This document shows positions 1-64,000 of a stretch of 64,000 nt of DNA, one piece after another (the first letter of the stretch is position 1; every line of letters starts with the position of its first letter). Under the pieces are notes generated by a model. That model ran no database searches and was not told the DNA's origin. It saw only the letters and a program-made list of their open reading frames with translations. Position numbers and translations under genes: made by a program. This DNA comes from Candidatus Saccharimonadales bacterium. Its GTDB lineage: Bacteria > Patescibacteriota > Saccharimonadia > Saccharimonadales > JBGSXW01. The DNA lies in NCBI GenBank assembly GCA_041751215.1, contig JBGSXW010000005.1, positions 195,664 to 259,663 on the forward strand. The letters are read 5' to 3'.

Positions 1-62
1 TCTGAGTTTCCGGCCTCGTAGACCTCAAATTCAAGCTGGATTGCTGTCTCTAGTCCTGGCAT
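1..62 (-). CDS. N-terminal fragment of an unidentified CDS that runs off the window edge
   Basis: ATG (rc of 60..62) has GGAG 6 nt upstream. The frame stays open to position 1 (MPGLETAIQLEFEVYEAGNS...). Only about 20 codons are visible, so no family can be assigned. Confidence 0.3.
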   Translation of the reverse strand, partial: MPGLETAIQLEFEVYEAGNS

Positions 63-203
63 CGCTTACTCCTGTCATCTTATTAAACATCAACGGCCTA
101 AATAATCAAGCAAATGCGGTTTGGTTTAAAATACATCGACACTACTTAAGCTTGCAAAGTTAAGCCATAGTAATAGAATATAGTCAACTAAACTGAGCTT
201 AAT

Positions 204-1040
204 GTGAATGCCCCGAAGAACATCGTATTAGTAAGACACATGCAGTCAGAAGGCAATAAGGCTCGCCAAGATGTAATTGTCAGTGGTAGTGAGGGGAGAT
301 TTACGCAGAAGTTCGAGAACGCCTCAGGTCGATACTGGGACTTAACCCCCGAAGGCCATCGGCAGGCCAAGCTAGTTGGAGCCACAGTGGTCAAGCATGT
401 TGCTCCAAAATTCGATGCATATTACGTCTCACCGGCAGTCAGGGCGGGGTTATCTGCTCATGGCATGAACTTACCTGGAGCCAGCTGGGTGGTCGATCGG
501 CGTCTGCGCGAGCGTGACTACGGAGAGATTGAAACCATGGCGCCCACAAAGATTGAATCCGAGTACCCGAGATACGCCGTACTTAGAAAGACAGACTCTT
601 TGTACGCCCGCCCGCCAGGGGGAGAGTCAATGGCTGAGGTCATGGATCGTTTTGAGGGCTTTTTATCGCATCTTCACAGCGAGCACTGCGGAGACGACGT
701 GCTAATTGTTACGCATGGCGACTTGCTGTGGTCGGCTCGAGGCATATTTGAGAGTCTTACCGACGACCAATGGGAGGAGCTTTACGACGACGCCGATGGC
801 CGTATCAGAAACGGGCAGGTGCTTCATTACTCCCGCGTTAATCCCGAGACTGGTGAGGTGGAGGATTTGATCAACTGGTTCAGAACTATTCACTACGAAA
901 CTGGCGTAACAGATTGGCAGCACATACGTCCGCTAACCTACACCAACGGTGAGCTGCTTGAGCACATGGAAAAGTTACTCGATCGCCATAACCCCTCAGC
1001 TCAAACTGTCAGCGACACAGACCAAGGTCAATTGCAGTAA
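204..1040 (+). CDS. histidine phosphatase (phosphoglycerate-mutase-like) family protein
   Basis: The 278-aa ORF has an N-terminal VLVRHMQSEGN (RHG-type phosphohistidine motif). A later LIVTHGDLL supplies the second catalytic His. GTG start. Confidence 0.75.
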   Translation: MNAPKNIVLVRHMQSEGNKARQDVIVSGSEGRFTQKFENASGRYWDLTPEGHRQAKLVGATVVKHVAPKFDAYYVSPAVRAGLSAHGMNLPGASWVVDRRLRERDYGEIETMAPTKIESEYPRYAVLRKTDSLYARPPGGESMAEVMDRFEGFLSHLHSEHCGDDVLIVTHGDLLWSARGIFESLTDDQWEELYDDADGRIRNGQVLHYSRVNPETGEVEDLINWFRTIHYETGVTDWQHIRPLTYTNGELLEHMEKLLDRHNPSAQTVSDTDQGQLQ

Positions 1041-1082
1041 TCGGCGCAGTTTAACCGCAAAAGTATTATAATATCGATAGAT

Positions 1083-1472
1083 ATGAAGAAAATTTTGTTA
1101 ATCGCACTGCCCTTTGTTCTGCTTTTTCCACTTATCGTCCCAGCGCCCGTAGCCGAGGGGGCGGGGAAGTTTAAGTTTGCTTACAGTCAAGTGACTCCAA
1201 AAGTACCTTGCCAAAATTCGACCGTTACTTACAAGGCACGAATCGTTAAAAACCAGAAGCCTATAAGCGGGATAAACATAAAATTTAAGGTTTACTATAA
1301 GACCACAACCACGCGATATTCGACTGTCAAAACTAACAAGCAAGGGGTCGTAACTAAAAAATTCCGGATCGGCCGGGCTACGCCAAACTATCAAGTCAAA
1401 GTAGTGAGCGAAGCCAAAAAGAATGGCCAAATCTTTAAAGACAGCACAACTTTTAGACCAAAAAGTTGTTAG
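1083..1472 (+). CDS. small secreted protein, unknown function
   Basis: 129 aa with an N-terminal signal-peptide-like segment (MKKILLIALPFVLLFPLIVPAPVAEG) and a Lys/Thr-rich beta-type body. TATAAT lies at 1067..1072. No family recognised. Confidence 0.55.
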   Translation: MKKILLIALPFVLLFPLIVPAPVAEGAGKFKFAYSQVTPKVPCQNSTVTYKARIVKNQKPISGINIKFKVYYKTTTTRYSTVKTNKQGVVTKKFRIGRATPNYQVKVVSEAKKNGQIFKDSTTFRPKSC

Positions 1473-1496
1473 ATTTAGCGCTCGGTAAACGATTAT

Positions 1497-1955
1497 CTAA
1501 AAGTCAGCAATAACCAGTTTTTTCATCTTCATCATATTGGCGAAGGCGTTTGGTCTTTTCATTAGTTCTTCTATGTTTTCTGGAACTACTTGCCAGCTTA
1601 GGCCGAACTTATCTTTGCACCAGCCGCACTGCTCATTTTCTGTACCTGAAGACAGTCGCTCCCAGTAGTAGTCAATTTCTTCTTGATCTTTGCAGGGGAT
1701 CACAAAGGATACAGCTTCGGTGAACTTAAATTCTGGACCAGCGTTAATCGCGGTAAAGCTGTTGCCGCTTAGTTCAAAGTCAATTGTCAGAACCTTGCCA
1801 GCTAAGTCTTTTTGAAAGTCCGCCAAGCCATCGGCTTCACTTTTTGGGTAGTAAACAGTTGCGACAATCTTCGAATCCGGAAAAACCGACAGATAAAAGT
1901 CTACGGCTTCCTGCGCGTTGCCGTTGAACCATAAGTTAGGTGTGATTTTCTTCAT
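1497..1955 (-). CDS. PhnB/YjdN-like VOC (glyoxalase-fold) family protein with a 3-demethylubiquinone-9 3-methyltransferase-type domain
   Basis: 152 aa. ITPNLWFNGNAQEAVDFYLSVFPDSKI and CGWCKDKFGLSWQV are typical of this family. AGGAGG lies 9 nt upstream of the ATG. Confidence 0.75.
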   Translation of the reverse strand: MKKITPNLWFNGNAQEAVDFYLSVFPDSKIVATVYYPKSEADGLADFQKDLAGKVLTIDFELSGNSFTAINAGPEFKFTEAVSFVIPCKDQEEIDYYWERLSSGTENEQCGWCKDKFGLSWQVVPENIEELMKRPNAFANMMKMKKLVIADF

Positions 1956-2060
1956 TGCTGAGCGCCTCCTATTTTATTCATTATCTCACAAAACCTTGGT
2001 GTAGCTATGACTTGAGCCGCCATAGGAGGATGAGCAAAGTGCGCGGCTAGAAGTCGGTAT

Positions 2061-2825
2061 TTATGGCCGCAGCGTTCCTGCAAAAACCTGCCAAGCCAAT
2101 AATGACTTAGCGACCAGACTCAGAACAATATAAGCGTATTCACCGTAGATATAGTTTTTCCAGCGCCCAACCTGTTTGTACTGGAGCGCCATATTAATTG
2201 CAAAGCAGTTAAAGAAAAGGAATATGGATACAAATATCCAGTAAACAAACGTCGGCGCACTACTACCGTTGCTCGAGCCTAGCCAAAGGTAAAATGCGAT
2301 TACCAGCCAAGGGACAGCTCCTGCTAGACACCCAACCCAATAACTCAGCCAGTTCGTCTTTTTTGTTGATTGATTGTGAACTTCCATGACAAGTCCTAGT
2401 AAGTTCATAACTGCAACCAACGCAAACAACATCAAAAGACTCATGGCATCGTATACCCCAACAAGCAGGGCAATTGCGACGATCATGACACTTGCTGAGA
2501 GCGAGTACTCAACCCAGCGCGCAACGTTCATGCCGCGCGCAAGCTGCTCGTTATACTTCTTGTTATAAACAGTAGCGATACTAAAGTGCGCAGCCGAAGA
2601 CAAAAACAAAAAGATAGCGATTAAAATAGGTAGTGAAATATCAAAAAGAATCGTTGTTGCTGGCTCCAGAGTTTCGCTTGCCTGGTTGTATTCAAGAAAA
2701 CTACCGCTAACCGGAAGGGTAAAACTTTTGCTGAGCACAAGAATGGCAAAGCCCTGAACAAGGTGTAAAAACCCCGCAATAATATTAAGTTTGCGCAAGG
2801 ACGCTGGGTTAGGTGAGGTTTTCAT
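2061..2825 (-). CDS. heliorhodopsin (7-TM retinal protein)
   Basis: 254 aa with 7 predicted TM segments. It aligns by eye along its whole length with characterised heliorhodopsins. Shared motifs are GFLHLVQ, AAHFS, RWVEYSLSASVMIV (counter-ion Glu), FLFFNCFA, and C-terminal YIVLSLVAKSLLAWQVFAGTL with the Schiff-base Lys (K240 of this ORF). The promoter is leaderless: TATAGT (rc 2832..2837), 6 nt, then ATG. Confidence 0.85.
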   Translation of the reverse strand: MKTSPNPASLRKLNIIAGFLHLVQGFAILVLSKSFTLPVSGSFLEYNQASETLEPATTILFDISLPILIAIFLFLSSAAHFSIATVYNKKYNEQLARGMNVARWVEYSLSASVMIVAIALLVGVYDAMSLLMLFALVAVMNLLGLVMEVHNQSTKKTNWLSYWVGCLAGAVPWLVIAFYLWLGSSNGSSAPTFVYWIFVSIFLFFNCFAINMALQYKQVGRWKNYIYGEYAYIVLSLVAKSLLAWQVFAGTLRP

Positions 2826-2892
2826 ACTTAAACTATAGCACTGAGTTTGGGTGCGCTTTATATAACGGTGCAGCCTAAGGTAATATGTGTTT

Positions 2893-3204
2893 ATGGCTCA
2901 AAAAACAATTTCTGCCGGTGTCGCGCACAAACTTCCAGACGATATGAAGAGTGCTCTTAATTCTGCGCCAAAAGCCCTAAAAGCCTGGGAAAGCCTTACA
3001 CCGCTTGCTCGCAATGAGTGGATTTGCTGGAATATTACCGTCAAACAAGCCCACACAAGAGAAAACCACATCAAGCGAACAATCACAGAATTACAAGAAG
3101 GTAAGCGCCGGCCTTGTTGCTGGCTGGGTTGTATTCACCGAACCGATAAGCCAATAAACGCAACTCAAAAATGGATGCTGAGTAGGCAAAAGAAGAGTAG
3201 TTAG
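2893..3204 (+). CDS. YdeI/OmpD-associated (OmdA-domain) family protein
   Basis: LTPLARNEWICWNITVKQAHTRENHIKRTITELQEGKRRPCCW resembles the YdeI/OmdA domain. The ORF track starts at GTG 2887. TAATAT (2881..2886)-N6-ATG 2893 fits the leaderless pattern better. Confidence 0.55.
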   Translation: MAQKTISAGVAHKLPDDMKSALNSAPKALKAWESLTPLARNEWICWNITVKQAHTRENHIKRTITELQEGKRRPCCWLGCIHRTDKPINATQKWMLSRQKKSS

Positions 3205-3207
3205 AAA

Positions 3208-3789
3208 CTAACTAATCTGTAGTTTAAAGTCTTTGGTGCCGTCAATAACGATGTCGGAGGTTTCTAGCGGGCGAAACTTTTTAATATGGGCGTCCTCTGC
3301 TGGTTGCCAAACTTCCTTCCACGATCTATAGCCTTGCTCTAAGGGCATTTCGTCCCTTTCTTGCCCGCGCTGCAAGGCCAAGTCGGCAGGTGCCTCTACC
3401 CAGATTTTAATATCCCAGTCTAGATCAACGGCAAATATCAAGTTTCGTTCAATTATCAAACCGTCACCGATAGTTAACTGTCTTTCTGTGATATGTGGGG
3501 TTTTGTGCCAGTCGTACGGTCGGTAAGCGATAGAGCGCTCGTGCTTTTGTAAGTGCGATACGACATCATTATGGAATCGTTCGTCGTTAAACGAACCAAA
3601 GGCGATGGTATTTTCGTCTGGCTCAAAGTAATCATCACCATTAATTACGGTAAAGTTTGGCAGAATCTTGGTTACGTACTCTGTGAGAGTAGTTTTTCCT
3701 GCCCCGCCCCGACCATCAATAGCAACCAGATAGTACTTGCCATTTTTGGGCGGGTTTTTGTGTATAGTCTTTTTTAAGTCAGTAGCCAT
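3208..3789 (-). CDS. P-loop NTPase/kinase (uridine-kinase-like)
   Basis: Walker A is LVAIDGRGGAGKTTL. The start was moved from 3813 to the ATG at 3789, which is preceded by TATTAT-N6 (rc 3796..3801). Confidence 0.6.
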   Translation of the reverse strand: MATDLKKTIHKNPPKNGKYYLVAIDGRGGAGKTTLTEYVTKILPNFTVINGDDYFEPDENTIAFGSFNDERFHNDVVSHLQKHERSIAYRPYDWHKTPHITERQLTIGDGLIIERNLIFAVDLDWDIKIWVEAPADLALQRGQERDEMPLEQGYRSWKEVWQPAEDAHIKKFRPLETSDIVIDGTKDFKLQIS

Positions 3790-3847
3790 TGGGTAATAAT
3801 AACAAAAAGGCATTTCTGCTCGTTCATGGTCTTGTGTGTTTGAGTGA

Positions 3848-4117
3848 CTACTCCGGTCGATAATTTTTGACTACTTGTTGCGCGTTGATGCCGTTGACCA
3901 AATTTGTAAATCCCATTCCTTTCAGGATTTGAATAGACGTATTAGAGCGGCTCCCGGACCTACAGTAAACAATAATCTCGGTGTCTCTATCAATGCTCTC
4001 AAGTTCAGGTGGATTTGAAAGTATTGCGGTTGGAGGAATATTAATCGCACCGCCTACGTGGCCTGACTCGAACTCAAACGGTTCTCGTACATCAATAATT
4101 AACCGGCTTAACTTCAT
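3848..4117 (-). CDS. rhodanese-domain sulfurtransferase (single domain)
   Basis: IIDVREPFEFESGHVGGAINIP together with the active-site loop VYCRSGSRS. The start was moved to ATG 4117 (MKLSRLIIDV), preceded by TATAAT-N6 (rc 4124..4129). The longer ORF to 4210 would overlap the tRNA-like gene. Confidence 0.8.
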   Translation of the reverse strand: MKLSRLIIDVREPFEFESGHVGGAINIPPTAILSNPPELESIDRDTEIIVYCRSGSRSNTSIQILKGMGFTNLVNGINAQQVVKNYRPE

Positions 4118-4182
4118 GCCTCTATTATAATCCTCACCAAGATATAGAAAAAGCAGCAACCAAATGGCTACTGCTTTTTCTA

Positions 4183-4317
4183 TGGCTCCGGGGAAAGGAT
4201 AATCGCACATTTCCTCACGTGCTCTCCGCCTAAGGCGGATGCGCGCGCTCGTTATGACCGAACCTTCGACCTAGTGGTTAACAGCCACCCGTCCGCCAAC
4301 TGGCGGACTACCCCGGA
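4183..4317 (-). pseudogene. tRNA-Asn(GUU)-like gene with about 55 nt inserted in the T arm (interrupted or degenerate tRNA)
   Basis: On the minus strand the acceptor is TCCGGGG/CCCCGGA followed by G and CCA. The D arm is GTCC-GCCAGTTGGC-GGAC. The anticodon arm is GGTGG-CTGTTAA-CCACT (GUU). T stem GAAGG/CCTTT is split by about 55 nt that contains the hairpin TCCGCC-TTA-GGCGGA. Total length is 135 nt. Confidence 0.45.
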
Positions 4318-4331
4318 TTATTAACAATTCT

Positions 4332-4406
4332 TGGCTCCGGAGGCCGGACTCGAACCGGCAGCCCTCTGATTAACAGTCAGATGCTCTACCATTGAGCTAC
4401 TCCGGA
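4332..4406 (-). tRNA. tRNA-Asn (anticodon GUU)
   Basis: A manual 75-nt cloverleaf reads TCCGGAG TA GCTC AATGGTA GAGC A TCTGA CTGTTAA TCAGA GGGCT GCCGG TTCGAGT CCGGC CTCCGGA G CCA. Confidence 0.9.
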
Positions 4407-4657
4407 TTACCAGAATTGTTAATAATTCCTTTTACGAACTGTCGTCCTCTGAAGCTTTTGAGTTGATTTTCGCGCTGTATGGCTGCCTGGCGGGTAGGTT
4501 GTTCTTCTTGATAGATTAACGTCCAGTTGCCCTTTTGCGCCGTGAAATGTTTTTCGCGCTTTGCCCTATGTTCGGATAGACGACGTTCAATGTTTGAGGT
4601 CTGACCGATATAAATGCTTTGCGTTAGGTCATTGTATATAACGTAAACAATAAACAT
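4397..4657 (-). CDS. GIY-YIG nuclease family protein (small stand-alone type)
   Basis: 86 aa. VYVIYNDLTQSIYIGQTSNIERRLSEH gives the GIY...YIG and Arg motifs, and a later RENQLK supplies the Glu. The last 10 nt including the TAG stop lie inside the 5' end of tRNA-Asn. Confidence 0.8.
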   Translation of the reverse strand: MFIVYVIYNDLTQSIYIGQTSNIERRLSEHRAKREKHFTAQKGNWTLIYQEEQPTRQAAIQRENQLKSFRGRQFVKGIINNSGNPE

Positions 4658-4671
4658 TTAGTAATTTTACG

Positions 4672-4705
4672 GCCACCTGTCCGCCAACTGGCGGACTACC
4701 CCGAT
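4672..4705 (-). repeat. orphan copy of the variant tRNA-Asn 5' half (acceptor 5' strand, D arm and 5' anticodon stem)
   Basis: The minus strand reads ATCGGGGTAGTCCGCCAGTTGGCGGACAGGTGGC. It is near-identical to 4317..4284 and diverges exactly at the start of the anticodon loop. The GIY-YIG ATG follows 12 nt downstream. Confidence 0.6.
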
Positions 4706-4726
4706 TTCTAATGTGCGTCCAAGGCT

Positions 4727-4761
4727 AGCCACCCGTCCGCCAACTGGCGGACTACCCCGGA
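4727..4761 (-). repeat. orphan copy of the variant tRNA-Asn 5' half
   Basis: The minus strand reads TCCGGGGTAGTCCGCCAGTTGGCGGACGGGTGGCT. It is identical to 4317..4283 and then diverges at anticodon-loop position 33/34. Confidence 0.6.
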
Positions 4762-4863
4762 TTACGCTAGCTAATTGTAATCGTAACCAGCTGAGGAGTA
4801 AACAGGAAAGAAAACTTGCATTGACTGATATAATTACAAGCATAAGCAGAGTCAACACAAGAT

Positions 4864-5391
4864 ATGCGCGACGATCAACACGGCTTTACTATTATCGAAG
4901 TCGTGCTGGTATTGGCTGTTGCCGGCTTGATTTTTCTGATCGTGTTCGTGGCTTTACCTCAGTTGCAGCGTGCTCGGCGCGACACTCAGCGCAAATCACA
5001 TCTAGGTCAGGTCGCCGGAGCAATTGAATCATTTGCATCAAATAATCGTGGGCTATATCCGACGACCTCAGCCGGTACGTTTGATGACTTTGTAGATGGG
5101 GTAGAAGCGAACTTCATAAGTCCCAGCACTGGTCTTCCGTACGACTATCACTATCGAAGCGTTTCGGGAGCTTGGACTGCCAACACTTCGCCCGACGAGA
5201 TTTATATGGATGGGAGCAACGCTCGTTGTCGTGATCCCGGCGAAGTCCCGATTGGCTCGGAATATAATCCATTTGAATACTTCGATGAAGATCAGCAAGA
5301 TCACCGAAGTCTTGCATCTTTTGCGGTGGTAATTGGATTAGAAACTGGCGGCTGGTACTGCCTAGACAACAGCGGCCCGCAGCTGCCTTAG
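4864..5391 (+). CDS. type IV pilin-like protein with a prepilin-type N-terminal cleavage/methylation domain
   Basis: MRDDQHG|FTIIEVVLVLAVAGLIFLIV shows the G-F-T-x-x-E prepilin motif followed by a hydrophobic helix. 175 aa. Confidence 0.8.
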   Translation: MRDDQHGFTIIEVVLVLAVAGLIFLIVFVALPQLQRARRDTQRKSHLGQVAGAIESFASNNRGLYPTTSAGTFDDFVDGVEANFISPSTGLPYDYHYRSVSGAWTANTSPDEIYMDGSNARCRDPGEVPIGSEYNPFEYFDEDQQDHRSLASFAVVIGLETGGWYCLDNSGPQLP

Positions 5392-5459
5392 CATTATTTA
5401 GTTGACCGAGTTGAGCTAGTTGCCTAAAGTAATGGGTAATTAAGCGTAAGCAAAAAACA

Positions 5460-6431
5460 ATGGATCCAAACAATCAAACCCCTGCGCCGCTAACACCGGA
5501 GCCTCAACAGCCAATGCAACCGCAGCAGCAACCGGCTTCGCCGCCAGATTTTTCTCAAGCTCCACAACCGATGCCTCCACAGGCACCAGCAGCACCTCAA
5601 CCAATGGGAGTCCAGCAGCCTCCAACCCAACAGGTGGATTCGTTTAATCAGCCTCAGGCAACTCCTCCTCAGCCTATGCCCTTGCCTCAGCCGGTCATGC
5701 CGCCACAGCCACCAGCCCCAATGCAACCCCAGCAACCCCCGCAACCATTTACGCCTGATCCGCTGCCGATGGCTCCAGCGCCAAGCAGTGGCGGACTCGG
5801 TAAAATGCCCTTTATCATCGGTGGGGCAGTGCTTTTACTGATTGTCATTGCCTTGGCGGTGTTCTTTTTAGTATTTCAGTCCGATGACTCATCCGGAAGC
5901 TCAAATAGCGAACAACCAGCTACTACAACTACCGATGAATCAACCGACCCAATCGAAGAAGAGCCCGAACCAACCAGCCACTTTATTTCCCAGCCTTGCT
6001 TTACATTCGAAATGCCTCTAGAGGTAAAACCAGACGAAAAAGCTCAGCGCTGTCGAGCACGGGCCTTAGGTCCGCTGGTGTTTGAGATTGTCTTGAATGT
6101 AGATGGCCGGAATTTTGTCGGCGCTAGAAATACTCCCAAGGCCATAATTGATGACTGGATGAACACCAAACAGCGATCGTCGTTCACAAGAACTTTAAGT
6201 AAAAAAACCATTAGTCTTGACGGCATGAAGGCAATCGAGCTGATAGTTAATGATTCAATTTACAAGCGCAAGGATTTTTTCATCGCCGTTGATGTATCCA
6301 AGAAGAACTACCGCAACAACCGCGGAGCAAAGATACCGGTGATGATCATTAACGGTGTTTATGATGACCCTGACCAGCCTGAATTAAAGAAAATTCTGCC
6401 ACTACTTAAACAAACCTGGACCTGGAAGTAG
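5460..6431 (+). CDS. Pro/Gln-rich membrane-anchored protein, unknown function
   Basis: 323 aa. The first ~110 aa are a P/Q-rich low-complexity region. A single TM segment (MPFIIGGAVLLLIVIALAVFFLVF) and an acidic S/T linker follow. The globular C-terminal domain has no motif I recognise. Confidence 0.5.
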   Translation: MDPNNQTPAPLTPEPQQPMQPQQQPASPPDFSQAPQPMPPQAPAAPQPMGVQQPPTQQVDSFNQPQATPPQPMPLPQPVMPPQPPAPMQPQQPPQPFTPDPLPMAPAPSSGGLGKMPFIIGGAVLLLIVIALAVFFLVFQSDDSSGSSNSEQPATTTTDESTDPIEEEPEPTSHFISQPCFTFEMPLEVKPDEKAQRCRARALGPLVFEIVLNVDGRNFVGARNTPKAIIDDWMNTKQRSSFTRTLSKKTISLDGMKAIELIVNDSIYKRKDFFIAVDVSKKNYRNNRGAKIPVMIINGVYDDPDQPELKKILPLLKQTWTWK

Positions 6432-6523
6432 CTCAAACCGAACGTCATTGCGATGACTTAAAACATGCTTTATCCGAGCAGTGTTTAAGTGTATACTTAA
6501 ACATATACGAGAGGATGGTTTAA

Positions 6524-7078
6524 GTGAACGAAATAAACATATTAGTAATAGAAGGCACAAAACGAGTAAAGCGAGAATCGATCAAAGTTGCGAGATTGAT
6601 CGAGAAAATCGGCCAAGAAATTGACGGCGTAACTGTTAAGTTTGCTGATCCTAACGATTTTAACCTCGAGGGTGACGGAAACGACCCCGAAGGCAAGGAC
6701 GCCAAGTACACCGAGCTTACTAAGTGGGCAGACGGTTTCTTTATTGTTGTGCCAGAGTACAATCACAGCTTTCCGGGCACGCTAAAGCGACTACTTGATA
6801 GCGAACTAGCAACTTACAATCACAAGCCCGTAGCGTTTGCAGGAGTTTCGAGCGGCGCTTTTGGCGGAGTTCGAGCAATCGAAGCTCTGGCTACTGCGGT
6901 TAGAGAGCTTGGCTTAGTTGTTCTGGGATTTGACGTGCAAGTTCCGCGCGTTCAAGAGGCGTTTAATAAAGACGGAAGCGCCAAAGATCCAATGCTGGTT
7001 GCAAAGATTGGCCAGGTCTACAATGAGCTACTTTGGTTTGCCAGAATCCTCAAAGACGCTCGAGCCAAGCTAGACTAA
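6524..7078 (+). CDS. NAD(P)H-dependent FMN reductase family oxidoreductase
   Basis: 184 aa. VVPEYNHSFPGTLKRLLD and GVSSGAFGG are typical of the FMN_red family. GAGAGGA SD upstream. Confidence 0.8.
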   Translation: MNEINILVIEGTKRVKRESIKVARLIEKIGQEIDGVTVKFADPNDFNLEGDGNDPEGKDAKYTELTKWADGFFIVVPEYNHSFPGTLKRLLDSELATYNHKPVAFAGVSSGAFGGVRAIEALATAVRELGLVVLGFDVQVPRVQEAFNKDGSAKDPMLVAKIGQVYNELLWFARILKDARAKLD

Positions 7079-7085
7079 GATCTAA

Positions 7086-7622
7086 CTACTTTTTTGCCAG
7101 CTCTTTTTCTAAGGCAGCTTCTAGCTGATCGTTACTGATTGGTCTAAGCATTTTTGCCAGCTCTGGGTCGTCATCGAGGTTGATGCCGTTTTTATCTAGC
7201 AGAATCGCAAGCATTTTCATGACCTTGGTAATTTCGCCTTCGGCCATGGTGTTAATGTAGAGATCAACTTCTTCGCGAATTTCTGCGATTTTTGCTTCAC
7301 GGTTTTGCGATATTAAGACAATAATGGCTAAAAAGATGGCCTCTAAGGAAACTACCATCGTAAGTAGTCCAAACGGAAACGGATCAAAAGGTTCAACTCC
7401 AGGAATAATGTTTGTATTCCAAACAATCCAAACACTAAACCAAATAAAGTTTAGAGCCAAGAACCACACACTTCCAAACACGCCTGTCATCCAGTCGGCA
7501 AATTTTTCGGCTACGCTTCTACGAGCGTCGGCCTTAGCCTTGTAGGTCTTAATGGCCTGACGGCGACTTTTAATCTTGTCGTCGTGCGGAAAAAGGGAAA
7601 AGTTCATTATATTCATCTCCAT
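7086..7622 (-). CDS. DUF1003 family membrane protein
   Basis: ADWMTGVFGSVWFLALNFIWFSVWIVWN...PFDPFPFGLLTMVVSLEAIFLAIIVLISQNR matches my memory of the DUF1003 core. The C-terminus looks coiled-coil. Confidence 0.65.
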   Translation of the reverse strand: MEMNIMNFSLFPHDDKIKSRRQAIKTYKAKADARRSVAEKFADWMTGVFGSVWFLALNFIWFSVWIVWNTNIIPGVEPFDPFPFGLLTMVVSLEAIFLAIIVLISQNREAKIAEIREEVDLYINTMAEGEITKVMKMLAILLDKNGINLDDDPELAKMLRPISNDQLEAALEKELAKK

Positions 7623-7659
7623 TAGTATAAATCATTCGTGGTATTATGTAAGAACTTAA

Positions 7660-7830
7660 CAAATAGGCCTGAAGTAAGTGGAATTGGGTGTAAATCCCAG
7701 ACTGTGCCGCAACTGTAATCCCTGGTCCTTTTCAACATCAAGCGAGGTCACCCTGCTCGACGGCAAAGCCGTCAACTCTGGTGACTCATCGTCAGAAGCT
7801 CCGGTGCTCACCACACAATACGTCGAAAGT
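7660..7830 (+). promoter_or_regulatory. cobalamin (B12) riboswitch aptamer; the expression platform extends to about 8010
   Basis: GGAATTGGGTGTAAATCCCAGACTGTGCCGCAACTGTAA (7680..7718) matches the conserved core GGTGnnAAnTCCnnnnCnGnnCCGCnACTGTAA. The B12-box-like CGTCAGAAGCTCCGGTG lies at 7790..7806. Downstream, the hairpin ATCCCT...AGGGAT (7973..8010) can sequester the GGAGG SD of the 8018 ORF. A possible -10 (TATTAT) is at 7642..7647. Confidence 0.65.
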
Positions 7831-8017
7831 ATTGCTTGTGCGCTCCTCGTTTCTTCCTTGCGCTTGAAGCCGAAAAGACCCAGCATCCCAGGATGTTAGG
7901 GAAAGTCAGACACACGAACTAACAGGTTAAACTCCCGAGCAGGAGGAAACAAGGTGGCTTTGTCGCCTTTATATCCCTTTTTGCTCGAGAAGTCTCGAAG
8001 TAGGAGGGATTTTTAAG

Positions 8018-9496
8018 TTGGGTATAGATACACTCGAGCATCATGACCAGTTGGCTGAATACGAAATCAGCCAGTTATCTAGAGTCGCGGCGCTGGCCGA
8101 GTGGAGCCCAGAAATTTTTGAAGCTAGAGAACAGGCCTTAGTTCAGGCGCAGCAAATATATGATCGTAATCATGAACTGTTGATGGCCGGCGAGTTTGAT
8201 AAGGTTCCAATGCCAATCGATGCTATCGGCGATGCGCGCTTTCAGGTAGAGATGGAAGAAACGCACGGACCGTTTAGTCAACAAGCATTAGAAGCCGGCG
8301 AAGCCACTGTTTTATCGGCCGATCGAGCTCTGGGCGAAGCCATGCGCGCCTTAACCTGGGAGGTGTTTAAGCCAAAGCGGCGTCGTTTTGATGATGAACA
8401 AGAAGTCTTCGTCTCGGAGGGTCGCCGACCGATAATCAAACAACTCCACAAAGGTTTAAGTCCGATTGCGTCGGCCGATGAAGTCAGCCGTCGATTTCCT
8501 GAAACAATCGAAGAGGAAACCTACAACGCCATCGCCAAACATCGCAGTTTTGATCCCAACACCTGGATACTAACACTATCGCTAGCCGGAAAAGATAAAG
8601 ATATGGGCTACGTTCATAAGACCGACAAATGGATGGCGCGCGGTGTCAGTTTTGGTGAGGACGAGCAAGGAATATACCGAGATGACGAACAAGCTGGGTT
8701 ATCCGGAAGAGGTATAACCGAAGAAATTATTGACGAAACAATCGAAGAACTTGAAATTGTTGCCCCGGGCACCAGACTCACGCGCAGCGAAAAACTGGGC
8801 CTACAAATAGAGTTGGATAAAAAATACTTTCCGACCCTACTTAGTTTTATTGAGTACCTCGACGTAAAAGCCGGAACTCATATGGGTGAGCCAATCGAGC
8901 CGGGCACAGAGCGTGATTACGCTATGGTTGTAGCTGAGGCTGAGCGCCGCCACCAAGAGCAAGAAGCCAAGCGACTAGAAGTTGCAGCCTACTCGTTAGA
9001 GCTAGCCAGAAATAAAGTTGACGCTCACACTTCAAAGCAGTTGATGCATGTATTTATTGATAAAAAAGCCCACGAAATTGTTTGTCAACAACCTGAAGCC
9101 GCCCGGGCTGTGTTTGGCGATGAAACCGCTGATCGCTATCAAGAAGCTCTAGAACTTGAGCGACTAGGAGAATACGAAGCGGCCGAGGGAATGAGAAATA
9201 CTGCCGAAGAAGAAGCTCCGCTTGTAGGTTATTGCGGTGCTGGTTCGTGCGGACTCGAAAAACTAGCGGAGTTAGATCAGGCTGCCTTAAAAGCTAGGGC
9301 CGCCGGACTAGAGGGTGAGCTGCTTCGCTCTACTGAGTCAAAATGCCGCGGTGAGTGTCTTAAAGAAGGCAAAAAAGGCGATGTTCTGGTGAATATGAAG
9401 GGCAGTAAGTTCTGCGCCGAATGCGGCAGCTCAGACATTAAAGGCATTTCGGCCGCTCTTAGCGACTTCTTTGCCTCGAAAGCTAAGAGTAACTAG
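8018..9496 (+). CDS. hypothetical acidic cytoplasmic protein with a C-terminal Cys cluster (putative zinc ribbon)
   Basis: 492 aa with a TTG start 8 nt after GGAGG. The protein is helical and acidic, with no TM segment. The C-terminus carries CGAGSCG...CRGEC...CAECG. No family recognised. It lies directly downstream of the B12 riboswitch. Confidence 0.6.
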   Translation: MGIDTLEHHDQLAEYEISQLSRVAALAEWSPEIFEAREQALVQAQQIYDRNHELLMAGEFDKVPMPIDAIGDARFQVEMEETHGPFSQQALEAGEATVLSADRALGEAMRALTWEVFKPKRRRFDDEQEVFVSEGRRPIIKQLHKGLSPIASADEVSRRFPETIEEETYNAIAKHRSFDPNTWILTLSLAGKDKDMGYVHKTDKWMARGVSFGEDEQGIYRDDEQAGLSGRGITEEIIDETIEELEIVAPGTRLTRSEKLGLQIELDKKYFPTLLSFIEYLDVKAGTHMGEPIEPGTERDYAMVVAEAERRHQEQEAKRLEVAAYSLELARNKVDAHTSKQLMHVFIDKKAHEIVCQQPEAARAVFGDETADRYQEALELERLGEYEAAEGMRNTAEEEAPLVGYCGAGSCGLEKLAELDQAALKARAAGLEGELLRSTESKCRGECLKEGKKGDVLVNMKGSKFCAECGSSDIKGISAALSDFFASKAKSN

Positions 9497-9501
9497 CCAC
9501 C

Positions 9502-10092
9502 ATGGAAGAGAAAAAAAGCAAAGTTGGAATTCTCAGCGGAACTTTTGATCCAGTCCACGACGGACACATTGCTCTAGCTGATAACGCCGCACACCAACTA
9601 GGCTTAGAAAAAGTCATCGTACTCGTTGAGCCCAAGCCTCGCCACAAACAACGCACCACTAAATACGCACACCGACTGGCTATGACTAAGATTGCGACCG
9701 GTTCGCAAAAATTTATATCGGTCCATGAGGCATCTGCGGGTGATCAGCATTCGGTCGAGCACACGCTAAAGTATCTACACTCTCGCTTTCCTGACTCGGA
9801 GCTGATAATGATCATGGGCGGTGATGTTTTTGAATATCTTCCAAAATGGGACGGGCAGGATGAGCTCAAGCAGCTAACTTTTGCGGTCGGACTACGGACT
9901 GAGGACGACGGCGAATTGGCGGTTTCAATTGCGGCTGAGAACGGCTACAAACTTAAACTTATTCAGACCGAACTCCCAAGGATTAGTTCCAGTCATATCC
10001 GCGATCTGATTAAAAGCGGTGAAAAGCCGGGACACTTAAGTCCAAAAGTCTTTGAATACATAAAGAAGCACAATCTGTATGACGGTTCATGA
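9502..10092 (+). CDS. nadD: nicotinate-nucleotide adenylyltransferase
   Basis: GILSGTFDPVHDGHIALA gives the (T/H)xGH nucleotidyltransferase motif, and the C-terminal ISSSHIR is typical of NadD. Confidence 0.85.
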   Translation: MEEKKSKVGILSGTFDPVHDGHIALADNAAHQLGLEKVIVLVEPKPRHKQRTTKYAHRLAMTKIATGSQKFISVHEASAGDQHSVEHTLKYLHSRFPDSELIMIMGGDVFEYLPKWDGQDELKQLTFAVGLRTEDDGELAVSIAAENGYKLKLIQTELPRISSSHIRDLIKSGEKPGHLSPKVFEYIKKHNLYDGS

Positions 10093-10570
10093 CTCAACCA
10101 AACCAGCTCTGCGCGAGTACTACAGCGAAATGCGCCGTGCTCTTAGTCACTACCAAGTTGAAGCCGCCAGCTTGAGTGTCTTATCTAAGCTTAAAACTGC
10201 ACTTGATTGGACTAAGATTAAGTCAGTTCATGTCTACCAGGCAATTCCGCGCGAGAATGAAATTAACACACAAAAGTTTCAAGAATGGTTAACTGCGAAT
10301 CAGTCGCAAATAAAGATATATCACCCCGAAGATTCTCTAGACTTGCCGGAAGTTGATGTCGTTATTTTGCCAGTTATTGCTTTTGACGAGCGTGGCCATC
10401 GCTTGGGCTTTGGCGGCGGCACTTACGATAAGTGGCTAGCAAGTTCTAGGGCAATCAAGATTGGCTTGGCCTACCAGTTTGCGCGGGTGCCTAATACCCT
10501 GCCCGCCGAACCACACGATCAAAAACTCGATCTTATTATTACCGACCAGCGACTTCACACAATTGACTAA
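10079..10570 (+). CDS. 5-formyltetrahydrofolate cyclo-ligase
   Basis: VILPVIAFDERGHRLGFGGGTYDKWL is the family signature. Overlaps nadD by 14 nt. Confidence 0.8.
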   Translation: MTVHDSTKPALREYYSEMRRALSHYQVEAASLSVLSKLKTALDWTKIKSVHVYQAIPRENEINTQKFQEWLTANQSQIKIYHPEDSLDLPEVDVVILPVIAFDERGHRLGFGGGTYDKWLASSRAIKIGLAYQFARVPNTLPAEPHDQKLDLIITDQRLHTID

Positions 10571-10630
10571 ACCTCGGTAATATCGTAGAATAACTCCTAC
10601 ATTTGTCGTATCGATTAAGGAGTGTGACAG

Positions 10631-11026
10631 GTGAGCACATCATCAGCTGAAGTGGATGTACTGCACCTGCAGGCAACCATCCTCTACGCCCCAAGCAGCC
10701 CAGCCGACGAACGCGAGTTCCGAACTGCAATTGCTGCGGTAGCTGCAAGTTTCGGCGCAGACCAGCGAGTCGGCCCCGCTCGAGCCAACGTCCCCCGGGT
10801 GCTGGCCGAGATCGATCCAAGCAAGACCGTTCTCGACCATTCGACCCAGGTGCTGCGTTTGCGAACTGCAACCAGAGATGCTCTCGATCTGAATCAGATC
10901 TTCACGGTTCGTGAACTTTTGAGTCGCACCGAGAAGCAAACGCTGGCGTTGCCGTACATCGGTCCGGTTCGAATAGAAGAGATCAAGAAAGCTCTGATGT
11001 TGTTGGAGCTGGAACTCCCAGAGTAG
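10631..11026 (+). CDS. stand-alone RNA polymerase alpha C-terminal-domain (HhH)-like protein, copy 1
   Basis: 131 aa. C-terminal LRLRTATRDALDLNQIFTVRELLSRTEKQTLALPYIGPVRIEEIKKAL follows the alpha-CTD helix-hairpin-helix pattern. AAGGAG SD with a GTG start. The region is visibly more GC-rich than its flanks. Confidence 0.55.
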   Translation: MSTSSAEVDVLHLQATILYAPSSPADEREFRTAIAAVAASFGADQRVGPARANVPRVLAEIDPSKTVLDHSTQVLRLRTATRDALDLNQIFTVRELLSRTEKQTLALPYIGPVRIEEIKKALMLLELELPE

Positions 11027-11051
11027 GACTACTACAGAAGAGAGGAAAACA

Positions 11052-11447
11052 ATGAGCACCACACTAGGCGCATCTCTCACTTTCGAGGGAGAGCAAGACG
11101 GTGTCGAGGACCTTGTCAGATCGATCCTTGCTCTGAAGAAGGATCACCCGGATCTGTGCTTGAGCCTTAAGGTCACTTCTGAGGCCGAGGTCGAGGTTTC
11201 GGCTGAACCAGATCCCGATCCCGATCCCGATTCAGAGGCAGTCGGTACGAGCATCAACGATCTCGATCTGACCGAGCGCCCCAGGAACTGCCTGAAGAGG
11301 GTTGGGATCACCACCATCGAACAGCTGACATCGAAGACGGAAGATGATCTTCGAGCCATCACCAACTTCGGCGAACGCAGTCTCGAAGATGTGGTGATGA
11401 AGTTGGCGCAACGAGGCCTGAAGCTGCTCTCGTCGGACCTCAGCTGA
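11052..11447 (+). CDS. stand-alone RNA polymerase alpha C-terminal-domain-like protein, copy 2
   Basis: 131 aa. INDLDLTERPRNCLKRVGITTIEQLTSKTEDDLRAITNFGERSLEDVVMKLAQRGLKL lines up residue for residue with the RpoA CTD pattern (L-L-S-R--NCLK---I-----L-----E--LL-----G-KSL-EI---L---GL-L). A PDPDPD linker is present. Confidence 0.7.
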   Translation: MSTTLGASLTFEGEQDGVEDLVRSILALKKDHPDLCLSLKVTSEAEVEVSAEPDPDPDPDSEAVGTSINDLDLTERPRNCLKRVGITTIEQLTSKTEDDLRAITNFGERSLEDVVMKLAQRGLKLLSSDLS

Positions 11448-11588
11448 TGCATCAACTTGCGGCAAGCGCAGAGATGTAGATTAAGAAGGCAACCCTTCTT
11501 GCAAAATCTATCATCGTCTCTGCGCTTCGCCCTCTACAGTCAAGAATTGTGTAATTCTTCTGACGAGCTCAAAAGAGCGAAACTGTAA

Positions 11589-13268
11589 CTAATCATGGTG
11601 TGATTGTAGATATTCCAGATGCTTCTCGCGCTGCTTTTTGAATTCGCTCTTTCGTAGGCCGTTCTTTTTAACGAAGGCGCTGATTTTTTCGCTTCCTAAG
11701 TAATGAGGCATCATTACGTAAGTTGCGCCGGCTTCGTAAAGCTCCGAAGCTTCGGTTGCCGAATCGGAGTGACAAACGGTTACCGCATGTGGGTTAACGG
11801 CCGCCAAATGCTTTATTAAGAATAGGTTCGTTGAGTGATCGGTTATAACCGAAACAACCAACTTGGATTTACTTAACTGGAGTTCTTCCAAAAACTCTGG
11901 ATCCGTAGCATCGCCGTACATATAGTGAGCTCCGGCGTGCTCTAGGCTATCGATTGCTTCTGGGTCGTAATCTACCACTACATACTTACGGCCCATTCCT
12001 TTAAAGGTACGCAGGAATTCATTGCCGCCGCGTCTGAATCCAAACAACACTAGGTCGTATTGATGCGAGTCCGTGCGCTCACTTCTGGTTTTGCGTTTCT
12101 CAAAAAGCTGTAAGTATTTTTCTAGGAAGTTATAGAGCGAATCGCTGTAAATAATCATGTATGTAGAGACCGCGATTGTAATTAAGGCAACTAGGGTCAC
12201 CAAGGCAACGGCTTCGTCGGTAACTAGTGCTCCTCGTTGGGCTAGCAAAATTAATACAAGCGAGAATTCACTGATTTGTGCCACCGCAAGGCCGGCCTTA
12301 AAGGCGGTCTTTTTGGTGTAGCCGAGCATGCCCATAATTCCCATAACTACAATTGGGTTACCGATTAGTACCAAGGCCGACAACACTATCGCTGGCACCA
12401 TGACGGCACCGAGGCTATCAAACTCTAATCTTGCTCCTAACACAATAAAGAACACAACTAAAAAGAAGTCGCGCAGCGGACGAAGACGAGATCCAATTTC
12501 GGCAGCATAGGGCAGGGGCGCCAGTGTAACACCGGCAATTAATGCTCCAACTTCGATTGAAAACCCAGCGTTTGCAAACAGAGAAGCAATTCCAAATCCC
12601 CAGCCAATAGCAAACAAGAAGAGCAGCTCCTGGTTTTTGCTAACGTGGCCAACAAGTTTAGGCAAGATCTCGATGCTAACTATTGCCAGCAGCGCTGCCA
12701 TCCAAGTGCCTTTAACAATTAGTGCCACTAATTCAGGCGTACTGATTCCACCGCCCTCGCTAGCAGCCGAGGTTACAAGTAGGGCAAAGGTAGCCACCAA
12801 GTCTTGAACCAATAAGAAGCCAATCGAAATTTTTGCGTAAAGGCGAGTCTGCTCGTGTTTGTCCGAGATCAACTTTAAAACGATAATCGTGCTACTAAAG
12901 GCCAGCGAAATTCCGACAAACAAAGCAATAATGTGCTCGTAGCCTAGAGCGCGCGTCAGGGCGTATCCAATAGAAGTTGTAAAGGCAATCTGGCCAATTC
13001 CGGTGAACAGCGCAACCTTGCCGACTTCCTTAACTACCTGAGGGTTTAAGCCGAGGCCAATAATAAATAGCAGCAGAGCAACCCCGAGGCTGGCGAACGT
13101 ATCAACGGTTGCCTCAGAATGAACCAGGTCAAGCAAGGCCGGCCCAACAATAACGCCGGTTACGATGTAGCCAATAATAAGTGGCTGCCGCAAAACCCTA
13201 ATAATTATCGACACAACAGTGGCAATGGCTAGGATAAGGCTAATTTCTAAAAAAGCGTCGTGTTCCAT
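11589..13268 (-). CDS. monovalent cation:proton antiporter-2 (CPA2, Kef-type) with a C-terminal TrkA-N/RCK domain
   Basis: 559 aa. About 12 TM helices have a Na+/H+-exchanger-type layout. A C-terminal Rossmann-like segment (YDLVLFGFRRGGNEF) follows. Confidence 0.85.
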   Translation of the reverse strand: MEHDAFLEISLILAIATVVSIIIRVLRQPLIIGYIVTGVIVGPALLDLVHSEATVDTFASLGVALLLFIIGLGLNPQVVKEVGKVALFTGIGQIAFTTSIGYALTRALGYEHIIALFVGISLAFSSTIIVLKLISDKHEQTRLYAKISIGFLLVQDLVATFALLVTSAASEGGGISTPELVALIVKGTWMAALLAIVSIEILPKLVGHVSKNQELLFLFAIGWGFGIASLFANAGFSIEVGALIAGVTLAPLPYAAEIGSRLRPLRDFFLVVFFIVLGARLEFDSLGAVMVPAIVLSALVLIGNPIVVMGIMGMLGYTKKTAFKAGLAVAQISEFSLVLILLAQRGALVTDEAVALVTLVALITIAVSTYMIIYSDSLYNFLEKYLQLFEKRKTRSERTDSHQYDLVLFGFRRGGNEFLRTFKGMGRKYVVVDYDPEAIDSLEHAGAHYMYGDATDPEFLEELQLSKSKLVVSVITDHSTNLFLIKHLAAVNPHAVTVCHSDSATEASELYEAGATYVMMPHYLGSEKISAFVKKNGLRKSEFKKQREKHLEYLQSHHD

Positions 13269-13312
13269 GGTTCTTAAGCTTAAGCATACCCTCTTAAGCT
13301 AATAGATGGCAA

Positions 13313-13852
13313 CTAGCCAGTGGTGCCACTTAAGGCCAAGCCAGCAACAAGTCCAACATTTATCACTAATCCACCCATTATGATTAACTCCAACGCTTCG
13401 GTAAGTGGCTCCTTGCGCTTTAGCCAATAGCCGCGGGTCATTCCAATTGCAAACAACAACATTAAAGTGATGGTTACAACTTGAAGCAATGCCGTTTCAA
13501 GTCGAGGTGAGTAGACTAACGGTAGCAAAATAATTACACCACCGATTGCATGGGTAATAAACTGAGCGAATCCGTCTACCATTGGCTTACGGTAGCCATC
13601 TCGCTTGTCGCTATGATCAAGTGCGTCCTCGATTCTTTGGGCGGAAACGCGTGCCATAGAGCTATTAAAAGCCTGCACTAACATTGTAAGCAGCGCGGCT
13701 GTCAGAATAAAACCACGGTTTAGTGTTCCGGTTAACATACCCGCTACGATTCCGGCAGTGGTTGCCAAACCACCCTCCAGGCCACTCATTAATGACACAA
13801 AATATTCGGAGTCAATATTCAGGACTTTTTTTGATTTTCGTCTTATTCTCAT
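13313..13852 (-). CDS. VIT1/CCC1-like membrane protein (tentative)
   Basis: 179 aa. SGLEGGLATTAGIVAGM plus three further TM helices resemble the VIT-family C-terminal domain. The assignment is weak. Confidence 0.45.
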   Translation of the reverse strand: MRIRRKSKKVLNIDSEYFVSLMSGLEGGLATTAGIVAGMLTGTLNRGFILTAALLTMLVQAFNSSMARVSAQRIEDALDHSDKRDGYRKPMVDGFAQFITHAIGGVIILLPLVYSPRLETALLQVVTITLMLLFAIGMTRGYWLKRKEPLTEALELIIMGGLVINVGLVAGLALSGTTG

Positions 13853-13917
13853 ATCGCAAAATACTCCACCCTACTATACACTAGGCCCTAGAACGCTTAC
13901 TTCGACAAAAGCTAGTT

Positions 13918-14847
13918 ATGATCAAATATTTATACAAAACCGTCCGAAGTAAGGGCTTAGAAAAGCCTGAAAAATACAAACCCGGCTCGTGGGTTTATGT
14001 TGAAGACCCAACAAACGATGAAATAAATCACCTGATCGAAGAGTATGGTTTAGACCGCGGATTAGTTGCAGATGCGCTAGACGAAGATGAAATGCCTCGC
14101 ATGGAGCACGAAGGCGATTTAACTTATATCTTTGTTCGCTATGCCAGACGTGACGATGAACTGCAGATCTCGACCTCTCCGTTATTGTTCGTAATCGGCG
14201 AAAAGCTGCTTATTACTTTAGCGCTTAATCCCATGCCGCGACTGGATCGTTTTGAAAACGGCAAACTAGACTTTAACACTACGCAACGAACCAAATTGGT
14301 TTTGCAGATTATGGATCAAATTGTCGATCAATACGAAGTCTTTTTGAATAATATCTCCAGGCAGATTAAAACCATTCGTTCTAGGCTAAGAGTTGAAGAA
14401 ATTCGCAACCAAGACTTTATTAATTTTGTAGTTATTGAAGACGAACTCAACGAGTTCTTGTCAGCCCTAACTCCCACCAACGCCATTTTGCGGCGCCTGC
14501 TGCTGGGTAAACATCTTAAGCTTTATGCCGATGACGAAGATTTGGTTGAGGATCTTTTACTCAACAACGAACAATCGATTGAAGGCTGTAAATCTAGCCT
14601 TAAGTCGATCGTTAACATCCGCGAAGCGTACTCAACGATCATGTCTAACAATCTAAACCAAGTGATCCGAGTTCTAACAGTCATAACCGTTATTATTGCC
14701 GTGCCAACACTTATTACCAGTGCTTATGGCATGAACGTTCATTTGCCGTTTGAAAACTCACCGATTGCCTTTGTGGGCGTTATGACGATAACTTTTGTGC
14801 TGGCGCTGCTGATTTTAGCAGTCTTTAAGCGCAATAAGTGGCTCTGA
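13918..14847 (+). CDS. corA: CorA family magnesium/cobalt transporter
   Basis: 309 aa. The YGMNV (GMN) motif sits between two C-terminal TM helices, after a large cytoplasmic N-domain. Confidence 0.85.
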   Translation: MIKYLYKTVRSKGLEKPEKYKPGSWVYVEDPTNDEINHLIEEYGLDRGLVADALDEDEMPRMEHEGDLTYIFVRYARRDDELQISTSPLLFVIGEKLLITLALNPMPRLDRFENGKLDFNTTQRTKLVLQIMDQIVDQYEVFLNNISRQIKTIRSRLRVEEIRNQDFINFVVIEDELNEFLSALTPTNAILRRLLLGKHLKLYADDEDLVEDLLLNNEQSIEGCKSSLKSIVNIREAYSTIMSNNLNQVIRVLTVITVIIAVPTLITSAYGMNVHLPFENSPIAFVGVMTITFVLALLILAVFKRNKWL

Positions 14848-14851
14848 CAAA

Positions 14852-15012
14852 AGCACCTTTTCAAAAAGGTGCTCCAAAACTTTTACGCTGCTGTAAAAAC
14901 GCTCTTGATCTCGCTCGAGACAAAACTCGGGCAACTGCGGAATCCGTCTGAACAGTCCTCGTCGCGCCGGGCCTTGCTCTCACGGTCTCAGAGGTTTTTT
15001 ACAGATGCGTAA
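14852..15012 (+). repeat. structured intergenic repeat, copy A (divergent)
   Basis: H1 is GCACCTTTT-CAAA-AAGGTGC. The long hairpin has outer arms CTGTAAAAA/TTTTTACAG and a conserved apex TGCGGAATCCGTCTGAACAGTCCTC. It starts 5 nt after the corA stop. Confidence 0.7.
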
Positions 15013-15109
15013 GTGCACAAGCCGGCCGGCTTGTGCATGATTGCTGAAAAGAAGGTCAGAGAGTAGCTATGCTATTGCTGCAAAAACAGATCAAAGCTAG
15101 GCGGGTGAC

Positions 15110-15138
15110 TTGACACTGCTTAAGCAATTTGAGAGAAT
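15110..15138 (+). promoter_or_regulatory. sigma70-type promoter candidate
   Basis: TTGACA (15110..15115), a 17-nt spacer, then GAGAAT (15133..15138). Confidence 0.4.
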
Positions 15139-15224
15139 CTCACTCGTTGCTCAAAAAGTCTTAGAGAGACGATTGGGAACATAAAAACAATCAAAACAAA
15201 TAATTTCCGAGGAGGAATTTAACC

Positions 15225-15329
15225 ATGCCAATTGAGGTAAGGGATTTATCTTTGCGTGCCCGACGCGTAAACGTTGATGTAAGAATGCCAGAGTGGCGCG
15301 AGTTCTTAGTAATAGAACACGCCACATAA
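15225..15329 (+). CDS. candidate 34-aa small ORF
   Basis: The ATG is preceded by GAGGAGG 8 nt upstream. The peptide is MPIEVRDLSLRARRVNVDVRMPEWREFLVIEHAT. It is below the ORF-track size cut-off and no homology can be assessed. Confidence 0.25.
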   Translation: MPIEVRDLSLRARRVNVDVRMPEWREFLVIEHAT

Positions 15330-15416
15330 TAGGAGTACGAACGGTAGTTATAGTCTTTGTCCAATCTGCTTGATGTCAATCAAGTGCTGTAAGCGCGCAC
15401 CTGCTATCATTGAGTA

Positions 15417-16181
15417 ATGATTAAAGAGTGTAAAAATCGGCACAATCAAAAAATAGTCTTTGAGCTGAGTGGTGACTTAAGTTCGGACAACTTAGTGTTT
15501 ATTGTCCATGGGCTCGGTGGTTCAAAGGATCAAAAACATATCCAGACAATCAGCAAAGCCTTTGTTGAGGCTGGATTTAAAGCTGTCGCAGTTGATACTA
15601 CAACCGGCTTTGGCGATAGCGAAGGCGACACAATAAATGTCAGTGCCACTAGCTACTTGCAGGATCTAGAAGACGTCGTAAGTTTTGCTCGGACGCAAGA
15701 TTGGTTTAGAGAGCCCTTTGTGGTTGCTGGGCATAGCTTAGGTGGAATAGCGACTTTGCTCTACGCCAATAACCATCCAGAACAAGTAAAGGGCATCTTC
15801 CCAATGAGCACGGTTGTATCGGGCAAATTATGGCGCAGCGGTAAGTCCGAGGCAAAGTTTGATGAGTGGGAGGCTCAAGGTTACTTTCTTAAAGTTAGTA
15901 AATCAATGCCAGGTCGTTCGGGGAAGATCGGCTATGGTTTAGCGCGTGATCTCGACAAGATAGATTCTCTAGAGTTTGCACCAGACATTAAATGTCCGGC
16001 GTTGCTGATAGTGGGATCAGAAGACCCAGGCACCACGCCAGCTATGCACGAGATGTTGTTTGCAAAACTTGGCGGACCTAAAGAACTCCACCTGATCGAT
16101 AAAATGGGGCACGATCCAACGTTGCAAACCGAATTAGATGAATTAACTCAGCTAATAGTTAGCTGGGCTAAGAAACTTTAG
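15417..16181 (+). CDS. alpha/beta hydrolase
   Basis: 254 aa with the GHSLGG nucleophile elbow and a C-terminal His (MGHDP). Leaderless context: TATCAT (15405..15410)-N6-ATG. Confidence 0.8.
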   Translation: MIKECKNRHNQKIVFELSGDLSSDNLVFIVHGLGGSKDQKHIQTISKAFVEAGFKAVAVDTTTGFGDSEGDTINVSATSYLQDLEDVVSFARTQDWFREPFVVAGHSLGGIATLLYANNHPEQVKGIFPMSTVVSGKLWRSGKSEAKFDEWEAQGYFLKVSKSMPGRSGKIGYGLARDLDKIDSLEFAPDIKCPALLIVGSEDPGTTPAMHEMLFAKLGGPKELHLIDKMGHDPTLQTELDELTQLIVSWAKKL

Positions 16182-16184
16182 TTG

Positions 16185-16823
16185 TTAGAGCGCCTCGTCG
16201 ATTAACTGGTTCCAAGCCTCTAGAGTTTGTGGAATGTCACTAAGCTGTTCGCCGTTTAGAATAAAGCTTGGTGTTCCAGTAATGTTCAGACTTTGCCCAC
16301 TTTTCATATCTGCCGAAATGCGCTGGAATGTACTTTCATCGGCTACATCTTGGCGGAATTGCTCGAGATTAAGTCCAAGCTCGTCGGCGTAATCTTCAAA
16401 AATTGATGCCGGGTTGGGGCTGCTTGCCCAAAGATCTTGCTGTTCGTAGAGCATATCGTGCATTGGCCAAAACTTTCCTTGTTTGTGCGCAGCCTCGGCA
16501 GCGCGGTGCGAAGCCATGGCGTTGGCGTGGATGCTAGTTAGCGGGAAATGTCTAAATATTACTGTTAAATCCTCGGCGCGGTCGGCTTCTAGCTGTTTAA
16601 TTATTGGGTAGATTGATGCACAGCCTGGGCACTGAAAGTCACCGTATTCAATTAAGACTACTGGGCCGTCACCACGTTTGTGGTCCTGTTGCTGTGCGAC
16701 CTTTGCGTCTTCGTAAGCAAAGTCGCCCGGGTTGGTAGTTTGCTCCTCACCGCCAAAGACAAAGAAAACCCCGATCATAAGAGCCATTACTCCAAGTAAT
16801 ACTAACCAAAAACCTTTTTGCAC
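16185..16823 (-). CDS. DsbA-family thiol:disulfide oxidoreductase, membrane-anchored
   Basis: An N-terminal TM segment is followed by a thioredoxin fold with FQCPGCA (CxxC). AAAGGAGG SD with a GTG start. Confidence 0.8.
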   Translation of the reverse strand: MQKGFWLVLLGVMALMIGVFFVFGGEEQTTNPGDFAYEDAKVAQQQDHKRGDGPVVLIEYGDFQCPGCASIYPIIKQLEADRAEDLTVIFRHFPLTSIHANAMASHRAAEAAHKQGKFWPMHDMLYEQQDLWASSPNPASIFEDYADELGLNLEQFRQDVADESTFQRISADMKSGQSLNITGTPSFILNGEQLSDIPQTLEAWNQLIDEAL

Positions 16824-16914
16824 TGAGAACCTCCTTTATTGCCGTACTATCATAACATTTTAACTAGGCGACAAACACAAGCAACTAAGCGCTTCTGGTG
16901 TATGATTAGCTTGT

Positions 16915-17949
16915 ATGATGTTTATCCTTACCACGCTAGCTTTACTGGCACTTTTAGCAACTGCGACTTTGGCTACTGCCATGCAAATTGGTGTGCTTGG
17001 CGTAAGTCGATACGAGCTAAAACGTCGAAGTGAAGAAGGCGATGAAGAAGCGCGCTTAGTCTACCCACTCCGCAGTCGAAGCGGAGAACTAGTTACGCTA
17101 CTAACTTTAAAGAAGGTTTTTACCGAAGTTCTGTTCGTTGTCTTGCTGGCTTGGTGGCTTCCGGGAAGCAATATATTTACCTCGTTTCTTGCAATCGTAA
17201 TTGCCTCTGCAACTCTGGCAGCCATTGTTGAACTACTGCCTAGGGCTTGGCTTAAGCCATACGGTTTTAAGTTGGCTGCGCGCACAGCACCAATGGTTGT
17301 TTACGGCATGGATTTGATCAAGCCACTGAGCCTACCGGTAGTAAACAAATTTGGGATCGACGAACCCGATGGTCCAGAAGTTCACTCGGTCGAGGAACTA
17401 GTAGACATAATTAGCAACCGACGCACTCGTAAAGAGACAAAACTCGACGCGCAGCAAATTAGTGTCATCCAGGGAGCTTTGGGTTTTGGCACAATGGCAA
17501 TCCGGGAAATCATGACCCCGCGCAGTGTTATAACCGCCATTGATCAAAAAACTGAGCTCAATACTGGCCAGCTCAAAAAACTTCACGATAGTGGACATTC
17601 GCGGTTTCCGGTGTTTGAAGAATCCATTGATCACATAGTCAGCATCCTCTATCTTCACGACCTAGTGAGTTTGCGCCAAGAGCACATCACGGCTCGACAA
17701 GCTGCTAAAGGAAAGGTCTATTACGTTAACGAGGACGAAAACCTCGAGCATGTTTTAAACGCTTTTATCAAAACTCGCCATCATTTATTTATCGTTGTTA
17801 ATGAGTTTGAGGAAGTAGTCGGCCTAGTAACTATCGAGGATGTGCTTGAGCAAATTCTTGGTCGCAAGATCGTTGATGAGTTTGATAAGTACGATGATCT
17901 TCGTGAGGTTGCCGCTAAACGTAAACCTCAGGGCCAAAAGGCCACCTAA
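16915..17949 (+). CDS. CNNM/DUF21 transmembrane domain plus CBS-pair protein (HlyC/CorC family)
   Basis: 344 aa. About 4 N-terminal TM helices are followed by IREIMTPRSVITAID and VGLVTIEDVLEQI, typical of tandem CBS domains. Confidence 0.8.
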   Translation: MMFILTTLALLALLATATLATAMQIGVLGVSRYELKRRSEEGDEEARLVYPLRSRSGELVTLLTLKKVFTEVLFVVLLAWWLPGSNIFTSFLAIVIASATLAAIVELLPRAWLKPYGFKLAARTAPMVVYGMDLIKPLSLPVVNKFGIDEPDGPEVHSVEELVDIISNRRTRKETKLDAQQISVIQGALGFGTMAIREIMTPRSVITAIDQKTELNTGQLKKLHDSGHSRFPVFEESIDHIVSILYLHDLVSLRQEHITARQAAKGKVYYVNEDENLEHVLNAFIKTRHHLFIVVNEFEEVVGLVTIEDVLEQILGRKIVDEFDKYDDLREVAAKRKPQGQKAT

Positions 17950-17974
17950 TTTATCTTCAGTACAAACCGACCTG

Positions 17975-18170
17975 CTTTGTCGCTCCCGCGACGGGGGTTG
18001 TTGCCACTTTTTAAAAAGTGGCTCAAAACCTACCCGCTACTATAAAAACTCTCATGAGCCTGCTTCATCCAAACCTCGGGCGGCTGCGGAGTTCGTCCGC
18101 CAACTGGCGGACAGTCCTCGCCGCTCCGGGTTTTGACCTCGCAAGCTCAGAGGTTTTTACAGATGCGGAG
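17975..18170 (+). repeat. structured intergenic repeat, copy B (with an 11-nt apical insertion)
   Basis: It shares a 5' module (CTTTGTCGCTCCCGCGACGGGGG) with copy C. H1 is GCCACTTTT-TAAA-AAGTGGC. Helices are TCCAAACC/GGTTTTGA and GCGGC/GCCGC. The apex carries the perfect hairpin GTCCGCC-AACT-GGCGGAC (18095..18112). Confidence 0.7.
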
Positions 18171-18245
18171 GTGAAAAAGAGTTTCATGCCCTGTCTGCGA
18201 TTCGGACTCTGAGATCGGACCTGACTTCTGTTATAATTGGTCGCA

Positions 18246-19568
18246 ATGAGAACGTTAGCTAGAGACATCGCCGAACAGGTCGGCAAACCAACAACAATTC
18301 AGGGTTGGTTACATAAAAAACGCTTGCTTGGTGGACTGGCCTTTATTTTAGTTCGAGATCGCAGCGGTGTAGTTCAGGTTGTAGTGGAGGACAAAGACGA
18401 AGTCGAGAAGCTCCGAGGTTTGCAAATCGGAACAGTTCTAGAAGTTTCGGGCGACGTCACTAAAGAAGATCGAGCACCTGGCGGTGCCGAGATTCACGAG
18501 CCAAAGTTAAATGTTCTAGTTCCGGTGACCGACGAGCCCCCAATCGAAATCGATAAGCCTATTAGTCACAAGTCAGAAAACCTCGATACGCTGCTCGACT
18601 ATCGTCCGCTGACCCTGCGTAACCTACAAGAAAAAGCTATTTTTAAAGTTCAGGCAACAGTCTTAAAGGCTTTTCGTGAGTTTTTTGCCGACAACGATTT
18701 TACAGAGATAAATAGCCCCAAGCTTTTGGCCGAAGCCACCGAGGGCGGAGCCGAAACTTTCAAGCTAGACTACTTCGGCAAAACCGCCACGCTTGCACAA
18801 TCGGCTCAGTTTTATAAGCAAATGATGGTCGGTGTTTTTGAGCGAGTCTTTGAGACAAACCCAACTTATAGAGCCGAGCCAAGTGCCACGACTCGCCACA
18901 TGACCGAGTACATAACAATTGATGCCGAGATCGGGTTAATTGAGTTTGAAGAACTCATGAACTACGCCGGCGACTGCCTGGCTTACATAATCAAGACCGT
19001 CCAGTCTGAGTGTGCCCAGGAACTAAAATCTTGGAACGTGCAGTCCTTTACATTGCCAGAGAGTGGCAAAGATATTCCGCGACTTACCATTACTGAAATC
19101 CACGAACTTTTCTTACAGGCTACTAAAGAAGATCACACCGGTGAGGATGATTTGGCGCCCGCTGAAGAGAAATGGATTTGCGAACACGCCAAGAAAAATC
19201 TCAATTCCGAAGCCGTGTTTGTTGTAGGTTGGCCGGCAAAAAGTAAAACCTTTAAGTTTTATCATCGGGCAAACGAACAAGATCCTGAACTTGCTGATCG
19301 CGCCGACTTGCTATTCCGCGGAGTCGAGATCACCACCCTTAGCATGCGCGAAAACCGCTACGACAAGCTAATAGAACAACTCAAAGCCAATGGCGGCGAT
19401 CCAGATAGCGCCGGTTACGCACCGTTACTTAGCGCCTACAAGTACGGCATGCCACCGCACGGCGGGTGGGGTTGGGGACTAGAACGAACCGTGCAGCGTA
19501 TTTTAGGACTCAATAACGTCAAAGAAGCCACGCTTTTCCCACGGGATATTAATCGACTGAGCCCGTAG
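18246..19568 (+). CDS. aspS: aspartate--tRNA ligase, archaeal/eukaryal type (possibly non-discriminating)
   Basis: The N-terminal OB fold is IQGWLHKKRLLGGLAFILVRDRSG. Class IIb motifs are YRAEPSATTRHMTEY and GMPPHGGWGWGLERTV, ending in LFPRDINRLSP. At about 440 aa it matches archaeal-type AspRS length. The start is set at ATG 18246, 8 nt after TATAAT (18232..18237). The ORF track begins at TTG 18237. Confidence 0.85.
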   Translation: MRTLARDIAEQVGKPTTIQGWLHKKRLLGGLAFILVRDRSGVVQVVVEDKDEVEKLRGLQIGTVLEVSGDVTKEDRAPGGAEIHEPKLNVLVPVTDEPPIEIDKPISHKSENLDTLLDYRPLTLRNLQEKAIFKVQATVLKAFREFFADNDFTEINSPKLLAEATEGGAETFKLDYFGKTATLAQSAQFYKQMMVGVFERVFETNPTYRAEPSATTRHMTEYITIDAEIGLIEFEELMNYAGDCLAYIIKTVQSECAQELKSWNVQSFTLPESGKDIPRLTITEIHELFLQATKEDHTGEDDLAPAEEKWICEHAKKNLNSEAVFVVGWPAKSKTFKFYHRANEQDPELADRADLLFRGVEITTLSMRENRYDKLIEQLKANGGDPDSAGYAPLLSAYKYGMPPHGGWGWGLERTVQRILGLNNVKEATLFPRDINRLSP

Positions 19569-19570
19569 CT

Positions 19571-20524
19571 ATGAGTAATAGGATACTAATAACCGATAGC
19601 TTATTTATTAAAGAGGAACATGCTAGAAAGCTGACTGATGCGGGTTTTGAGGTTGAGCGATTAGACAAACCGGCCGCCACAGAAGATGAACTATGCGCAG
19701 CCGTAAAGGGTAAAGCTGGTTACATTTTAGGCGGCGTAGAAAAGGTGACAAAGAAAGTCATTGAGTCCGCCGATCAACTCAAGGCAATTGTATTTACAGG
19801 CACAGCTTGGGATGGATTTATTCCAGGGCACGAGCTTGCTACCCAAAAAGGGATTGCCATTGGTGCTGCGCCCCACCTGAATGCTTACGCGGTTGCCGAG
19901 TTTGGCTTTGCAACTACCCTGCTAATGACCCGCGACTTGATTGGTTTGCAGCGAGGAGGCAATAAGACATTTGAAACAACTAAGTCATTGCCAGATTTAA
20001 AAATAGGCATCGTGGGGCTCGGACATATCGGCAGACAGTACGCACAAATGGTTAGAGGCGCGGGTGCTAAACGCCTTTTTTATTACAACCGAAGCTCTCG
20101 TCCTGAATTCGAGAAAGAATTAGACATAAAGGCTCTTGATAAGGACCAGTTATTCGCAACCTGTGATGTCATCTTTGTAGCCCTTCATGTTGGTGCCGGG
20201 AAGCACTATATAGACCGAGATGATATTAATGCTATGAAGTCGAACTCACTGTTGGTTTCTATTGCCGACCCACTACTATTCGATCTTGACGCACTTCACG
20301 CTCGCTTAGTAAAAGATGAAATAAGAGGCGCATTTGACGAAAATATTAAAGAAGAAAGATTTACGAAGTTACCTCTTGATATTTGGTACACACCAAACGA
20401 ATCTTCAGCCTTTAATACCGGCAGAACAGTTCAAGAAGTAAGCGACAGTTGTGTGGATACAATGATCAATTTATTAAATACTGGCGAAGATAAGTATTTA
20501 ATGAATCCTGATTATAGAAAATGA
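19571..20524 (+). CDS. D-isomer-specific 2-hydroxyacid dehydrogenase family protein
   Basis: 317 aa with the NAD-binding segment IGIVGLGHIGRQYA. It starts 2 nt after aspS. Confidence 0.8.
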   Translation: MSNRILITDSLFIKEEHARKLTDAGFEVERLDKPAATEDELCAAVKGKAGYILGGVEKVTKKVIESADQLKAIVFTGTAWDGFIPGHELATQKGIAIGAAPHLNAYAVAEFGFATTLLMTRDLIGLQRGGNKTFETTKSLPDLKIGIVGLGHIGRQYAQMVRGAGAKRLFYYNRSSRPEFEKELDIKALDKDQLFATCDVIFVALHVGAGKHYIDRDDINAMKSNSLLVSIADPLLFDLDALHARLVKDEIRGAFDENIKEERFTKLPLDIWYTPNESSAFNTGRTVQEVSDSCVDTMINLLNTGEDKYLMNPDYRK

Positions 20525-21225
20525 AGCACGCCGATCAGCAACGCATTTGGGACGAGGAGCATGCAAATCCAACTGTTTTAATGCCAATGGATGAAGAGCG
20601 GCCGTCGGGTGCGATCGAACCCTTTTATGAATACATGCAAAGTTTGCCTGAGGCCGACAGTTATCAGACTGGTTTTGAGATTGGCTGCGGCAAAGGCCGA
20701 AACGTAAACTGGCTGGCTAATAAAGGTCTTGACGTCACTGGCTTAGATTTTTCGCCCAACGCAATAGCCGAGGCCCAAAAGCGAGCCAAGGCCCAGCATC
20801 TGAGCAGCGCCCACTTTATTGTTCATGACGTAATCAACCGTCTACCTTTTGCCGACGCTTCTTGCGACTTTGCCATAGATTGCTATGCCAGCACCGACAT
20901 CGAGAAGATTGCCGGACGGCAAAATGCTCGAGCCGAAATTACTCGCACACTGCGCTTGGGCGGCTTGTACCTGCTTTGTGTTATGGCCAGCGACAGTGAG
21001 TTTCACGAACAGATGGCACAAAAATATCCCGGCGATGAGCCTGGAAGTTTTCATCACCCAGAAAACGGCAAGTTTGAAAAAGCCTTTAGCGATGACGAGA
21101 TTAGCGATAACTTTATTGGTCAGGAATTTACCGTCGCTAAACGCGAAATTTATGAACGACAAACCGAGTTTGCCGGCCAAGCCTACAACACCCGGATGCA
21201 CCTTCTGATTATGAGAAAAAACTAA
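20521..21225 (+). CDS. class I SAM-dependent methyltransferase
   Basis: Motif I is FEIGCGKGRN and the post-I segment is VTGLDFS. An ATGA overlap with the upstream gene suggests translational coupling. Confidence 0.8.
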   Translation: MKHADQQRIWDEEHANPTVLMPMDEERPSGAIEPFYEYMQSLPEADSYQTGFEIGCGKGRNVNWLANKGLDVTGLDFSPNAIAEAQKRAKAQHLSSAHFIVHDVINRLPFADASCDFAIDCYASTDIEKIAGRQNARAEITRTLRLGGLYLLCVMASDSEFHEQMAQKYPGDEPGSFHHPENGKFEKAFSDDEISDNFIGQEFTVAKREIYERQTEFAGQAYNTRMHLLIMRKN

Positions 21226-21263
21226 ACCTGTTCTAAACAAACCGCTAACGGTATACTGCTAGC

Positions 21264-23087
21264 ATGCCAGAAAAAGACCTAGAGCCGAACGCAGACAAGG
21301 AAGAAACGTCGGTTGCACCAGAACCTGAAGAAACTCAGGACGATTCTGATGTTACCGAATCGGACGAGGATCAAGACGACTCCGAACTAGCAGAGGCCTT
21401 CGAGGATAAAGATAACGATAACGATAATGATGCTGACGAGCAAGAGTCAGAAGAACAGACCGAGGATGAGTCAGATGAAAAGTCAGATACAACGTCAAAT
21501 AAAAAGCCCAACGTCTTTAAGCGTTTTTGGGCTCACAAGAAGCTTCGTTACAGTGTAATAATCGCTATCTTGGCCGTAACCGGACTAATGATATTTGTGC
21601 CTAGTGCACGCTTTGCAACACTTGGCGCGCTGGGTTTTAGAGGTACGGTGATAGTTACCGTCAAAGACGCCGAGACTAGCCAGCCACTTAAAGATGTAAA
21701 AGTTTCGATCAATGGGCAAGACTCGAGTACTAACGAAGAAGGTTTAGCAACTATTAACGAAGTTAAACTGGGCAATCATAATCTAGAAGTTTCTAAAACG
21801 GCTTACGCTACCAGCTCCCAAACTTTGACAGTTAGTGTCGGTGATACCAGGCCTGACGAAGTTTTGTTGGCTCCTACCGGAACACCGTTTACATTTAACG
21901 TGACCGACTGGATATCAGACGCGGCCATTGTTAAAGCCGAAGTTAGCTATCAAGATAGTAGCGCGTTTTCTGACGAGGACGGACAAGTTCGATTAACTGT
22001 GCCACCGCTTAACGAATCTGAGTTTATCGTTTCTATTAAGGCCGAGGGTTTTAAGCCGGCTGAGGCCAAGATTCAAGCCAGCGTAGTCGAACCCACCAGC
22101 GTTAAACTTGTGCCCGTTGGTAAACGAGTGTTTATATCCAAGCGGGGTGGGGTCTACGATTTGTATAAATCTGACCTCGACGGTAAGCGCGAGCAAAAGC
22201 TTGTAGCCGGAACTGGCAAAGAGCGAGATGAACTGGCCTTAAGTGTTAACTACAAAGCTAACCGTGCCATCTTGGTTTCTAGCCGTGAAGGAAAACGAAA
22301 CACCAACGGTGAGCTAATGGATGGAATTTTCTCGGTCGATCTCAAAAGCGGTGAACTAACAAAAATTGCCGAGGCTTACCGAATTCAGTTGATCGGCTGG
22401 GTTGGAGATGCGGTTGTTTATACAAAATATTCATATCTTGCCCCCGTCAATAAACAGTATGTGATCAGTTCTTATAACGTAAGTGACGGTGCTACTGCCA
22501 ATATTGCTAACGCCTCTGGTTTTAGCGACATTTTAACAACTGATAGCTACGTTTTTTACATACCGGTTAGCTATAGTACCCCTGCAATCAAGCCATACCT
22601 TTACCGTAAAGACGTTAACGGCACAAATCGAACCATTATTCGAGCTTCCGAGACTTGGAGTGTGTTAAGGCAGGGCAGCAACAGCCTAATCATTAGTGCA
22701 CCTGACAATACTTGGCTAGAAGCAGACTTAACCGGCGCTAACTTGCTAACCCTAGACGGACCTCCGGCGCGCGCTTACCGCTCAGTGTCTCATCTTTATG
22801 TAGCTAATCCCGACAGCAACGAATCACTTTGGGTTGATCAGCGCGACGGCAAAGGGGTGCTCTTGCTCCATAAGCCCGGAACTCCCGATAGCAGCGACAA
22901 GGCCCTAGTCCGACAATCTGGGCTTCGCACTCCAGTGGCCTGGGTCGACAACACACGCGTGATTTTTAGGGTTAATACCGATCAAGAAACCGCCGACTAC
23001 ATCGTCAGCATAAACGGCGGCGAGGCAAAGAAAATTAGCGACGTTAGCGACGTAGGCTCAGAAGATCGCTATCACTACTATTACTAA
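21264..23087 (+). CDS. membrane-anchored surface protein with an acidic N-tail, carboxypeptidase-regulatory-like beta-sandwich repeats and a TolB-like beta-propeller region
   Basis: 607 aa. The order is a D/E-rich N-terminus, one TM segment, VIVTVKDAETSQPLKDVKVSINGQ-type repeats, then DLYKSDLDGKREQKLV / SSREGKRNTNGE propeller-like blades. The domain calls are pattern-based. Confidence 0.55.
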   Translation: MPEKDLEPNADKEETSVAPEPEETQDDSDVTESDEDQDDSELAEAFEDKDNDNDNDADEQESEEQTEDESDEKSDTTSNKKPNVFKRFWAHKKLRYSVIIAILAVTGLMIFVPSARFATLGALGFRGTVIVTVKDAETSQPLKDVKVSINGQDSSTNEEGLATINEVKLGNHNLEVSKTAYATSSQTLTVSVGDTRPDEVLLAPTGTPFTFNVTDWISDAAIVKAEVSYQDSSAFSDEDGQVRLTVPPLNESEFIVSIKAEGFKPAEAKIQASVVEPTSVKLVPVGKRVFISKRGGVYDLYKSDLDGKREQKLVAGTGKERDELALSVNYKANRAILVSSREGKRNTNGELMDGIFSVDLKSGELTKIAEAYRIQLIGWVGDAVVYTKYSYLAPVNKQYVISSYNVSDGATANIANASGFSDILTTDSYVFYIPVSYSTPAIKPYLYRKDVNGTNRTIIRASETWSVLRQGSNSLIISAPDNTWLEADLTGANLLTLDGPPARAYRSVSHLYVANPDSNESLWVDQRDGKGVLLLHKPGTPDSSDKALVRQSGLRTPVAWVDNTRVIFRVNTDQETADYIVSINGGEAKKISDVSDVGSEDRYHYYY

Positions 23088-23119
23088 GACTGATTTCTTT
23101 TCAGAATGAACCGAAGTGT

Positions 23120-23303
23120 CTTTGTCGCTCCCGCGACGGGGGTATTGCCACTTTTCATAAAGTGGCTCAAAACTCCCCCGCTAACTACCAAAACACTCTT
23201 GAAACTAGTTCAGCCAGACCTCGGGTAGCTGCGGAGTCCGTCCGAACAGTCCTCGCTACGCCGGGCTTTGGCTTCCTAGTCTCAGAGGTTTTGGTAGAGG
23301 CGG
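23120..23303 (+). repeat. structured intergenic repeat, copy C
   Basis: Very similar to copy D, with helices CTACCAAAAC/GTTTTGGTAG and GTAGC/GCTAC and apex TGCGGAGTCCGTCCGAACAGTCCTC. It also carries the 5' module shared with copy B. Confidence 0.7.
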
Positions 23304-23346
23304 TAAGGAGAAAATGCACCGGACCGAGTAATGATAGAATAAGGGT

Positions 23347-23637
23347 ATGTCTAAGCTACTAGCAGCAGATGAAATTCAAACGAACTTGGCGAAGCTTGAT
23401 CTTGAATGGGCAACACCTGGGCAAGCTACACTAACCCGAGTTTTTAACTTCGATGACTTTAAGCAAGCTTTAGCCTTTGTAAATAAAATCGGGGACCTGG
23501 CCGAAGAGCTAAACCACCACCCAGACATTGAACTTAACTACGGTAAAGTGGTAGTTAACTTGACTACTCATAGCGCCGGCGGTTTAACGAGCAAGGACTT
23601 CGAGCTAGCCAACCAGATTGATCAGCTGGTAAGTTAG
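23347..23637 (+). CDS. phhB: 4a-hydroxytetrahydrobiopterin dehydratase (PCD/DCoH)
   Basis: 96 aa. ELNHHPDIELNYGKVVVNLTTH is the family signature. Leaderless context: TAGAAT (23335..23340)-N6-ATG. Confidence 0.85.
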   Translation: MSKLLAADEIQTNLAKLDLEWATPGQATLTRVFNFDDFKQALAFVNKIGDLAEELNHHPDIELNYGKVVVNLTTHSAGGLTSKDFELANQIDQLVS

Positions 23638-23822
23638 TCTTCGATCCAGTCTTCAATAACTAGCTTATTGCGGGACTTTTTTATGACTAGCTTCTGGCCG
23701 TCTTTCCATTTGAGCTGACGAACTAAAGCAATAGGCAAGGTTACGAAGTAAGAAGGACTATCGGTGTTACCGGTTGTTCCGAGCTTACGAATCTGACGGG
23801 TGCGGTTGTTTGGTCTTGGCAT
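23634..23822 (-). CDS. AbrB/SpoVT-like DNA-binding domain protein (tentative)
   Basis: 62 aa. YFVTLPIALVRQLKWKDGQKLVIKKSRNKLVIED resembles the swapped-hairpin AbrB/MazE fold pattern. Confidence 0.5.
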   Translation of the reverse strand: MPRPNNRTRQIRKLGTTGNTDSPSYFVTLPIALVRQLKWKDGQKLVIKKSRNKLVIEDWIED

Positions 23823-23920
23823 CTTACCCTCACTTAGTTTGGTTAATTATATAACTAATTATATAACTTTCAAAACTCTCGGTTTTAACTTATGCGCACA
23901 GACTTTGCTATAATTTCAAC

Positions 23921-24247
23921 ATGAGAGAAGTAGTAAAAGTTGCAGTAACAGTACCCGAAAAGGACGCCGATAAACTTAGACTGGCTATCGGCAACGCCGG
24001 AGGCGGTGCAATTGAAGATTATTCTCACACTAGTCTTTCTGTTAAAGGTGTAGGTCGTTTTAAGCCGCTTGATGATGCAAACCCGACCATCGGCAAGTCT
24101 GGCAAGTTTGAAGAAGTAGCCGAGGAAAGAATTGAAGTCACTTGCTTTAAAGACGAGCTAAGCAAAATTATGCAGGCAATTAGAGACAACCACCCCTACG
24201 AGGTGCCAGTGATCGACGTCTATCCTTTACTGGCAATTAACGAATAG
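23921..24247 (+). CDS. stand-alone NIF3-insert (PII-like, COG3323-type) domain protein
   Basis: KVAVTVPEKDADKLRLAIGNAGGGAIEDYSHTSLSVKGVGRFKP...HPYEVPVIDVYPL follows the pattern of the insert domain of NIF3/YqfO proteins. Confidence 0.55.
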   Translation: MREVVKVAVTVPEKDADKLRLAIGNAGGGAIEDYSHTSLSVKGVGRFKPLDDANPTIGKSGKFEEVAEERIEVTCFKDELSKIMQAIRDNHPYEVPVIDVYPLLAINE

Positions 24248-24500
24248 CGTCTAGCGCCCGGCCGGCACGGTGGCTGGCGTCGTTGCTTTCATCAACAGTT
24301 TTTTGAGCTTCTTCGATGGTGCTAGTGTCGGGATTATTGTCGGTGTCAGCCTGATTCTGAGCAGTCATTACGCGGTACGTAAGCAACGAAATCATTCCAA
24401 CCAGCACAATGATGACGAAGATTATTATGCCGCTCTCATCATTTTTTATATTTGTGCGCTTCATGACGATAATATTACGACTATCTAGCTGGTTTGTCAT
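24237..24500 (-). CDS. small single-pass membrane protein, unknown function
   Basis: 87 aa with one TM segment (GIIIFVIIVLVGMISLLTY). No family recognised. Confidence 0.4.
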   Translation of the reverse strand: MTNQLDSRNIIVMKRTNIKNDESGIIIFVIIVLVGMISLLTYRVMTAQNQADTDNNPDTSTIEEAQKTVDESNDASHRAGRALDAIR

Positions 24501-24573
24501 GTCAAAATGTTTGCGCTTAATACTAAATGCTTAACCTTGCTACTTCTTCAAATAGATACCAGAATAGTTAATT

Positions 24574-25068
24574 ATGAGCTTTGAAGCACCAGAACCGGTT
24601 GATCCGAGCGACGTTAGGGCTGTCGCGGGACTAGACCCTCAAGTTAGGGCTTTTCTTGAGGGCATGCTCGCTGACGTTAACTTTGACCCCTCGCAAATTG
24701 AAAACTTTTATGCGCTACTGGGCGAAAGCGAATTTGCAGTCGATGCCATAGACGAGGAGGCACGGCGTAGCGATGTTCACTGGTATAACATCCAAGGTTC
24801 GTGGTCGGTCTACATTTTTGCCATTGGCATCGAGCCAGAAGGCGGAGCTGGTCACTTTAGACATCGACAATTTGGAAACCAAAATCGCTTTGATCAGGCG
24901 GCAACACTGGGCCAAAGTCCAGAAGCTAGAGCAAGACTCTATTCGGAACTAGATGACCGCGATAGCGAATCTATCAGGCAATCACTGGCAGCGTTGTTTC
25001 ACGCTTATAGCGGCCAGAAACAAATGTTTCCAACTGGACGCAACGAGAACGGGGAGAGATACCTTTAA
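24574..25068 (+). CDS. hypothetical protein
   Basis: 164-aa acidic ORF with no recognisable motif. Confidence 0.45.
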   Translation: MSFEAPEPVDPSDVRAVAGLDPQVRAFLEGMLADVNFDPSQIENFYALLGESEFAVDAIDEEARRSDVHWYNIQGSWSVYIFAIGIEPEGGAGHFRHRQFGNQNRFDQAATLGQSPEARARLYSELDDRDSESIRQSLAALFHAYSGQKQMFPTGRNENGERYL

Positions 25069-25949
25069 GACTTTTTAGCGGTCCTTTTTGGTTGGTGAAT
25101 AATTCTTTGAGGATAAGGGATCTCGATTCCGGCCTTCTCGAACGCAACTTTTATTCGCTTGCGGTATTCGCCGGCTAGCGCCCATTGCTGTGACGGGCGA
25201 ACTTTAGCAACAACCTTAACTTCAACGGCTGAGTCGGCAAAGTTGTCTACACGCAAGAATTCAGGAGGGTCAATAATGTGCTTAGCCCAATCCTCGTCTT
25301 TGGCCATGGCTTGACCGACTTCATTTATGACCTTGGTGACTTTATCGATATCAGCATCGTAACTAACGCTGATGTTTAAGTTAAGATTTGCGTACTCCAT
25401 GGTTAGGTTTGTCGCCACGTTTATTAGACCGTTTGGTACGTGATGAACGTGGCCGTCTAAGTCTCTTAGTACAGTTTCTCGTAGGGTTATTTTGCTAACG
25501 ACACCATCAACTCCTGCTATCTTAACCACATCGCCAACACGGTACTGGTTTTCGAGCACAATAAAAATGCCGTTAGAAATGTCTTTAATCATCGCTTGGG
25601 CTCCCAGCCCAATTGCAATCGCGGCCGCACCAGCTCCAGCGATCAAGGCAGCTAGGTCAACTCCTAGCAAGTAAAAAATTATCGCTCCACCGACCAGCCA
25701 AGATAAAAAGTGAGATGTGGCCTCAACCATGCTAAGGATGGTGTTGGCACGCTGCTCGACGTCGTGCTTATTGGTAAATGAACCACGTTCTATGGCGTGG
25801 TGGACTGCTCGAGAGGCAATCATCATGCCAAAGTGTCGAACCACCGCAACTACTAACAGGACTATGCCGATTTTTAAGCCAGTTGACGACAGCCATTCTA
25901 AGGCATCAGTAAAAATCTGTTCAATTGCTGGTACATCTTCCATCACCAT
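25065..25949 (-). CDS. MscS-family small-conductance mechanosensitive channel
   Basis: Three TM helices are followed by YRVGDVVKIAGVDGVVSKITLRETVLRDLDGHVHHVPNG, the MscS beta-domain signature. Confidence 0.85.
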   Translation of the reverse strand: MVMEDVPAIEQIFTDALEWLSSTGLKIGIVLLVVAVVRHFGMMIASRAVHHAIERGSFTNKHDVEQRANTILSMVEATSHFLSWLVGGAIIFYLLGVDLAALIAGAGAAAIAIGLGAQAMIKDISNGIFIVLENQYRVGDVVKIAGVDGVVSKITLRETVLRDLDGHVHHVPNGLINVATNLTMEYANLNLNISVSYDADIDKVTKVINEVGQAMAKDEDWAKHIIDPPEFLRVDNFADSAVEVKVVAKVRPSQQWALAGEYRKRIKVAFEKAGIEIPYPQRIIHQPKRTAKKS

Positions 25950-25981
25950 TAGTTTATCATGGAGGTAAAAGGGAGAGCTTT

Positions 25982-26314
25982 ATGAATTTTAATGATTATC
26001 AAAATAAAAGTGCTAAAACTATGATTGTTGAGGGCCCGGGCTTAACCAGGCTGTATTACTGCGCACTAGGCTTGGCAAATGAGAGTGGAGAAGTGGCCGG
26101 AAAAGTTAAGAAAGTAATTCGTGACCGCGACGGAAAAGTGGACGACGAGGCTAAAAGTTTAATCGGTGCCGAACTCGGAGACGTTTTGTGGTATCTAGCT
26201 CGCCTAGCCGACGAAATCGACTTAAAGCTAGACGACGTAGCCCAGGAGAATTTAGACAAACTTTTATCAAGGCTAGACAGAGGTACGATAAAGGGCGACG
26301 GTGACAAGCGTTAA
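25982..26314 (+). CDS. MazG-like nucleotide pyrophosphohydrolase
   Basis: GLANESGEVAGKVKKVIRD and ELGDVLWYLARLADEI give the ExxE / ExxD helices. The start was moved to ATG 25982 after GGAGG, which avoids overlap with MscS. Confidence 0.8.
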   Translation: MNFNDYQNKSAKTMIVEGPGLTRLYYCALGLANESGEVAGKVKKVIRDRDGKVDDEAKSLIGAELGDVLWYLARLADEIDLKLDDVAQENLDKLLSRLDRGTIKGDGDKR

Positions 26315-26427
26315 GAGATTTTTCATTTGTTTTTCATCCTACGCTAAGCAAACTTTAGCTAAAGTTGCATTGAAGGTAGGTTTGCCCCCTGGGAGGGCGG
26401 GGCTGTGCCAAGAAGCCAAGAGGTGCT

Positions 26428-27069
26428 ATGGCTGGTCGTAACATGCAACAACGAGTCAGAGAGTTCAATGAGCTTAGCAACTGCTTTAGCGAACTCCGCC
26501 CGCCAAAAGACTGGCAAGTTATTTTTGGGAACGAACACCCAATTAATCTAGAACTGGGCTGTGGAAAAGCCGAAGTCAGTGTCGCTCTGGCTAGTTTGCA
26601 CCCAGAACACAATTTTGTTGGAGTTGATCTTAAGGCCACCAGACTTTGGCGACCAGCTAAAACCGCGCTAGCAAATAACCAAACCAACCTAGCTTTTTTG
26701 CAGCTACACATTTTAACGCTTGGTGAGTTTTTTGCCGATAATTCTGTTGATTCGATCTGGATTACGTTTCCCGATCCATATCCCAAAGCCAGGCAAGCCA
26801 AGCATCGAATGCTAAACAATAACTTCCTAGACCTTTACAAACAGCTTTTAAAGCCCGGCGGGTCGGTTAACTTTAAAACCGATAACTTAAAATTGTTTGA
26901 GTATTGTCTAGAAGTACTAGCTGAGCGCCCAGACATAACAACTCATGAACTGTCTTTTGATTTGCACAACAGTGATCTGCCGGCTGCCACCAAGATCGAA
27001 ACAACTTACGAAAAAAAGTTTCGAGCAATGGGTGAGACTATTAACTATGTTCAGTTTACGTTTTCTTAA
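26428..27069 (+). CDS. trmB: tRNA (guanine46-N7)-methyltransferase
   Basis: LELGCGKAE (the SAM motif) and WITFPDPYPK are typical of TrmB. Confidence 0.85.
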   Translation: MAGRNMQQRVREFNELSNCFSELRPPKDWQVIFGNEHPINLELGCGKAEVSVALASLHPEHNFVGVDLKATRLWRPAKTALANNQTNLAFLQLHILTLGEFFADNSVDSIWITFPDPYPKARQAKHRMLNNNFLDLYKQLLKPGGSVNFKTDNLKLFEYCLEVLAERPDITTHELSFDLHNSDLPAATKIETTYEKKFRAMGETINYVQFTFS

Positions 27070-28348
27070 AGTTTTTATTAAAGTTTTCCCGGGCCCAATC
27101 GTCCAAATCTCCGGCCGCCATCAATATTACAATTCCCTGTGATCTAAAGCTATCAATGTTTTGCTTGAGATCTTCATTCATGTTCGCTTCTTGATAGCTT
27201 GGCCCGGGGCTAAGTCCGCTAATCATCTCGGTAGGAGTCAAAACGCGCTTGTTATCCTCTCGACTTAAGTAGGTCGGCAGCCAATAGACTTGGCTTGCGG
27301 CTGCAAAACAGTCTTGGTATTCGTTTTTAAGTTCGTGCTGGCGCATGTTTTGGTGGGGCTGATACACCACACAGATGTCCTTGCCGAGCTCAGACAAGGC
27401 CTGCAGGGTGGCTTTGATCTCAGCCGGGTGATGGGCATAGTCGGTATAGAGATTGCTAGCTAGGAGCTCCAGACGTCGCTCGGTTCCTGGGAAGCGATTT
27501 AAAGCGTCGGTAACTTTGTCGTAAGGAGCCAGCTCTAGATCTGTTATGGCCGTTCTAACTAAAGCCGCATTTTGTCGATTATGATCGCCCAGTTGCTCCA
27601 AACCCTCTAGGCTTGGCGCCCCCATTTCTAGCATGTGCCGATTGTCAGAAGGCTTTAGCTGCAGGTAGTTGGCGATTTGTTGCCACGTTATTACTTTTAG
27701 TGATTGGTCGGCAAACTGGTTAAAGGCTTGTTTGTAGTCATTGACTGTCGGGTAGATGTCGGCGTGATCGTAATCGACTGCAGTTAAGATTGATAGTTCC
27801 GGCCTAAAGGCAAGAAAGTTGCGATCATATTCATCGGCTTCATAAACAAAGTAACTACTATCTTCTCTAAATTGCCCGTTCGGGCCAAAGCTGATGTGCG
27901 TGCCGATTGAGTAGCTAACTGGGATGCCAAGGTCTTTAAAAGCCCAAACCAACATGGCCGTAGTCGAAGTTTTACCGTGCGTGCCGGCAATCGCAATTAA
28001 GTTGAGCCCGGTCTCTTTGATTAAATTGGCAATGAATTCATCGCGCTTACTGGTTTTAACGTTGTTTTCTAATGCAAATTTAAGCTGAGGATTATCTTCT
28101 GGCAGGGCCGAGCTGTAGACGAACCAATCAATCGGCTGCTCCTTGTGCAGCTGAGCAATCGAATCAGCAGTCTGGTCGAGGATGACTTTAATCCCGTCAG
28201 CCTCTACGCCGTCGGTGTACCGACTTTGGCTAAGATCAGAACCACTAACCTTGTAGCCCACATCTTTAGCGATCCGAGCTAGAGGACCGATCGCCACTCC
28301 GCCTACGCCGGCAAAGAATATGTGCGTATCTTTTGGGCTCTGTTTCAT
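27056..28348 (-). CDS. Mur ligase family protein (MurC/Mpl-like UDP-N-acetylmuramate ligase)
   Basis: The N-terminal Rossmann segment is FFAGVGGVAIGPLA and the ATP-binding P-loop is AIAGTHGKTSTTAML. I cannot separate MurC from Mpl by eye. Confidence 0.8.
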   Translation of the reverse strand: MKQSPKDTHIFFAGVGGVAIGPLARIAKDVGYKVSGSDLSQSRYTDGVEADGIKVILDQTADSIAQLHKEQPIDWFVYSSALPEDNPQLKFALENNVKTSKRDEFIANLIKETGLNLIAIAGTHGKTSTTAMLVWAFKDLGIPVSYSIGTHISFGPNGQFREDSSYFVYEADEYDRNFLAFRPELSILTAVDYDHADIYPTVNDYKQAFNQFADQSLKVITWQQIANYLQLKPSDNRHMLEMGAPSLEGLEQLGDHNRQNAALVRTAITDLELAPYDKVTDALNRFPGTERRLELLASNLYTDYAHHPAEIKATLQALSELGKDICVVYQPHQNMRQHELKNEYQDCFAAASQVYWLPTYLSREDNKRVLTPTEMISGLSPGPSYQEANMNEDLKQNIDSFRSQGIVILMAAGDLDDWARENFNKNFKKT

Positions 28349-28503
28349 GATTACATTTTATCCTAACGGTGCTAATTCGCGACGAAGCGCGCATGACTTA
28401 AAGTTCGTATCAATATTTGCGACCCTCATGACTAAACAGGGAACTAGCTAAATAGGGTCTAATTATACTTCACTCAGAGTGTATACTAAACTTAAGCATT
28501 AGC

Positions 28504-29112
28504 ATGAATAAGCTCAAAAACATCTTAGAACAGGTTAAACTTTGGCAGCTCATGCTTGCCTTTGTTGTTTCGTTGCCAATTAGCGCTTGGTTGCTTAGAC
28601 AAAACAATCTCGAGATGATCGAATTACGAGAAGCAGTAATTTTAGCCGACGAAGCAACCGGGGACATTGAGCAAGTTGAGCCAGCCTTAATCGATCTTCA
28701 AAATTACGTTACAAGTCATATGAATACCGATTTAGGGCAACCTCTTGAATTGCCTGGAGTTTATAACAGGGCGGTTAAGCAAATTCAAAATAATCTAAAG
28801 AGCGACACGGTAAAGCGTGCTTACCGACAGGCCGAACTGCAGTGTAGTAGGCCAAGCATTCCGATTAGCAACCAGGCTCAGTGTATTCAAGATTATGTTA
28901 TTAGTCGCGGAGGACCAGCCGCTCAGTCACTAGTATTCCCGCCCAAAGAGCGCTTTAGCTATTCATTTATTTCGCCTAGATGGTCGCTCGATCTTGCGGG
29001 ACTCAGCGTCTTAATCAGTGCCCTGCTGGGTCTGGCGATCATCGGCCAGTTGTTACTAGAGTTTGCTGCTCCAAGAATTGCTCGCTCACTAACCGATGAC
29101 GATTTGAGATAG
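28504..29112 (+). CDS. hypothetical membrane protein
   Basis: 202 aa with N- and C-terminal TM segments. No family recognised. Confidence 0.45.
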   Translation: MNKLKNILEQVKLWQLMLAFVVSLPISAWLLRQNNLEMIELREAVILADEATGDIEQVEPALIDLQNYVTSHMNTDLGQPLELPGVYNRAVKQIQNNLKSDTVKRAYRQAELQCSRPSIPISNQAQCIQDYVISRGGPAAQSLVFPPKERFSYSFISPRWSLDLAGLSVLISALLGLAIIGQLLLEFAAPRIARSLTDDDLR

Positions 29113-29113
29113 A

Positions 29114-29662
29114 TTATTCTGAGTCTTTTTGATCGACGTACTTCTCGATGGCTTCAACAACTTTGCTGCTGTCCTGGCTCTTGAGGTTTTCCCAGAACAT
29201 AACGCTTTCGCGGCTAAAGACAATTGTGTCTTCGGGGCCATGGAGTTCGTTACCAAGTTTTACTAGAGTGATCTTTGGCTGTTGCTCGCCGGCTTCTTTG
29301 CCTTTGGGTTGAATTTGCTGCTCAATTTGCAAGTAGTAAACATCTTCTAGGGTTAGCCAGCTGCTGTCGACGCTAGAGATTTTACCAAAGTAGACTTGCC
29401 GACCATCGTTTAGAAAGACGGCCTGGTATTGATCTTTATTAACTAGCGATCCAGGGTTAGTGCTGAGGTCATCGCTGCTATTTACAATAGCGTAACCTAC
29501 AAATGCAGTGACGGCGACTGAAACTACAATCAATGAAATCACTAAAAGCTTGCCAATAACACCAGACTTCTTAGCGGTGGCCGATGCCATTTCGGAGAAT
29601 GTTTCTCCGTTGTTACGATTCTTTGATTGGTCACCCTTTGGTGCTCTAAATCCTTCCATCAC
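29114..29662 (-). CDS. hypothetical membrane-anchored protein
   Basis: 182 aa with a basic N-tail, one TM segment and an extracytoplasmic domain. No family recognised. Confidence 0.45.
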   Translation of the reverse strand: MMEGFRAPKGDQSKNRNNGETFSEMASATAKKSGVIGKLLVISLIVVSVAVTAFVGYAIVNSSDDLSTNPGSLVNKDQYQAVFLNDGRQVYFGKISSVDSSWLTLEDVYYLQIEQQIQPKGKEAGEQQPKITLVKLGNELHGPEDTIVFSRESVMFWENLKSQDSSKVVEAIEKYVDQKDSE

Positions 29663-29780
29663 CCCTCCTAATTAGGTTGCTTGTGGTCAACCAACAGTTT
29701 AGCGTAAAAGCACTACCACAATCAATGCTTACTTTCTTAGAGTCCCAATACTGATGAAGTGTTTAAACTTTAAATAAGAA

Positions 29781-29808
29781 AACCGGCGGATTTTTGGTCC
29801 GCCGGTTT
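29781..29808 (-). terminator. Rho-independent terminator candidate (usable in both directions)
   Basis: The hairpin ACCGGCGGA-TTTTTGG-TCCGCCGGT is flanked by T-rich runs on both strands. It lies just downstream of the 29837..30037 gene. Confidence 0.6.
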
Positions 29809-29836
29809 ATGTTTGTTTGCGCTTACTGTTATACGC

Positions 29837-30037
29837 CTAGGCGCGCTTAAGAGTCAAGAAGCCATTGCGTGGGTTCTCAACAACTTGGCGGTCGCTAGGT
29901 ACAGCGTCGACTGCATCACCAGGACGCTCGTCCTTGGCAAAGTAGTAAATTCTCTGTTCCTTACCACCACGTAGGACAACGTCCTTAGCGTGTAGATAGT
30001 ACGTCACCCCTTTAGAGTTTGTGTGTGAATACGCCAT
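29837..30037 (-). CDS. small basic hypothetical protein
   Basis: 66 aa with GGAGG upstream. No family recognised. Confidence 0.5.
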   Translation of the reverse strand: MAYSHTNSKGVTYYLHAKDVVLRGGKEQRIYYFAKDERPGDAVDAVPSDRQVVENPRNGFLTLKRA

Positions 30038-30231
30038 GTCACCTCCTTAAAGTTTCTTGCGTACCCCTAAAATACGCTCGGCTCGGAGCCTTTGTCAACT
30101 AAATTCTCAGATCAAGGATTATTTCTTGAGTGGTTTTAACAGAGGCCAGAAGCGGCGGAATAATCCGCAGTTTAATTCCGGAAATTTTAGGGCTTTAGCG
30201 ACAGGTAATAGAGCGCTATACTGGCTGGGAA

Positions 30232-31014
30232 ATGACTAAAAAATCAAGCAAATCGGCCAAGCGTGACGTCGTAGTTGTTAAAGATCTTAAGAAGACCTAC
30301 GGCAAAAAAGACGTCGTTAAGGGTGTTAGCTTCTCGGTTCATGAAGGCGAAATCTTTGGAATTCTTGGCCCGAATGGGGCGGGTAAAACGACTACGCTTG
30401 AGATGATCGAAGCTTTGCGTCCGATCGATGGCGGCTCGGTTACGCTAGCTGGGATCGATGTAGCGGCAAATCCAATGGCCATTAAGGAAGTAATCGGCGT
30501 CCAACTTCAGGCCAGCGCTTTCTTTGAAAAGCTCAATCTTATCGAACAGCTTAATATGTTTGCCGCGCTTTACGGTGATACCGTTGACCCTAAGCAGCTG
30601 CTCGAAGAGGTCCAGTTAAGCGACAAGGCTAAGAGCTACGTTGAAACCATGTCCGGTGGGCAGAAGCAACGTTTTAGCATTGCCAGTGCACTTGTTCATA
30701 AGCCTAAAGTGCTGTTCCTAGACGAGCCGACAACTGGGCTGGATCCGCAGGCTCGGCGAAATCTCTGGGACCTTATCAAGGGCGTAAAAAAGAAGGGCAT
30801 CACCGTCATCATGACCTCTCACTACATGGAAGAAGCGCAGCTGCTCTGTGACCGTGTGGCAATTATGGACGATGGCAAAATTGTTGCGCTCGATTCGCCG
30901 TCTAAGTTGATCAAAGACCTGCTAGATTCTGGCTTTAAGAAATCCCAGCATGTAGAACAGGCCGATCTAGAAGACGTATTTATTCAGCTGACGGGTAAGG
31001 ATCTGAGGGAATAG
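30232..31014 (+). CDS. ABC transporter ATP-binding protein (ABC-2/DrrA-like)
   Basis: Walker A is GPNGAGKTT, the signature is MSGGQKQR, and Walker B is LFLDEPTTGLD. TATACT (30217..30222) lies 9 nt before the ATG. Confidence 0.9.
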   Translation: MTKKSSKSAKRDVVVVKDLKKTYGKKDVVKGVSFSVHEGEIFGILGPNGAGKTTTLEMIEALRPIDGGSVTLAGIDVAANPMAIKEVIGVQLQASAFFEKLNLIEQLNMFAALYGDTVDPKQLLEEVQLSDKAKSYVETMSGGQKQRFSIASALVHKPKVLFLDEPTTGLDPQARRNLWDLIKGVKKKGITVIMTSHYMEEAQLLCDRVAIMDDGKIVALDSPSKLIKDLLDSGFKKSQHVEQADLEDVFIQLTGKDLRE

Positions 31015-31015
31015 C

Positions 31016-32125
31016 ATGACTAGGCGATATCTAATCGGCGTAAGATCGTTAACCATCTCTTACATAAAGCGCTTTTTCCGCGACAAAATCGCGCTATTCT
31101 TTGTGTTTCTTTTCCCGCTGATGTTTTTGCTAGTTTTTGGCGCGCTCAACCGCGATGAAGGCGGCATTAGTTTTGAAGTGGCGTTGATTAACAAGTCTCA
31201 GAGCCAATTTGCTACGGAATTTGTAGCTAATTCCAAGGAGTCAACATCGCTCAAACTAAACGAGGAAATAACCGATATCGAGGACGCCAAGGAACGCATG
31301 GGCCGCGGCGAGCTTGATAGCATCATTGAGCTACCAGAGACTTTCGGTAATCCAAACACTGATGGCCTGCCGAGTGGCGAGATGATCGTTTACTACGAAG
31401 AGGCTAACCCTCAAACAGGCAAAACACTCGCTTCGGCCCTTCAAGGCGAGTTAGACGTAATTAACCGCAAACTAACTAAGGTTAAAGATCCGTTTGTGGT
31501 TAAAACTCAATCGACGGCAACCGCTAACCTGAGTTCGTTTGACTATGTATTCTCGGGCTTGCTTGGATTTTCATTGCTTAGCCTTGGGATCTTTGGAATG
31601 GCCAACAGCTTTCCGGCCGAGAAAAAGACTGGCGCCCTGCGTCGACTACGCGTTGCACCAATCGGCGCCTCGCAGCTTATTTTTGCAAACGGACTAAGCT
31701 ATCTGGTTAGTGGTCTGCTCAGTGCAGCGACTATGGTGATAGCGGCGTTGGTGATCTTTGATTTCAATATGCGCGGCGATTATCTGAGCTTGTCGTTGTT
31801 TGTGATTATCTCAATTGTGATGTTGTTTGGTTTCGGTCTAGCCATTGGTGGTTGGGCAAAGAACGAAAACCAAGCCGCACCACTTAGCAATATCGTCGCC
31901 TTTCCAATGATGTTCTTGTCGGGAGTCTTTTTCCCTCGATTCTTGATGCCAGAATGGCTGCAAATGGTTACCGATTATCTGCCTTTAACTCCAGTTGTCG
32001 ATGGCTTACGCGAGATAACTGCCGAGGGAGCAACAATTCTTGACCTCGGGCCAGAGTTGGCAATTATGGCGGGCTGGATTTTGGTTATTTACTTTGTTGC
32101 TATTCGCGTCTTTCGCTGGGAGTAG
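31016..32125 (+). CDS. ABC-2 type transporter permease
   Basis: 369 aa with an N-terminal TM segment, a large loop and 5 C-terminal TM helices. It starts 1 nt after the ATPase gene. Confidence 0.85.
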   Translation: MTRRYLIGVRSLTISYIKRFFRDKIALFFVFLFPLMFLLVFGALNRDEGGISFEVALINKSQSQFATEFVANSKESTSLKLNEEITDIEDAKERMGRGELDSIIELPETFGNPNTDGLPSGEMIVYYEEANPQTGKTLASALQGELDVINRKLTKVKDPFVVKTQSTATANLSSFDYVFSGLLGFSLLSLGIFGMANSFPAEKKTGALRRLRVAPIGASQLIFANGLSYLVSGLLSAATMVIAALVIFDFNMRGDYLSLSLFVIISIVMLFGFGLAIGGWAKNENQAAPLSNIVAFPMMFLSGVFFPRFLMPEWLQMVTDYLPLTPVVDGLREITAEGATILDLGPELAIMAGWILVIYFVAIRVFRWE

Positions 32126-32130
32126 AAGAT

Positions 32131-32288
32131 TGCCACTTTTTAAAAAGTGGCTCAAAACTTTCCCGCTGCTACCAAAACACTCTTGAAACTAGTTCAGCCA
32201 GAGCTCGGGTAGCTGTGGAGTCCGTCCGAACAGTCCTCGCTACGCCGGGCTCTGGCTTCCAAGTCTCAGAGGTTTTGGTAGGGGCGGG
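32131..32288 (+). repeat. structured intergenic repeat, copy D
   Basis: It starts 6 nt after the permease stop. H1 is GCCACTTTT-TAAA-AAGTGGC. Helices are CCCGC..CTACCAAAAC..CTCT/AGAG..GTTTTGGTAG..GCGGG, GCCAGAGC/GCTCTGGC and GTAGC/GCTAC. Confidence 0.7.
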
Positions 32289-32334
32289 CTCTAGCTTAAT
32301 TCTCCCCTGCCTGCAGGCAAGCTTGCATTGCATC

Positions 32335-32405
32335 GCTGAAAAGTGGTCAGTAACAATATCGTCATTCCTGCGCTCCTAGCTTCAGATGTTTTGGTAGGGG
32401 CGGGG
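32335..32405 (+). repeat. internally deleted second copy of the structured repeat
   Basis: AAAAGTGGTCAGTAAC resembles the H1 3' half. CTAGCTTCAGATGTTTTGGTAGGGGCGGGG duplicates the right arm of copy D (32258..32288). Confidence 0.55.
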
Positions 32406-32426
32406 TTGAGTTATAATCACAAAACT

Positions 32427-33368
32427 ATGAATATTTGGCAGGAATTAAAGAAACCATTTTTCGTATTGGCGCCGATGGACGACGTTACGGACACTGTGTT
32501 CAGGCAAGTGGTTGCTGAGTGCGCCCGACCTGATTTGTTTTTTACTGAGTTTGTCTCGGTTGACGGGCTGCAGTCCAAGGGACGGGAAGCGCTTCTGAAT
32601 AAACTTAAATTCACCGACCAAGAGACCCCACTGATTGCTCAGATTTGGGGCATGAATCCAGACAACTATGCTAAGACTAGCAAGCAACTTTACAAGATGG
32701 GTTTTGCAGGCGTTGATATAAACATGGGCTGTCCGGTTCCGAAGGTGATAAAACTAGGCGCCTGCTCTGCGTTAATGAAGGATCGGCCCTTAGTTACCGA
32801 GATCATCCAGGCCACCAAACAGGGCCGACTGCCGGTTAGCGTTAAAACCCGCCTTGGCTTTAACGAGATTGATTTGAGTTGGATCGAGTTTTTACTTGAG
32901 CATCAATTAGCTGCTCTGACTATCCACGTTAGAACCGTAAAAGAACTCTCTAAAGCTCCGGCCAAGTGGGAGTTATTGCCCGAGATCATTAAACTACGAG
33001 ACAAAATTTCGCCCGAAACCTTAATTATTGGCAACGGAGACGTGTTAAGCCACAAACAGGGCCTAGAGCTGGCCGCGGAAACTGGCGTGGGCGGTATTAT
33101 GATCGGCCGCGGAGTGTTTCAGGATCCGTATGTGTTTACACCAAAATCGCCGTGGCCAAAGCAGGATAAGAGCGCTCGACTTAAGTTGTTTGCTCGACAT
33201 CTCGATCTGTTTATTGACACTTGGAATGGCAATCAAAATCCGGCAGCATTAAAAAAGTTTGCCAAGATTTACATCAACGGATTTGCTGGCGCTTCGGATC
33301 TAAGGTCAAGGCTAATGGACTGCAAAACTGCTCAAGACATGAAGACTCTTGTGCTTAGTGAAGTTTAA
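32427..33368 (+). CDS. dus: tRNA-dihydrouridine synthase
   Basis: FFVLAPMDDVTDTVFR and GVDINMGCP are Dus family motifs. The start was moved to ATG 32427, 9 nt after TATAAT (32412..32417). The upstream part of the tracked ORF lies in the repeat. Confidence 0.85.
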   Translation: MNIWQELKKPFFVLAPMDDVTDTVFRQVVAECARPDLFFTEFVSVDGLQSKGREALLNKLKFTDQETPLIAQIWGMNPDNYAKTSKQLYKMGFAGVDINMGCPVPKVIKLGACSALMKDRPLVTEIIQATKQGRLPVSVKTRLGFNEIDLSWIEFLLEHQLAALTIHVRTVKELSKAPAKWELLPEIIKLRDKISPETLIIGNGDVLSHKQGLELAAETGVGGIMIGRGVFQDPYVFTPKSPWPKQDKSARLKLFARHLDLFIDTWNGNQNPAALKKFAKIYINGFAGASDLRSRLMDCKTAQDMKTLVLSEV

Positions 33369-33385
33369 GTTGGTAAAATTATCTA

Positions 33386-34258
33386 ATGAGCGAACAGTGG
33401 CGCTTTATAGATCCCAACTTTGAGTTAGCCGAGGCAATCGACGGCTTTGAACTCGTGGTTCATCCTAGTGAGACTGTTTTTAGACCTAATGCCGAACTTT
33501 TGCCGGATAGCGAAGTCGATGAGCGAGCAGTCATAGACGCGCTAAACGGAGTGGAATATGCTGTCGCGACTCCCGATGCTGGATACCGTTTCTTAGGTAA
33601 TCGAGACCTGCCTCACATACGAAACATGGCAGCCTACCTAGAGGGTTCAAGAAAGCGAGCCGCTAAGGATCTTGACCAAGATTATGATTCCGATCGTATC
33701 TGGAACAATCAGCAAGCAGCCGAGCGATCAGTTAGGCGCTTCCACCAAGATGACCTTTCCATGCGAGGTTTAGCTGCCCAGTGGCAGCACGATTTACTAT
33801 TTGAAGCTATTTGGTCTTTTGATGATAGAACCAAAACGCAAACGGATACCAGCGAAGCAAAAACTAGGCCTCGCCCAGAGGGCTACAACCTAGAAGAGCT
33901 CATCGGTATAGAGCTCATCAGGCGCATGCTCAATGACTTTAATGACGCCGCAGCTCGGCGTCCTTCGGCCCGTGACGAGCAGTTTGTTAACAAAGAAAAC
34001 CTTAGCCTGTTAGAGCGAGGCTTAAATCAGGCGGTTGCCCTTAATGATCTTGATATGCTAATGAGATTTAGTACTGTAGCTATGGCCCACTATGAAAAGA
34101 AAGCTCGGTGCATATACCTGGAACTGGTTCGCTTAACAGATTCTCGCAAAGGCGGCACTGAGCGACGAAGTCCAGAGGTCAGAGAAGCAGTGTTCTTGTA
34201 TCAGCAGGAACGCCAGCATGTGCGAAGGCAAGTTCCCTCTCGGTATAGCGCATCATAA
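33386..34258 (+). CDS. hypothetical cytoplasmic protein
   Basis: 290 aa, charged and helical. No motif recognised. Confidence 0.45.
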   Translation: MSEQWRFIDPNFELAEAIDGFELVVHPSETVFRPNAELLPDSEVDERAVIDALNGVEYAVATPDAGYRFLGNRDLPHIRNMAAYLEGSRKRAAKDLDQDYDSDRIWNNQQAAERSVRRFHQDDLSMRGLAAQWQHDLLFEAIWSFDDRTKTQTDTSEAKTRPRPEGYNLEELIGIELIRRMLNDFNDAAARRPSARDEQFVNKENLSLLERGLNQAVALNDLDMLMRFSTVAMAHYEKKARCIYLELVRLTDSRKGGTERRSPEVREAVFLYQQERQHVRRQVPSRYSAS

Positions 34259-34285
34259 GCCGCTAGCTGCCCAGAAACTCTCCAG

Positions 34286-34900
34286 CTAAAGTGCTACAAC
34301 TGTGTAAAGAACTGTCTGAGTATAGGTATCGGGAGCAACCCCGAAGTCAGCTCGAGCTCCATACCAAACGTAGGTTGTGTCGCCTAAGGTTGCACTTGAT
34401 GACGTGGTCTTGATGGTTGCCGCGCTACCAAGCAGGGGCATGCCAGCAAAAGTGAGACTAGATGACGGCTGATTAGTAACGGCAGAGGTTGGGCCAGCCC
34501 CAAAACCAGAGAAATCATCAATTCTATAGCCCCACTCATTGCCCGTTAAAACACTCGGGCTTGCTGGGGTTCCAGAAACAGCCGTCAGCTCATCGACTAC
34601 TCCTTCAAGGGAGTTTTCTGTAGCTGATGATGATTCGAGTGTCATGGTATAGCCTGCAGAGCTGTTTGTGATAACGTTGACTTCATCTTCATCAATTGTA
34701 ATGACACCGTCTACGGTTGGCTCGACCGTTAGGCTAACATTACTTATAGTTGCTATGCTAATTTGGCAAGCATCGTTGTAACTGCACCGCCCGTACATAC
34801 TGCGCCCGTACAAGCTCGCGGAGGTAAGTTCATTCTGGGCAACGACTAGTCCACTCAACAGAACAAACCCCAAAACAAGCCTTGATAACGGTCTCTTCAT
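34286..34900 (-). CDS. secreted WxL-like beta-rich surface protein, paralog 1
   Basis: The start is set at MKRPLSRLVLGFVLLSGLVVAQ (signal peptide). SAGYTMTLESSSATENSLEG, GNEWGYRI, TTYVWYGARADFGVAPDTYTQTVLYTVV parallel the two paralogs at 40.4-41.7 kb and the general WxL-domain layout. Confidence 0.55.
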   Translation of the reverse strand: MKRPLSRLVLGFVLLSGLVVAQNELTSASLYGRSMYGRCSYNDACQISIATISNVSLTVEPTVDGVITIDEDEVNVITNSSAGYTMTLESSSATENSLEGVVDELTAVSGTPASPSVLTGNEWGYRIDDFSGFGAGPTSAVTNQPSSSLTFAGMPLLGSAATIKTTSSSATLGDTTYVWYGARADFGVAPDTYTQTVLYTVVAL

Positions 34901-34961
34901 GAGCACTATGTTACCATGCTTATGTATTACAATAGTAGCGATAATCAGGGGAGAAGCAGCG

Positions 34962-35180
34962 ATGCAGAAGCACTTTGAAGCATTGTCACAGCGACACATG
35001 ACTCGGAGAGAATTTCTCCGCAACGTAGGCTTAGTCACATTATCCATTATTGGCGTCGGACGCTTCATAAAGTATTTGGACCAGCCTGGAAAAACTCCAA
35101 GCGGCCCAACAAGAGGCTATGGGCGCAACTCGTTTGGTGGCCGCGGCCGCAAAGCCGTCAAAGCCCAGTCAAAAACTTAG
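34962..35180 (+). CDS. small protein with an RR-containing hydrophobic N-terminus and a Gly/Arg-rich tail
   Basis: MQKHFEALSQRHMTRREFLRNVGLVTLSIIGVG looks like a twin-arginine-type signal. The start choice is uncertain (34962 or 34998). Confidence 0.35.
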   Translation: MQKHFEALSQRHMTRREFLRNVGLVTLSIIGVGRFIKYLDQPGKTPSGPTRGYGRNSFGGRGRKAVKAQSKT

Positions 35181-35257
35181 TAACTTATATCTGTGAAAAA
35201 GTACTTTGAGAGGTGTTTTTCTGCTAGAATAATGCTAATGACTTGGGGAAACAAATA

Positions 35258-37708
35258 ATGCCTAGACTACCCATACCTGGTGGCGACGAAGATACTTGGG
35301 GTGATATCCTCAATGAGTTCTTAGAAGTTGAGCATAACGCTGACGGCACTCAAAAGACAGTGGCTGTCACAAAGGGCGGTACAGGGCGAACCACCGGTAC
35401 TACAGCCTACGGTATTATTGCTGCCGGTACGACCGACACTGGAGCTCAACAAACCATCTCGCCCGGCTCAAGCGGCCAAATCCTAAAGTCCAACGGTGCT
35501 AGCGCGCTGGCTTCATTCCAAACTGGCGCACCAGGGGACGTGGGCTTGGGCAACGTTACCAACGACCTGCAGCTCAAAGCAGCTGATCTTGATATTGACG
35601 ATACGCTAGCGGCCAATAGTGACACTAAAATTGCCAGCCAGCAGGCCACCAAAGCCTATGTAGATAACTTGACTATCGATACTGCTCTCAGCACCGCTGG
35701 CCAACTACTAAAGTCTACTGGCCCAAGCACACTTCCAGCTTTCTCTACTGGCGCACCAGGCGATGTGGGGCTTGGTAATGTTACGAACGACCTCCAACTG
35801 AAAGCCGCTGATCTTGATATCGACGATACGCTAGCGGCCAATAGTGACACTAAAATTGCCAGCCAGCAGGCCACAAAAGCCTACGTAGACACTAATGTTT
35901 CTGGCATTGACGCAGACATCACTACCCTCGAGTCCAAAACTACACCCCTTGATGGTGGCATCTATTTGCGTGACCCCAATTTGCAAGCCTGGTTTGATGA
36001 TATCGATGATCCGGTGGCTAACCCTGTCGACCTGGTGGTTATTGGTGACTCTATTGCCCAGCTTTCTGCCTGGCCAGACGTATTGTATGGACAGCTGGCC
36101 ACTCGATTCAACGTGAATAACAGCAAGACAGTTACTCCAATCGTTGGTTTAAGACACCCCGCCTCAGGTATTGGCATCCCCAAGTTCACCTCTACCATTA
36201 ACGGCACCCAGGTAAGCGGTGCTGGGTCTGGTTTTGCCGGTTGGGCAGTGACTATGACTAATGGCCAGTCTAACGAAACAGTTCATATCTGTGATGGGGT
36301 ATTTATTATCTGGACAGAAGGTACTGGATCACTAATAGTGAAGGATGGTGGGTCTGGCGGTAGCACTGTTGCTACTATTGACACCAGTACTGGCAGTGGC
36401 TATAGCAACATTACGTCTATAGATCTTACGACCTACGCCAGCCACACTATTTACATAGAGTCTTCTGGTAACACCAAGCTTGAGGCTGTTATGCCAACTG
36501 TAGGGAACCGAACGGTGGGAATTCGCGTCTGGCGGGCTGCTCACGCTGGGTACACCACCGCCGGTTTTAACGATCAGCCGGAGTACGCTCTTGATTTTAT
36601 TGATAAACTCAAAGTTCTTTCGGGTAGAGAGCCTCACGTAATCGTGGCCACCGGCTATAACGACGCTGACGGTGCAACCTACGAAACTGAGATAACCGAA
36701 CTGATTACCACCATTCAAACTAAAACTACCGGCTCAATTGCTCTTTGGGTACCTTGGGGTAGGGCCGTGCCACAAGAGCGTCCAACACGAGCCAAACAGA
36801 TAGCTGAAAGCATGGGGTTGGGTCTAATTGATGCCAACAGAGCCTTCGGGAGTGTCTCCAGTGTTGCAGATTTAAACAACCTATCGGATGATCACATTCA
36901 TCCCAATAACAATGGTGTTGCAGCTCTCGCCACGCAGGCGCTGGCGGTATTAAGTGGCGATCCACTCGGCTCGCTCGTGACCATGATTCAGGGCAACACT
37001 GGTCTACAGTTTCGTGGCAACCTAACCGGTAACGTTACGGGTAATGTGACTGGTGCCTTTGACCTGGACTTAGGGGCAACAGGACGCTTGCAAGCAGCTA
37101 ATATATTCGGTTATCCTGGATTAACGCTACATAACGACTCGGCTGACGCTCAAGCATCAATGGCCTTCTACCCAGCCGGCCTAGCCGCATTCTTGTCTTA
37201 TCCAGCTGCATCACTTGCTTTTGGAGCTGGTGGAGCTACGTCACTTGATGTAGCGTTGTCTCGGTCTGCAGCAGGAGTTTTAACAGTCTATGGGGGGTCT
37301 GGCGCATCCCTCGGAAATATTGTGACAAGTTTAATTCGAAATAGCGCTGGTTCACCAGAATCAGTAGTCAGCGCACCAGTTGGTGCAATCTGCCACGACA
37401 CCACAAACGGTGATTTATACGTGAAAGAATCAGGCACGGGCAATACAGGTTGGGTGGCTTTAAGCACAGGAGGGGGTGGTGGATCTGTTTCTGACACCGC
37501 ATACGCCGACTCATGGAATGGGGTAACAACTGACGCGCCATCAAAGAACGCGGTATACGATGCCCTTAACACCAACGGCAAAGGGTTTGTAAATCACGGC
37601 TCAACTGCTAGTACCGCCAGACCGGAAGGCTTCGCATCGGTCGAATGGTACGGTACAGTCGAGCCAGATAACATAGCAGCAGGAGATACTTGGATTGACC
37701 CAAGTTAA
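35258..37708 (+). CDS. phage tail-fibre-like protein with a central SGNH/GDSL hydrolase domain
   Basis: The N-terminus MPRLPIPGGDEDTWGDILNEFL and the motifs DTKIASQQATKAYVD (x2), LYVKESGTGNTGWVAL and AYADSWNGVTTDAPSKNAVYDAL resemble actinophage minor-tail/tail-fibre proteins. VVIGDSIAQ (the GDS block) and DDHIHPNNNG (DxxH) define the SGNH esterase. ATG 35258 is preferred over TTG 35243. Confidence 0.7.
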   Translation: MPRLPIPGGDEDTWGDILNEFLEVEHNADGTQKTVAVTKGGTGRTTGTTAYGIIAAGTTDTGAQQTISPGSSGQILKSNGASALASFQTGAPGDVGLGNVTNDLQLKAADLDIDDTLAANSDTKIASQQATKAYVDNLTIDTALSTAGQLLKSTGPSTLPAFSTGAPGDVGLGNVTNDLQLKAADLDIDDTLAANSDTKIASQQATKAYVDTNVSGIDADITTLESKTTPLDGGIYLRDPNLQAWFDDIDDPVANPVDLVVIGDSIAQLSAWPDVLYGQLATRFNVNNSKTVTPIVGLRHPASGIGIPKFTSTINGTQVSGAGSGFAGWAVTMTNGQSNETVHICDGVFIIWTEGTGSLIVKDGGSGGSTVATIDTSTGSGYSNITSIDLTTYASHTIYIESSGNTKLEAVMPTVGNRTVGIRVWRAAHAGYTTAGFNDQPEYALDFIDKLKVLSGREPHVIVATGYNDADGATYETEITELITTIQTKTTGSIALWVPWGRAVPQERPTRAKQIAESMGLGLIDANRAFGSVSSVADLNNLSDDHIHPNNNGVAALATQALAVLSGDPLGSLVTMIQGNTGLQFRGNLTGNVTGNVTGAFDLDLGATGRLQAANIFGYPGLTLHNDSADAQASMAFYPAGLAAFLSYPAASLAFGAGGATSLDVALSRSAAGVLTVYGGSGASLGNIVTSLIRNSAGSPESVVSAPVGAICHDTTNGDLYVKESGTGNTGWVALSTGGGGGSVSDTAYADSWNGVTTDAPSKNAVYDALNTNGKGFVNHGSTASTARPEGFASVEWYGTVEPDNIAAGDTWIDPS
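35474..35892 (+). repeat. intragenic tandem duplication (2 x 225 nt, 75 aa) within the tail-fibre-like gene
   Basis: GQ(I/L)LKS..GAPGDVGLGNVTNDLQLKAADLDIDDTLAANSDTKIASQQATKAYVD occurs twice. The 3' ~75 nt of each unit are nearly identical at the DNA level, whereas the 5' parts differ at synonymous sites. Confidence 0.85.
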
Positions 37709-37714
37709 ATAATT

Positions 37715-38593
37715 ATGGCAAAGAGATACGTATATGACGGAACGGATTTAAAACGATTGGACGCACCAATCAGCTTTATGACACCCCTTCTACCCGACAA
37801 TGTGGATCCAGCTACCACTGGTGTTACTGCAATAACCTGTGTTGGTTCAGCTTCTCCTAATCAGTTTTCTACTCCTGGCTCATGGGTAGAGATAGACGCC
37901 TCATTGTCGGCTGATGCAGCCGGAATAATGTTTACACCAAGCGCCAATGTATTCTCCTCAGGCGTTAACACTTCAACTTTGATCCAAATCGGAACCGGTG
38001 CAGCCGCCGCGGAAACAGTGTGGGCTACAGTCTGTGTGTCCCAACTCACAACTTCACCAATTCTCTACATACCTGGATACATTGCTGCTGGCACTAGAGT
38101 TTCGGTTAGAGTGTTTAGTGCAGCACAGACAAGTAAAAGTGCCAGCATAAAGTACACTTTTGCTTCAGGGTCTAACATTTCTGCTCCGACAACCTATAAC
38201 GGGGCGAGTCCGGCCTCAAATGCTCAGGGTGTCAGCGTCCCATGGTCTGGAGCGGTCAACACAGAGGGCGACTGGACAGAAATTGTAGCCTCAACCACGG
38301 ACGACATTGATGTTATTGGTTTATTCGTAGGAACGGCTGGCGACGCTGCGACTGGTAACGCACAGTTTCAGGTAGATGTTGGATACGGCGCAGCTAGCTC
38401 AGAAGTTGCCTTAGCCGAGCATGTTACTTTTACCGTCGGAACAGCTGAGCAGCTCACTCCCCAATCAGTAAACGCATTTCAATTGCCAGAAACTATACCA
38501 GCAGGTTCGCGTTTAGTCGCAAGACTGCAGACTGGAACAGGTGCATCGGTTTCAGCTGTTGACGTAACCTTGGTAACGGCGAAAAAGCCCTAA
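37715..38593 (+). CDS. hypothetical protein with an internal two-domain duplication, coupled to the tail-fibre-like gene
   Basis: 292 aa, Ala/Thr/Ser/Gly-rich. The halves share W-EI-AS...D..GI/L, IQIGTGAAAAE vs QVDVGYGAASSE, and IAAGTRVSVRV vs IPAGSRLVARL. It starts 7 nt after the upstream stop. Confidence 0.5.
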   Translation: MAKRYVYDGTDLKRLDAPISFMTPLLPDNVDPATTGVTAITCVGSASPNQFSTPGSWVEIDASLSADAAGIMFTPSANVFSSGVNTSTLIQIGTGAAAAETVWATVCVSQLTTSPILYIPGYIAAGTRVSVRVFSAAQTSKSASIKYTFASGSNISAPTTYNGASPASNAQGVSVPWSGAVNTEGDWTEIVASTTDDIDVIGLFVGTAGDAATGNAQFQVDVGYGAASSEVALAEHVTFTVGTAEQLTPQSVNAFQLPETIPAGSRLVARLQTGTGASVSAVDVTLVTAKKP

Positions 38594-38678
38594 CTATCAA
38601 AGACAACTTAGTTTACGAGCTACACTAGAGCACTTATTAGCAACTTAAAACCACTTCTAACAAGCTGCTCCTGCAGCG

Positions 38679-39461
38679 CTAAGTAAACAGTAGAATCAAC
38701 AGCACAATAAAAGCAATCAAGGAAACTAACCTAACAACTCGAGTTAGAGGCACTCCCCAGAGAAGAGTGGTGTTGCTGATTCCAAAATCTGATAACAACC
38801 TGACAGCAAAGAACATCACACCCACTAAAAGAATGCTTGTAACAAAGCCAGTCCAATAAACAATTGGGCTAACTAAGCTATCGATAATGGTTGAGGCATT
38901 TTTGCTATCAATATCAATACGAAGTTTATCCCACAGCCTCTCAATAGGCGGGACATCTTCAGGCTCTTGCTCGCTCGTTACCACCACGCCTCCATCACTG
39001 TCATCGTCCCCAGAGGAAGGATCGGGTACACCGGTATCAATATCTCCACCATCTGAAGGTTGAGCAGCCGGTCTGTATGTTACGACAACAGTACTAACCG
39101 AAGAAGTTTGATTACAGCTAAAATATCCTTCAACACGGATCAAGTTGTCTCCTTCCAGTAGTGCAATCGTAGTTTCAAAATCCCCATCGGGTTCAATAGC
39201 CAACGACTGTGAATAGCTGTCGTTGATGAAAATGTCAATCTGGGTGGTACGCTGAGTTGTGCCGCCTAAGCCTACATTAGCGGTTGAGACGATACTGTCA
39301 GACACCGGCTCCTCTATGGTAATTTCCGGTGTGGATACTTCATCGCACAGTGTTGTGCGCACAGTGTTACTCTCTGCGTGAGCAGTGGAATTTGCTAAGG
39401 CAGAGACTCCGAGCATAACCAGTAACAGAGCATAGAAGCCGGTCTTTGTAAGTAGCTTCAT
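38679..39461 (-). CDS. membrane protein with a signal peptide, an Ig-like beta domain, an acidic linker and a C-terminal multi-TM anchor
   Basis: 260 aa. The order is MKLLTKTGFYALLLVMLGVSALANSTAHA, a beta-rich domain, a D/G/S/E-rich linker and 3 C-terminal TM segments. No family recognised. Confidence 0.5.
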   Translation of the reverse strand: MKLLTKTGFYALLLVMLGVSALANSTAHAESNTVRTTLCDEVSTPEITIEEPVSDSIVSTANVGLGGTTQRTTQIDIFINDSYSQSLAIEPDGDFETTIALLEGDNLIRVEGYFSCNQTSSVSTVVVTYRPAAQPSDGGDIDTGVPDPSSGDDDSDGGVVVTSEQEPEDVPPIERLWDKLRIDIDSKNASTIIDSLVSPIVYWTGFVTSILLVGVMFFAVRLLSDFGISNTTLLWGVPLTRVVRLVSLIAFIVLLILLFT

Positions 39462-39473
39462 GCATCCACCGAT

Positions 39474-40385
39474 TTATTTCTTCTTGTGTGTCGTCCGACG
39501 CTTTTGTGCCTGTGGTTTAACTACAAACCACAGGAAGCCTGCCGCGGCTAAGCCTGCAAGTATCCTCATCAACGAAGTTGGGAACAGGATAATCCACTGC
39601 TGTTCCAATTCTTCTGTGCCATCGAGCAAGCTTACGGTACCGCTCGCTTTGTAAATTCCAAAATACGGCGCACTATCCCAGTCGAAGACTACTCTTCTGG
39701 TTGTGCCTGGCAAGACCAGCACTTGCTGGTTGTTTTCATACTGCTTTTTGCCAAATATACTTGTGTACGTAACGCTAATATCAGATTGGAAGTGAACGTT
39801 ACCGGTGTTTTCAACACGAATGCTACTGGAAACGGGCTGTTTGGTCTGGAGTGTTTCTACGTCCCAGCTCGCCAGGCTACCCTTTTCAATTATGTCACCG
39901 GCGATTGTCATGTAGAGTAGTGACCCGACCCGTTTCTTACGTGCAACACTACTGTCTTCTTCTGGCGGTTGGGTTTCAGCAAACAGCACCGAGTAATGAC
40001 CGCCTGGAGCGGCGTCATCCGGCACCGTTACGGTGTAGCTTACCTCTACGCGCTGACCTGCCTTAAGTGATATCTTTGTTCGTGCAAACTCGACCCATTG
40101 ATAAGCCTCGGTGCGCTCGTTAACTTCAGTGTAATTTGGTTCGTAGGCTTCGTTACTAACAGAGAAAGGCCTTGCGTAAAGTAAGAATGTATATGGCACT
40201 GTACCGTCGTTGATGATAGTCAGTTTACCTTTGGCTTTTTGACCAGCAGCAAGTTCTGGTCTAGCAATTGCCGGAGAAAGAGTTATTCTCTCTTCGTTTG
40301 CCTCTTGAGCGGATGCTCTGTCTGGTATAAAAATCCCCCCTAATATAGCAACGCCAAGCGCTGCAATTATCAGCAGTTTCTTCAT
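39474..40385 (-). CDS. DUF916/DUF3324-like cell-surface protein (CscA-like)
   Basis: 303 aa. A signal peptide is followed by two beta-sandwich-like halves (ITLSPAIARPELAAGQKAKGKLTIINDGTVPYTF...; IRVENTGNVHFQSDISVTY...). The C-terminus has a TM segment plus the basic tail KRRTTHKKK. This layout is the one found next to WxL genes in Firmicutes. Confidence 0.55.
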   Translation of the reverse strand: MKKLLIIAALGVAILGGIFIPDRASAQEANEERITLSPAIARPELAAGQKAKGKLTIINDGTVPYTFLLYARPFSVSNEAYEPNYTEVNERTEAYQWVEFARTKISLKAGQRVEVSYTVTVPDDAAPGGHYSVLFAETQPPEEDSSVARKKRVGSLLYMTIAGDIIEKGSLASWDVETLQTKQPVSSSIRVENTGNVHFQSDISVTYTSIFGKKQYENNQQVLVLPGTTRRVVFDWDSAPYFGIYKASGTVSLLDGTEELEQQWIILFPTSLMRILAGLAAAGFLWFVVKPQAQKRRTTHKKK

Positions 40386-40447
40386 TCACAACTCCTTTTC
40401 TTTCCTGCAACTACGTTAAAGTATACAGTAAAAACTTCACCAGAAAA

Positions 40448-41044
40448 TCAGTTTGTTGTTGCGGTATAAGTAACAGTATCGCTGTAAGTACCGTTCGGGT
40501 TGGAGGTATCGGCCTTAACTGAGTACCAAACTGTTGTGGTGTCGTTCGAAGCAGTTGTACCAGTGGTCTTGATGGTGTTTGCCGCGCCATCGGCTGGTAC
40601 GCCGGCCCACACAGTAGAGCTGCTGGCAACGTTGTCTAGTGCGGAGTAGCTTCCATCAAAACCACCGACAGTCGCGACAGCGTAGCCCCAGGTATTGTTG
40701 GCTAGTGCACTTGGTGAAGCTTGGGTGCCAGCGTGAGCAGGTATGTCGTTGCCGCCGTTAACAAGATCGGTATTGGCATCGCTATCTGCGAGAGTCAAGT
40801 TATATCCAGATGCGTTATTCGTCGAAACGGTTACGGTGTCTGAAGCACTGGTTTGTGAACCACCACTGACAGGAGTGACGTTAAGCGTAACGGTACCGGA
40901 AGAACTGATGCTGATAACAGATGCGATACTGGCATTAATGGTAGTAGTATCAGAGTCAGTAGCAGCCATAACTGTTACGGGGGTTAGTATTAGTGATCCA
41001 AGACCTAAAGAGGCTCCTAGTACTAGTTTGCTTTTTTTACTCAT
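40448..41044 (-). CDS. secreted WxL-like beta-rich surface protein, paralog 2
   Basis: The start is set at MSKKSKLVLGASLGLGSLILTPVTVMA. The N-terminal ~125 aa are almost identical to paralog 3. It ends in TVWYSVKADTSNPNGTYSDTVTYTATTN. Confidence 0.6.
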   Translation of the reverse strand: MSKKSKLVLGASLGLGSLILTPVTVMAATDSDTTTINASIASVISISSSGTVTLNVTPVSGGSQTSASDTVTVSTNNASGYNLTLADSDANTDLVNGGNDIPAHAGTQASPSALANNTWGYAVATVGGFDGSYSALDNVASSSTVWAGVPADGAANTIKTTGTTASNDTTTVWYSVKADTSNPNGTYSDTVTYTATTN

Positions 41045-41115
41045 ATGATGATCGCTCCCTTTTATGTTGTTCTTCGTATGTTGTTTAGTATAAAACATAA
41101 GCTGTTTGGCGGCAA

Positions 41116-41730
41116 TCAGTTTGTTGTTGCGGTATAAGTAACAGTATCGCTGTATGTACCGTTAGGATTGGAGGTATCGGCCTTAACTGCATACCAAACT
41201 GTTGTAGTGTCGCCAGCGGCAGTTGTACCAGTGGTCTTGATGGTGTTTGGGGCACCACTAGCTGGCACACCGGCGTAAGTTATCGTGCTGGTTGTAACGT
41301 TACTCTCAACTGCACCGCCAGTAGAAAAGCCACCGATGCTGTCTACTCGGTAGCCCCAGGTATTGTTGGCTAGTGCACTTGGTGAAGCTTGGGTGCCAGC
41401 GTGAGCAGGTATGTCGTTGCCGCCGTTAACAAGATCGGTATTGGCATCGCTATCTGCGAGAGTCAAGTTATATCCAGATGCGTTATTTGTCGAAACGGTT
41501 ATTGTGTCCGAAGCACTGGTTTGTGAGCCGCCACTGACAGGAGTAACGTTGAGTGTGACGGTGCCAGAAGAACTGATGCTAATAGTTGAGCCGAGGTTGG
41601 CATTAATTGTAGTGGTGTCGGAGTCGGTAGCAGCCAGAACTGTTACGGGTAGTGCAATAACGCCTACCAGCAACAACAATGCGTTTACGCTAAAGAGTTT
41701 CAAGATTGATTTCTGATTTGATTGAGCCAT
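41116..41730 (-). CDS. secreted WxL-like beta-rich surface protein, paralog 3
   Basis: 204 aa with a signal peptide. NASGYNLTLADSDANTDLVNGGNDIPAHAG, NNTWGYRV and TVWYAVKADTSNPNGTYSDTVTYTATTN are present. Confidence 0.6.
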   Translation of the reverse strand: MAQSNQKSILKLFSVNALLLLVGVIALPVTVLAATDSDTTTINANLGSTISISSSGTVTLNVTPVSGGSQTSASDTITVSTNNASGYNLTLADSDANTDLVNGGNDIPAHAGTQASPSALANNTWGYRVDSIGGFSTGGAVESNVTTSTITYAGVPASGAPNTIKTTGTTAAGDTTTVWYAVKADTSNPNGTYSDTVTYTATTN

Positions 41731-41830
41731 GCTCGCTCCTGTTTAAGATATGCTTTATTGTCATTAAACCATAAGCGTCTGTTTTGGTAAAGAATGACGT
41801 TTTACAAAAACAGAACGAAGGACGGAGCCA

Positions 41831-41859
41831 TTGACAGATCATAAGCAGTATGGTATATT
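41831..41859 (+). promoter_or_regulatory. sigma70-type promoter driving a leaderless mRNA
   Basis: TTGACA (41831..41836), a 17-nt spacer, TATATT (41854..41859), then 6 nt to ATG 41866. Confidence 0.65.
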
Positions 41860-41865
41860 GCTACT

Positions 41866-42195
41866 ATGACATTACGCTCACCTGAGTCAACCGGCTTCGA
41901 ACCAGACGCCTACCAAGACGCCAAAGGCAGAACTGACGTTGATGATGCTCAGATTGCTAGGTACCGTGCCGCTGCAGCTGGCCGCCCCGACCAAGATTGG
42001 CGCCTCACGGACGCTGAACGCAAAGCAACTCCACCAGGTTTAGAGGGCGCTCGTGCCAAGCTTGGACCGGTTGAGAAGCTTGAGATAAAAGGCTATGACA
42101 GCCTTCACTACTACCGCGAATACTCTGGGGACAACCCGACACTAGCTGGTCAGCAAGAGCTGGTGGTTGAAGATCTTGACAGCGACGCTGCCTGA
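41866..42195 (+). CDS. hypothetical small acidic protein
   Basis: 109 aa with a leaderless start. No motif recognised. Confidence 0.5.
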   Translation: MTLRSPESTGFEPDAYQDAKGRTDVDDAQIARYRAAAAGRPDQDWRLTDAERKATPPGLEGARAKLGPVEKLEIKGYDSLHYYREYSGDNPTLAGQQELVVEDLDSDAA

Positions 42196-42235
42196 AAATC
42201 GCTTAAACTGATATAATCGTAAGCGTAATTAAGAG

Positions 42236-43471
42236 GTGGACTTGGCGCTTGGTCAGATAGTTGAACCAGCTTTACCCAGTAAGCGAGAAAAGCACGAAAT
42301 ATTTAGTGCGATTTTTGTTATTGTCTTAATTCCGACAGTAATTATGGTGGCAGCCTGGTTGGTACTGGCGGCTCAGCGCGATTTTGCTAGAAGTACAATG
42401 TCGAGTTTTGCTGCCTCAACCGCTAAAACTTCTGAACGAGTCCTCAGCCCCGAACTAGATAATCCAGCACAACTTGAGCAGATTGCAGCTCAGCTAGTTG
42501 ATGAAGATTTGGTTAGAATAATGGTTTTAAAGCCGGTAGGTGATCGCGGCAATCTACAAGTAGTTACAAGTACCGACCCATCCTTTGACAGCAGCTTGCC
42601 TGCAGAATCTATTTACAGGCTGGCAAACAGCGAGCAGCGAACAATTACCCGTGAACTTGCTCAGCTTCCGGGAACCGGTTTGCTTTGGCAGGGAGTCACG
42701 CCAGTTATCGAGGACGGAAAGGCCATCGCCTTTATCAACAGCACAGTGGTTGTTGAAGACATTGCCCAGTATTCAGATGATTTTGCGGCGCGATTGATTC
42801 TTATAAGCACAGCGTTAGTAATCGCCGTGATTTTCTTATTGGCGGCTCACTTCCGAATACTCGACTATGCCGAGCTGATTCAGCAGAAGAAACAAAACGA
42901 AAGTTTACGCCGCGACCTGCTTAAGGTGGTTGGTGGAGATGTCCATAAGGCTGTAACTGCACTTAATAAAGACCTCGGCAAATTGGAACAAACAAAAAGT
43001 CCAGCCGTAAGAAGGCAGGCGATTGCCGATCTTGAATCTAAGACGCAGGAACTGAGCAAAGACTTGTCGCTATGGAGGGCTGTGAGGGAAGTTGAAGACG
43101 GAGATGTTAAATACCAGCTAAAGCATGTGTCGTTGCCGAAACTACTAGAGCAGGTTGCCGACCGAAATCAGATAGTCAAACTCGATATTCCAAGCGGAGA
43201 TCATTTCGTTAACGTCGACAAAAAACATCTTCTAAAATCGATAGAGCTGGTGATCGATACCATTAAGGACGACAAGCCTCGATCGATCGAAGTCGGCTAC
43301 CGGGATCACGGAAGCTCGGTAGAGTTAATCTTAGAGCGATTACACAGCACACATCCGGGCGACCCGCGGCTTATTATCGCGCGCTACCACGTCGATGGTA
43401 TGGGCGGCAGCTTTAGGCGAGCTCGGCACGGCGATATCTGCATCAGCCTACCTGTAGTTGCCAACCGCTAG
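42236..43471 (+). CDS. membrane-anchored sensor-like protein, possibly a degenerate histidine-kinase fold
   Basis: 411 aa. The order is TM, a periplasmic-type domain, a second TM and a coiled coil. The C-terminal alpha/beta region is only vaguely HATPase-like (GMGGSF). No clear H-box or N/G boxes. Confidence 0.4.
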   Translation: MDLALGQIVEPALPSKREKHEIFSAIFVIVLIPTVIMVAAWLVLAAQRDFARSTMSSFAASTAKTSERVLSPELDNPAQLEQIAAQLVDEDLVRIMVLKPVGDRGNLQVVTSTDPSFDSSLPAESIYRLANSEQRTITRELAQLPGTGLLWQGVTPVIEDGKAIAFINSTVVVEDIAQYSDDFAARLILISTALVIAVIFLLAAHFRILDYAELIQQKKQNESLRRDLLKVVGGDVHKAVTALNKDLGKLEQTKSPAVRRQAIADLESKTQELSKDLSLWRAVREVEDGDVKYQLKHVSLPKLLEQVADRNQIVKLDIPSGDHFVNVDKKHLLKSIELVIDTIKDDKPRSIEVGYRDHGSSVELILERLHSTHPGDPRLIIARYHVDGMGGSFRRARHGDICISLPVVANR

Positions 43472-43536
43472 ACTTGACTAGCAATCGGCTCAGGTATAAA
43501 GTTTAAGCAGATACTTAATCTTTAGGGAGCAAAGAC

Positions 43537-43851
43537 ATGGCACTAAAACTTACCGACCAAGACTTTAAAGACAAAACCGCCAAAGGGTTGGTGCTAGTTG
43601 AGTTTTGGGCAGATTGGTGCGCTCCTTGCCATGCGCTGGCTCCAATACTCGAACAGGTTGAAGAAGAAGTAAAAGACAAAGCGGTGATCGCTAAGCTTAA
43701 TGTTGATGTAAACCCTAAGACATCAATGGAACACCGAGTAACTTCGATTCCAACTGTTAAGCTTTTTAAAGACGGCGAAGTTGTCGAAGAATTTATCGGC
43801 GTAAACCCCAAGCCAACTTACATCGAGATGATTAAGAAGCACTCAAGCTAA
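43537..43851 (+). CDS. trxA: thioredoxin
   Basis: 104 aa with the WCAPC active site and canonical thioredoxin length. Confidence 0.9.
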   Translation: MALKLTDQDFKDKTAKGLVLVEFWADWCAPCHALAPILEQVEEEVKDKAVIAKLNVDVNPKTSMEHRVTSIPTVKLFKDGEVVEEFIGVNPKPTYIEMIKKHSS

Positions 43852-45500
43852 GACTTTTTGGTGTTTCTTTTAGATTCTGATTTTGATTTAGATTTCGGCT
43901 TGACGAGTTTTTGCTTACGCAGACCTAATAATCCAATTAACAAAACAGCTCCAATACTTAAGTAAGCAAAAATTTCGCCGGCCAGGGTATAAAAGCTAGT
44001 TTGATTAGACAGTTTTAAATCAGAGGTTATGAGCTCAACAGGCCTATCGGCGTTCTCTGAGCGGGCTAGCCAGCTTCCGTTGCGATCAAGTATGAAGCTG
44101 TTTCCTTGTGCGGCAGATTGAACAAACGGTTTGTTATTGGCGACAGCATGAAAGCGCGCCATCTGCATGGCCTGGTTAAAGTACTTCGAGTTCTTCCCGA
44201 ATGCAGCCAGCGAAGCGCTGTTAGTTAAAACATTTGGGTTTTGCTGAGCTAAACGCTGGTACTGAAATGGCGATACCACTCCAGAACAAATCAGCGCGCC
44301 AATTTTTAGCTGGTCTTGAATAAAGATTGTCTCAAACGAACTGCCCTTTTTGACTGCTCCTTGAACGTAGAACTCATTAACTAGCGACTGGTGGCCTAGC
44401 AGCGATAATGCCCACTCGGTTCCAATCGGTAAGTACTCGCTGCCAGGGCTCAGCAAAGACTTATCATTCCATGCGAGCTCCTGGCCTGATCGGTCATAAA
44501 AGAACTGTCGGTTAGTCGTTAAGCTCGATTCGTCACTTTGATAAGCTGAGCTAGAAATAATTACAGTATCCGGTTTAGTAATCAGGTACAGTGCTTGGTC
44601 GCGCTCGCGGGTCTCCTGCATCTCAAACAAGTTTAAATATTCTGGAGTTACCAATAAGTCTAGCTTCAAATCGGCTTCTTGGCTCTTTGCTTTTGCCAGC
44701 AGTCCTGGCATGTACTCCTCAAGCAGAGGCGAATTTAGTTGGATGGCTCCCGCTTTAATAACCGCCCCGTCGTTTCTGTAGGGCACCGTCGATACTAAAA
44801 CTAAAATCACGATTCCAGCAGCTGCTAAAAGTGCTGGCTTAAAATTGCGATTCAAAATTTCGAGTAAGCAAGCGTTAATAGCTACTACTAACAAGCTAAG
44901 TCCGTAAACTCCTACCGTTCTTGCGATAATCACTAATGGTGTGGCTGAGGAAAAAAATCCCAGAGCGCCAAAGCCCCAATGAGCTCCGACTAGTGAATCC
45001 GGAGACCAAACTAATAACGACGCCAAGAAGGCCCTCAGCCACTCGGTTGCAACCCAGCCAGAAGCAAAAACAAGGTAAAGTCTAAAGCTACTTTTTTTGG
45101 ACCATTTTTGCGAAATCGAGAGTATATAACTGAGCGCGAGCCAGCTTGTTGCGCTTAGGGCAATCGCTAAAATGTAAAAAACATACAGTAAAACGCGGGC
45201 CTCGGATCCCTCAACCGGAACCCAGGTCACCGGGTCTGAGTAGGGGATCCAAATTAATACGCCAGCAAAAAAAAGCGAGCCGCCCAAGAACATATGTAGG
45301 CGATCCCTTACTTGCCAGTCTTGTCTTTGTCGGCGCCGAACAAACTCAAGCATCGGAACTAATGCAAATAAGCTTATCCAACCGAGACTATAACTTTGTG
45401 CCGCTAGGGCTAATAAAATGGCCGATAGGTAAATAGGCCAATACGGTTTAAAAAAACCAGAGAGCCGCTTAAACGGCGTGGTTGTAGTTTGGCTTTTCAT
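43848..45500 (-). CDS. lnt: apolipoprotein N-acyltransferase-like protein (multi-TM N-domain plus carbon-nitrogen hydrolase domain)
   Basis: About 7 TM helices are followed by a CN-hydrolase-like domain with LLVTPEY (Glu) and GALICSG (Cys), then a C-terminal TM segment. The start is uncertain: ATG 45500 (MKSQTTT) is preferred and the tracked ORF extends to 45575. Confidence 0.55.
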   Translation of the reverse strand: MKSQTTTTPFKRLSGFFKPYWPIYLSAILLALAAQSYSLGWISLFALVPMLEFVRRRQRQDWQVRDRLHMFLGGSLFFAGVLIWIPYSDPVTWVPVEGSEARVLLYVFYILAIALSATSWLALSYILSISQKWSKKSSFRLYLVFASGWVATEWLRAFLASLLVWSPDSLVGAHWGFGALGFFSSATPLVIIARTVGVYGLSLLVVAINACLLEILNRNFKPALLAAAGIVILVLVSTVPYRNDGAVIKAGAIQLNSPLLEEYMPGLLAKAKSQEADLKLDLLVTPEYLNLFEMQETRERDQALYLITKPDTVIISSSAYQSDESSLTTNRQFFYDRSGQELAWNDKSLLSPGSEYLPIGTEWALSLLGHQSLVNEFYVQGAVKKGSSFETIFIQDQLKIGALICSGVVSPFQYQRLAQQNPNVLTNSASLAAFGKNSKYFNQAMQMARFHAVANNKPFVQSAAQGNSFILDRNGSWLARSENADRPVELITSDLKLSNQTSFYTLAGEIFAYLSIGAVLLIGLLGLRKQKLVKPKSKSKSESKRNTKKS

Positions 45501-45540
45501 GCTAATGTTAAGCATAAGCAAGCAGCATGCGTAAAGCAAC

Positions 45541-45771
45541 ATGAGAGACATTAAGCCACAGTCCAAAACTATCAACAGCGATGTAATTAAGCACAGTCAG
45601 CTTAATCGTCAGACCTTGAGTTCAATTGAACACGAGCATGGCGGTTCAGTTAAATCCAGCGGCACCAAGATTAGCCCCCAGGCCATTAAGCTAATTGCGC
45701 TTGGTGGAGCCCTGATAGCACTGATTATTTTGGTTGCTGTGGCTTGGATATTTATGAAGGTATTATTCTGA
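45541..45771 (+). CDS. small C-terminally anchored membrane protein
   Basis: 76 aa with a C-terminal TM segment (LIALGGALIALIILVAVAWIF). Its stop overlaps the next ATG (TGATG), suggesting translational coupling. Confidence 0.4.
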   Translation: MRDIKPQSKTINSDVIKHSQLNRQTLSSIEHEHGGSVKSSGTKISPQAIKLIALGGALIALIILVAVAWIFMKVLF

Positions 45772-46373
45772 TGGATAAGGAGCGTTTCTTTCTTACCGAT
45801 TTGTTGGCGTCTAGCACCGGGGCTATATTTGTTTCTGGTTTGATCAGTGTTTTGCTGCCGATTTTTGTCTTGTGGGACGGAATCAATCAACGCTACATAA
45901 GTCAGGGCCTAATTGCCTTTGAAGTTAAAGCTGGCGACACCTCGGAGTTGCTTTTTGCTTACATTCCAAAAGAAGCACTAGGGACTATTAGTACGGCGAT
46001 TTTTTGGGGCCTGGCTGCAATGCTCGGCATCTTTATTGTTTGGATAGTAGAGTCAACGTATCGGCGAATTGTTTCAGTGTTAACTGTCGCGGCAGATTAC
46101 GAAAACAAATCACTTGGCTATATGGGTGAGGTTGCAAAGCTACTTATTGAGCGCATTGTTGTTGCAATTGTTGCAATGGGAGCACTGCTAGTTGTTTTGA
46201 AGTTAGTGATTCCTAAAATAATATCGCTCATTAGTCTTAGCTTACTTGCGAGTGAGGTCACGGTTTTTAGCGTATTGCTCACGCTATTTTGGATAGCGAT
46301 GCTTTGGCTGCTGTTGGTTGCCAGTTGGCTGATCGCAAAATTAACGTTTCAGAGCGTGAGCGCTGACGTTTAG
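45771..46373 (+). CDS. hypothetical polytopic membrane protein
   Basis: About 200 aa with 5-6 TM segments. ATG 45771 is preferred over TTG 45744. Confidence 0.5.
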   Translation: MDKERFFLTDLLASSTGAIFVSGLISVLLPIFVLWDGINQRYISQGLIAFEVKAGDTSELLFAYIPKEALGTISTAIFWGLAAMLGIFIVWIVESTYRRIVSVLTVAADYENKSLGYMGEVAKLLIERIVVAIVAMGALLVVLKLVIPKIISLISLSLLASEVTVFSVLLTLFWIAMLWLLLVASWLIAKLTFQSVSADV

Positions 46374-46385
46374 TTTATAGTTTGG

Positions 46386-47069
46386 CTAAAGGGGATAAAA
46401 TCTAAACAGCGCAGAGCCTTGGATTAGTTCAAGTGGCACAGTTCCTAGTCCGGTTCGTGAATCGTATGACCCGCCCGGCGAGCGGTTGTCGCCGGCAACA
46501 AAGATGTGATCAGCCGGAACAAACGTCTCGGCGTCGCCAGTTAGAGGGTGCTTTAGCTGGTCTAGGTAAGCTTCATCTGGATTAAATCCATCAGGGTTAG
46601 CATCGTTATAGACAGTGACAACTCCGCCCCTTAAGACTACTCGCTCGTCGGGGAGTCCGATCACTCGTTTTACAAATTGCTCGTCTGGGTTTTCTGGACT
46701 AATAAAGGTTATGATTTCGCCGCGCTTGGGTATAAAAGTCGAGCCAGTTATCGAAGAAATAGTTCGACCAAAAGCGTTTATGATCAATCGATCGCCGTCC
46801 TCATAAGTCGTTAACATGCTAGTGCCGTCTACCTGGTAGGTTCTTAAGCCCCACTGCAGCAGCGCGACAAAAAATAGCAAGATAAGCACCAAGAAGCCCA
46901 GATATTTTACAAGAGCAGACAGCAGGGTCGGCTCAACATTGCTGATTGTACCTACAGCTCCATCTGCATCTGGGCTGATCTTAGTAAAAGCATCGTAGGC
47001 TTCTGGTCGAATGTGGATGGAGCCGTCGTTGTCGTGTGATGGTTGTTGGTTGGGTTGTGGTGAATCCAT
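46386..47069 (-). CDS. lepB: signal peptidase I
   Basis: GTSMLTT carries the catalytic Ser and VKRVIGLPDERV the Lys box. GDNRSPGGSYDSR is also present. One N-terminal TM segment. Confidence 0.85.
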   Translation of the reverse strand: MDSPQPNQQPSHDNDGSIHIRPEAYDAFTKISPDADGAVGTISNVEPTLLSALVKYLGFLVLILLFFVALLQWGLRTYQVDGTSMLTTYEDGDRLIINAFGRTISSITGSTFIPKRGEIITFISPENPDEQFVKRVIGLPDERVVLRGGVVTVYNDANPDGFNPDEAYLDQLKHPLTGDAETFVPADHIFVAGDNRSPGGSYDSRTGLGTVPLELIQGSALFRFYPL

Positions 47070-47188
47070 ATCATAAGGATGATAGCACTCTTGAGGTTAT
47101 TCTGCTTGCGCTTAGAGTCCAGTCGTGGTTTACTGATGGCATATTGTAAAAATAAACACAAAATAAAACACAAAAAGGGGAAACTCTA

Positions 47189-47797
47189 ATGCCCGCCAAA
47201 AAAAAGCCAGAAACAAGCAAAACTGCTAAGAAGCAGCCAGCACCTACATTAAAGTCATCAAACAAGAATAAACTTCTATTAGCAGTCGTAGTATTAGCGG
47301 TTGCGTTAGTGGCTGGATTCTTTGTTTACAGAAGCCAAGCAGCTACTCACGTAGCTACAGTGGTGGCAACCAACTCGCTTACTTCAGAACGCAATATCAC
47401 AAAGTATAGAAACGGGGCGTTCAGGAAATTATCTGCGAACTTAGGTAAAAGCGCTGTTGATGTTGTGTGGATAAAAAAGGGGTATGATTTTTGGATGATC
47501 GCTCCGACATCAACCGATGGACGGCACAAGGCCTGCTTCGAGCTCTTTCTTTCTAAAAAGGCAACCCAGGTTAGACTTGATGTATACAGGCAGCAAACGG
47601 CCACAAATAATTTTCAGCCTTCGCCTTATATCCTAACGTTCAACGATCCCACGAAGACAATACCGGCTAAAAAGACTCTTCAGACTCACTGTGTTGAGTT
47701 CTACTCAAATATCAAAAATACTAAAGCGTATTATGGTGTCGTGACACCTATTGGCGGCAACGTTAACGTGCGCAAAGTAACCGTAATAAAGCTTTAG
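47189..47797 (+). CDS. secreted/anchored protein of unknown function, tandem family member 1
   Basis: A Lys-rich N-tail and a TM/signal segment end in YRSQAATHVATVVA. Conserved Cys residues are KACFELF and THCVEF. The C-terminus is RKVTVIKL. Confidence 0.6.
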   Translation: MPAKKKPETSKTAKKQPAPTLKSSNKNKLLLAVVVLAVALVAGFFVYRSQAATHVATVVATNSLTSERNITKYRNGAFRKLSANLGKSAVDVVWIKKGYDFWMIAPTSTDGRHKACFELFLSKKATQVRLDVYRQQTATNNFQPSPYILTFNDPTKTIPAKKTLQTHCVEFYSNIKNTKAYYGVVTPIGGNVNVRKVTVIKL

Positions 47798-47806
47798 GGA
47801 ATAGCC

Positions 47807-48355
47807 ATGGCTAACAAAAAAACCAAAAACATTTCTTTACCCAAAAACCGCAAGAAAATCTTGATCTTAATATCAATTCTGCTGGTATCGCTAGTTGGTA
47901 CATTCTTTTTATATCGCAGCCAGGCGGCAACGCATGTTGCGACTATAGTTGCATACCACAATTTTCCGGGCCATCTTAATAGCAAGTATTATCGACCCGT
48001 AACTATTCCGGTAGGCAAGAGCACCGATAAAGCGGTCTGGATAGCTAAAAGTACTACGGCGTACAATACCGGATTCAGCATTAAAAGTGGTGTTAAGTTT
48101 TCATCAGGGGTTTCCTACCGAGCCTGCTTTCAGTTCTACAACAAGAATCCCAATACCATTTTGCTTACAGTTAGCGATGGAGATTACGTTAGGCGTGAAG
48201 TCAATCGGGTCACAGTGAATACTCAGGGTAGCCCAAGTATCCAACAGCGATGCATGGACTTTAGACTTAGCAATCCCAGTTCTGAATTATGGTTTAAGCA
48301 CAAACCACTTGCCTATAACGGGATTTTCTATAAAGTAACCGTAATCAAACTCTAA
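47807..48355 (+). CDS. tandem family member 2
   Basis: The N-terminus is MANKKTKNISLPKNRKKILILISILLVSLVGTFFLYRSQAATHVATIVA. Also RACFQFY, QRCMDF and a C-terminal YKVTVIKL. Confidence 0.6.
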   Translation: MANKKTKNISLPKNRKKILILISILLVSLVGTFFLYRSQAATHVATIVAYHNFPGHLNSKYYRPVTIPVGKSTDKAVWIAKSTTAYNTGFSIKSGVKFSSGVSYRACFQFYNKNPNTILLTVSDGDYVRREVNRVTVNTQGSPSIQQRCMDFRLSNPSSELWFKHKPLAYNGIFYKVTVIKL

Positions 48356-48364
48356 GTAACAACC

Positions 48365-48919
48365 ATGGCTAACAAAAAAACTAACAAGATCTCTTTACCC
48401 CGAAATCGTAATAAAATTCTTGTTATCGCAACAATTCTGTTGGTATCCGTAGTCGGTACGTTCCTGGTATATCGCAGCCAAGCAGCAACGCATGTTGTAA
48501 CTATCGTGGCGAAAGATCAGGCAACTACCCTAGATGGTTACGGTAGCACTGTTAAACTCTTCACAATTCCTGCGGGCAAAGGTACCTTGCCCGGACTCTG
48601 GGTCAAGAAAGGAAAAGGCGTAGGCCTAAGCCACCAAGCTTCTTATGCCAAAGGCGCTACATATCAAGCCTGCTTTGCGCTATATAACACCAAAGACAAT
48701 AAAGTTAGGCTAAAGGTCACAGGATGGAATGGTACTGGCTATAATTCAGACATCGTTGACTTATCTGAACGGATAATCAGCATAGCTGGGCAGAAGAATA
48801 AAACCCAAAGTCACTGCGTTAAATTCAAGCCAGACCAACCTTATTCGCGGGTCATGCTTGGGTATGAGCCACTTGGAATGAATGGAGTTATTCATAAAGT
48901 AACGGTCATCAAACACTAA
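48365..48919 (+). CDS. tandem family member 3
   Basis: The N-terminal 49 aa are about 80% identical to member 2. Also QACFALY, SHCVKF and a C-terminal HKVTVIKH. Confidence 0.6.
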   Translation: MANKKTNKISLPRNRNKILVIATILLVSVVGTFLVYRSQAATHVVTIVAKDQATTLDGYGSTVKLFTIPAGKGTLPGLWVKKGKGVGLSHQASYAKGATYQACFALYNTKDNKVRLKVTGWNGTGYNSDIVDLSERIISIAGQKNKTQSHCVKFKPDQPYSRVMLGYEPLGMNGVIHKVTVIKH

Positions 48920-48931
48920 GAGGAAATAATT

Positions 48932-49516
48932 ATGCCAAGCAAAAAAAACAGCAAGCCCAAGGCAACTCCAAAGACATCCGCTTCAAGCCCAAAATTAAAT
49001 GTTAATAGGGCAACCAAGCAGAAAATACTGATGACGGTAGTTGTACTTCTAGTAGCACTAACAGCGGGACTGTTCGTGTACAGGAGTCAGGCAGCCGCTG
49101 GTGACATCAAGCGTTCCGCCCCACAAATGAACGGGGGAGTTTGTGTCTATGTTAACACCGGTAAAAGCTACAAGTGCATAGAGCGCACCCTGGTAAGACC
49201 GGTAAGCGTAACGATACCTGTTTATAGCGGCAGTAACGGCTCGGCCAAAAAAGTTTGTATTAACGGACGGGATGCGCGCAACGTGATTAACAAAATCCAT
49301 GCCAGTCTTTCAATCCGAAACGGAGTAAACCGAGGCTATGACGACGGAGTAAATGTTCGTTCGGGCTGGGTGCAAAGCTGGAGCTTTGGTTTGCCATCAG
49401 GAACTTCATACGTAACTCTTAAATTTGCTGGTACAAAATCTGGTGGATCAGACAGTTTAGCTCGCATACGCGATGTTGTAATCCGCAATACAAGCAAAGC
49501 CGGCTGTCAGCCGTAA
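48932..49516 (+). CDS. tandem family member 4 (divergent)
   Basis: It has the same N-tail/TM layout ending in VYRSQAAAG. The body differs and carries 4 Cys, ending in VVIRNTSKAGCQP. Confidence 0.5.
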   Translation: MPSKKNSKPKATPKTSASSPKLNVNRATKQKILMTVVVLLVALTAGLFVYRSQAAAGDIKRSAPQMNGGVCVYVNTGKSYKCIERTLVRPVSVTIPVYSGSNGSAKKVCINGRDARNVINKIHASLSIRNGVNRGYDDGVNVRSGWVQSWSFGLPSGTSYVTLKFAGTKSGGSDSLARIRDVVIRNTSKAGCQP

Positions 49517-49517
49517 A

Positions 49518-50102
49518 CTAAATCCTATCAATTTTTTGCTGGTGCTTATTGCTTGGTTTTGAGTAGGTTTTATAGACAATAAATACCGAAAGCAACACAA
49601 CATATAGCGGAAACAGAACTGTCTCGGCGTTGTAAGTGGTAAGCGACATCAAGCCTAACACACCAGATAACACCGCAATCGCCCAAAAGCTGCGAGACTC
49701 AGAAGTCGGATCAATAGTAAGTTTTCTGATTGTTAAGGTTGCCCCAATACCGTCAATGAAGAGCGCCAACAACAGACTAACTAACACGCCTTCTAGTACA
49801 AACAGCAAGACAAAGGCCGCTAAAGCCAGCACCAGAGAGTAGATGTCGAATCGGCTTTTGCCGCCCACCCCGTACTTTAGTGACAGTAGCAAGATAATTC
49901 CGGGTCCGATTAGTTCTCCGAACGTCATTAGGATCGCACCGTCCTCAAAGACGGCAGAAAAAAAGTAGGTTCCACCAAGCAAGGTCCACAATAGCCAAGA
50001 AATTCTCTCAGGTCTGGCTTGACCTTTTAGAATCTCGAATACGTAGGGAATATTGGCTGATAACGATGCAATTAGCGCTGCTACCGCTAAGGCTTCTTTC
50101 AT
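49518..50102 (-). CDS. hypothetical polytopic membrane protein
   Basis: 194 aa with about 6 TM segments. No family recognised. Confidence 0.5.
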   Translation of the reverse strand: MKEALAVAALIASLSANIPYVFEILKGQARPERISWLLWTLLGGTYFFSAVFEDGAILMTFGELIGPGIILLLSLKYGVGGKSRFDIYSLVLALAAFVLLFVLEGVLVSLLLALFIDGIGATLTIRKLTIDPTSESRSFWAIAVLSGVLGLMSLTTYNAETVLFPLYVVLLSVFIVYKTYSKPSNKHQQKIDRI

Positions 50103-50169
50103 GCGTTTAGTCTAGCATCTAAAGACGGCACTTAAAAAAGTGCCGTCTTGTGCCCATTTCGCTACCTGA

Positions 50170-50739
50170 CTATTTCTTGTCTTGACTGCCCTTGACGGCC
50201 GATTCTACGGCGTCGCGTGGTAAGGAAGCTGCTGAGAGCAGAGCTTCTCGAACTGTATCTATCGCATCGCCACCCACGCTGGTTGCGGCGTCTAAAGCGC
50301 CACCAACTGCGGATTTGGCTGCTTCTGAAGTATCGCCGCCAACATCACCGGCTGCCTTAACAGCACCCTGGACGGCGGCTACAGCTGCCGTACCAATGTC
50401 ACCACCGGTGTCGGCAGTTCCTTTTACAATACCTTCGGCACCGCCGCGTACTGCGTCGATTACATCACCGCCAACTTGGCTGACACCGTTTACGATGCCG
50501 CTCATAGTGCTGGTTGCCGTGTCAGTTAGTGATGAACCAACATCACCGGCACCCTTAATTGCGCCGCTGGCAACCGATGCGATTGCTTCGACTCCAGACC
50601 CGCCGATCTCGCCTGTACCTTTTAGTACATTAACGACTTGGTCTTTTACGCTACCAGTAATTGCGTCTAAAATATTATCTACACCCGTAACTGCTGTAGT
50701 TACTGCGTTTGCTGTCTCTTCGATTATTTTTGCAAGCAT
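50170..50739 (-). CDS. Gly/Ala/Val/Asp-rich tandem-repeat protein
   Basis: 189 aa with no signal peptide. Repeats of about 19-27 aa are of the type GGD(V/I)..A(V)..GA..(I/V)KG(A/T). AAGGGGG SD 4 nt upstream. The opposite-strand ORF 50192..50806 is its mirror image. Confidence 0.55.
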   Translation of the reverse strand: MLAKIIEETANAVTTAVTGVDNILDAITGSVKDQVVNVLKGTGEIGGSGVEAIASVASGAIKGAGDVGSSLTDTATSTMSGIVNGVSQVGGDVIDAVRGGAEGIVKGTADTGGDIGTAAVAAVQGAVKAAGDVGGDTSEAAKSAVGGALDAATSVGGDAIDTVREALLSAASLPRDAVESAVKGSQDKK

Positions 50740-50850
50740 CTTGCCCCCTTTGGCTAGTTTGTATTCGTACCTCTATTTTAACATGGGCTACAAGAAGGGT
50801 TATTAGAGGGGGTATCGCCTAGAACTAAAGGACTTTAATTGAAGCCTTTA

Positions 50851-51390
50851 TTATTTAGCCCGAACACCACTCGGCTTGATTACCCACCACAGACCTCCAT
50901 GGGTGCTGATGTTGTGGCACTCTACCTCTCCCGGCCCCTCATGGGCGTAGTAGTAGAGAGGGTGGCCGTTGTATGTAACCTGAGTGCTGCCGTCAGTGCG
51001 TTTGGTGGTGCCAAGCAAGTCAGCCTTGACGCTACCCGTTGCACGTGGTGCTCCGTTTGTAAGTACAGGTGGCCAGGCTTTGGCACAGTCCCCATAACAC
51101 TCAGCTTTGCTTGACTCTTCTACTTCCCAGATGTAGATGGCCTGCTGTTCATCGTTAAACAGCATCGGACCAAACTCACTGTCGCTAGTGGTTATGACTG
51201 TTCCGGTTGCTTCTTTCTTTTCTTCAGGCTCATTCTCTTGCGGCTCTTCGGTAGTTTCCTGGCTGCTTACAGGTTCACTGCTATCAGTGTTTGCTTGGTA
51301 TAAGAAATACCCAGCACCGGCAATTCCGATCACAGAGACAATCACAACCAACAAGACCAAACCAAAGCCGTTCTCGCTTTTGAGTATCAT
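50851..51390 (-). CDS. secreted-repeat protein (COG4315/lipoprotein_15-like), membrane-anchored
   Basis: The start is set at MILKSENGFGLVLLVVIVSVIG. CYGDCAKAWPP and QVTYNGHPLYYYAHEGPGE...GGLWWVIKPSG match the Y-x-Y-x-x-D secreted-repeat family pattern. Confidence 0.6.
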   Translation of the reverse strand: MILKSENGFGLVLLVVIVSVIGIAGAGYFLYQANTDSSEPVSSQETTEEPQENEPEEKKEATGTVITTSDSEFGPMLFNDEQQAIYIWEVEESSKAECYGDCAKAWPPVLTNGAPRATGSVKADLLGTTKRTDGSTQVTYNGHPLYYYAHEGPGEVECHNISTHGGLWWVIKPSGVRAK

Positions 51391-51480
51391 GAACTGATTA
51401 TATAACATAAGCATCAAAGCCGGGGCAGGATAAATCTCAGCGGCAGTAAGTGTGGCTCGGCAGGATAGTACAATGTATGT

Positions 51481-51945
51481 ATGACCGAGTTTGAAAACGA
51501 ATTTGTAGAAGCTGCACGCTCTCACTTAGGTGAGCCATTTTTGCACCATTTTATTCCAGAAGATTTATGTGATCGTGGTGCTAGGACTGAGGATGACTGT
51601 ATGGAACGTGGTTTGGGCGAGGATGGCTTTGATTGTAGTGGGCTGGTGGTTGTAAGTGCCTGCGAAGTCTTGGGAGTTAACGCAAGCGATTGGCCGCGCG
51701 AGTTCAGACACGCGAGACAGCTCGAGAGCTTAGCCGAAGAAAGGGAGCCAAACTTTGGCGAGGTAGGCCTGTTCTACTCGGCAAAGAGCCCCTACCCCCA
51801 CATGGGAATCTTGGTCACTAAACGAAGCATTATACATGCAGACGGACTTGACCCAAGAATGGTAGTGGAGCGTGAAGTCGCTGGAGGAGTTACGGCAGTT
51901 AAAGCAATCTCTACCTCTAGCCTTTTGGAGGCGGGGAGCAAGTAG
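51481..51945 (+). CDS. NlpC/P60 (C40) family peptidase-like protein, no signal peptide
   Basis: GFDCSGLVV carries the catalytic Cys, with PHMGILV (His) and IIHAD also present. Confidence 0.65.
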   Translation: MTEFENEFVEAARSHLGEPFLHHFIPEDLCDRGARTEDDCMERGLGEDGFDCSGLVVVSACEVLGVNASDWPREFRHARQLESLAEEREPNFGEVGLFYSAKSPYPHMGILVTKRSIIHADGLDPRMVVEREVAGGVTAVKAISTSSLLEAGSK

Positions 51946-52049
51946 GGCCTGGTTTGGGGCAGGATGAACCTGCGGTCCGTTTCCTCGCATGCTCGAACCC
52001 ATACTGGTCTATGCTTAACTTAAGCATGCTTATTAACTAGATCGCTAGA

Positions 52050-52337
52050 GTGTGGAAGTTTGCTAAAGTAGAGTACATGGGATTGTTTAGAAAAAAATAT
52101 CGCGCAGAAGGTTGTCATGTGTGTGGAGGCGAGCTGTCAAAGGTCGGAAACTACACTAATATGATTTTATCTGGAGTCAAGGACCCAAAAGTGTTCGACG
52201 AGTCTTATGGTATGAAGTGCGCAAAACACAGCTCTGAGCTGACAGACCTCATCATGAGCGAGGGAAAAATTAATGAAGCAGAATTCGAGGAAGCATTTAA
52301 GCAAGCCGAAAAACTAGCATACAAAGATATGGTTTAG
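52050..52337 (+). CDS. hypothetical small protein
   Basis: 95 aa with a CHVCGG...C..H pattern. The start is uncertain. Confidence 0.4.
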   Translation: MWKFAKVEYMGLFRKKYRAEGCHVCGGELSKVGNYTNMILSGVKDPKVFDESYGMKCAKHSSELTDLIMSEGKINEAEFEEAFKQAEKLAYKDMV

Positions 52338-52524
52338 CTTGTAGGGGGTACTTATTAGCGCGTGTTCTTCGCGAACTCGCTTGCGGAGGCAGGAGCGTGC
52401 TTGCTAACGCTCGCACTTCTTCCTGCGGTACTCGGCAAAGCTAAAAACAAGTTTTCGCTTTGGCCTGTGTTCCTCGTTCGCCGAACCTACGGTTCGGTTC
52501 CTGCCCACGATGCCGAGTGCAAAT

Positions 52525-52548
52525 GAAAAAACCACCCGTAAAGGGTGG
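52525..52548 (-). terminator. Rho-independent terminator downstream of tRNA-fMet
   Basis: The minus strand reads CCACCC-TTTAC-GGGTGG followed by TTTTTTC. It is nested in a larger inverted repeat, GTGCAAATG...CATTTGCAC. Confidence 0.7.
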
Positions 52549-52561
52549 ATCCATTTGCACT

Positions 52562-52636
<75 letters not shown>

Positions 52637-52695
52637 TTACTTGTGCTGCAAGTTACCGTAACAGACATAATTACCCCTGTCAATAAGGTAGGTGG

Positions 52696-52926
52696 CTAGC
52701 TGTTTACTCGCCAGTTTCCGTTACCGTCTCTTTCGTACACCTGCTTCACTGCTCCCCAGGCTACTTTGTGAGCTGTGGTCTCTAGATCTTCGTCTTCGCG
52801 GCGTTTAGAAGAACTTTTATATTGCTCTAACGCACTGTTATAGGCTTTCCTATAAATTTCCTGCGCCTTAACTGGTAGTGAATTTCTAACGCCCCGCGGC
52901 AGTTGAGTAATTTTTTGATAAGGCAT
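52696..52926 (-). CDS. ChaB family protein
   Basis: 76 aa. LPVKAQEIYRKAYNSALEQY...AHKVAWGAVKQVYERDGNGNW matches the ChaB domain pattern. Confidence 0.7.
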   Translation of the reverse strand: MPYQKITQLPRGVRNSLPVKAQEIYRKAYNSALEQYKSSSKRREDEDLETTAHKVAWGAVKQVYERDGNGNWRVNS

Positions 52927-52927
52927 T

Positions 52928-53251
52928 TTACTTAGTCCGCTTCGGACGATCTTCTGACAAAGGACTTAGGAGTATGGTTAAAAGGAATCCAACGATTAAC
53001 GCTACTAGTGTATAAGCTAACATTGCAAACAGAGTTGAAAATTCTAGTACATACCCGCCCTCGACGTTTTGCTGAGGGAATATCCCTCTGAACGGAGCCA
53101 ACACATCACCTGATGTGCGGTAAATCCATTCTACGAAGTCGTTACTTGCGTTTGCACCAAAGAGTTTGAGTACAAATCTAAGGCCCAGTAGGGTCAGAGC
53201 AATCGCTAGGATTACCCCGACCAAACTGTTAACAAATCGGCCTAGGTCCAT
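52928..53251 (-). CDS. YggT-like membrane protein
   Basis: 107 aa with 2 TM segments. LRFVLKLFGANASNDFVEWIYRTSGDVLAPFRGIFP resembles the YggT family. Confidence 0.5.
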   Translation of the reverse strand: MDLGRFVNSLVGVILAIALTLLGLRFVLKLFGANASNDFVEWIYRTSGDVLAPFRGIFPQQNVEGGYVLEFSTLFAMLAYTLVALIVGFLLTILLSPLSEDRPKRTK

Positions 53252-53484
53252 GAAGCCTCCTTTTGTTGTAGCAACTGCTTTCTTCGGATCTCTTTTAATT
53301 GAATGCCTCTTTCTATGCGAGCAGCGCTGCGCAAGCGATTCTGATTGGCTGCGATCAACAAAGCTCGGCCCACCACTCTCATTAACTTATGAATTGGCAT
53401 TTTTGCCTCTCGCGGCGCCTCATGCTCGCTGTTATAAAGTGGCTCCACGATGTACTTAGGTTGAAATTCATTACTCTCTTGCAT
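53242..53484 (-). CDS. hypothetical small protein
   Basis: 80 aa. It overlaps both neighbours by a few nt, giving an operon-like arrangement. No motif recognised. Confidence 0.35.
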   Translation of the reverse strand: MQESNEFQPKYIVEPLYNSEHEAPREAKMPIHKLMRVVGRALLIAANQNRLRSAARIERGIQLKEIRRKQLLQQKEASWT

Positions 53485-53740
53485 GGTGACGTACTCCCTT
53501 CCATACGAACAGTACGATTACCGCACCGATGAATGCTACTAATAGCTCGCCGATCAACGACATCTCTGAGGTTTCAGCCCCAGTTAGTCCTCGAACCAAG
53601 AAGCCACCAACAAAGGCTCCTAATATACCGACTATGATGTTGCCAAAGCCACCTTGCTCATCATCGGTATTCATTACGATTGATGCTAACCAACCCACAA
53701 GGGCTCCTAGCACAATCCACATTAATATTGATGTAATCAT
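53471..53740 (-). CDS. GlsB/YeaQ/YmgE family stress-response membrane protein
   Basis: 89 aa. WIVLGALVGWLASIVM and GNIIVGILGAFVGGFL are typical Gly-zipper TM helices of this family. Confidence 0.8.
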   Translation of the reverse strand: MITSILMWIVLGALVGWLASIVMNTDDEQGGFGNIIVGILGAFVGGFLVRGLTGAETSEMSLIGELLVAFIGAVIVLFVWKGVRHHARE

Positions 53741-53896
53741 CTTCCCTCCTTATTTATTAGCAACGGGAGGGGCGACTTAATTGCACCCCCGTTACCCATT
53801 GCTACCTCATAGTAACCAAGTTAATAAGGCTGCGCAGTTTCCTACTTCATAGGCAGCATGAGACAATGTACACACTGACTAAGTGAGGTATTTAAC

Positions 53897-54538
53897 ATGA
53901 AGAAAGTTGAGTCCTTCTTTGGAGACGGCACCCAGAGAGAATACCCAAACAAGCAAATCATTTTATACCAGGGCGAAAAAGCCCACGATATTTATCAAAT
54001 AAAAAGCGGATATATAAAGGCATACAACATAAACAGCCAGGGAACCGAGCAGCTTCTTCTCATATTGGGTCCTGGAGATATATATCCTCTCATCTGGTCT
54101 TATAAGAAGCCACCAATCAGCCATTATTTTTATGAAACAATTGGCGATACAGCAATTTCAGTAATAAGTCGCGAAGACTTCTTTGAAAAAATTGATGGCG
54201 ATCATGTAGCCACGAAAGAGCTTCTGTATTATTTCGCAGAGCAGTGGATGAACTTAATGTCTCGCCTTGAGACCATCGAAGCTTCCGATGCCAGCCATAA
54301 AGTTAAGCAGGTCTTTGCGTATCTAACCTTGGCGCATGCAAATCGAAAAGTAGACGGAAAAGCGCGGATTAAGGTCCAGCTAACGCAGCAACATGTAGCG
54401 GACATGGCAGGAGTTACAAGAGAGACCGCCAATGTTCAAATAAGGGAGCTTATGGCGGCAAAAATTTGCGAATACGATAAAGACGGACTTTTCGTCGTAG
54501 ACAGTAAGGCGTTAAACAAAGCTATCGAGAAGAGCTAA
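53897..54538 (+). CDS. Crp/Fnr family transcriptional regulator
   Basis: 213 aa. The N-terminal cNMP-binding beta-barrel is ILYQGEKAHDIYQIKSGYIKAY. The C-terminal HTH is QQHVADMAGVTRETANVQIRELM. Confidence 0.85.
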   Translation: MKKVESFFGDGTQREYPNKQIILYQGEKAHDIYQIKSGYIKAYNINSQGTEQLLLILGPGDIYPLIWSYKKPPISHYFYETIGDTAISVISREDFFEKIDGDHVATKELLYYFAEQWMNLMSRLETIEASDASHKVKQVFAYLTLAHANRKVDGKARIKVQLTQQHVADMAGVTRETANVQIRELMAAKICEYDKDGLFVVDSKALNKAIEKS

Positions 54539-54948
54539 GGTTGCTCGCGACCGCTTAAAAAGTCTAGCCAGGCGTTAAAGTTCGACGTTACCCCAGTTTG
54601 CTCGGGTAGCGGTGTTGGAGCTGATAGGTCCTCTTCAAAGGTAATTTCTGGATTAATGTCTTTTGGCAGTAAAACCACAGACTCGTTTGTATCCGCCTTG
54701 TTGAACTTGGCCCTGGCTTCTAATTCTAAAAATGCGTCGGTCTTAAAGTATTCGATGTTGAGCTTAAGATTGATATTCTCAAGATCCAACAGAGCCACTT
54801 CTTCTTCTAAAGTTTGAACCTGCTGCTGCAGATCGTAGTTTTTTTGGATAACCTTAATAGTGCTCCAAGAAAGCGAAAAGGCAATTAAAATAAACAAAAA
54901 GAAAGTTATGTTTTTGGTCTCAAAATAGGTGCGGAGTTTTTCTAGCAT
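54535..54948 (-). CDS. FtsB/DivIC-like septum formation initiator
   Basis: 137 aa. An N-terminal TM segment is followed by a leucine-zipper coiled coil (QQQVQTLEEEVALLDLENINLKLNIEY). Confidence 0.6.
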   Translation of the reverse strand: MLEKLRTYFETKNITFFLFILIAFSLSWSTIKVIQKNYDLQQQVQTLEEEVALLDLENINLKLNIEYFKTDAFLELEARAKFNKADTNESVVLLPKDINPEITFEEDLSAPTPLPEQTGVTSNFNAWLDFLSGREQP

Positions 54949-54999
54949 GTTTGTTTAAGTTTAACGTGACATAATTATAGCATCTTTAAGGAGTTAGCA

Positions 55000-55551
55000 A
55001 TGAGCCTGGATAGCAATAAACGCTGGAAGAAGCTAAGCGAGAAAGTCCTGCTTGAGAATAAGTGGATTAACGTGGTTGAAGACGAAGTTCAAACGCCGAG
55101 CGGCCACCGCACCAAGTACATTCGACTCGTCAATACAAAAGATGCCGTTACTGTTATTGCCATCAACAATCAAGATGAGGTTTTGCTCCAGCGACAGTAT
55201 TCGTATCCGTTAGATAAGGTAATTCTAGAAATGCCAGGCGGCGGAGTAGACGGCAACGAAACTCTAGAGTCAGCTGCGGCTCGGGAACTTGCCGAAGAAA
55301 CTGGCTACAGCGCAAAGCAATTCAAACATTTAGGCAGCTATTATATGGCTAACCGACGCCACAACGCCAAGATGCACGTCTTTTTAGCCAAGGATCTATC
55401 TAAAGGCAAAAGCAGCCTGGACGAGACTGAAGATATCGAAGTTCAGTGGCATAAGGTCTCAGACATCGATCGAATGATTCTGAGCGGCGAAATTGAGAAC
55501 GGATCACTGGTAGCCGCTTGGGCTTATTTTCGCGTCCACATGCGTAGTTAG
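55000..55551 (+). CDS. NUDIX hydrolase (ADP-ribose pyrophosphatase-like)
   Basis: The Nudix box is GGGVDGNETLESAAARELAEETG. Confidence 0.85.
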   Translation: MSLDSNKRWKKLSEKVLLENKWINVVEDEVQTPSGHRTKYIRLVNTKDAVTVIAINNQDEVLLQRQYSYPLDKVILEMPGGGVDGNETLESAAARELAEETGYSAKQFKHLGSYYMANRRHNAKMHVFLAKDLSKGKSSLDETEDIEVQWHKVSDIDRMILSGEIENGSLVAAWAYFRVHMRS

Positions 55552-55579
55552 ATCTGTTATACTCATCTCTGTTAGACGT

Positions 55580-55655
55580 GGGGGCGTAGCTCAGTGGTTA
55601 GAGCAGCCGGCTCATAACTGGTTGGTCGTAGGTTCAAGTCCTACCGCCCCCACCA
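55580..55655 (+). tRNA. tRNA with anticodon CAU, elongator type (Met, or Ile2 if lysidine-modified)
   Basis: The 76-nt cloverleaf reads GGGGGCG TA GCTC AGTGGTTA GAGC A GCCGG CTCATAA CTGGT TGGTC GTAGG TTCAAGT CCTAC CGCCCCC A CCA. Position 1:72 is paired and there is no GGG/CCC anticodon stem. Confidence 0.88.
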
Positions 55656-55674
55656 ATTCTTGAAAGGAAGCCCC

Positions 55675-57033
55675 ATGGCCAAGATAGACAGCAAGAAACT
55701 AGCCAATGCACTTAACTACCTAGACCGCTGGCTTGAGTTTAACGCTCAAGATTCTGAACACCTGGTTGGCGTGTCTGTGGCAATTCAACATAAGGACAAG
55801 ATCGTCTTTTCAAAGGCCTATGGTTATGCAAATTTGCAAAGCAAAGAGAAGATGACTCCAGATCATGCCTTTCGCATTGCTTCTCACTCTAAAACTTTTA
55901 CAGCCACCGCAATCTCACTTCTTTACGAACAAGGAAAACTGAGGCTAGATGACAAGGTCAGCGCTCATCTTGAATGGTTCCGCTCCGAGAACGATCCAGA
56001 AGTTGCCAACATCACTATCCGAGAGTTGCTCAATCACACATCTGGATTAAGCAGAGATAGTGAAGATGCCGACTTCTGGCAAAACAAACGAGCTTTTCCT
56101 GACGACAATGAGCTTAAAGAATACATAAAGACCGCCAAGCTGGTCATTCCTAGAAATGCTAGGTTCAAGTATTCAAATTATGGCTATGGTTATCTGGGTA
56201 TGGTGGTGACTGCGGCTAGCGGACAAACCTATAACGAGTTCGTTACCGAAAACATTATCAAGCCATTGGCCCTGAAACGCACCGCTCCTGAGCTTGATGA
56301 CCGCTTTGAAGAAATTGGCGCGACTGGTTACGGAAACAACTTCTTTGGACAGGGCCGAGAAGAAATGAAAAATCGAAACACCAAAGCTCTATCCTCGGCG
56401 GCTGGTTTTTACTCAACTGCCGAAGAAATGTGTAAGTTCTATGCGTCTCACTTTCATGGCAACGAATCTTTACTAAAAGACTCTACCAAGCGCGAAGTTC
56501 ATCACGGCTATTGGGAGGTTGGTAATAACAGCGGGCGATACGGTCTTGGTTTTGAAAACATTGATACCTCGGGCAACACGTGGGTTAGTCACGGTGGTGG
56601 CTTTCCCGGCTTCATTACCAACACACGCTTCTTGCCCGAGGAAGAACTAGTTATTGTGGTTTTGACCAACAATAATGGCAGCCCGCTTCTATTTATAAAA
56701 CAAGGCATAACCTCGATCATTAATTACTTTCAAATCACATCGCCAGACCATAAGGGTTTGGAGAAGTTGCAGGGTCGGTTTGAAAGCCTATGGGAAGTAT
56801 GCGATGTCCTAAATGTTAACGGCAAACTTGTTAAAATTGAGCCTCGTTTCTGGACGTCTTTTGACGACCCCGACTGTCTTGAGCCTACTAAGGACAGCAA
56901 TGCATTTCTACTTAAGACTGATTACGGTTTTTCCTCGCCGGAAGAAAAAGTTGAGTTTAGCTTTAACGATGACGGCAAGTTGTCCGGAATGAACTATGCC
57001 GGTACAAGCATGAAGTTTAAAGAAAAGCTTTAA
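55675..57033 (+). CDS. serine hydrolase (beta-lactamase/DD-peptidase, class C-like family)
   Basis: SxxK is ASHSKTF, YxN is YSNYGY, and the third box is HGGGFPG. ATG 55675 after AAAGGAAG is preferred over TTG 55660. Confidence 0.8.
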   Translation: MAKIDSKKLANALNYLDRWLEFNAQDSEHLVGVSVAIQHKDKIVFSKAYGYANLQSKEKMTPDHAFRIASHSKTFTATAISLLYEQGKLRLDDKVSAHLEWFRSENDPEVANITIRELLNHTSGLSRDSEDADFWQNKRAFPDDNELKEYIKTAKLVIPRNARFKYSNYGYGYLGMVVTAASGQTYNEFVTENIIKPLALKRTAPELDDRFEEIGATGYGNNFFGQGREEMKNRNTKALSSAAGFYSTAEEMCKFYASHFHGNESLLKDSTKREVHHGYWEVGNNSGRYGLGFENIDTSGNTWVSHGGGFPGFITNTRFLPEEELVIVVLTNNNGSPLLFIKQGITSIINYFQITSPDHKGLEKLQGRFESLWEVCDVLNVNGKLVKIEPRFWTSFDDPDCLEPTKDSNAFLLKTDYGFSSPEEKVEFSFNDDGKLSGMNYAGTSMKFKEKL

Positions 57034-57440
57034 TGAAAGCATTTATAGCCTACCGGCATACCGGCGAGAAGGAAGAAGATTTGCGTCAGCTTCTGACTGT
57101 GGTTTGTGATGCGCTAAAAAGTGCTGGGGTCGATAATTACTGCACCTTTTTTGACGAAGAGAACTTTAAGGCTCGCAGCAATTCTGCTCGCGAAATAATG
57201 GATCACGCCTTCGAGATTCTAGAAAACTCAGACGTTTTATTCGTGGTTCAAACCTCCAATGAAAAAAGCGAAGGCATGCTAATGGAAGTTGGTTTTGCTC
57301 GAGCCAGGGGAATCAGGGTTGTTGTTGCAACCAAGGACGGCGTAAGCAACAGCTATTTGCCCGCAATGGGCGATCTAAACTTTGGCTGGTCTGATCACTC
57401 AGATCTCAGTGCTAAAATTGCCGAACTGAACCTAGCCTAA
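57033..57440 (+). CDS. nucleoside 2-deoxyribosyltransferase-like (flavodoxin-fold) protein
   Basis: 135 aa. SDVLFVVQTSNEKSEGMLMEVGFARARGIRVVV resembles the NDT/Rcl motif with a conserved Glu. The N-terminal KAFIAYRH also recalls TIR-like domains. Its start overlaps the upstream stop by 1 nt. Confidence 0.45.
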   Translation: MKAFIAYRHTGEKEEDLRQLLTVVCDALKSAGVDNYCTFFDEENFKARSNSAREIMDHAFEILENSDVLFVVQTSNEKSEGMLMEVGFARARGIRVVVATKDGVSNSYLPAMGDLNFGWSDHSDLSAKIAELNLA

Positions 57441-58814
57441 CTGGGCACAGGCTACGCGCACGGCCTCTGACCAAGTCGGAAAAGCGTGGATGGTGCTAGC
57501 AACGTCATCGGCAGTCAGGCCGTGATTGATAGCCAAACCGAGTTCGTGAATCATTTCACCGGCGCGCGGCGCAACTATAGCAGCGCCAATAATCTTTTTG
57601 GATTGTTTAGATACGATGACTTTAACAAAACCATCCCTAAAGTTGGACGTGTTTGAGCGACCAATAACCGAGATTGGGACTACAACCTTCTCGACTGAGA
57701 TTTTTTGCTGAGCGATTTCAAATTCGGTTAAACCAACGGCTGCAACTTCAGGCCATGTAAAGATACATCGGGGCACAGCCTTATAGCTAGCCGATACCTT
57801 ATTGCTGCTAAACATATTATGGGCGGCAATGCGGCTCTGGTAAGAAGCCATGTGCGTAAATGCGAACGGCCCGGCTACGTCACCGGCAGCGTAAATGTGT
57901 TTGGCCGAAGTTTGCATCCGATCATTAACCTTGATTCCGCGGGCATCATACTTAACGCCGGCGTTCTCGAGGCCCAAATCGGTGTTCGGGCGCATACCAG
58001 CAGCTAGCAAAATCTCATCAGCGCGAACAGTTTTAGTTTTGCCGCTAGACTCCCACGACACGACCTTTTTTCCTTTTTCCATGCGAATTCCGGATACGTT
58101 GGCTCCAACCTGAACATCGATGCCATCAGCTTCAAACAAGTCTTTAATTATGTCTCCAACTTCTGGATCTTCGTGAGCAATTAAACGGGAGAGTCGCTCC
58201 AAGATCACAACTTTGCTGCCAAAACTGTTAAAAATATGGGCAAACTCGCAGCCAATTGGCCCGCCGCCAATAATTACTAGCGTGTGCGGTGGTTTTAAGT
58301 CGATGGCCTGACGGTGAGTTATAAAGCCAGCATCACCCAAACCTGGAATAGGCGGCACAGCATTGGTTGTTCCAGTAGCTAAGATGAATTTGCGCGCACT
58401 AAAGCGACGTCCGCCAACTGATATCTCATAAGGTGACAAAAAGTGAGCGCGGCCTTTAATGACATGAATTCCATCCTCTTCGTACATGGCCTCACCGTGA
58501 TCTACTCCAGTGCGGGCAATAGCCTTATCTTTCCAGCGCATGATCGCAGTGTGGTTAGCCGTTACCCCAGGAGAGCGGATACCAAAAGCGTTGCCCTTGA
58601 GCGCTGTATTAAAAGTATCAGCTGCTTGCAGCAACGCCTTAGTCGGTACGCAGCCATAATTTGGACATTCGCCTCCGGGCTTATCTTCTTCGACAATGGC
58701 AACCTTTTTTCCTTGGCCGGCAATAATATGAGACGCCACGCTACCACCAGCACCGCTGCCAATTGCAATTAAGTCATAGTCAAAGACATCGGGTTTGCGC
58801 CCACCCATGACCAT
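57432..58814 (-). CDS. class I FAD-dependent pyridine nucleotide-disulfide oxidoreductase (dihydrolipoyl dehydrogenase/glutathione reductase family)
   Basis: The FAD motif is AIGSGAGGS and the redox-active disulfide is GGECPNYGCVPTK. The NAD motif is IIGGGPIGCEFA, and the C-terminal dimer-interface segment is HAFPTWSEA. Confidence 0.85.
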   Translation of the reverse strand: MVMGGRKPDVFDYDLIAIGSGAGGSVASHIIAGQGKKVAIVEEDKPGGECPNYGCVPTKALLQAADTFNTALKGNAFGIRSPGVTANHTAIMRWKDKAIARTGVDHGEAMYEEDGIHVIKGRAHFLSPYEISVGGRRFSARKFILATGTTNAVPPIPGLGDAGFITHRQAIDLKPPHTLVIIGGGPIGCEFAHIFNSFGSKVVILERLSRLIAHEDPEVGDIIKDLFEADGIDVQVGANVSGIRMEKGKKVVSWESSGKTKTVRADEILLAAGMRPNTDLGLENAGVKYDARGIKVNDRMQTSAKHIYAAGDVAGPFAFTHMASYQSRIAAHNMFSSNKVSASYKAVPRCIFTWPEVAAVGLTEFEIAQQKISVEKVVVPISVIGRSNTSNFRDGFVKVIVSKQSKKIIGAAIVAPRAGEMIHELGLAINHGLTADDVASTIHAFPTWSEAVRVACAQLG

Positions 58815-59089
58815 TAGCCTCTTGCCACGTTACGGTGATTGCTGTAGATGTAACCGGCATCTGGCTGAATGACGCCTAAATGTTTTGCGGCGTGTCTAAA
58901 AATGTCTGCAGAAGTTACCTCGTGCTTGTCTCCGAGCCACGCCTCGACATGCTTACAGACCTCACTAGCTATTAATTCAGCCGAGCCTGCTGGTTCGCGA
59001 ACCGCTAAGCAAGCAGCAAAGATGCTAGCGTAGAGCTTTCTTTGATCGTATTGCTCGTTGTGACCGGCTCGCTTAACAATAAGTTTCAT
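58814..59089 (-). CDS. stand-alone ATP-cone domain protein
   Basis: 91 aa. IVKRAGHNEQYDQRKLYASIFAA matches the ATP-cone N-terminal pattern (V-KR-G--E-FD--KI--SI). Its stop overlaps the downstream ATG (TAATG). Confidence 0.65.
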   Translation of the reverse strand: MKLIVKRAGHNEQYDQRKLYASIFAACLAVREPAGSAELIASEVCKHVEAWLGDKHEVTSADIFRHAAKHLGVIQPDAGYIYSNHRNVARG

Positions 59090-59292
59090 CTCGCCCCCTG
59101 AACGCTTCTTGCTTCCAACGAGCCAAGCTCGCTGCGCCCAAGAAGCTTGCGACGCGCCGCTTTGTCACCAGCTCCAGTACTCGGGAGCGGTGCCATTTGC
59201 ACGGCACCACTGCGTGCTTCGCTGCTTCCTCGCTGCACCTTCACTTCAGTGGCCGAGCTGAAATTTTTGCTTGTCTTGGAATAAATACTCAT
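59086..59292 (-). CDS. possible small Ser/Arg-rich ORF
   Basis: It sits between the CcdA-like and ATP-cone genes with an ATGA overlap at its 3' end. There is no SD and no homology signal, so it may not be coding. Confidence 0.25.
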   Translation of the reverse strand: MSIYSKTSKNFSSATEVKVQRGSSEARSGAVQMAPLPSTGAGDKAARRKLLGRSELGSLEARSVQGAR

Positions 59293-59299
59293 ATTGTCA

Positions 59300-60004
59300 T
59301 TACCCAAAGTTAATTGTACCGTTAGCAATCAATATTAGGATCCAGCCGAGCGCTATCAGTAGCGAACCGATTGCCAGGCGCATTCCACCCTTACTTTCTT
59401 CTTTCCATTTGGCAATGTCGCTGACCTTGGTGCCGCCAGCGATTGAAAACAGGATAATAATGAGCGGAGCAACAAATATGAGGTTATAGAGAACCATTAA
59501 CAAGAATGCCCAGATACTAAAATCAACTCTTAGGATTGTAATAATCGCTAGGTAGGGCGCACCGGTGCACGGCAGTTCAACAGCTGCGACAAAGGCACCA
59601 AGCAACATCACACCGTAGACGCTTTTAGTGGAAGTTGAGTACTCATGAATTTTTTTAGCAAAGTAGGGAGGGATCTGTAAGCTCACACCTTTGCCGTACC
59701 AAAAGTAGTCTTTGATTTCGAGCAAACCGGCCAATATCACTAGCGTACCGACGGCGATCGATAGGTACTCGGCAAGTACAATCGGAATCTCGGAAAAGAA
59801 GTAAACCAGACCAAGGCCAGCAATTAAGTAAGTCATAAAGATTGCAAAAATGTAGGCGCTGCCCATGATAACCAGTCTTCTGGTGGAGCCGCCACCGCCT
59901 AGAATCACTGAGACCATCAGAATTAAGACACCAATAGCGCAGGGGTTAACCGAGTCAATCGCGGCTGATCCGACTACTAATCCGAGGGTTGGTAGGTCTA
60001 ACAT
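59300..60004 (-). CDS. ccdA: CcdA/DsbD-family thiol:disulfide transmembrane electron-transfer protein
   Basis: 234 aa with 6 TM segments. Conserved Cys residues lie in DSVNPCAIGVL and VELPCTGAPY. Confidence 0.8.
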   Translation of the reverse strand: MLDLPTLGLVVGSAAIDSVNPCAIGVLILMVSVILGGGGSTRRLVIMGSAYIFAIFMTYLIAGLGLVYFFSEIPIVLAEYLSIAVGTLVILAGLLEIKDYFWYGKGVSLQIPPYFAKKIHEYSTSTKSVYGVMLLGAFVAAVELPCTGAPYLAIITILRVDFSIWAFLLMVLYNLIFVAPLIIILFSIAGGTKVSDIAKWKEESKGGMRLAIGSLLIALGWILILIANGTINFG

Positions 60005-60972
60005 TAAACTTCCTCCCCAGGCTCTGGAGTTACATCTTTGCTGGTACAGAATTCCTTGGCCACATCTGCTTCCACGCCAAACTCAAGGCAGCGATCCACG
60101 TCTCTTACTCCGTATTGCTCGCAGAGTTTGTCGGTTCTATCACGTGCTGGACCAAACTCAAAGATCACGCAATCTCCTGGTGGAATGTTTGGATTGTCGC
60201 GAATCACGTAACTAGCTGGGTCTTCAAGTTTTGTTTGCTCGTAGGTGTTGTCGGTTTCGTTGTATTGATATACAAACACTTGAGCTTCGCTAGGCACACC
60301 GTTACACTCGCCGCCGTTCACAAAGCGTGCGGTTACTTTGCCGTCTTTTTTGACTAAATACGGCTCAATTGCTTCTTGGTTAGTGTCGCTCGGGCCGTCT
60401 CCATCGAGCTCGTCCTCAAAGTAGCGAGATGGTTCGAGCGGGACAATCATACTGTCTTTAGTTATTGAGCCATCTATTACATGCATAAATTTGCCAAGCG
60501 TTGCATCAACTTTTTCATCAACCACCACTCCTTCTAGGTGGATACGACGATCGTCGTGCTCGTGGAGCGTAGCCGTTCCAATCTTATTAGAAAGTCCAGT
60601 TGGGTTTCTAAGTTCCAGTTCGTTATCACATGCCCAGATTTCAATGTCGGCATGCCAGTGAACTGGCCCGCCTGAATCTGAGACCACGTTCAGGTATATC
60701 GTCAAAGACACCAGCAAAGTCGAGACGGCAACCGTAGTAAAGGCAATAAGTACAAAAACCGGAACCATTAACTTTTTTGCCCATTTTCTGCGCTTGAGCA
60801 CCATGCCAAAGGCAATTAACGACACCAAGGCAATGGTACCAATGAGTACGCTGCGCAAAGAAGTGCTAGAAATATCCCCCTCGAGGTCGTAACGGGAAGA
60901 GTAGTCGTAGCCCATTGCATCTTGGGCCGTTGAGGCAAACTTGAAGGCTTTTGCTACTAAATCATTGAACAT
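60004..60972 (-). CDS. membrane-anchored extracytoplasmic Cys-containing protein, unknown function
   Basis: 322 aa with two N-terminal TM segments. The extracytoplasmic domain contains VHWHADIEIWACDNELE and several Cys. Its stop overlaps the ccdA-like start by 1 nt. Confidence 0.5.
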   Translation of the reverse strand: MFNDLVAKAFKFASTAQDAMGYDYSSRYDLEGDISSTSLRSVLIGTIALVSLIAFGMVLKRRKWAKKLMVPVFVLIAFTTVAVSTLLVSLTIYLNVVSDSGGPVHWHADIEIWACDNELELRNPTGLSNKIGTATLHEHDDRRIHLEGVVVDEKVDATLGKFMHVIDGSITKDSMIVPLEPSRYFEDELDGDGPSDTNQEAIEPYLVKKDGKVTARFVNGGECNGVPSEAQVFVYQYNETDNTYEQTKLEDPASYVIRDNPNIPPGDCVIFEFGPARDRTDKLCEQYGVRDVDRCLEFGVEADVAKEFCTSKDVTPEPGEEV

Positions 60973-61078
60973 GTAAGTATATTTTTCTCACTCTAAGACG
61001 TTAAACCGCAAATTGTTAAGCGGACTATTAGCGCTTACGCTTGAGGCCAATATACCATATACTGAGATCTGAAATAAG

Positions 61079-63808
61079 GTGCAATTAGGAACTCTGGTGG
61101 CTGTTGAATGGTATAAAAAATCAGACAAAGAAGTATTTTCTAAGCTCGGCGTAAAACCACAACTGGGGTTAAGTATCGCTGAAGCGGCTCAGCGCTTGGA
61201 AAAATCTGGCAAAAACGAGCTTCATGCCGGAGCCAAAATTAATCCGCTAAAACTCTTTATTTCTCAGTTTCAGGACATTCTCATAGCGGTCTTGATTGTT
61301 GCAGCCATCGTCTCGTTAGTTTTGAGTTTGGTTGAAGGTCACAGCATGCCAACCGAGTCGATTTTAATTTTTGTAATTGTTCTAGCTATTGCAGTAATTG
61401 GATTTCTTAACGAGTACAAGGCGGAAAAAACGGTCGAAGCACTAAAAAAACTCGTTGGCCAAACAGCGCGAGTGCGCCGCGGCGGCAAAGAAATAGATAT
61501 TGATACTTCCGAACTAGTGCCAGGTGACATAGTACTTTTAAGCGAAGGCCAAAAGGTTCCAGGCGACCTAAGGCTATATCAAGTGAGATCACTGCAAATT
61601 AACGAGGCTTCGTTAACTGGAGAATCAGTTCCTGTTAGTAAAAAAACCTTTGCCATTAATAAAACGGCGGCACTAGGCGATCAAAAGTGCATGGCTTTTT
61701 CGGGAACAATTGTTACAACCGGTACAGCCGAGGGAGTCGCGGTTGAAACCGGCCAAGCCACTCAAATGGGTCACATAGCTGACTTAGTAAACGGAGTTCA
61801 AACCGAAGAAACACCCATGCAGCGAAAACTGGATTCACTCGGTCGCAAACTCAGCGTCTTAATTTTGGCAATTTGTGTGGTGGTATTCGCTGTAGTGTTT
61901 TTAGTCGATAACGACATAGCTGATGATCCACTCTTTGAGAGGCTAATATTTGCCTTTACGGTGGCAGTGGCACTAGCAGTTGCTGCAATTCCCGAGGGCT
62001 TGAGCTTTGTGGTTCGGATATCGCTAGCACTTGGTGCGCGTCGAATGGCCGCCAAGAACGCGTTGGTTCGTAAGCTCTCCGCCGTAGAAGCCTTAGGCTC
62101 AACAAACATTATTTGCTCAGATAAAACCGGCACCCTAACGCGGGGCGAGATGACAGTAAGAGAAGCCTGGACCGGTTCGATGTATGAGGTAGAGGGCAGC
62201 GGATACGGCGTCGAGGGTGGCTTTAAAAGTAGTGGCAAAGCTACAAAGCCTGATGCCCAGTTAGAGTTGCTGCTGCGCGTTGGGGTGCTTTGTAATAACG
62301 CCGCCCTAAAAGGCAAAGACACAATCAGTGGGGACCCAACCGAGGCTGCAATGTTGGTTTCTGGCGCCAAAGCCGGCCTGGAAAAGGCCGCGCTTAACAC
62401 TAAGTACAAACGCGTTAATGAGTTTCCGTTTAGCTCAGAGCGCAAACGTATGAGCACTGTCCATCACGGCGAACGAAACTATTTTGTTGCGACCAAAGGT
62501 GCTCCAGATGTCATTTTAGATTACTGTGATCAGATTATGATCAACGGCAAAGTCCAGAAACTAACCGACGCGCTTCGCAAACAAGTCTTAGATGCAAACG
62601 AACAAATGGCTAAGAACGCACTGAGAGTTCTCGGGTTTGCGTACAAAGAATCCAGCGCTCAACCTAAGTCTGCCAAAGACGGCGAGGCTGGGCTTGTCTT
62701 TGTTGGCTTGCAAGGAATTATGGATCCGCCCCGTGAAGAAGTAGCTGAAGTAATTAACCGTGTTCAAAGCGAAGCGGGCATGCGCGTAATCATGATCACG
62801 GGTGACTATATCGAAACTGCCAAGGCCGTTGCCGCCGAGATTAACATCAAAGGCGAGGCAATCTCGGGCCTTGAGCTAGATGAACTTAGCCAAGAAGAGT
62901 TCGAGAAAAAGGTTAATAAAATATCGGTTTACGCCCGGGTTAACCCCGAGCATAAGATCCGCATCGTGAAGGCCCTAAAGGCTCATGGACATCAAGTAGC
63001 GATGACTGGTGATGGGGTAAACGATGCGCCGGCCATTAAAGCAGCCGACATCGGAATTGCCATGGGAATAACTGGAACAGACGCCACCAAAGAAGCTGCA
63101 GATCTTATACTGCTAGACGACCAGTTCTTGACTATCATCAGCGCAATCGAGGAAGGCCGCGGGATTTTTGATAATGTGCGCAAGTTTGTGGCCTATTTGC
63201 TCGGCGCAAACATTGCCGAAGTAATGGTGGTATTTGGTGGCATTGTAATCCTGCAAGACCCAATCATGACGGCTACGCAGATTCTCTTCATTAACATCAT
63301 AACCGATGGCTTGCCGGCGGTGGCGCTGGGCTCAGACCCGGCAGAAAGGGGCATCATGCGCTACAAGCCCGTTCACTTTCAGGAGCAAATTATTAATCTC
63401 CGGATGTGGATCGAAATGTTTATCTTTGGCATAACTGCTGGGGCATTCTGCATTTGGCAGTTTTGGACACTCAGAGACGAGAACTACCAAGTTGCCGTGT
63501 CAGCCGTCTTTATGGCTATCGTCGTGTATGAACTGGTGCGATTGGTGGTGCTCAGAACGAATTACAAAATCAAATGGTTTAGCAATCCATGGTTGACGGT
63601 CGCAATTGTCGCATCGCTTATTGTACAGTTGGCAGTAATCTACATAACGCCAATTGCAAATCTGTTTAAGGTACAGCCAATACCCGCAAGTGCCTGGTTG
63701 GTAATTGCTGTGTGTTCAGTATTGTTATTAGTAATCATGAAAGTCTCGCGGCGTGTATTGATGGCTTTGATTCCAGAAGTTGCACCTAGAACTACCACTG
63801 TGCAATAA
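61079..63808 (+). CDS. P2-type cation-transporting P-type ATPase (Ca2+-ATPase-like)
   Basis: 909 aa. Motifs present are TGES, PEGL (AIPEGLSFVV), CSDKTGTLT, MITGD and MTGDGVNDAPAIKAADIG, with 10 predicted TM segments. GTG start. Confidence 0.9.
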   Translation: MQLGTLVAVEWYKKSDKEVFSKLGVKPQLGLSIAEAAQRLEKSGKNELHAGAKINPLKLFISQFQDILIAVLIVAAIVSLVLSLVEGHSMPTESILIFVIVLAIAVIGFLNEYKAEKTVEALKKLVGQTARVRRGGKEIDIDTSELVPGDIVLLSEGQKVPGDLRLYQVRSLQINEASLTGESVPVSKKTFAINKTAALGDQKCMAFSGTIVTTGTAEGVAVETGQATQMGHIADLVNGVQTEETPMQRKLDSLGRKLSVLILAICVVVFAVVFLVDNDIADDPLFERLIFAFTVAVALAVAAIPEGLSFVVRISLALGARRMAAKNALVRKLSAVEALGSTNIICSDKTGTLTRGEMTVREAWTGSMYEVEGSGYGVEGGFKSSGKATKPDAQLELLLRVGVLCNNAALKGKDTISGDPTEAAMLVSGAKAGLEKAALNTKYKRVNEFPFSSERKRMSTVHHGERNYFVATKGAPDVILDYCDQIMINGKVQKLTDALRKQVLDANEQMAKNALRVLGFAYKESSAQPKSAKDGEAGLVFVGLQGIMDPPREEVAEVINRVQSEAGMRVIMITGDYIETAKAVAAEINIKGEAISGLELDELSQEEFEKKVNKISVYARVNPEHKIRIVKALKAHGHQVAMTGDGVNDAPAIKAADIGIAMGITGTDATKEAADLILLDDQFLTIISAIEEGRGIFDNVRKFVAYLLGANIAEVMVVFGGIVILQDPIMTATQILFINIITDGLPAVALGSDPAERGIMRYKPVHFQEQIINLRMWIEMFIFGITAGAFCIWQFWTLRDENYQVAVSAVFMAIVVYELVRLVVLRTNYKIKWFSNPWLTVAIVASLIVQLAVIYITPIANLFKVQPIPASAWLVIAVCSVLLLVIMKVSRRVLMALIPEVAPRTTTVQ

Positions 63809-63848
63809 TAAGCATTAGCTTAACGAAATAACATATAAAACAAAACTA

Positions 63849-63877
63849 TTGACAAATAAGCAAAAGCACTATATAGT
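63849..63877 (+). promoter_or_regulatory. sigma70-type promoter
   Basis: TTGACA (63849..63854), a 17-nt spacer, then TATAGT (63872..63877). Confidence 0.6.
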
Positions 63878-63913
63878 AAGAGCTGTCATAAACAAAACAA
63901 AAGGAAAAAAATC

Positions 63914-64000
63914 ATGGCCACAGCAACCAAGAAAAAAACCAGCACCACAAATAGCGATGAGGCTAAAGAACTCTTAGCAAAAATGGATATAAAGAAGAAC
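63914..64000 (+). CDS. N-terminal fragment of an unidentified CDS running off the window
   Basis: The ATG follows AAGGA. The frame is open to the window end (MATATKKKTSTTNSDEAKELLAKMDIKKN...). Confidence 0.35.
   Translation, partial: MATATKKKTSTTNSDEAKELLAKMDIKKN

Follow-up and report, generated by a model that had tools for sequence, protein, structure and literature searches.

What does a heliorhodopsin (HeR) do in a prokaryotic cell with a minimal genome, and where does its retinal come from when no genes for making it lie nearby? The window, that is, the whole stretch of 64,000 nucleotides that was analyzed, raises this question through one ORF, which a preliminary description had taken for a heliorhodopsin gene in a reduced-genome context. 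We found that the ORF does encode an intact, bona fide heliorhodopsin of the canonical prokaryotic type in a Saccharibacteria/CPR host. The finding is correct but ordinary, because such genes, and the missing retinal synthesis, have already been documented in this lineage. The novelty implied in the preliminary description is thus absent: the HeRs of Saccharimonadia, the rarity of blh alongside HeRs, and the scavenging of retinal by Saccharibacteria have all been published (PMC9166423, PMC9296517, bioRxiv 10.1101/2021.02.16.431466). As a discovery it carries little weight, since the HeR equivalog model of NCBI already names the protein.

The features of the locus are listed in Table 1. The ORF is read from the minus strand; no strand had been given before. 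Its product matched the Pfam heliorhodopsin model (PF18761) over profile positions 1-242 of 242 with a score of 324.8 bits (E = 3.8e-97; cut-off, 26.7 bits), and Heliorhodopsin was the sole Pfam family matched. The NCBIfam equivalog "heliorhodopsin HeR" (NF038020) was matched with 336.3 bits (cut-off, 100). The matches to both models, together with the alignment of the Lys, Glu and His residues with those of TaHeR, the HeR of the Thermoplasmatales archaeon SG8-52-1, confirm the family assignment made in the preliminary description. A phmmer search of the PDB with the protein also found TaHeR (6is6) with an E value of 4e-81. A database search turned up more than 7,000 relatives, hundreds of which, from the same lineage, showed identities of 72-82%; the top database relatives in this range are titled "heliorhodopsin HeR [Candidatus Saccharibacteria bacterium]". 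The top GTDB species representative was 79% identical, and an identical protein is already present in NCBI-derived collections. The host is a member of the CPR, in agreement with the reduced-genome context first described, and the nearest named relatives are MAGs of Candidatus Saccharibacteria/Saccharimonadales.

Table 1. Positions of the features at the heliorhodopsin locus, numbered from the first nucleotide of the window.
Feature	Position	Strand	Remarks
Heliorhodopsin CDS	2061..2825	minus	254 aa, ATG start, stop codon within range
GFLHLVQ with H21	codon 2765-2763	minus	aligns with TaHeR H23
AAHFS with H80	codon 2588-2586	minus	aligns with TaHeR H82
RWVEYSLSASVMIV with counter-ion E106	codon 2510-2508	minus	aligns with TaHeR E108
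S236 of SxxxK motif	codon 2120-2118	minus	aligns with TaHeR S234
SLVAKS with Schiff-base K240	codon 2108-2106	minus	aligns with TaHeR K238
Extended -10 element TGcTATAGT	2832..2840	minus	hexamer 2837-2832, TG 2840-2839, read off sequence
PhnB-like / 3-demethylubiquinone methyltransferase-like (VOC-fold)	1497..1955	minus	152 aa, Pfam PF06983, 146.6 bits
YdeI/OmdA-family protein, divergent	2887..3204	plus	Pfam PF13376, 58.6 bits

Two other assignments were considered and rejected. The window holds another ORF of 254 aa (15417-16181), which is not a second rhodopsin but an alpha/beta hydrolase. The HeR itself cannot be placed among the type-1 microbial rhodopsins (Bac_rhodopsin, PF01036), since there was no Pfam match to this family, helix 7 carries SxxxK and not DxxxK, and the predicted topology is opposite.

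The four motifs on which the first identification rested are all present in the translation, and their codons were checked against the raw sequence. When the protein was aligned with TaHeR, H21, H80, E106 and K240 matched column by column; that is, the loss of the Lys/Glu alignment, which had been named beforehand as grounds for doubt, did not occur. The Schiff-base Lys of helix 7 lies in an SxxxK motif (SLVAK) and is kept in all of the 79 CPR homologues. Helix 3 supplies a single Glu as counter-ion (E106), the His pair consists of H21 in helix 1 and H80 in helix 2, and Q215 and E229 are the network residues of the cytoplasmic side. Among the 79 CPR homologues, the key residues are invariant or modal. 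Using the positions of the lateral fenestration given in bioRxiv 10.1101/2025.11.27.691015 and mapping them through the TaHeR alignment, we found that Y162, C166, G169, F205, N206 and A209 are identical to Y164, C168, G171, F203, N204 and A207 of TaHeR. This identity suggests that the window HeR may also have a lateral opening to the retinal pocket.

The hydropathy profile of the protein has seven peaks, corresponding to seven hydrophobic segments. In the AF2 model (pLDDT 82, pTM 0.80), helices were placed at residues 7-31, 65-84, 101-121, 127-153, 159-186, 191-217 and 225-249, and a long beta-hairpin at residues 36-64 (strands 36-47 and 52-64) was modeled in the loop that joins helices A and B, the first to face outward. 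The loops on the side of the N-terminus contain 12 Lys and Arg residues, compared to 2 on the opposite side. By the positive-inside rule, the N-terminus of this seven-helix protein is predicted to be cytoplasmic, on the positive side, and its C-terminus outside, which is the inverted topology given for heliorhodopsins in the preliminary description. When the model was compared with known structures by Foldseek, the TM scores were 0.86-0.88 against TaHeR (0.88 with 54% identity against 6IS6) and 0.80-0.84 against 48C12 (42-44% identity), and the likeness to type-1 rhodopsins was weak (TMq 0.51-0.67, 9-19% identity).

Among characterized proteins, TaHeR (PDB 6IS6, 7U55, 7CLJ) is thus the close one, identical at 134 of 246 aligned positions. 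The two proteins have in common H23/H82/E108/S234/K238 and Q213/E227 (TaHeR numbering), and each has Ile at the position of the transport hallmark (I199 in TaHeR). The TaHeR host, as cited in PMC9296517, also has no retinal pathway. The hosts differ, since that of TaHeR is archaeal and that of the window HeR is bacterial (CPR), and the outward loop between helices E and F is four residues longer in the window HeR (GSSNGSS versus ISAES). The founding actinobacterial HeR, 48C12 (PDB 6SU3, 6UH3), has the same fold and catalytic residues (E = 7e-61) but is more distant from the window HeR than TaHeR is; the clade of Saccharibacteria is hence no recent copy of 48C12. A recent transfer from Actinobacteria was rejected on these grounds (54% identity to TaHeR versus 44% to 48C12) and because the composition is not anomalous: the GC content of the gene is 44.4% versus 46.9% for the window, and its GC3 is like that of other genes.

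The HeRs of Saccharimonadia and other CPR that Chiriac et al. 2022 (PMC9166423) catalogued and Bulzu et al. 2021 (PMC8612252) surveyed resemble the window HeR in lineage, in the SLVAK motif, in inverted topology and in their reduced-genome setting. Chiriac et al. counted 80 HeRs in Saccharimonadia, with SLVAK as the commonest helix-7 motif (PMC9166423), and according to Bulzu et al. HeRs are restricted to monoderms and Patescibacteria are among the phyla whose HeR neighbourhoods they described (PMC8612252). Compared with these catalogued proteins, the window HeR is another species-level variant, with no difference of kind. The same phylum also has SacR, the type-1 DTS rhodopsins that Jaffe et al. 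2022 (PMC9296517) described from Saccharibacteria. These depend on external retinal, as the window HeR probably does, and a similar lateral opening has been proposed for its entry (PMC9296517). SacR, however, belongs to the Bac_rhodopsin family, has the opposite topology and the DxxxK motif, and is a proton pump, whereas the window HeR has SxxxK.

It had been stated at first that no ion pumping has been demonstrated for heliorhodopsins. This is outdated for viral HeRs, as V2HeR3 and others transport protons (PMC9448325), but the window HeR does not have the residues that are the hallmark of these viral proteins. It has in common with them the fold, the counter-ion Glu and a Glu equivalent to E229. 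The hallmark E191/W195 in helix 6 of V2HeR3 corresponds to I199/F203 of TaHeR (PMC9448325) and, by alignment, to I201/F205 of the window HeR. With Ile and Phe in place of Glu and Trp, transport by the window HeR is not expected.

The gene appears to be transcribed without a leader. Upstream of the start codon, the sequence reads TATAGT-TTAAGT-ATG, with TGc in front. Only 6 nt separate the -10 element from the ATG, a spacing that implies a leaderless mRNA, and there is no Shine-Dalgarno sequence between the two. The promoter proposed in the preliminary description is thus present, and the comparative data back its leaderless type. With a dedicated pattern search for the extended -10 layout, TGNTANNNT-N6-ATG gave 8 matches in the window, where 1.88 would be expected; this count was reached in none of 100 shuffles, and all 8 lie at ORF starts (the HeR gene and 7 other genes). 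The scan for sigma-70 consensus promoters missed the HeR promoter for want of a -35 match. Among the closer HeR genes of Saccharimonadia, many are preceded by the layout (G)CTTATGnTATAnT-N6-ATG, and TAnnnT occurs 4-9 nt before the start in 36 of 79 related HeR loci. On this sequence evidence, promoters of this kind, with an extended -10 element at leaderless distance from the start codon, appear to be a normal type in the genome. In the literature searched, we found no discussion of leaderless genes in Saccharibacteria.

The neighbours named in the preliminary description as unrelated small enzymes, a PhnB-like and a YdeI-like gene, were confirmed by their Pfam matches; they are unrelated to HeR and not conserved with it. 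A Shine-Dalgarno sequence of its own precedes the PhnB-like gene, which lies on the same strand, 105 bp downstream of HeR; the YdeI/OmdA gene probably starts at the ATG at 2893, with TAATAT-N6 in front. Other near neighbours, by Pfam, are AAA_18 and rhodanese. The claim that the HeR gene is monocistronic is not proven, since in the gap before the PhnB-like gene neither the consensus terminator scan nor RNA folding gave a significant hairpin (z = 0.02), and the sole minus-strand terminator-like match (2111-2090) lies within the coding region. It is therefore possible that HeR and the PhnB-like gene are co-transcribed.

We compared the neighbourhood with 80 related CPR loci in two ways: by tblastn of 13 window neighbours, and by all-against-all clustering of the ORFs within 4 kb of HeR. 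Homologues of the PhnB-like gene occurred in 2 of the 80 loci, within 3 kb of HeR in 1, and a YdeI/OmdA homologue lay near HeR in 1. Apart from rhodanese (6 loci), no neighbour was conserved, and a dedicated operon partner was rejected on this basis. MsrA-like (8 loci) and thioredoxin reductase-like (7 loci) genes, assigned by reading the sequences and not by HMM, recurred within 4 kb of HeR. Other HeRs have been shown to exert regulatory roles by way of their cytoplasmic loops, on glutamine synthetase, on photolyase and on an ABC transporter. None of the published partner families (glutamine synthetase, photolyase, MDR ABC exporter, DUF2177/DegV, histidine kinase) adjoins the window HeR. By Pfam, glutamine synthetase, photolyase, DUF2177, DegV and histidine kinase were not seen anywhere in the window, which has one ABC transporter (ABC_tran + ABC2_membrane, 30232-32125), about 27 kb from HeR.

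As for retinal, the window contains no recognizable crt or blh gene, as the preliminary description had noted: each sizeable ORF was covered by Pfam, either scanned directly or through precomputed matches, and none belonged to a carotenoid or retinal family. Phytoene synthase and desaturase, lycopene cyclase and BCD/Blh were absent from the window and from about 11 kb of flanking sequence taken from Logan contigs of run SRR28170463, that is, from about 75 kb in all. Saccharibacteria have been described as lacking blh (Jaffe 2022, PMC9296517), and blh is rare near HeRs (Chazan 2021, bioRxiv 10.1101/2021.02.16.431466). As cited in PMC9296517, TaHeR rapidly takes up exogenous retinal through its lateral opening.

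Taken comprehensively, we consider it probable that the protein is a canonical HeR acting as a light sensor or regulator loaded with exogenous retinal, and not as an energy transducer; its likeliest role is that of a slow-cycling, non-transporting photosensor. On this reading, the apoprotein would bind all-trans retinal from other organisms, plausibly from actinobacterial hosts, which would enter through the fenestration. The pigment would then take up green light and run a slow photocycle, with no net transport of ions. A long-lived intermediate may alter the positively charged cytoplasmic loops ICL1 (K89, K90, R97, R103) and ICL3 (K217, R221, K223), and these in turn may modulate a partner protein whose gene lies elsewhere in the genome. 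In the literature searched, we found no experimental or spectroscopic characterization of any CPR heliorhodopsin.

A more specific version, which we regard as doubtful, is that in an obligate epibiont unable to make retinal the HeR becomes photoactive only once it is charged with retinal from the host or community, perhaps with a xanthophyll antenna, and that this joint report of light and of the availability of host or chromophore controls a process related to episymbiosis through a partner. The specific support for it is limited to the lack of retinal genes and to the fenestration residues, which are intact. That the cell makes its own retinal, by genes outside the window or by an unrecognized pathway, so that the missing crt and blh genes are an effect of sampling, seems to us rather improbable. 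To our knowledge, carotenoid biosynthesis is broadly absent from CPR genomes. In addition, blh is missing from high-quality, rhodopsin-bearing Saccharibacteria genomes (PMC9296517), although our search covered only the 64 kb and the flank, and Chazan et al. argued for a retinal pathway of unrecognized kind in some HeR-bearing bacteria (bioRxiv 10.1101/2021.02.16.431466). Equally hard to favour is an energetic role, either as a "two-antenna" light harvester that would recruit a xanthophyll from outside to the fenestration, or as a proton transporter that would help to conserve energy where the cell has few means of building a proton gradient. The carotenoid-site motif is complete (opposing aromatic pair Y162/F205, small residues C166/A209, and G169), but it is found in 91% of HeRs, and the binding of carotenoid comes from docking alone (bioRxiv 10.1101/2025.11.27.691015). 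As for transport, some viral HeRs do carry protons, but the Ile/Phe replacement is that of the non-transporting TaHeR, and transport has not been seen in any HeR of the window type (PMC9448325).

It is also unlikely, in our view, that the HeR acts with the PhnB-like neighbour, or in defence against light-induced oxidative or electrophile stress, with both genes in one transcript and the enzyme or its pathway switched on by the rhodopsin in light. The shared strand, the short gap and the lack of a terminator-like hairpin would fit such an arrangement. Bulzu et al. found glyoxalase-type, glutaredoxin and catalase genes adjoining HeRs and proposed a role in oxidative stress (PMC8612252), an idea that Chiriac et al. 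carried over to CPR (PMC9166423). The recurrence of MsrA-like and TrxR-like genes points the same way, but it is limited to sub-lineages, where it may represent inherited synteny, and these genes are absent from the window locus. The PhnB-like gene, for its part, carries its own ribosome-binding signal and is almost never found beside HeR in the related loci. Least of all do we expect the HeR to be a recent horizontal acquisition or a decaying, functionless relic. The gene is solitary and without conserved neighbours, but the ORF is intact with each functional residue kept, its relatives in the lineage are numerous and close, its base composition is close to that of the window, and its promoter belongs to a type native to the lineage and is conserved in relatives.

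The practical value of the window HeR is that it is a clean, typical CPR heliorhodopsin, with about half of its residues identical to those of a solved structure and encoded by a stand-alone gene. As such a representative, it is usable for expression and for pull-down of a partner, and it serves the question of what prokaryotic heliorhodopsins do in minimal-genome cells. Its typical character is seen in its 17-position signature, which is the commonest one and is common to 34 of the 79 CPR homologues.

The open reading frame is a heliorhodopsin (HeR); that is, the observation made in the preliminary description was confirmed, and its interpretation was supported. The coordinates stood, but the strand (minus) had to be added as a correction. 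All four motifs quoted in that description were found in the translation, and their codons were confirmed in the raw sequence, as shown in the table.

Positions of the heliorhodopsin gene, its key codons and the -10-like start motifs in the window
Feature	Position	Strand	Remark
Heliorhodopsin CDS	2061..2825	-	254 aa, ATG start
H21 codon, CAC	2765-2763	-	raw sequence
H80 codon, CAC	2588-2586	-	raw sequence
E106 codon, GAG	2510-2508	-	raw sequence
K240 codon, AAG	2108-2106	-	raw sequence
TGNTANNNT-N6-ATG	2823-2840	-	HeR
TGNTANNNT-N6-ATG	3787-3804	-	
TGNTANNNT-N6-ATG	15402-15419	+	
TGNTANNNT-N6-ATG	23332-23349	+	
TGNTANNNT-N6-ATG	23906-23923	+	
TGNTANNNT-N6-ATG	33371-33388	+	
TGNTANNNT-N6-ATG	41851-41868	+	
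TGNTANNNT-N6-ATG	50100-50117	-	

The sole Pfam match of the window protein was PF18761 (Heliorhodopsin), the entire profile being spanned with an E-value of 3.8e-97 and a score of 324.8 bits (gathering score, 26.7). The score with the NCBIfam equivalog NF038020 ('heliorhodopsin HeR') was 336.3 bits, where the cut-off is 100. The top PDB sequence matches were TaHeR, the solved archaeal heliorhodopsin (6IS6/7U55, E 4e-81), and then 48C12, the founding actinobacterial heliorhodopsin (E about 1e-60). With TaHeR, 134 of 246 aligned positions were identical, and the diagnostic His, Glu and Lys residues H21, H80, E106 and K240 fell on the TaHeR columns H23, H82, E108 and K238.

The AlphaFold2 model, which was built from 35 homologues (pLDDT 82, pTM 0.80), comprised seven helices, and its A-B loop formed a long beta-hairpin (residues 36-64). 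In Foldseek, this model matched TaHeR with a TM-score of 0.86-0.88 and 48C12 with 0.80-0.84, whereas type-1 rhodopsins were far lower-ranked matches with 9-19% identity. A hydropathy scan also gave seven segments, and the loops on the N-terminal side contained 12 Lys and Arg residues versus 2 on the other side. By the positive-inside rule, the N-terminus is therefore predicted to be inside, which is the inverted topology that defines the family.

We then considered the residues related to function. The residues of the lateral fenestration toward the retinal pocket, tabulated in 10.1101/2025.11.27.691015, are Y164, C168, G171, F203, N204 and A207 in TaHeR, and in the sequence alignment the corresponding set of the window protein (Y162, C166, G169, F205, N206, A209) was identical. 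Q215 and E229, which correspond to Q213 and E227 of the cytoplasmic hydrogen-bond network of TaHeR, were also conserved. Proton-transporting viral heliorhodopsins are marked by Glu at position 191 and Trp at position 195 of V2HeR3, which are equivalent to I199 and F203 of TaHeR (PMC9448325). This Glu/Trp hallmark was not found at the equivalent positions of the window protein; I201 and F205 there resemble non-transporting TaHeR and differ from V2HeR3. The preliminary statement that no ion pumping has been demonstrated for heliorhodopsins is thus outdated in its general form, since viral members transport protons, but the window protein itself lacks the transport hallmark. Its signature at 17 functional positions was the commonest among 79 CPR homologues, being shared by 34 of them.

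Among these relatives, nine loci forming a sub-clade (L064, L068, L070, L071, L072, L077, L078, L080 and L081) had Phe in place of the helix-1 His (window H21, TaHeR H23) and retained H80, E106, S236 and K240. HeR lies at about 10001-10770 in most of them, and in all nine it is immediately preceded, on its own strand, by a conserved 178-aa ORF (approximate length) that has no obvious annotation (L071 9386-9922 is one example).

As for the supply of retinal, Pfam coverage extended to every ORF of at least about 100 aa, either by direct scan or by precomputed hits on matching Logan contigs, which extend the view past the window by about 8 kb on the left and about 3.4 kb on the right. Neither the window nor these flanks contained a family for phytoene synthase or desaturase, lycopene cyclase, polyprenyl synthase or beta-carotene dioxygenase, and the unannotated ORFs of membrane-protein size (5460-6431, 33386-34258, 34286-35068, 37715-38593 and 60004-60972) had no Pfam match at E <= 0.001. 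The earlier remark that crt and blh genes are absent from the 64 kb is therefore valid for the DNA inspected. As cited in PMC9296517, TaHeR binds retinal quickly via a lateral opening, and its host likewise has no retinal pathway. Jaffe et al. 2022 (PMC9296517) reported Saccharibacteria that have type-1 rhodopsins without blh and cohabit with blh-carrying Actinobacteria, and proposed host-derived retinal; moreover, blh is seldom found with HeR genes in general (Chazan et al., bioRxiv 10.1101/2021.02.16.431466). Loading with exogenous retinal is thus plausible.

The genes around HeR were compared in 80 related loci. Rhodanese was the only window neighbour recurring near HeR; tblastn gave homologues in 6 loci (within 3 kb of HeR in 5), and ORF clustering also gave 6 loci, the window included. 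Homologues of the PhnB-like gene were found in 2 of the 80 loci (1 within 3 kb) and those of the YdeI-like gene in 1. When all ORFs within 4 kb of HeR were clustered, each family was limited to at most 15 of the 80 loci. The recurrent families, namely an ABC ATPase and, by sequence reading, MsrA-like, thioredoxin-reductase-like and nuclease-like proteins, were restricted to sub-lineages and missing at the window locus. The gene had been called monocistronic, and this is likely; only 38.6% of HeR genes are in an operon with a neighbour (PMC11109279), so that a stand-alone gene is the usual case. Co-transcription is nevertheless possible, because the PhnB-like gene follows on the HeR strand after a gap of 105 bp, in which neither a terminator scan nor RNA folding gave a terminator-like structure.

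In the same gap, an 8-nt anti-Shine-Dalgarno stretch, CCUCCUAU (2022-2029, minus strand), is the perfect complement of AUAGGAGG (1965-1972, minus strand), which lies 50 nt further downstream and is the ribosome-binding site for the PhnB-like protein; the two are paired in the predicted RNA fold. The fold energy of the intergenic region was no better than that of shuffled sequences (z = 0.02), and the pairing may therefore be due to chance; if not, it may form a hairpin sequestering the Shine-Dalgarno sequence.

Taken comprehensively, the intact retinal pocket and counter-ion system, which are the same as in TaHeR, the N-in topology with positive cytoplasmic loops, the lack of the transport hallmark and the absence of a visible retinal pathway point to a photoreceptor. 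We therefore think that a slow-cycling, non-transporting photoreceptor is the best-supported reading of this HeR. We infer that all-trans retinal from outside the cell would load the protein, that its photocycle would be slow and without transport, and that its cytoplasmic face might act on a cytoplasmic or membrane partner. Other heliorhodopsins have been demonstrated to regulate partners, among them an ABC exporter, photolyase and glutamine synthetase, according to sources including PMC11109279.

Other explanations were given a low probability. A role of HeR together with the PhnB-like gene, or in defence against oxidative stress, would suit the proximity of that gene and the oxidative-stress role discussed by Chiriac et al. 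2022 (PMC9166423), but seems improbable beside the rarity of PhnB-like homologues in the related loci. A carotenoid antenna or an energy role is similarly unlikely; the fenestration residues are all present, and on the other side stands the missing transport hallmark. A retinal pathway of the cell's own would have to be encoded outside the DNA inspected and has little probability, as Saccharibacteria with rhodopsins lack blh (PMC9296517). That the gene is a relic might fit its scarcely recurring neighbours, but is improbable for a protein with these intact residues and the commonest signature.

Turning to transcription of the photoreceptor candidate, the coding strand upstream of HeR reads CTCAG TGc TATAGT TTAAGT ATG. 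Both the TATAGT hexamer and its 6-nt spacing were as first described; in addition, a TG sits one base 5' of the hexamer, and there is no purine-rich Shine-Dalgarno sequence between hexamer and ATG. The window contains the pattern TGNTANNNT-N6-ATG 8 times, where 1.88 occurrences are expected (none of 100 shuffles reached 8), and all 8 matches fell exactly on ORF starts. In many closer Saccharimonadia HeR genes, (G)CTTATGnTATAnT ends 6 nt before the ATG, which makes it an extended -10 element of the TRTG '-16' type, placed as expected for a leaderless transcript. In more distant CPR lineages, such as Berkelbacteria, a Shine-Dalgarno sequence precedes most HeR genes instead. In total, a -10-like hexamer was found 4-9 nt before the HeR start in 36 of 79 related loci and a Shine-Dalgarno sequence in 31. 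Because the layout is conserved in related loci, the leaderless reading of HeR, as initially suggested, is well supported by comparison. Other window genes have clear AGGAGG-type ribosome-binding sites; that is, the genome combines leaderless genes driven by extended -10 elements with classic AGGAGG-led genes. From these sequence patterns, the predicted leaderless start is a habit of the genome and not specific to HeR. We found no description of leaderless transcription in Saccharibacteria in the literature searched.

In a search of 5.8 billion proteins, 7,408 of the 8,000 candidates scored matched at E <= 1e-20. The identical sequence is present in NCBI and in Logan (261,825-bp contig). The best 120 matches listed had 72-82% identity, and the named ones among the matches listed were 'heliorhodopsin HeR [Candidatus Saccharibacteria bacterium]' or Patescibacteria. 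The best 80 GTDB species-representative loci (closest, 79% identity) were almost all from Saccharibacteria, Saccharimonadales, Berkelbacteria, Dojkabacteria, Kerfeldbacteria and unclassified Patescibacteria MAGs. The window looks like a genome of the Saccharibacteria/Patescibacteria type: many of its genes are small and match no Pfam family, secreted or anchored proteins occur in tandem families, one protein is type IV pilin-like, and there are only three tRNAs and no rRNA. The HeR gene has a GC content of 44.4%, compared with 46.9% in the whole window, and its GC3 was close to that of other genes; composition thus shows no sign of recent transfer.

Chiriac et al. 2022 (PMC9166423) screened 1,326 CPR genomes, in which HeRs belonged mainly to Saccharimonadia (80 occurrences) and SLVAK was one of the commonest helix-7 motifs, and Bulzu et al. 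2021 (PMC8612252) established the restriction of HeR to monoderms and the sensory hypothesis. Since the window HeR is a typical member of this documented clade and its exact sequence is public, we count the gene as already known. No spectroscopic or functional study of any CPR heliorhodopsin was found in the literature searched, and the window gene is therefore a reasonable, though not special, candidate for such work.

Several other features were seen in the window. Four tandem paralogues of 182-202 aa without Pfam family (47189-49516, plus strand) have a basic N-terminus and an anchor ending (F)xYRSQAA(T)HV, the first three being 31-39% identical. An adjacent pair of paralogues without Pfam family (40448-41098 and 41116-41730, minus strand; 78% identity) has signal-peptide-like N-termini and Thr/Ser-rich repeats, and beside it (38679-40385) are two more secreted proteins with weak Ig-like or glucodextranase-B-like domains. 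In a 323-aa protein without Pfam family (5460-6431, plus strand), the N-terminal half is very rich in Pro and Gln, with PQQP/PMQP repeats; a membrane anchor comes next, and the C-terminal domain is globular. An 86-aa ORF (4397-4657, minus strand) overlaps the 5' end of tRNA-Asn (4332-4406, minus strand) by 10 nt; motif reading gives a GIY-YIG nuclease-like fold, and there is a weak NCBIfam match to a group I intron endonuclease (25.7 bits versus a cut-off of 56). A phage-type integrase and an HTH_17 (excisionase-like) gene at 138-1563 of L085, the Logan contig matching the right end of the window, lie about 2-3 kb beyond that end and suggest an integrated element nearby. Finally, an ion-homeostasis cluster (11589-17949: Na+/H+ exchanger with TrkA_N, VIT1, CorA, CNNM/CBS) and a Ca/Mg-type P-type ATPase at the far end (61079-63808) represent much cation transport for a reduced genome.

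Follow-up and report, generated by a model that had tools for sequence, protein, structure and literature searches.

A small GIY-YIG nuclease gene and a conserved palindrome in partial tRNA copies recur as a cassette at tRNA genes of Patescibacteria

Introduction

Free-standing GIY-YIG homing endonucleases of the T-even phages (Seg), such as SegB in the tRNA gene cluster of T4 (PMC2330249, PMC13096335), have their genes between or beside tRNA genes, and the cassette described here resembles them in this position, in a presumed break-induced gene conversion of flanking tRNA DNA, and in a nuclease-linked duplication or amplification of tRNA segments. In contrast to Seg, the cassette protein has 82-90 aa, consists of the catalytic domain only and appears to belong to the Slx1/UPF0213 branch; the cassette is chromosomal in Patescibacteria, and the viral contigs of IMG/VR gave only generic N-terminal GIY-YIG matches, so that the family is not phage-borne there. 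Moreover, the cassette nearly always carries a 16-bp palindrome (PAL) inside a partial tRNA copy, and its ORF often stops within the tRNA. Its best profile and fold matches are the UPF0213 proteins (EF2693, 1ywl; BH0048, 1zg2) and eukaryotic Slx1, with the small single-domain architecture common to both, while Slx1 requires Slx4 and has a role in genome maintenance. Slx1 cleaves branched and stem-loop DNA. Slx1-like bacterial GIY-YIG domains have been reported as fused to an orthologue of TrmH (tRNA Gm18) and adjoining COG4123 methyltransferases, an earlier and unexplained tie of this branch to tRNA-modifying enzymes (PMC1564403).

Three other kinds of system share single traits with the cassette. 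Tyrosine-integrase islands and prophages at tRNA genes likewise duplicate part of the tRNA while a functional copy survives, whereas the cassette has no integrase, usually duplicates the 5′ part, carries a cargo of ~300-400 bp, and has a conserved palindrome at the junction. REP/RAYT systems (REPtrons) and IS200/IS605 elements likewise combine a short conserved palindromic hairpin with one small nuclease gene, and solo hairpins are scattered through intergenic DNA; however, the cassette enzyme is of the GIY-YIG type and not an HUH/Y1 transposase, which places it outside REP/RAYT, and PAL is just 16 bp long, lies mostly within tRNA-derived sequence and is of low copy number. Archaeal multi-intron and split tRNAs (bulge-helix-bulge) likewise carry short hairpin-like inserts in the D loop, variable region and T loop, but the cassette hosts are bacterial, the inserts have a constant sequence in common and often take the place of stems, most loci hold an uninterrupted tRNA as well, and there is no splicing endonuclease context. 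A full-text literature search found no description of the cassette, which is apparently undescribed so far, and the literature found gave neither a function nor a tRNA-gene context for UPF0213.

Results

A tRNA-Asn locus with a nuclease gene and disrupted tRNA copies

The window analysed here is the whole 64,000-nt stretch from a Candidatus Saccharimonadales bacterium. All elements of its tRNA-Asn locus lie on the minus strand, and the four elements of the original prediction (a canonical tRNA-Asn, a second tRNA-like gene, two copies of the 5′ part of the latter and a GIY-YIG ORF) were found in place within 1-2 nt. The features are:

4774..4802, minus: promoter-like site from a consensus scan (-35 TTTACT, 17-nt spacer, -10 TACAAT)
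4764->4727, minus: copy A, a direct repeat (TAA leader, tRNA-Asn-like nt 1-10, PAL at 4751->4736, nt 25-33)
~4704->4672, minus: copy B, a diverged 5′ module (TCGGGGTAG, PAL at 4695->4680, CAGGTGGC)
4664..4669, minus: -10-like hexamer TAAAAT, 6 nt before the ATG, read from the sequence
4657->4397, minus: GIY-YIG ORF, 86 aa (PF01541, 63.4 bits, E=2.5e-17)
4426-4412, minus: left arm of an inverted repeat (perfect 15 bp) inside the 3′ end of the ORF, clamping the canonical tRNA
4406->4332, minus: canonical tRNA-Asn(GTT) (ARAGORN; Rfam tRNA, 75.7 bits)
4331-4317, minus: right arm of the inverted repeat (perfect 15 bp) in the tRNA trailer, ending on nt 1 of the tRNA-like gene
4317->4183, minus: tRNA-Asn-like gene, 135 nt, with PAL (4307->4292) as its D arm and an encoded CCA
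4144..4183, minus: terminator-like hairpin (19-nt arms, 89% complementary), closing the transcription unit
18096..18111, no strand assigned: solo fourth PAL (TCCGCCAACTGGCGGA) at the apex of a ~64-nt imperfect intergenic hairpin (~18071-18133)

ARAGORN and Rfam agreed on the canonical tRNA-Asn, which is nearly identical to the tRNA-Asn of another Saccharibacteria locus (L021), and an Rfam scan of the whole window matched only three canonical tRNAs. The second gene starts 14 nt 3′ of it and, as proposed, has a perfect acceptor stem (TCCGGGG/CCCCGGA), a discriminator G, a CCA end and an anticodon loop CTGTTAA with the GTT anticodon at 4282->4280. What had been read as an atypical 7-bp D arm is indeed a hairpin at the D-arm site (GTCCGCC-AGTT-GGCGGAC), but its true identity is PAL, the key feature shared across the family. 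The T arm, thought to be split by about 55 nt with a hairpin of their own, has the stem GAAGG/CCTTT around a 64-nt loop, an excess of 57 nt that contains a PAL-like hairpin TCCGCC-TTA-GGCGGA at 4239->4225; a BLAST search with this insert against the window and the loci fetched by then gave no homologue. The acceptor and anticodon arms do fold. For 4183-4317, there was no ARAGORN call, and no match to Rfam RF00005 even at E<=10. The tRNA-like gene differs from the canonical tRNA at acceptor pair 6:67, in the anticodon stem and in the T stem. Judged from the sequence, it would be a disabled tRNA-Asn of a lineage other than that of the canonical gene and not a recent copy of it, which we give about an even chance jointly with the preferred explanation below. 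Full-length analogues with a replaced D arm occur in two other loci (L068, L163).

Upstream, the promoter-like site ends 12 nt 5′ of copy A and is likely the native tRNA promoter for the whole unit. Copy A with its 3-nt leader repeats the start of the tRNA-like gene over 38 nt at 100% identity; copy B, which begins at 4704 and not at 4705, is 87% identical to it. Position 32/33 of the anticodon loop, at GGTGGC(T), is where both copies end, as had been claimed. In the window, the 24-mer made of GGGGTAG and the hairpin occurs three times, against 0.00 expected. The GIY-YIG ORF follows the break of copy B, although its ATG lies 14 nt and not 12 nt past GGTGGC, and its stop falls inside the first 10 nt of the canonical tRNA as predicted, the TAG being nt 8-10. 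The hexamer TAAAAT occupies the site of the would-be anticodon loop (CTGTTAA). A Shine-Dalgarno sequence is not evident, so a leaderless start with TAAAAT as the putative -10 box is possible. A -10-like hexamer 4-9 nt before the ATG was found in 11 of 65 loci and in none of a shifted control; a universal leaderless promoter was rejected, since a strong hexamer was present in only these 11.

The 15-bp clamp around the canonical tRNA had escaped the original prediction. Where a PAL-bearing copy follows the tRNA, 6 of 13 loci had such a clamp; where none does, 0 of 47 had one (Fisher p=3e-5).

The architecture recurs among 83 loci

We compared 83 non-redundant loci encoding relatives of the 86-aa GIY-YIG protein, with hosts that are mostly Patescibacteria and a few Ignavibacteria and Bacteroidota. 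PAL was found 15-90 nt 5′ of the ORF in 76/83 loci, and a same-strand tRNA gene lay within 150 nt after the stop codon in 61/83 (40 Asn, 17 Lys, 2 Met, 1 His, 1 Thr). As in the window, the stop codon (UAG) coincided with tRNA nt 8-10 in 33/83. In 53/65 loci, the downstream tRNA had its first 10 nt repeated 5′ of the ORF, and these upstream fragments were usually 100% identical to the local tRNA. Most loci have the 5′ fragment only, which cannot be folded as a tRNA. Copy B is the family-standard module upstream of the ORF ("type B"), and this type recurs in L001, L007, L011, L013, L021, L141, L180, L194, L205, L208 and L213. The cassette is thus no one-off and is widespread in ultra-small Patescibacteria.

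The link between GIY-YIG gene, tRNA and fragment that the original prediction proposed is therefore systematic (61/83; 53/65), and a selfish element of the homing-endonuclease kind is the best available reading of it. Rather than fragments unlinked to the GIY-YIG gene, or genes in random genomic contexts, the 83-locus set showed the opposite. In contrast, the fragments are not orphan halves left over from breaks at the anticodon loop; they form a conserved module of the tRNA 5′ part and PAL, sometimes with a -10 box, and the anticodon loop is no general break point, with the register of PAL varying by protein clade. Most loci have an intact tRNA next to the ORF, so that split or processed tRNA halves, offered as an alternative, found no support.

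The 86-aa protein resembles UPF0213 and Slx1

The ORF passed the superfamily threshold of PF01541 with a score of 63.4 bits against the cut-off of 22.6. Among 26 sequences, the catalytic residues Y16, R26, H30 and E63 were invariant and Y5 was kept in at least 90%, and homologues were mostly 81-92 aa long. An AF2 model (pLDDT 82) contained E2-9, E14-20, H23-32, E45-53, H56-67 and H69-82, giving the beta-beta-alpha-beta-alpha-alpha fold. Foldseek matched this model to 1zg2, to Slx1 (6seh, 4xlg and 7cq3; rmsd 2.4-2.6 A over 71-72 columns) and to I-TevI, ranking relatives in the same order as a profile search against the PDB (1ywl 5.4e-07, 1zg2 7.2e-07, SLX1 4.6e-05, I-TevI 1.5e-04). By sequence and model, the protein is probably nearer to UPF0213/Slx1 than to the I-TevI or UvrC branches, by modest margins. 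The ORF comprises the catalytic domain only, without an obvious DNA-recognition module, and so differs from homing endonucleases such as I-TevI and Seg, which combine a catalytic and a DNA-binding domain in ~200 or more aa. We infer its nuclease activity and its target. Exact look-ups of the window's GIY-YIG protein and of the neighbouring rhodanese returned no record. The family is large, with 3010 clusters (50% identity) at E<=1e-10.

PAL is a conserved and symmetric 16-bp palindrome

PAL has the form TCCGCC-RRYY-GGCGGA (16 bp), and its 12 stem positions were each at least 95% conserved among 128 copies from ~80 species. Left and right half-sites had like spectra (TCCGCCAG, 74 vs 83; TCCGCCGG, 18 vs 17), centres occurred together with their reverse complements (GGCT 16 vs AGCC 14; AACT 14 vs AGTT 6), and changes in the stem showed no enrichment of G-U pairs (5 GT/TG vs 10 other mismatches). 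The half-site symmetry and the paired centre variants favour double-stranded DNA bound by a dimer, a model that would fit PAL better than an oriented RNA loop.

The position of PAL varied with protein clade, being the D loop, the whole D arm, nt 9-11 or the 5′ strand of the anticodon stem, and the tRNA nucleotides displaced in the family are 14-16, 11-23, 9-11, 24-31 or 22-32. PAL often takes one strand of a stem and thereby destroys the cloverleaf in the Lys, Met and Val types. Nested PALs also occur, in our reading with the inner copy at the centre of the outer; up to three occur within one tRNA copy in L002, where, as in L022, hairpins lie in the D loop, variable region and T arm. A tRNA-Cys fragment with PAL was found without an ORF. 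In L061, as in loci of the Bacteroidota type, PAL stands 3′ of the ORF, and a pure operator was accordingly rejected as its general role. Site-specific recombination exactly at PAL was rejected for the window, where the duplicated unit is the whole 38-nt module.

The solo PAL at 18096-18111, not remarked on originally, lies 13.4 kb from the cassette that is home to the window's single GIY-YIG ORF. Its hairpin has z values of -3.9 and -4.2, and the region 17940-18250 gave no Rfam match at permissive E-values. The window thus holds 4 PALs per 64 kb, 3 of them within the cassette. About 33 non-redundant metagenomic contigs also carried a solo PAL at a hairpin apex, with covarying outer arms and no ORF within ~1.2-1.5 kb; the scan required the flanks GTAG...C, so this solo class is a biased sample.

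Possible traces of mobility

In a neighbour-joining tree over ~80 residues, protein clades tracked PAL register and tRNA type and not host taxonomy, with Saccharibacteria interleaved with Microgenomates, Paceibacteria, Moranbacteria and Berkelbacteria. This incongruence of the GIY-YIG gene tree with host phylogeny is weak evidence because the protein is short. Tandem units (fragment-PAL-fragment-ORF, twice) were present in L026, L052 and L081, with comparable repeats in L017 and L071. The ORF was shortened or interrupted in L086, L194 and L212, and ORFs were otherwise mostly intact. The PAL-bearing fragments on the 5′ and 3′ sides pair together in the window, in L036 and in L013, and differ there from the intact tRNA; the window also has perfect 38-nt repeats on both sides of the unit of ORF and tRNA. 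A related Saccharibacterium (L135) has a plain tRNA-Asn, at a different locus; look-ups based on homologues of the neighbouring rhodanese found no syntenic relative and hence no pair of empty and occupied alleles at the orthologous site. A distant-similarity search of plasmids matched only the tRNA-Asn itself.

Discussion

A proposed selfish cassette resident in tRNA genes

We consider it about an even bet that the locus is a selfish cassette resident in tRNA genes, which would spread by break-induced copying with an Slx1/UPF0213-like nuclease and PAL as the cis site. Its core would be the small nuclease gene, PAL in a partial copy of the target tRNA, and the intact tRNA straight after the ORF, whose stop codon would often be borrowed from tRNA nt 8-10. 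The nuclease would break DNA in or beside a tRNA gene, and repair would copy the cassette from an occupied allele. Since the cassette would bring a duplicate of the tRNA 5′ part (of the whole tRNA in some loci) and always leave an intact tRNA, the host would retain a working tRNA and the element would come to lie behind the tRNA's own promoter, where it would be hard to delete without losing an essential tRNA gene. PAL would mark the junction left by the cut in the disrupted tRNA copy and is most likely a putative dimeric binding or cleavage site of the nuclease, and an operator in some loci. For the window, a resident tRNA-Asn (acceptor TCCGGGG, anticodon stem GGTGG) would have been disabled by PAL and later by the T-loop insertion, and copy B, the ORF and the clamped tRNA-Asn of another lineage would now lie between copy A and the start of the tRNA-like gene. 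We infer that the locus is a compound copy of the cassette.

Several points speak against this explanation. The 86-aa domain lacks an obvious DNA-recognition module, and the search for paired empty and occupied alleles at one orthologous site gave none. A nuclease specific for tRNA genes would still find a target in the intact tRNA beside the ORF, and the tandem re-insertions may reflect that. Insertions of PAL only (up to three per tRNA copy, nested, solo) go beyond simple homing, and the conservation of PAL and the fragments identical to the local tRNA could stem from a function at the level of the host instead. The reported tie of the GIY-YIG branch to tRNA-modifying enzymes (PMC1564403) hints at a role for RNA.

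If the selfish cassette is real, it would be a defined, recurrent architecture at essential single-copy tRNA genes of streamlined Patescibacteria and the first genomic role for the UPF0213/bacterial Slx1-like branch, a large family so far labelled generically. A nuclease without a DNA-binding domain might be guided by nucleic-acid structure and not by protein reading of DNA sequence; the guide could be PAL together with hairpin or cruciform tips or, more speculatively, a transcribed RNA of tRNA fragment, PAL and tRNA fragment that pairs with the tRNA gene. We hold it doubtful, though conceivable, that this amounts to a new class of mobile element, in which a structure-steered Slx1-like nuclease plants a constant palindrome at tRNA-arm-like hairpins and the disrupted tRNA is rebuilt. 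Targeting directed by structure or RNA would make an unusually compact system.

Alternative explanations

A system acting on RNA seems unlikely to us. Here, the GIY-YIG protein would act on tRNA or tRNA-like RNA, with the PAL hairpin as an RNA module that serves as a binding site in the mRNA leader and in a CCA-ending tRNA-like RNA (decoy, regulator or substrate), and the cassette would be a regulatory or conflict system linked to tRNA-Asn/Lys and no DNA parasite. The tRNA-like genes do retain a perfect acceptor stem, G73, the GUU loop and CCA, and would be transcribed with the tRNA ahead of the terminator; full-length copies with a replaced D arm recur, L002 and L022 place hairpins in three parts of the tRNA, and covarying leader-trailer clamps around the intact tRNA are confined to loci with a tRNA-like copy after it. 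The association with TrmH and COG4123 points the same way. However, PAL centres occur in both orientations without G-U enrichment in the stem, PAL often substitutes one strand of a stem and so destroys the cloverleaf, the T-loop insert of the window has no homologue in the loci searched for it, and most loci hold a 5′ fragment alone that is unable to fold as a tRNA. To our knowledge, all characterised GIY-YIG enzymes are DNA cleavers.

We regard as similarly improbable a system like REP/RAYT, in which PAL would be a mobile mini-palindrome that the GIY-YIG nuclease mobilises and that lands at the tips of DNA hairpins, namely tRNA arms, terminators, other palindromes and PAL itself. The association with tRNA genes would then arise because these offer several hairpins and a D-loop sequence (CAGYTGG) resembling the PAL centre. 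The solo PALs at hairpin apices far from any ORF, both metagenomic and in the window, would be expected here, as would three PALs in one tRNA copy and the tRNA-Cys fragment without an ORF; in our reading, a nested PAL sits centrally in the outer PAL much as PAL does in the D loop, and the preference of Slx1, the nearest structural relative, for branched or stem-loop DNA would fit. Nevertheless, there is no known mechanism for inserting a constant 16-bp palindrome, PAL density is low and concentrated in the cassette, PAL lies off the hairpin apex in the Lys, Met and Val types, and the solo class is biased by the forced flanks.

A domesticated, host-beneficial system is a still fainter prospect. 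It would be inherited vertically and regulate or protect the expression of tRNA-Asn/Lys, for example by coupling translation of the nuclease to RNase P processing, with the fragments kept by selection. Mostly intact ORFs with conserved catalytic residues, fragments that usually match the local tRNA exactly, and the stop-in-tRNA overlap conserved in 33 loci agree with this, whereas the patchy distribution (a related Saccharibacterium has a plain tRNA-Asn), the tree incongruent with host taxonomy, the tandem duplications and pseudogenes, and foreign tRNA lineages inside one locus argue against it.

Hardly credible is that the second gene is an intron-bearing or split tRNA with inserts removed from the RNA, that the repeats are att remnants of an integrase island, or that duplicated tRNAs have decayed neutrally beside an unrelated gene: the insert positions do resemble archaeal multi-intron tRNAs and integrative elements do duplicate parts of tRNA genes, but no group I or II intron matched in Rfam (gathering threshold over 64 kb; E<=10 over 4100-4900), excision of PAL leaves no D arm because PAL replaces nt 11-24, an intact tRNA stands beside the ORF in most loci, no integrase was evident among ORFs within ~4 kb (ORF list; Pfam on 5 neighbours), the repeats are 5′ and not 3′ parts, and recurrence in 83 loci excludes chance decay. 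The original prediction had itself seen neither a group I core nor an integrase, and its suggestion of intron activity falls with these results. At permissive E-values, no Rfam family matched the 135-nt gene, the 5′ fragments or any PAL element.

Returning to the selfish cassette, it would explain pseudogenes that resemble tRNAs and why some contigs of metagenome-assembled genomes break at tRNA-Asn/Lys, and its very small nuclease with a candidate 16-bp site is directly testable. Database labels of the family currently read only "GIY-YIG nuclease" or "endonuclease"; some of its gene calls are extended N-terminally through the translated palindrome, and recognising PAL corrects these over-extended starts.

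Architecture of the tRNA-Asn locus

The small GIY-YIG ORF lies among several tRNA-derived sequences on the minus strand, and we resolved the locus into the following features.

4802-4774, minus strand: promoter-like site from a consensus scan (-35 TTTACT, 17-nt spacer, -10 TACAAT)
4764->4727, minus strand: copy A, a 5′ tRNA part, followed by a 22-nt spacer
4704->4672, minus strand: copy B, a second 5′ tRNA part
4669->4664, minus strand: TAAAAT hexamer, 6 nt before the ORF
4657->4397, minus strand: 86-aa ORF
4406->4332, minus strand: canonical tRNA-Asn(GTT), overlapping the ORF by 10 nt and followed by a 14-nt spacer
4317->4183, minus strand: 135-nt tRNA-like gene, ending in GCCA
4183-4144, minus strand: terminator-like hairpin

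The TAG stop of the ORF forms nt 8-10 of the canonical tRNA-Asn. This anatomy bears out the original prediction, with coordinates shifted by only 1-2 nt. ARAGORN and Rfam recognised only the canonical tRNA at the locus and did not call the tRNA-like gene, whose predicted fold contains a perfect acceptor stem, a 7-bp hairpin replacing the D arm and a GUU anticodon arm (z = -3.25). The hairpin had been described as an atypical D arm; it is indeed present, but it is a near-invariant 16-bp palindrome, TCCGCC-RRYY-GGCGGA (PAL), and not a D-arm variant. Copy A matches the beginning of the tRNA-like gene at 100% identity over 38 nt, copy B does so at 87%, and a 24-mer common to all three occurs three times in the window against 0.00 expected.

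The neighbouring rhodanese gene (3848-4210, minus strand) is recorded as a 120-aa product (P0031) that begins inside the tRNA-like gene, in its 3′ end, and crosses the terminator hairpin. Because rhodanese homologues are 85-90 aa long, translation probably begins at the ATG at 4120.

Recurrence of the cassette

The cassette, comprising the ORF, the adjoining tRNA gene and the partial tRNA copies bearing PAL, recurs in other genomes. Of six loci found for three homologues, five have a tRNA-Asn directly against the ORF; in the remaining one, the contig stops short of the tRNA position. A scan with each GTDB species represented by a single genome added 80 loci, mostly from Patescibacteria (Saccharibacteria, Microgenomates, Paceibacteria, Moranbacteria, Berkelbacteria and others), with a few from Ignavibacteria or Bacteroidota. 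Over 83 non-redundant loci, a same-strand tRNA starts at most 150 nt past the stop in 61 (40 Asn, 17 Lys, 2 Met, 1 His and 1 Thr), the stop codon coincides with tRNA nt 8-10 in 33, and the palindrome CCGCC-NNNN-GGCGG lies 15-90 nt upstream of the ORF in 76; the remaining loci are mostly truncated by contig ends or mirror-arranged. The first 10 nt of the downstream tRNA reappear upstream of the ORF in 53 of 65 loci.

Many contigs stop within a few tens of nt of the ORF stop or the tRNA (L008, L009, L012, L027, L030, L031, L038, L083), which suggests assembly breaks from repeated tRNA segments or strain heterogeneity. On a Campbellbacteria contig (L004 3277-5013, L006 1374-3110), a 578-aa serine recombinase gene on the opposite strand overlaps the 3′ end of the cassette's tRNA-Asn and could be part of another element integrated at this tRNA.

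The GIY-YIG protein

The window ORF matches GIY-YIG (PF01541, E=2.5e-17), and Y5, Y16-I17-G18, R26, H30 and E63 are kept when it is aligned with 25 homologues. In a profile search against the PDB, the UPF0213 proteins EF2693 and BH0048 ranked top and SLX1 next; the AlphaFold model (pLDDT 82) shows the expected beta-beta-alpha-beta-alpha-alpha order, with BH0048, Slx1 and the I-TevI catalytic domain as best Foldseek matches. The protein is a bare catalytic domain, and when 1.84 billion cluster representatives were searched with a profile of its family, 3010 matched at E<=1e-10, mostly of 80-95 aa. Many homologues have a C-terminal 'IPx', which is the tRNA-Asn 5′ end (TCC...) translated in frame. 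N-terminally extended gene calls also occur (P0005, P0010 and many 105-135-aa entries in the profile search); in P0005 and P0010 the motif VALRQLAEVER resembles translated palindrome, RQLAE matching CGCCAGCTGGCGGA, and the extensions appear to be an annotation artefact.

A conserved palindrome replaces defined stretches of the tRNA copies

Among 128 PAL copies from about 80 species, 12/12 stem positions are at least 95% conserved. The left and right half-site spectra are alike (TCCGCCAG 74 vs 83, TCCGCCGG 18 vs 17), asymmetric centres are paired with their reverse complements (GGCT 16 vs AGCC 14; AACT 14 vs AGTT 6), and no G-T enrichment was found among the stem mismatches of these copies. Together, these properties suggest that PAL is recognised as a symmetric DNA duplex, or at least by its sequence, and not as an RNA loop with an orientation. 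PAL replaces a defined stretch of the tRNA copy, in five registers.

Type A: tRNA nt 14-16 (D loop); most Asn loci
Type B: tRNA nt 11-23 (whole D arm); window, L001, L007, L011, L013, L021, L068
Type C: tRNA nt 9-11; L015, L025, L030
Lys type: tRNA nt 24-31; most Lys loci
Met type: tRNA nt 22-32; Ignavibacteria loci

The order is mirrored (intact tRNA, ORF, PAL, tRNA 3′ fragment) in the Bacteroidota loci, L061 and L079. PAL is nested in PAL at L002, L022, L060, L065, L066 and L082, where, in our reading, the inner copy occupies the middle of the outer one, comparable to PAL in the D loop. D-loop DNA (CAGYTGG) is similar to the PAL centre, CCAGCTGG.

Two architectures and mixed tRNA lineages

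Most loci are of type I, with a PAL-bearing tRNA 5′ part, the ORF and an intact tRNA. In type II (window, L002, L013, L019, L022, L036, L046, L068), the intact tRNA is followed by a PAL-bearing 3′ fragment or full-length tRNA-like copy and then a terminator. The 5′ and 3′ PAL-bearing pieces pair up with one another and differ from the intact tRNA in the window, L036 and L013. In the window, the canonical tRNA-Asn and the tRNA-like gene differ in the acceptor 5′ strand (TCCGGAG vs TCCGGGG), anticodon stem (TCTGA/TCAGA vs GGTGG/CCACT) and T stem (GCCGG/CCGGC vs GAAGG/CCTTT), differences so large that the latter is not a recent copy of the former. A tRNA-Asn near-identical to the canonical one occurs at the Saccharibacteria locus L021. 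Most simply, a resident tRNA-Asn would have been split or disabled, with the cassette supplying the functional tRNA; the reverse may also hold.

A perfect 15-bp inverted repeat in leader and trailer (4426-4412 and 4331-4317) brackets the canonical tRNA-Asn. Such clamps, scored as leader-trailer inverted repeats of at least 9, occur in 6 of 13 loci with a PAL-bearing copy after the tRNA vs 0 of 47 without (Fisher p=3e-5). Their sequences are unrelated between loci while the position is constant, which is structural covariation. In transcripts that contain two similar acceptor strands, the clamp may aid correct folding or processing of the real tRNA.

A 406-nt segment of spacer, copy B, ORF, clamped tRNA and trailer is enclosed by a perfect 38-nt direct repeat, one member being copy A and the other the 5′ end of the tRNA-like gene. 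Copy B is a normal type B module of the family, and its continuation CCGTAAAAT parallels CTGTAAAAT in L011, L205 and L208; there, a -10-like box lying 6 nt upstream of the ATG has taken the place of the tRNA-Asn anticodon loop. A leaderless ORF start is plausible in the window. As a family rule it was rejected, because the box precedes the ATG in only 11 of 65 loci (vs 0 in a shifted control).

Signs of mobility and a proposed mechanism

In an NJ tree, weak at about 80 residues, protein clades track PAL register and tRNA type, and host groups are interleaved. Whole units stand in tandem at L026, L052 and L081, with comparable repeats at L017 and L071, and look as if an intact tRNA had been hit anew. 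At least four tandem 84-nt PAL-tRNA-like units with the anticodon-loop sequence CTTTCAA lie at L070 1780-2074, and at L039 1838-2190 the repeated units are Lys-like, each with two palindromes. Truncated or interrupted ORFs occur at L086, L194 and L212. IMG/VR contained the family only as generic N-terminal matches, so it resides on chromosomes and not in phages. Searches based on the neighbouring rhodanese yielded no empty/occupied allele pair; the related Saccharibacterium L135 has a plain tRNA-Asn, at another locus.

We consider it most likely, at about even confidence, that the locus is a copy of a selfish cassette resident in tRNA genes. The architecture and its recurrence, the conserved and symmetric PAL, the nuclease fold, the units in tandem and the mixture of tRNA lineages are observed; to these we add, by inference, a possible course of cleavage and repair. 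The nuclease would break tRNA-gene DNA or PAL-bearing tRNA-like DNA, and repair off the occupied allele would copy PAL, the ORF and enough tRNA sequence for an intact tRNA. PAL would mark the disrupted junction and is probably a dimeric binding or cleavage site. Because it is lodged between tRNA promoter and tRNA, the element could not readily be silenced or deleted by the host. Such a cassette would work most like a free-standing homing endonuclease gene, e.g. T4 SegB, but an appended DNA-binding domain, one of the defining features of those genes, is missing from its protein. Integrase islands share the 'restore the tRNA' logic, whereas no integrase-like ORF is evident within about 4 kb of the window's cassette.

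PAL outside cassettes and alternative readings

A fourth, solo PAL in the window (18096-18111, intergenic, 13.4 kb from the cassette) is the apex of a ~64-nt imperfect hairpin (about 18071-18133), for which no Rfam match was found. A metagenome scan for GTAG-PAL-C returned 106 stretches, 80 of which were fetched. About 10 of those fetched contain an ORF and a tRNA-Asn in a type B cassette, and about 33 are solo hairpins of ~44 nt whose outer arms vary between contigs yet remain complementary, with no GIY-YIG ORF found within about 1.2-1.5 kb. Five loci (L151, L170, L173, L175, L197) carry a tRNA-Cys 5′ fragment (GGTCGGT) with PAL 20-230 nt upstream of an intact tRNA-Cys and no GIY-YIG ORF. L163 holds a full-length PAL-bearing tRNA-Asn-like gene after the 3′ end of an apparent further tRNA-Asn gene, at a contig edge; some stretches are perfect 24-42-nt palindromes, and a few are chance coding matches in high-GC contigs. 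The solo hairpins and tRNA-Cys modules indicate that PAL can exist, and probably spreads, without the ORF, and PAL appears to favour hairpin tips.

To our knowledge, no known mechanism inserts a constant 16-bp palindrome. A structure-directed nuclease would be an attractive idea, since Slx1-type enzymes cut branched and stem-loop DNA. The literature searched, with most subscription journals outside its scope, yielded no description of the cassette; we doubt that the cassette represents a wholly new category of mobile element directed by structure or RNA. A REP/RAYT-like system, with PAL as the mobile unit, is unlikely. REP/RAYT and the cassette have the 'small nuclease plus palindromic repeats' logic in common, though not the enzyme.

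We give the same low weight to an RNA-level role. The CCA ends of the tRNA-like genes would favour it. COG4123 is the tRNA m6A37 methylase TrmN6/YfiC. In a 2006 survey (PMC1564403), bacterial Slx1-like GIY-YIG domains were fused to an orthologue of TrmH (tRNA Gm18, D loop) and repeatedly adjoined COG4123 methyltransferases, associations which represent an older tRNA connection of this branch and would also suit such a role. A domesticated host function is less likely still. An intron, split tRNA, att remnant or neutral decay is highly improbable.

Separately from PAL, a second palindrome family of CCTGCC-GGCAGG type occurs at L004 2936-2949, L005 2932-2945, L028 1441-1458, L019 921-938 and L048 1963-1976. 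It splits the upstream fragment between tRNA nt 9 and 10 in L004/L005 and L028, and its length differs between the near-identical contigs L004 and L005.
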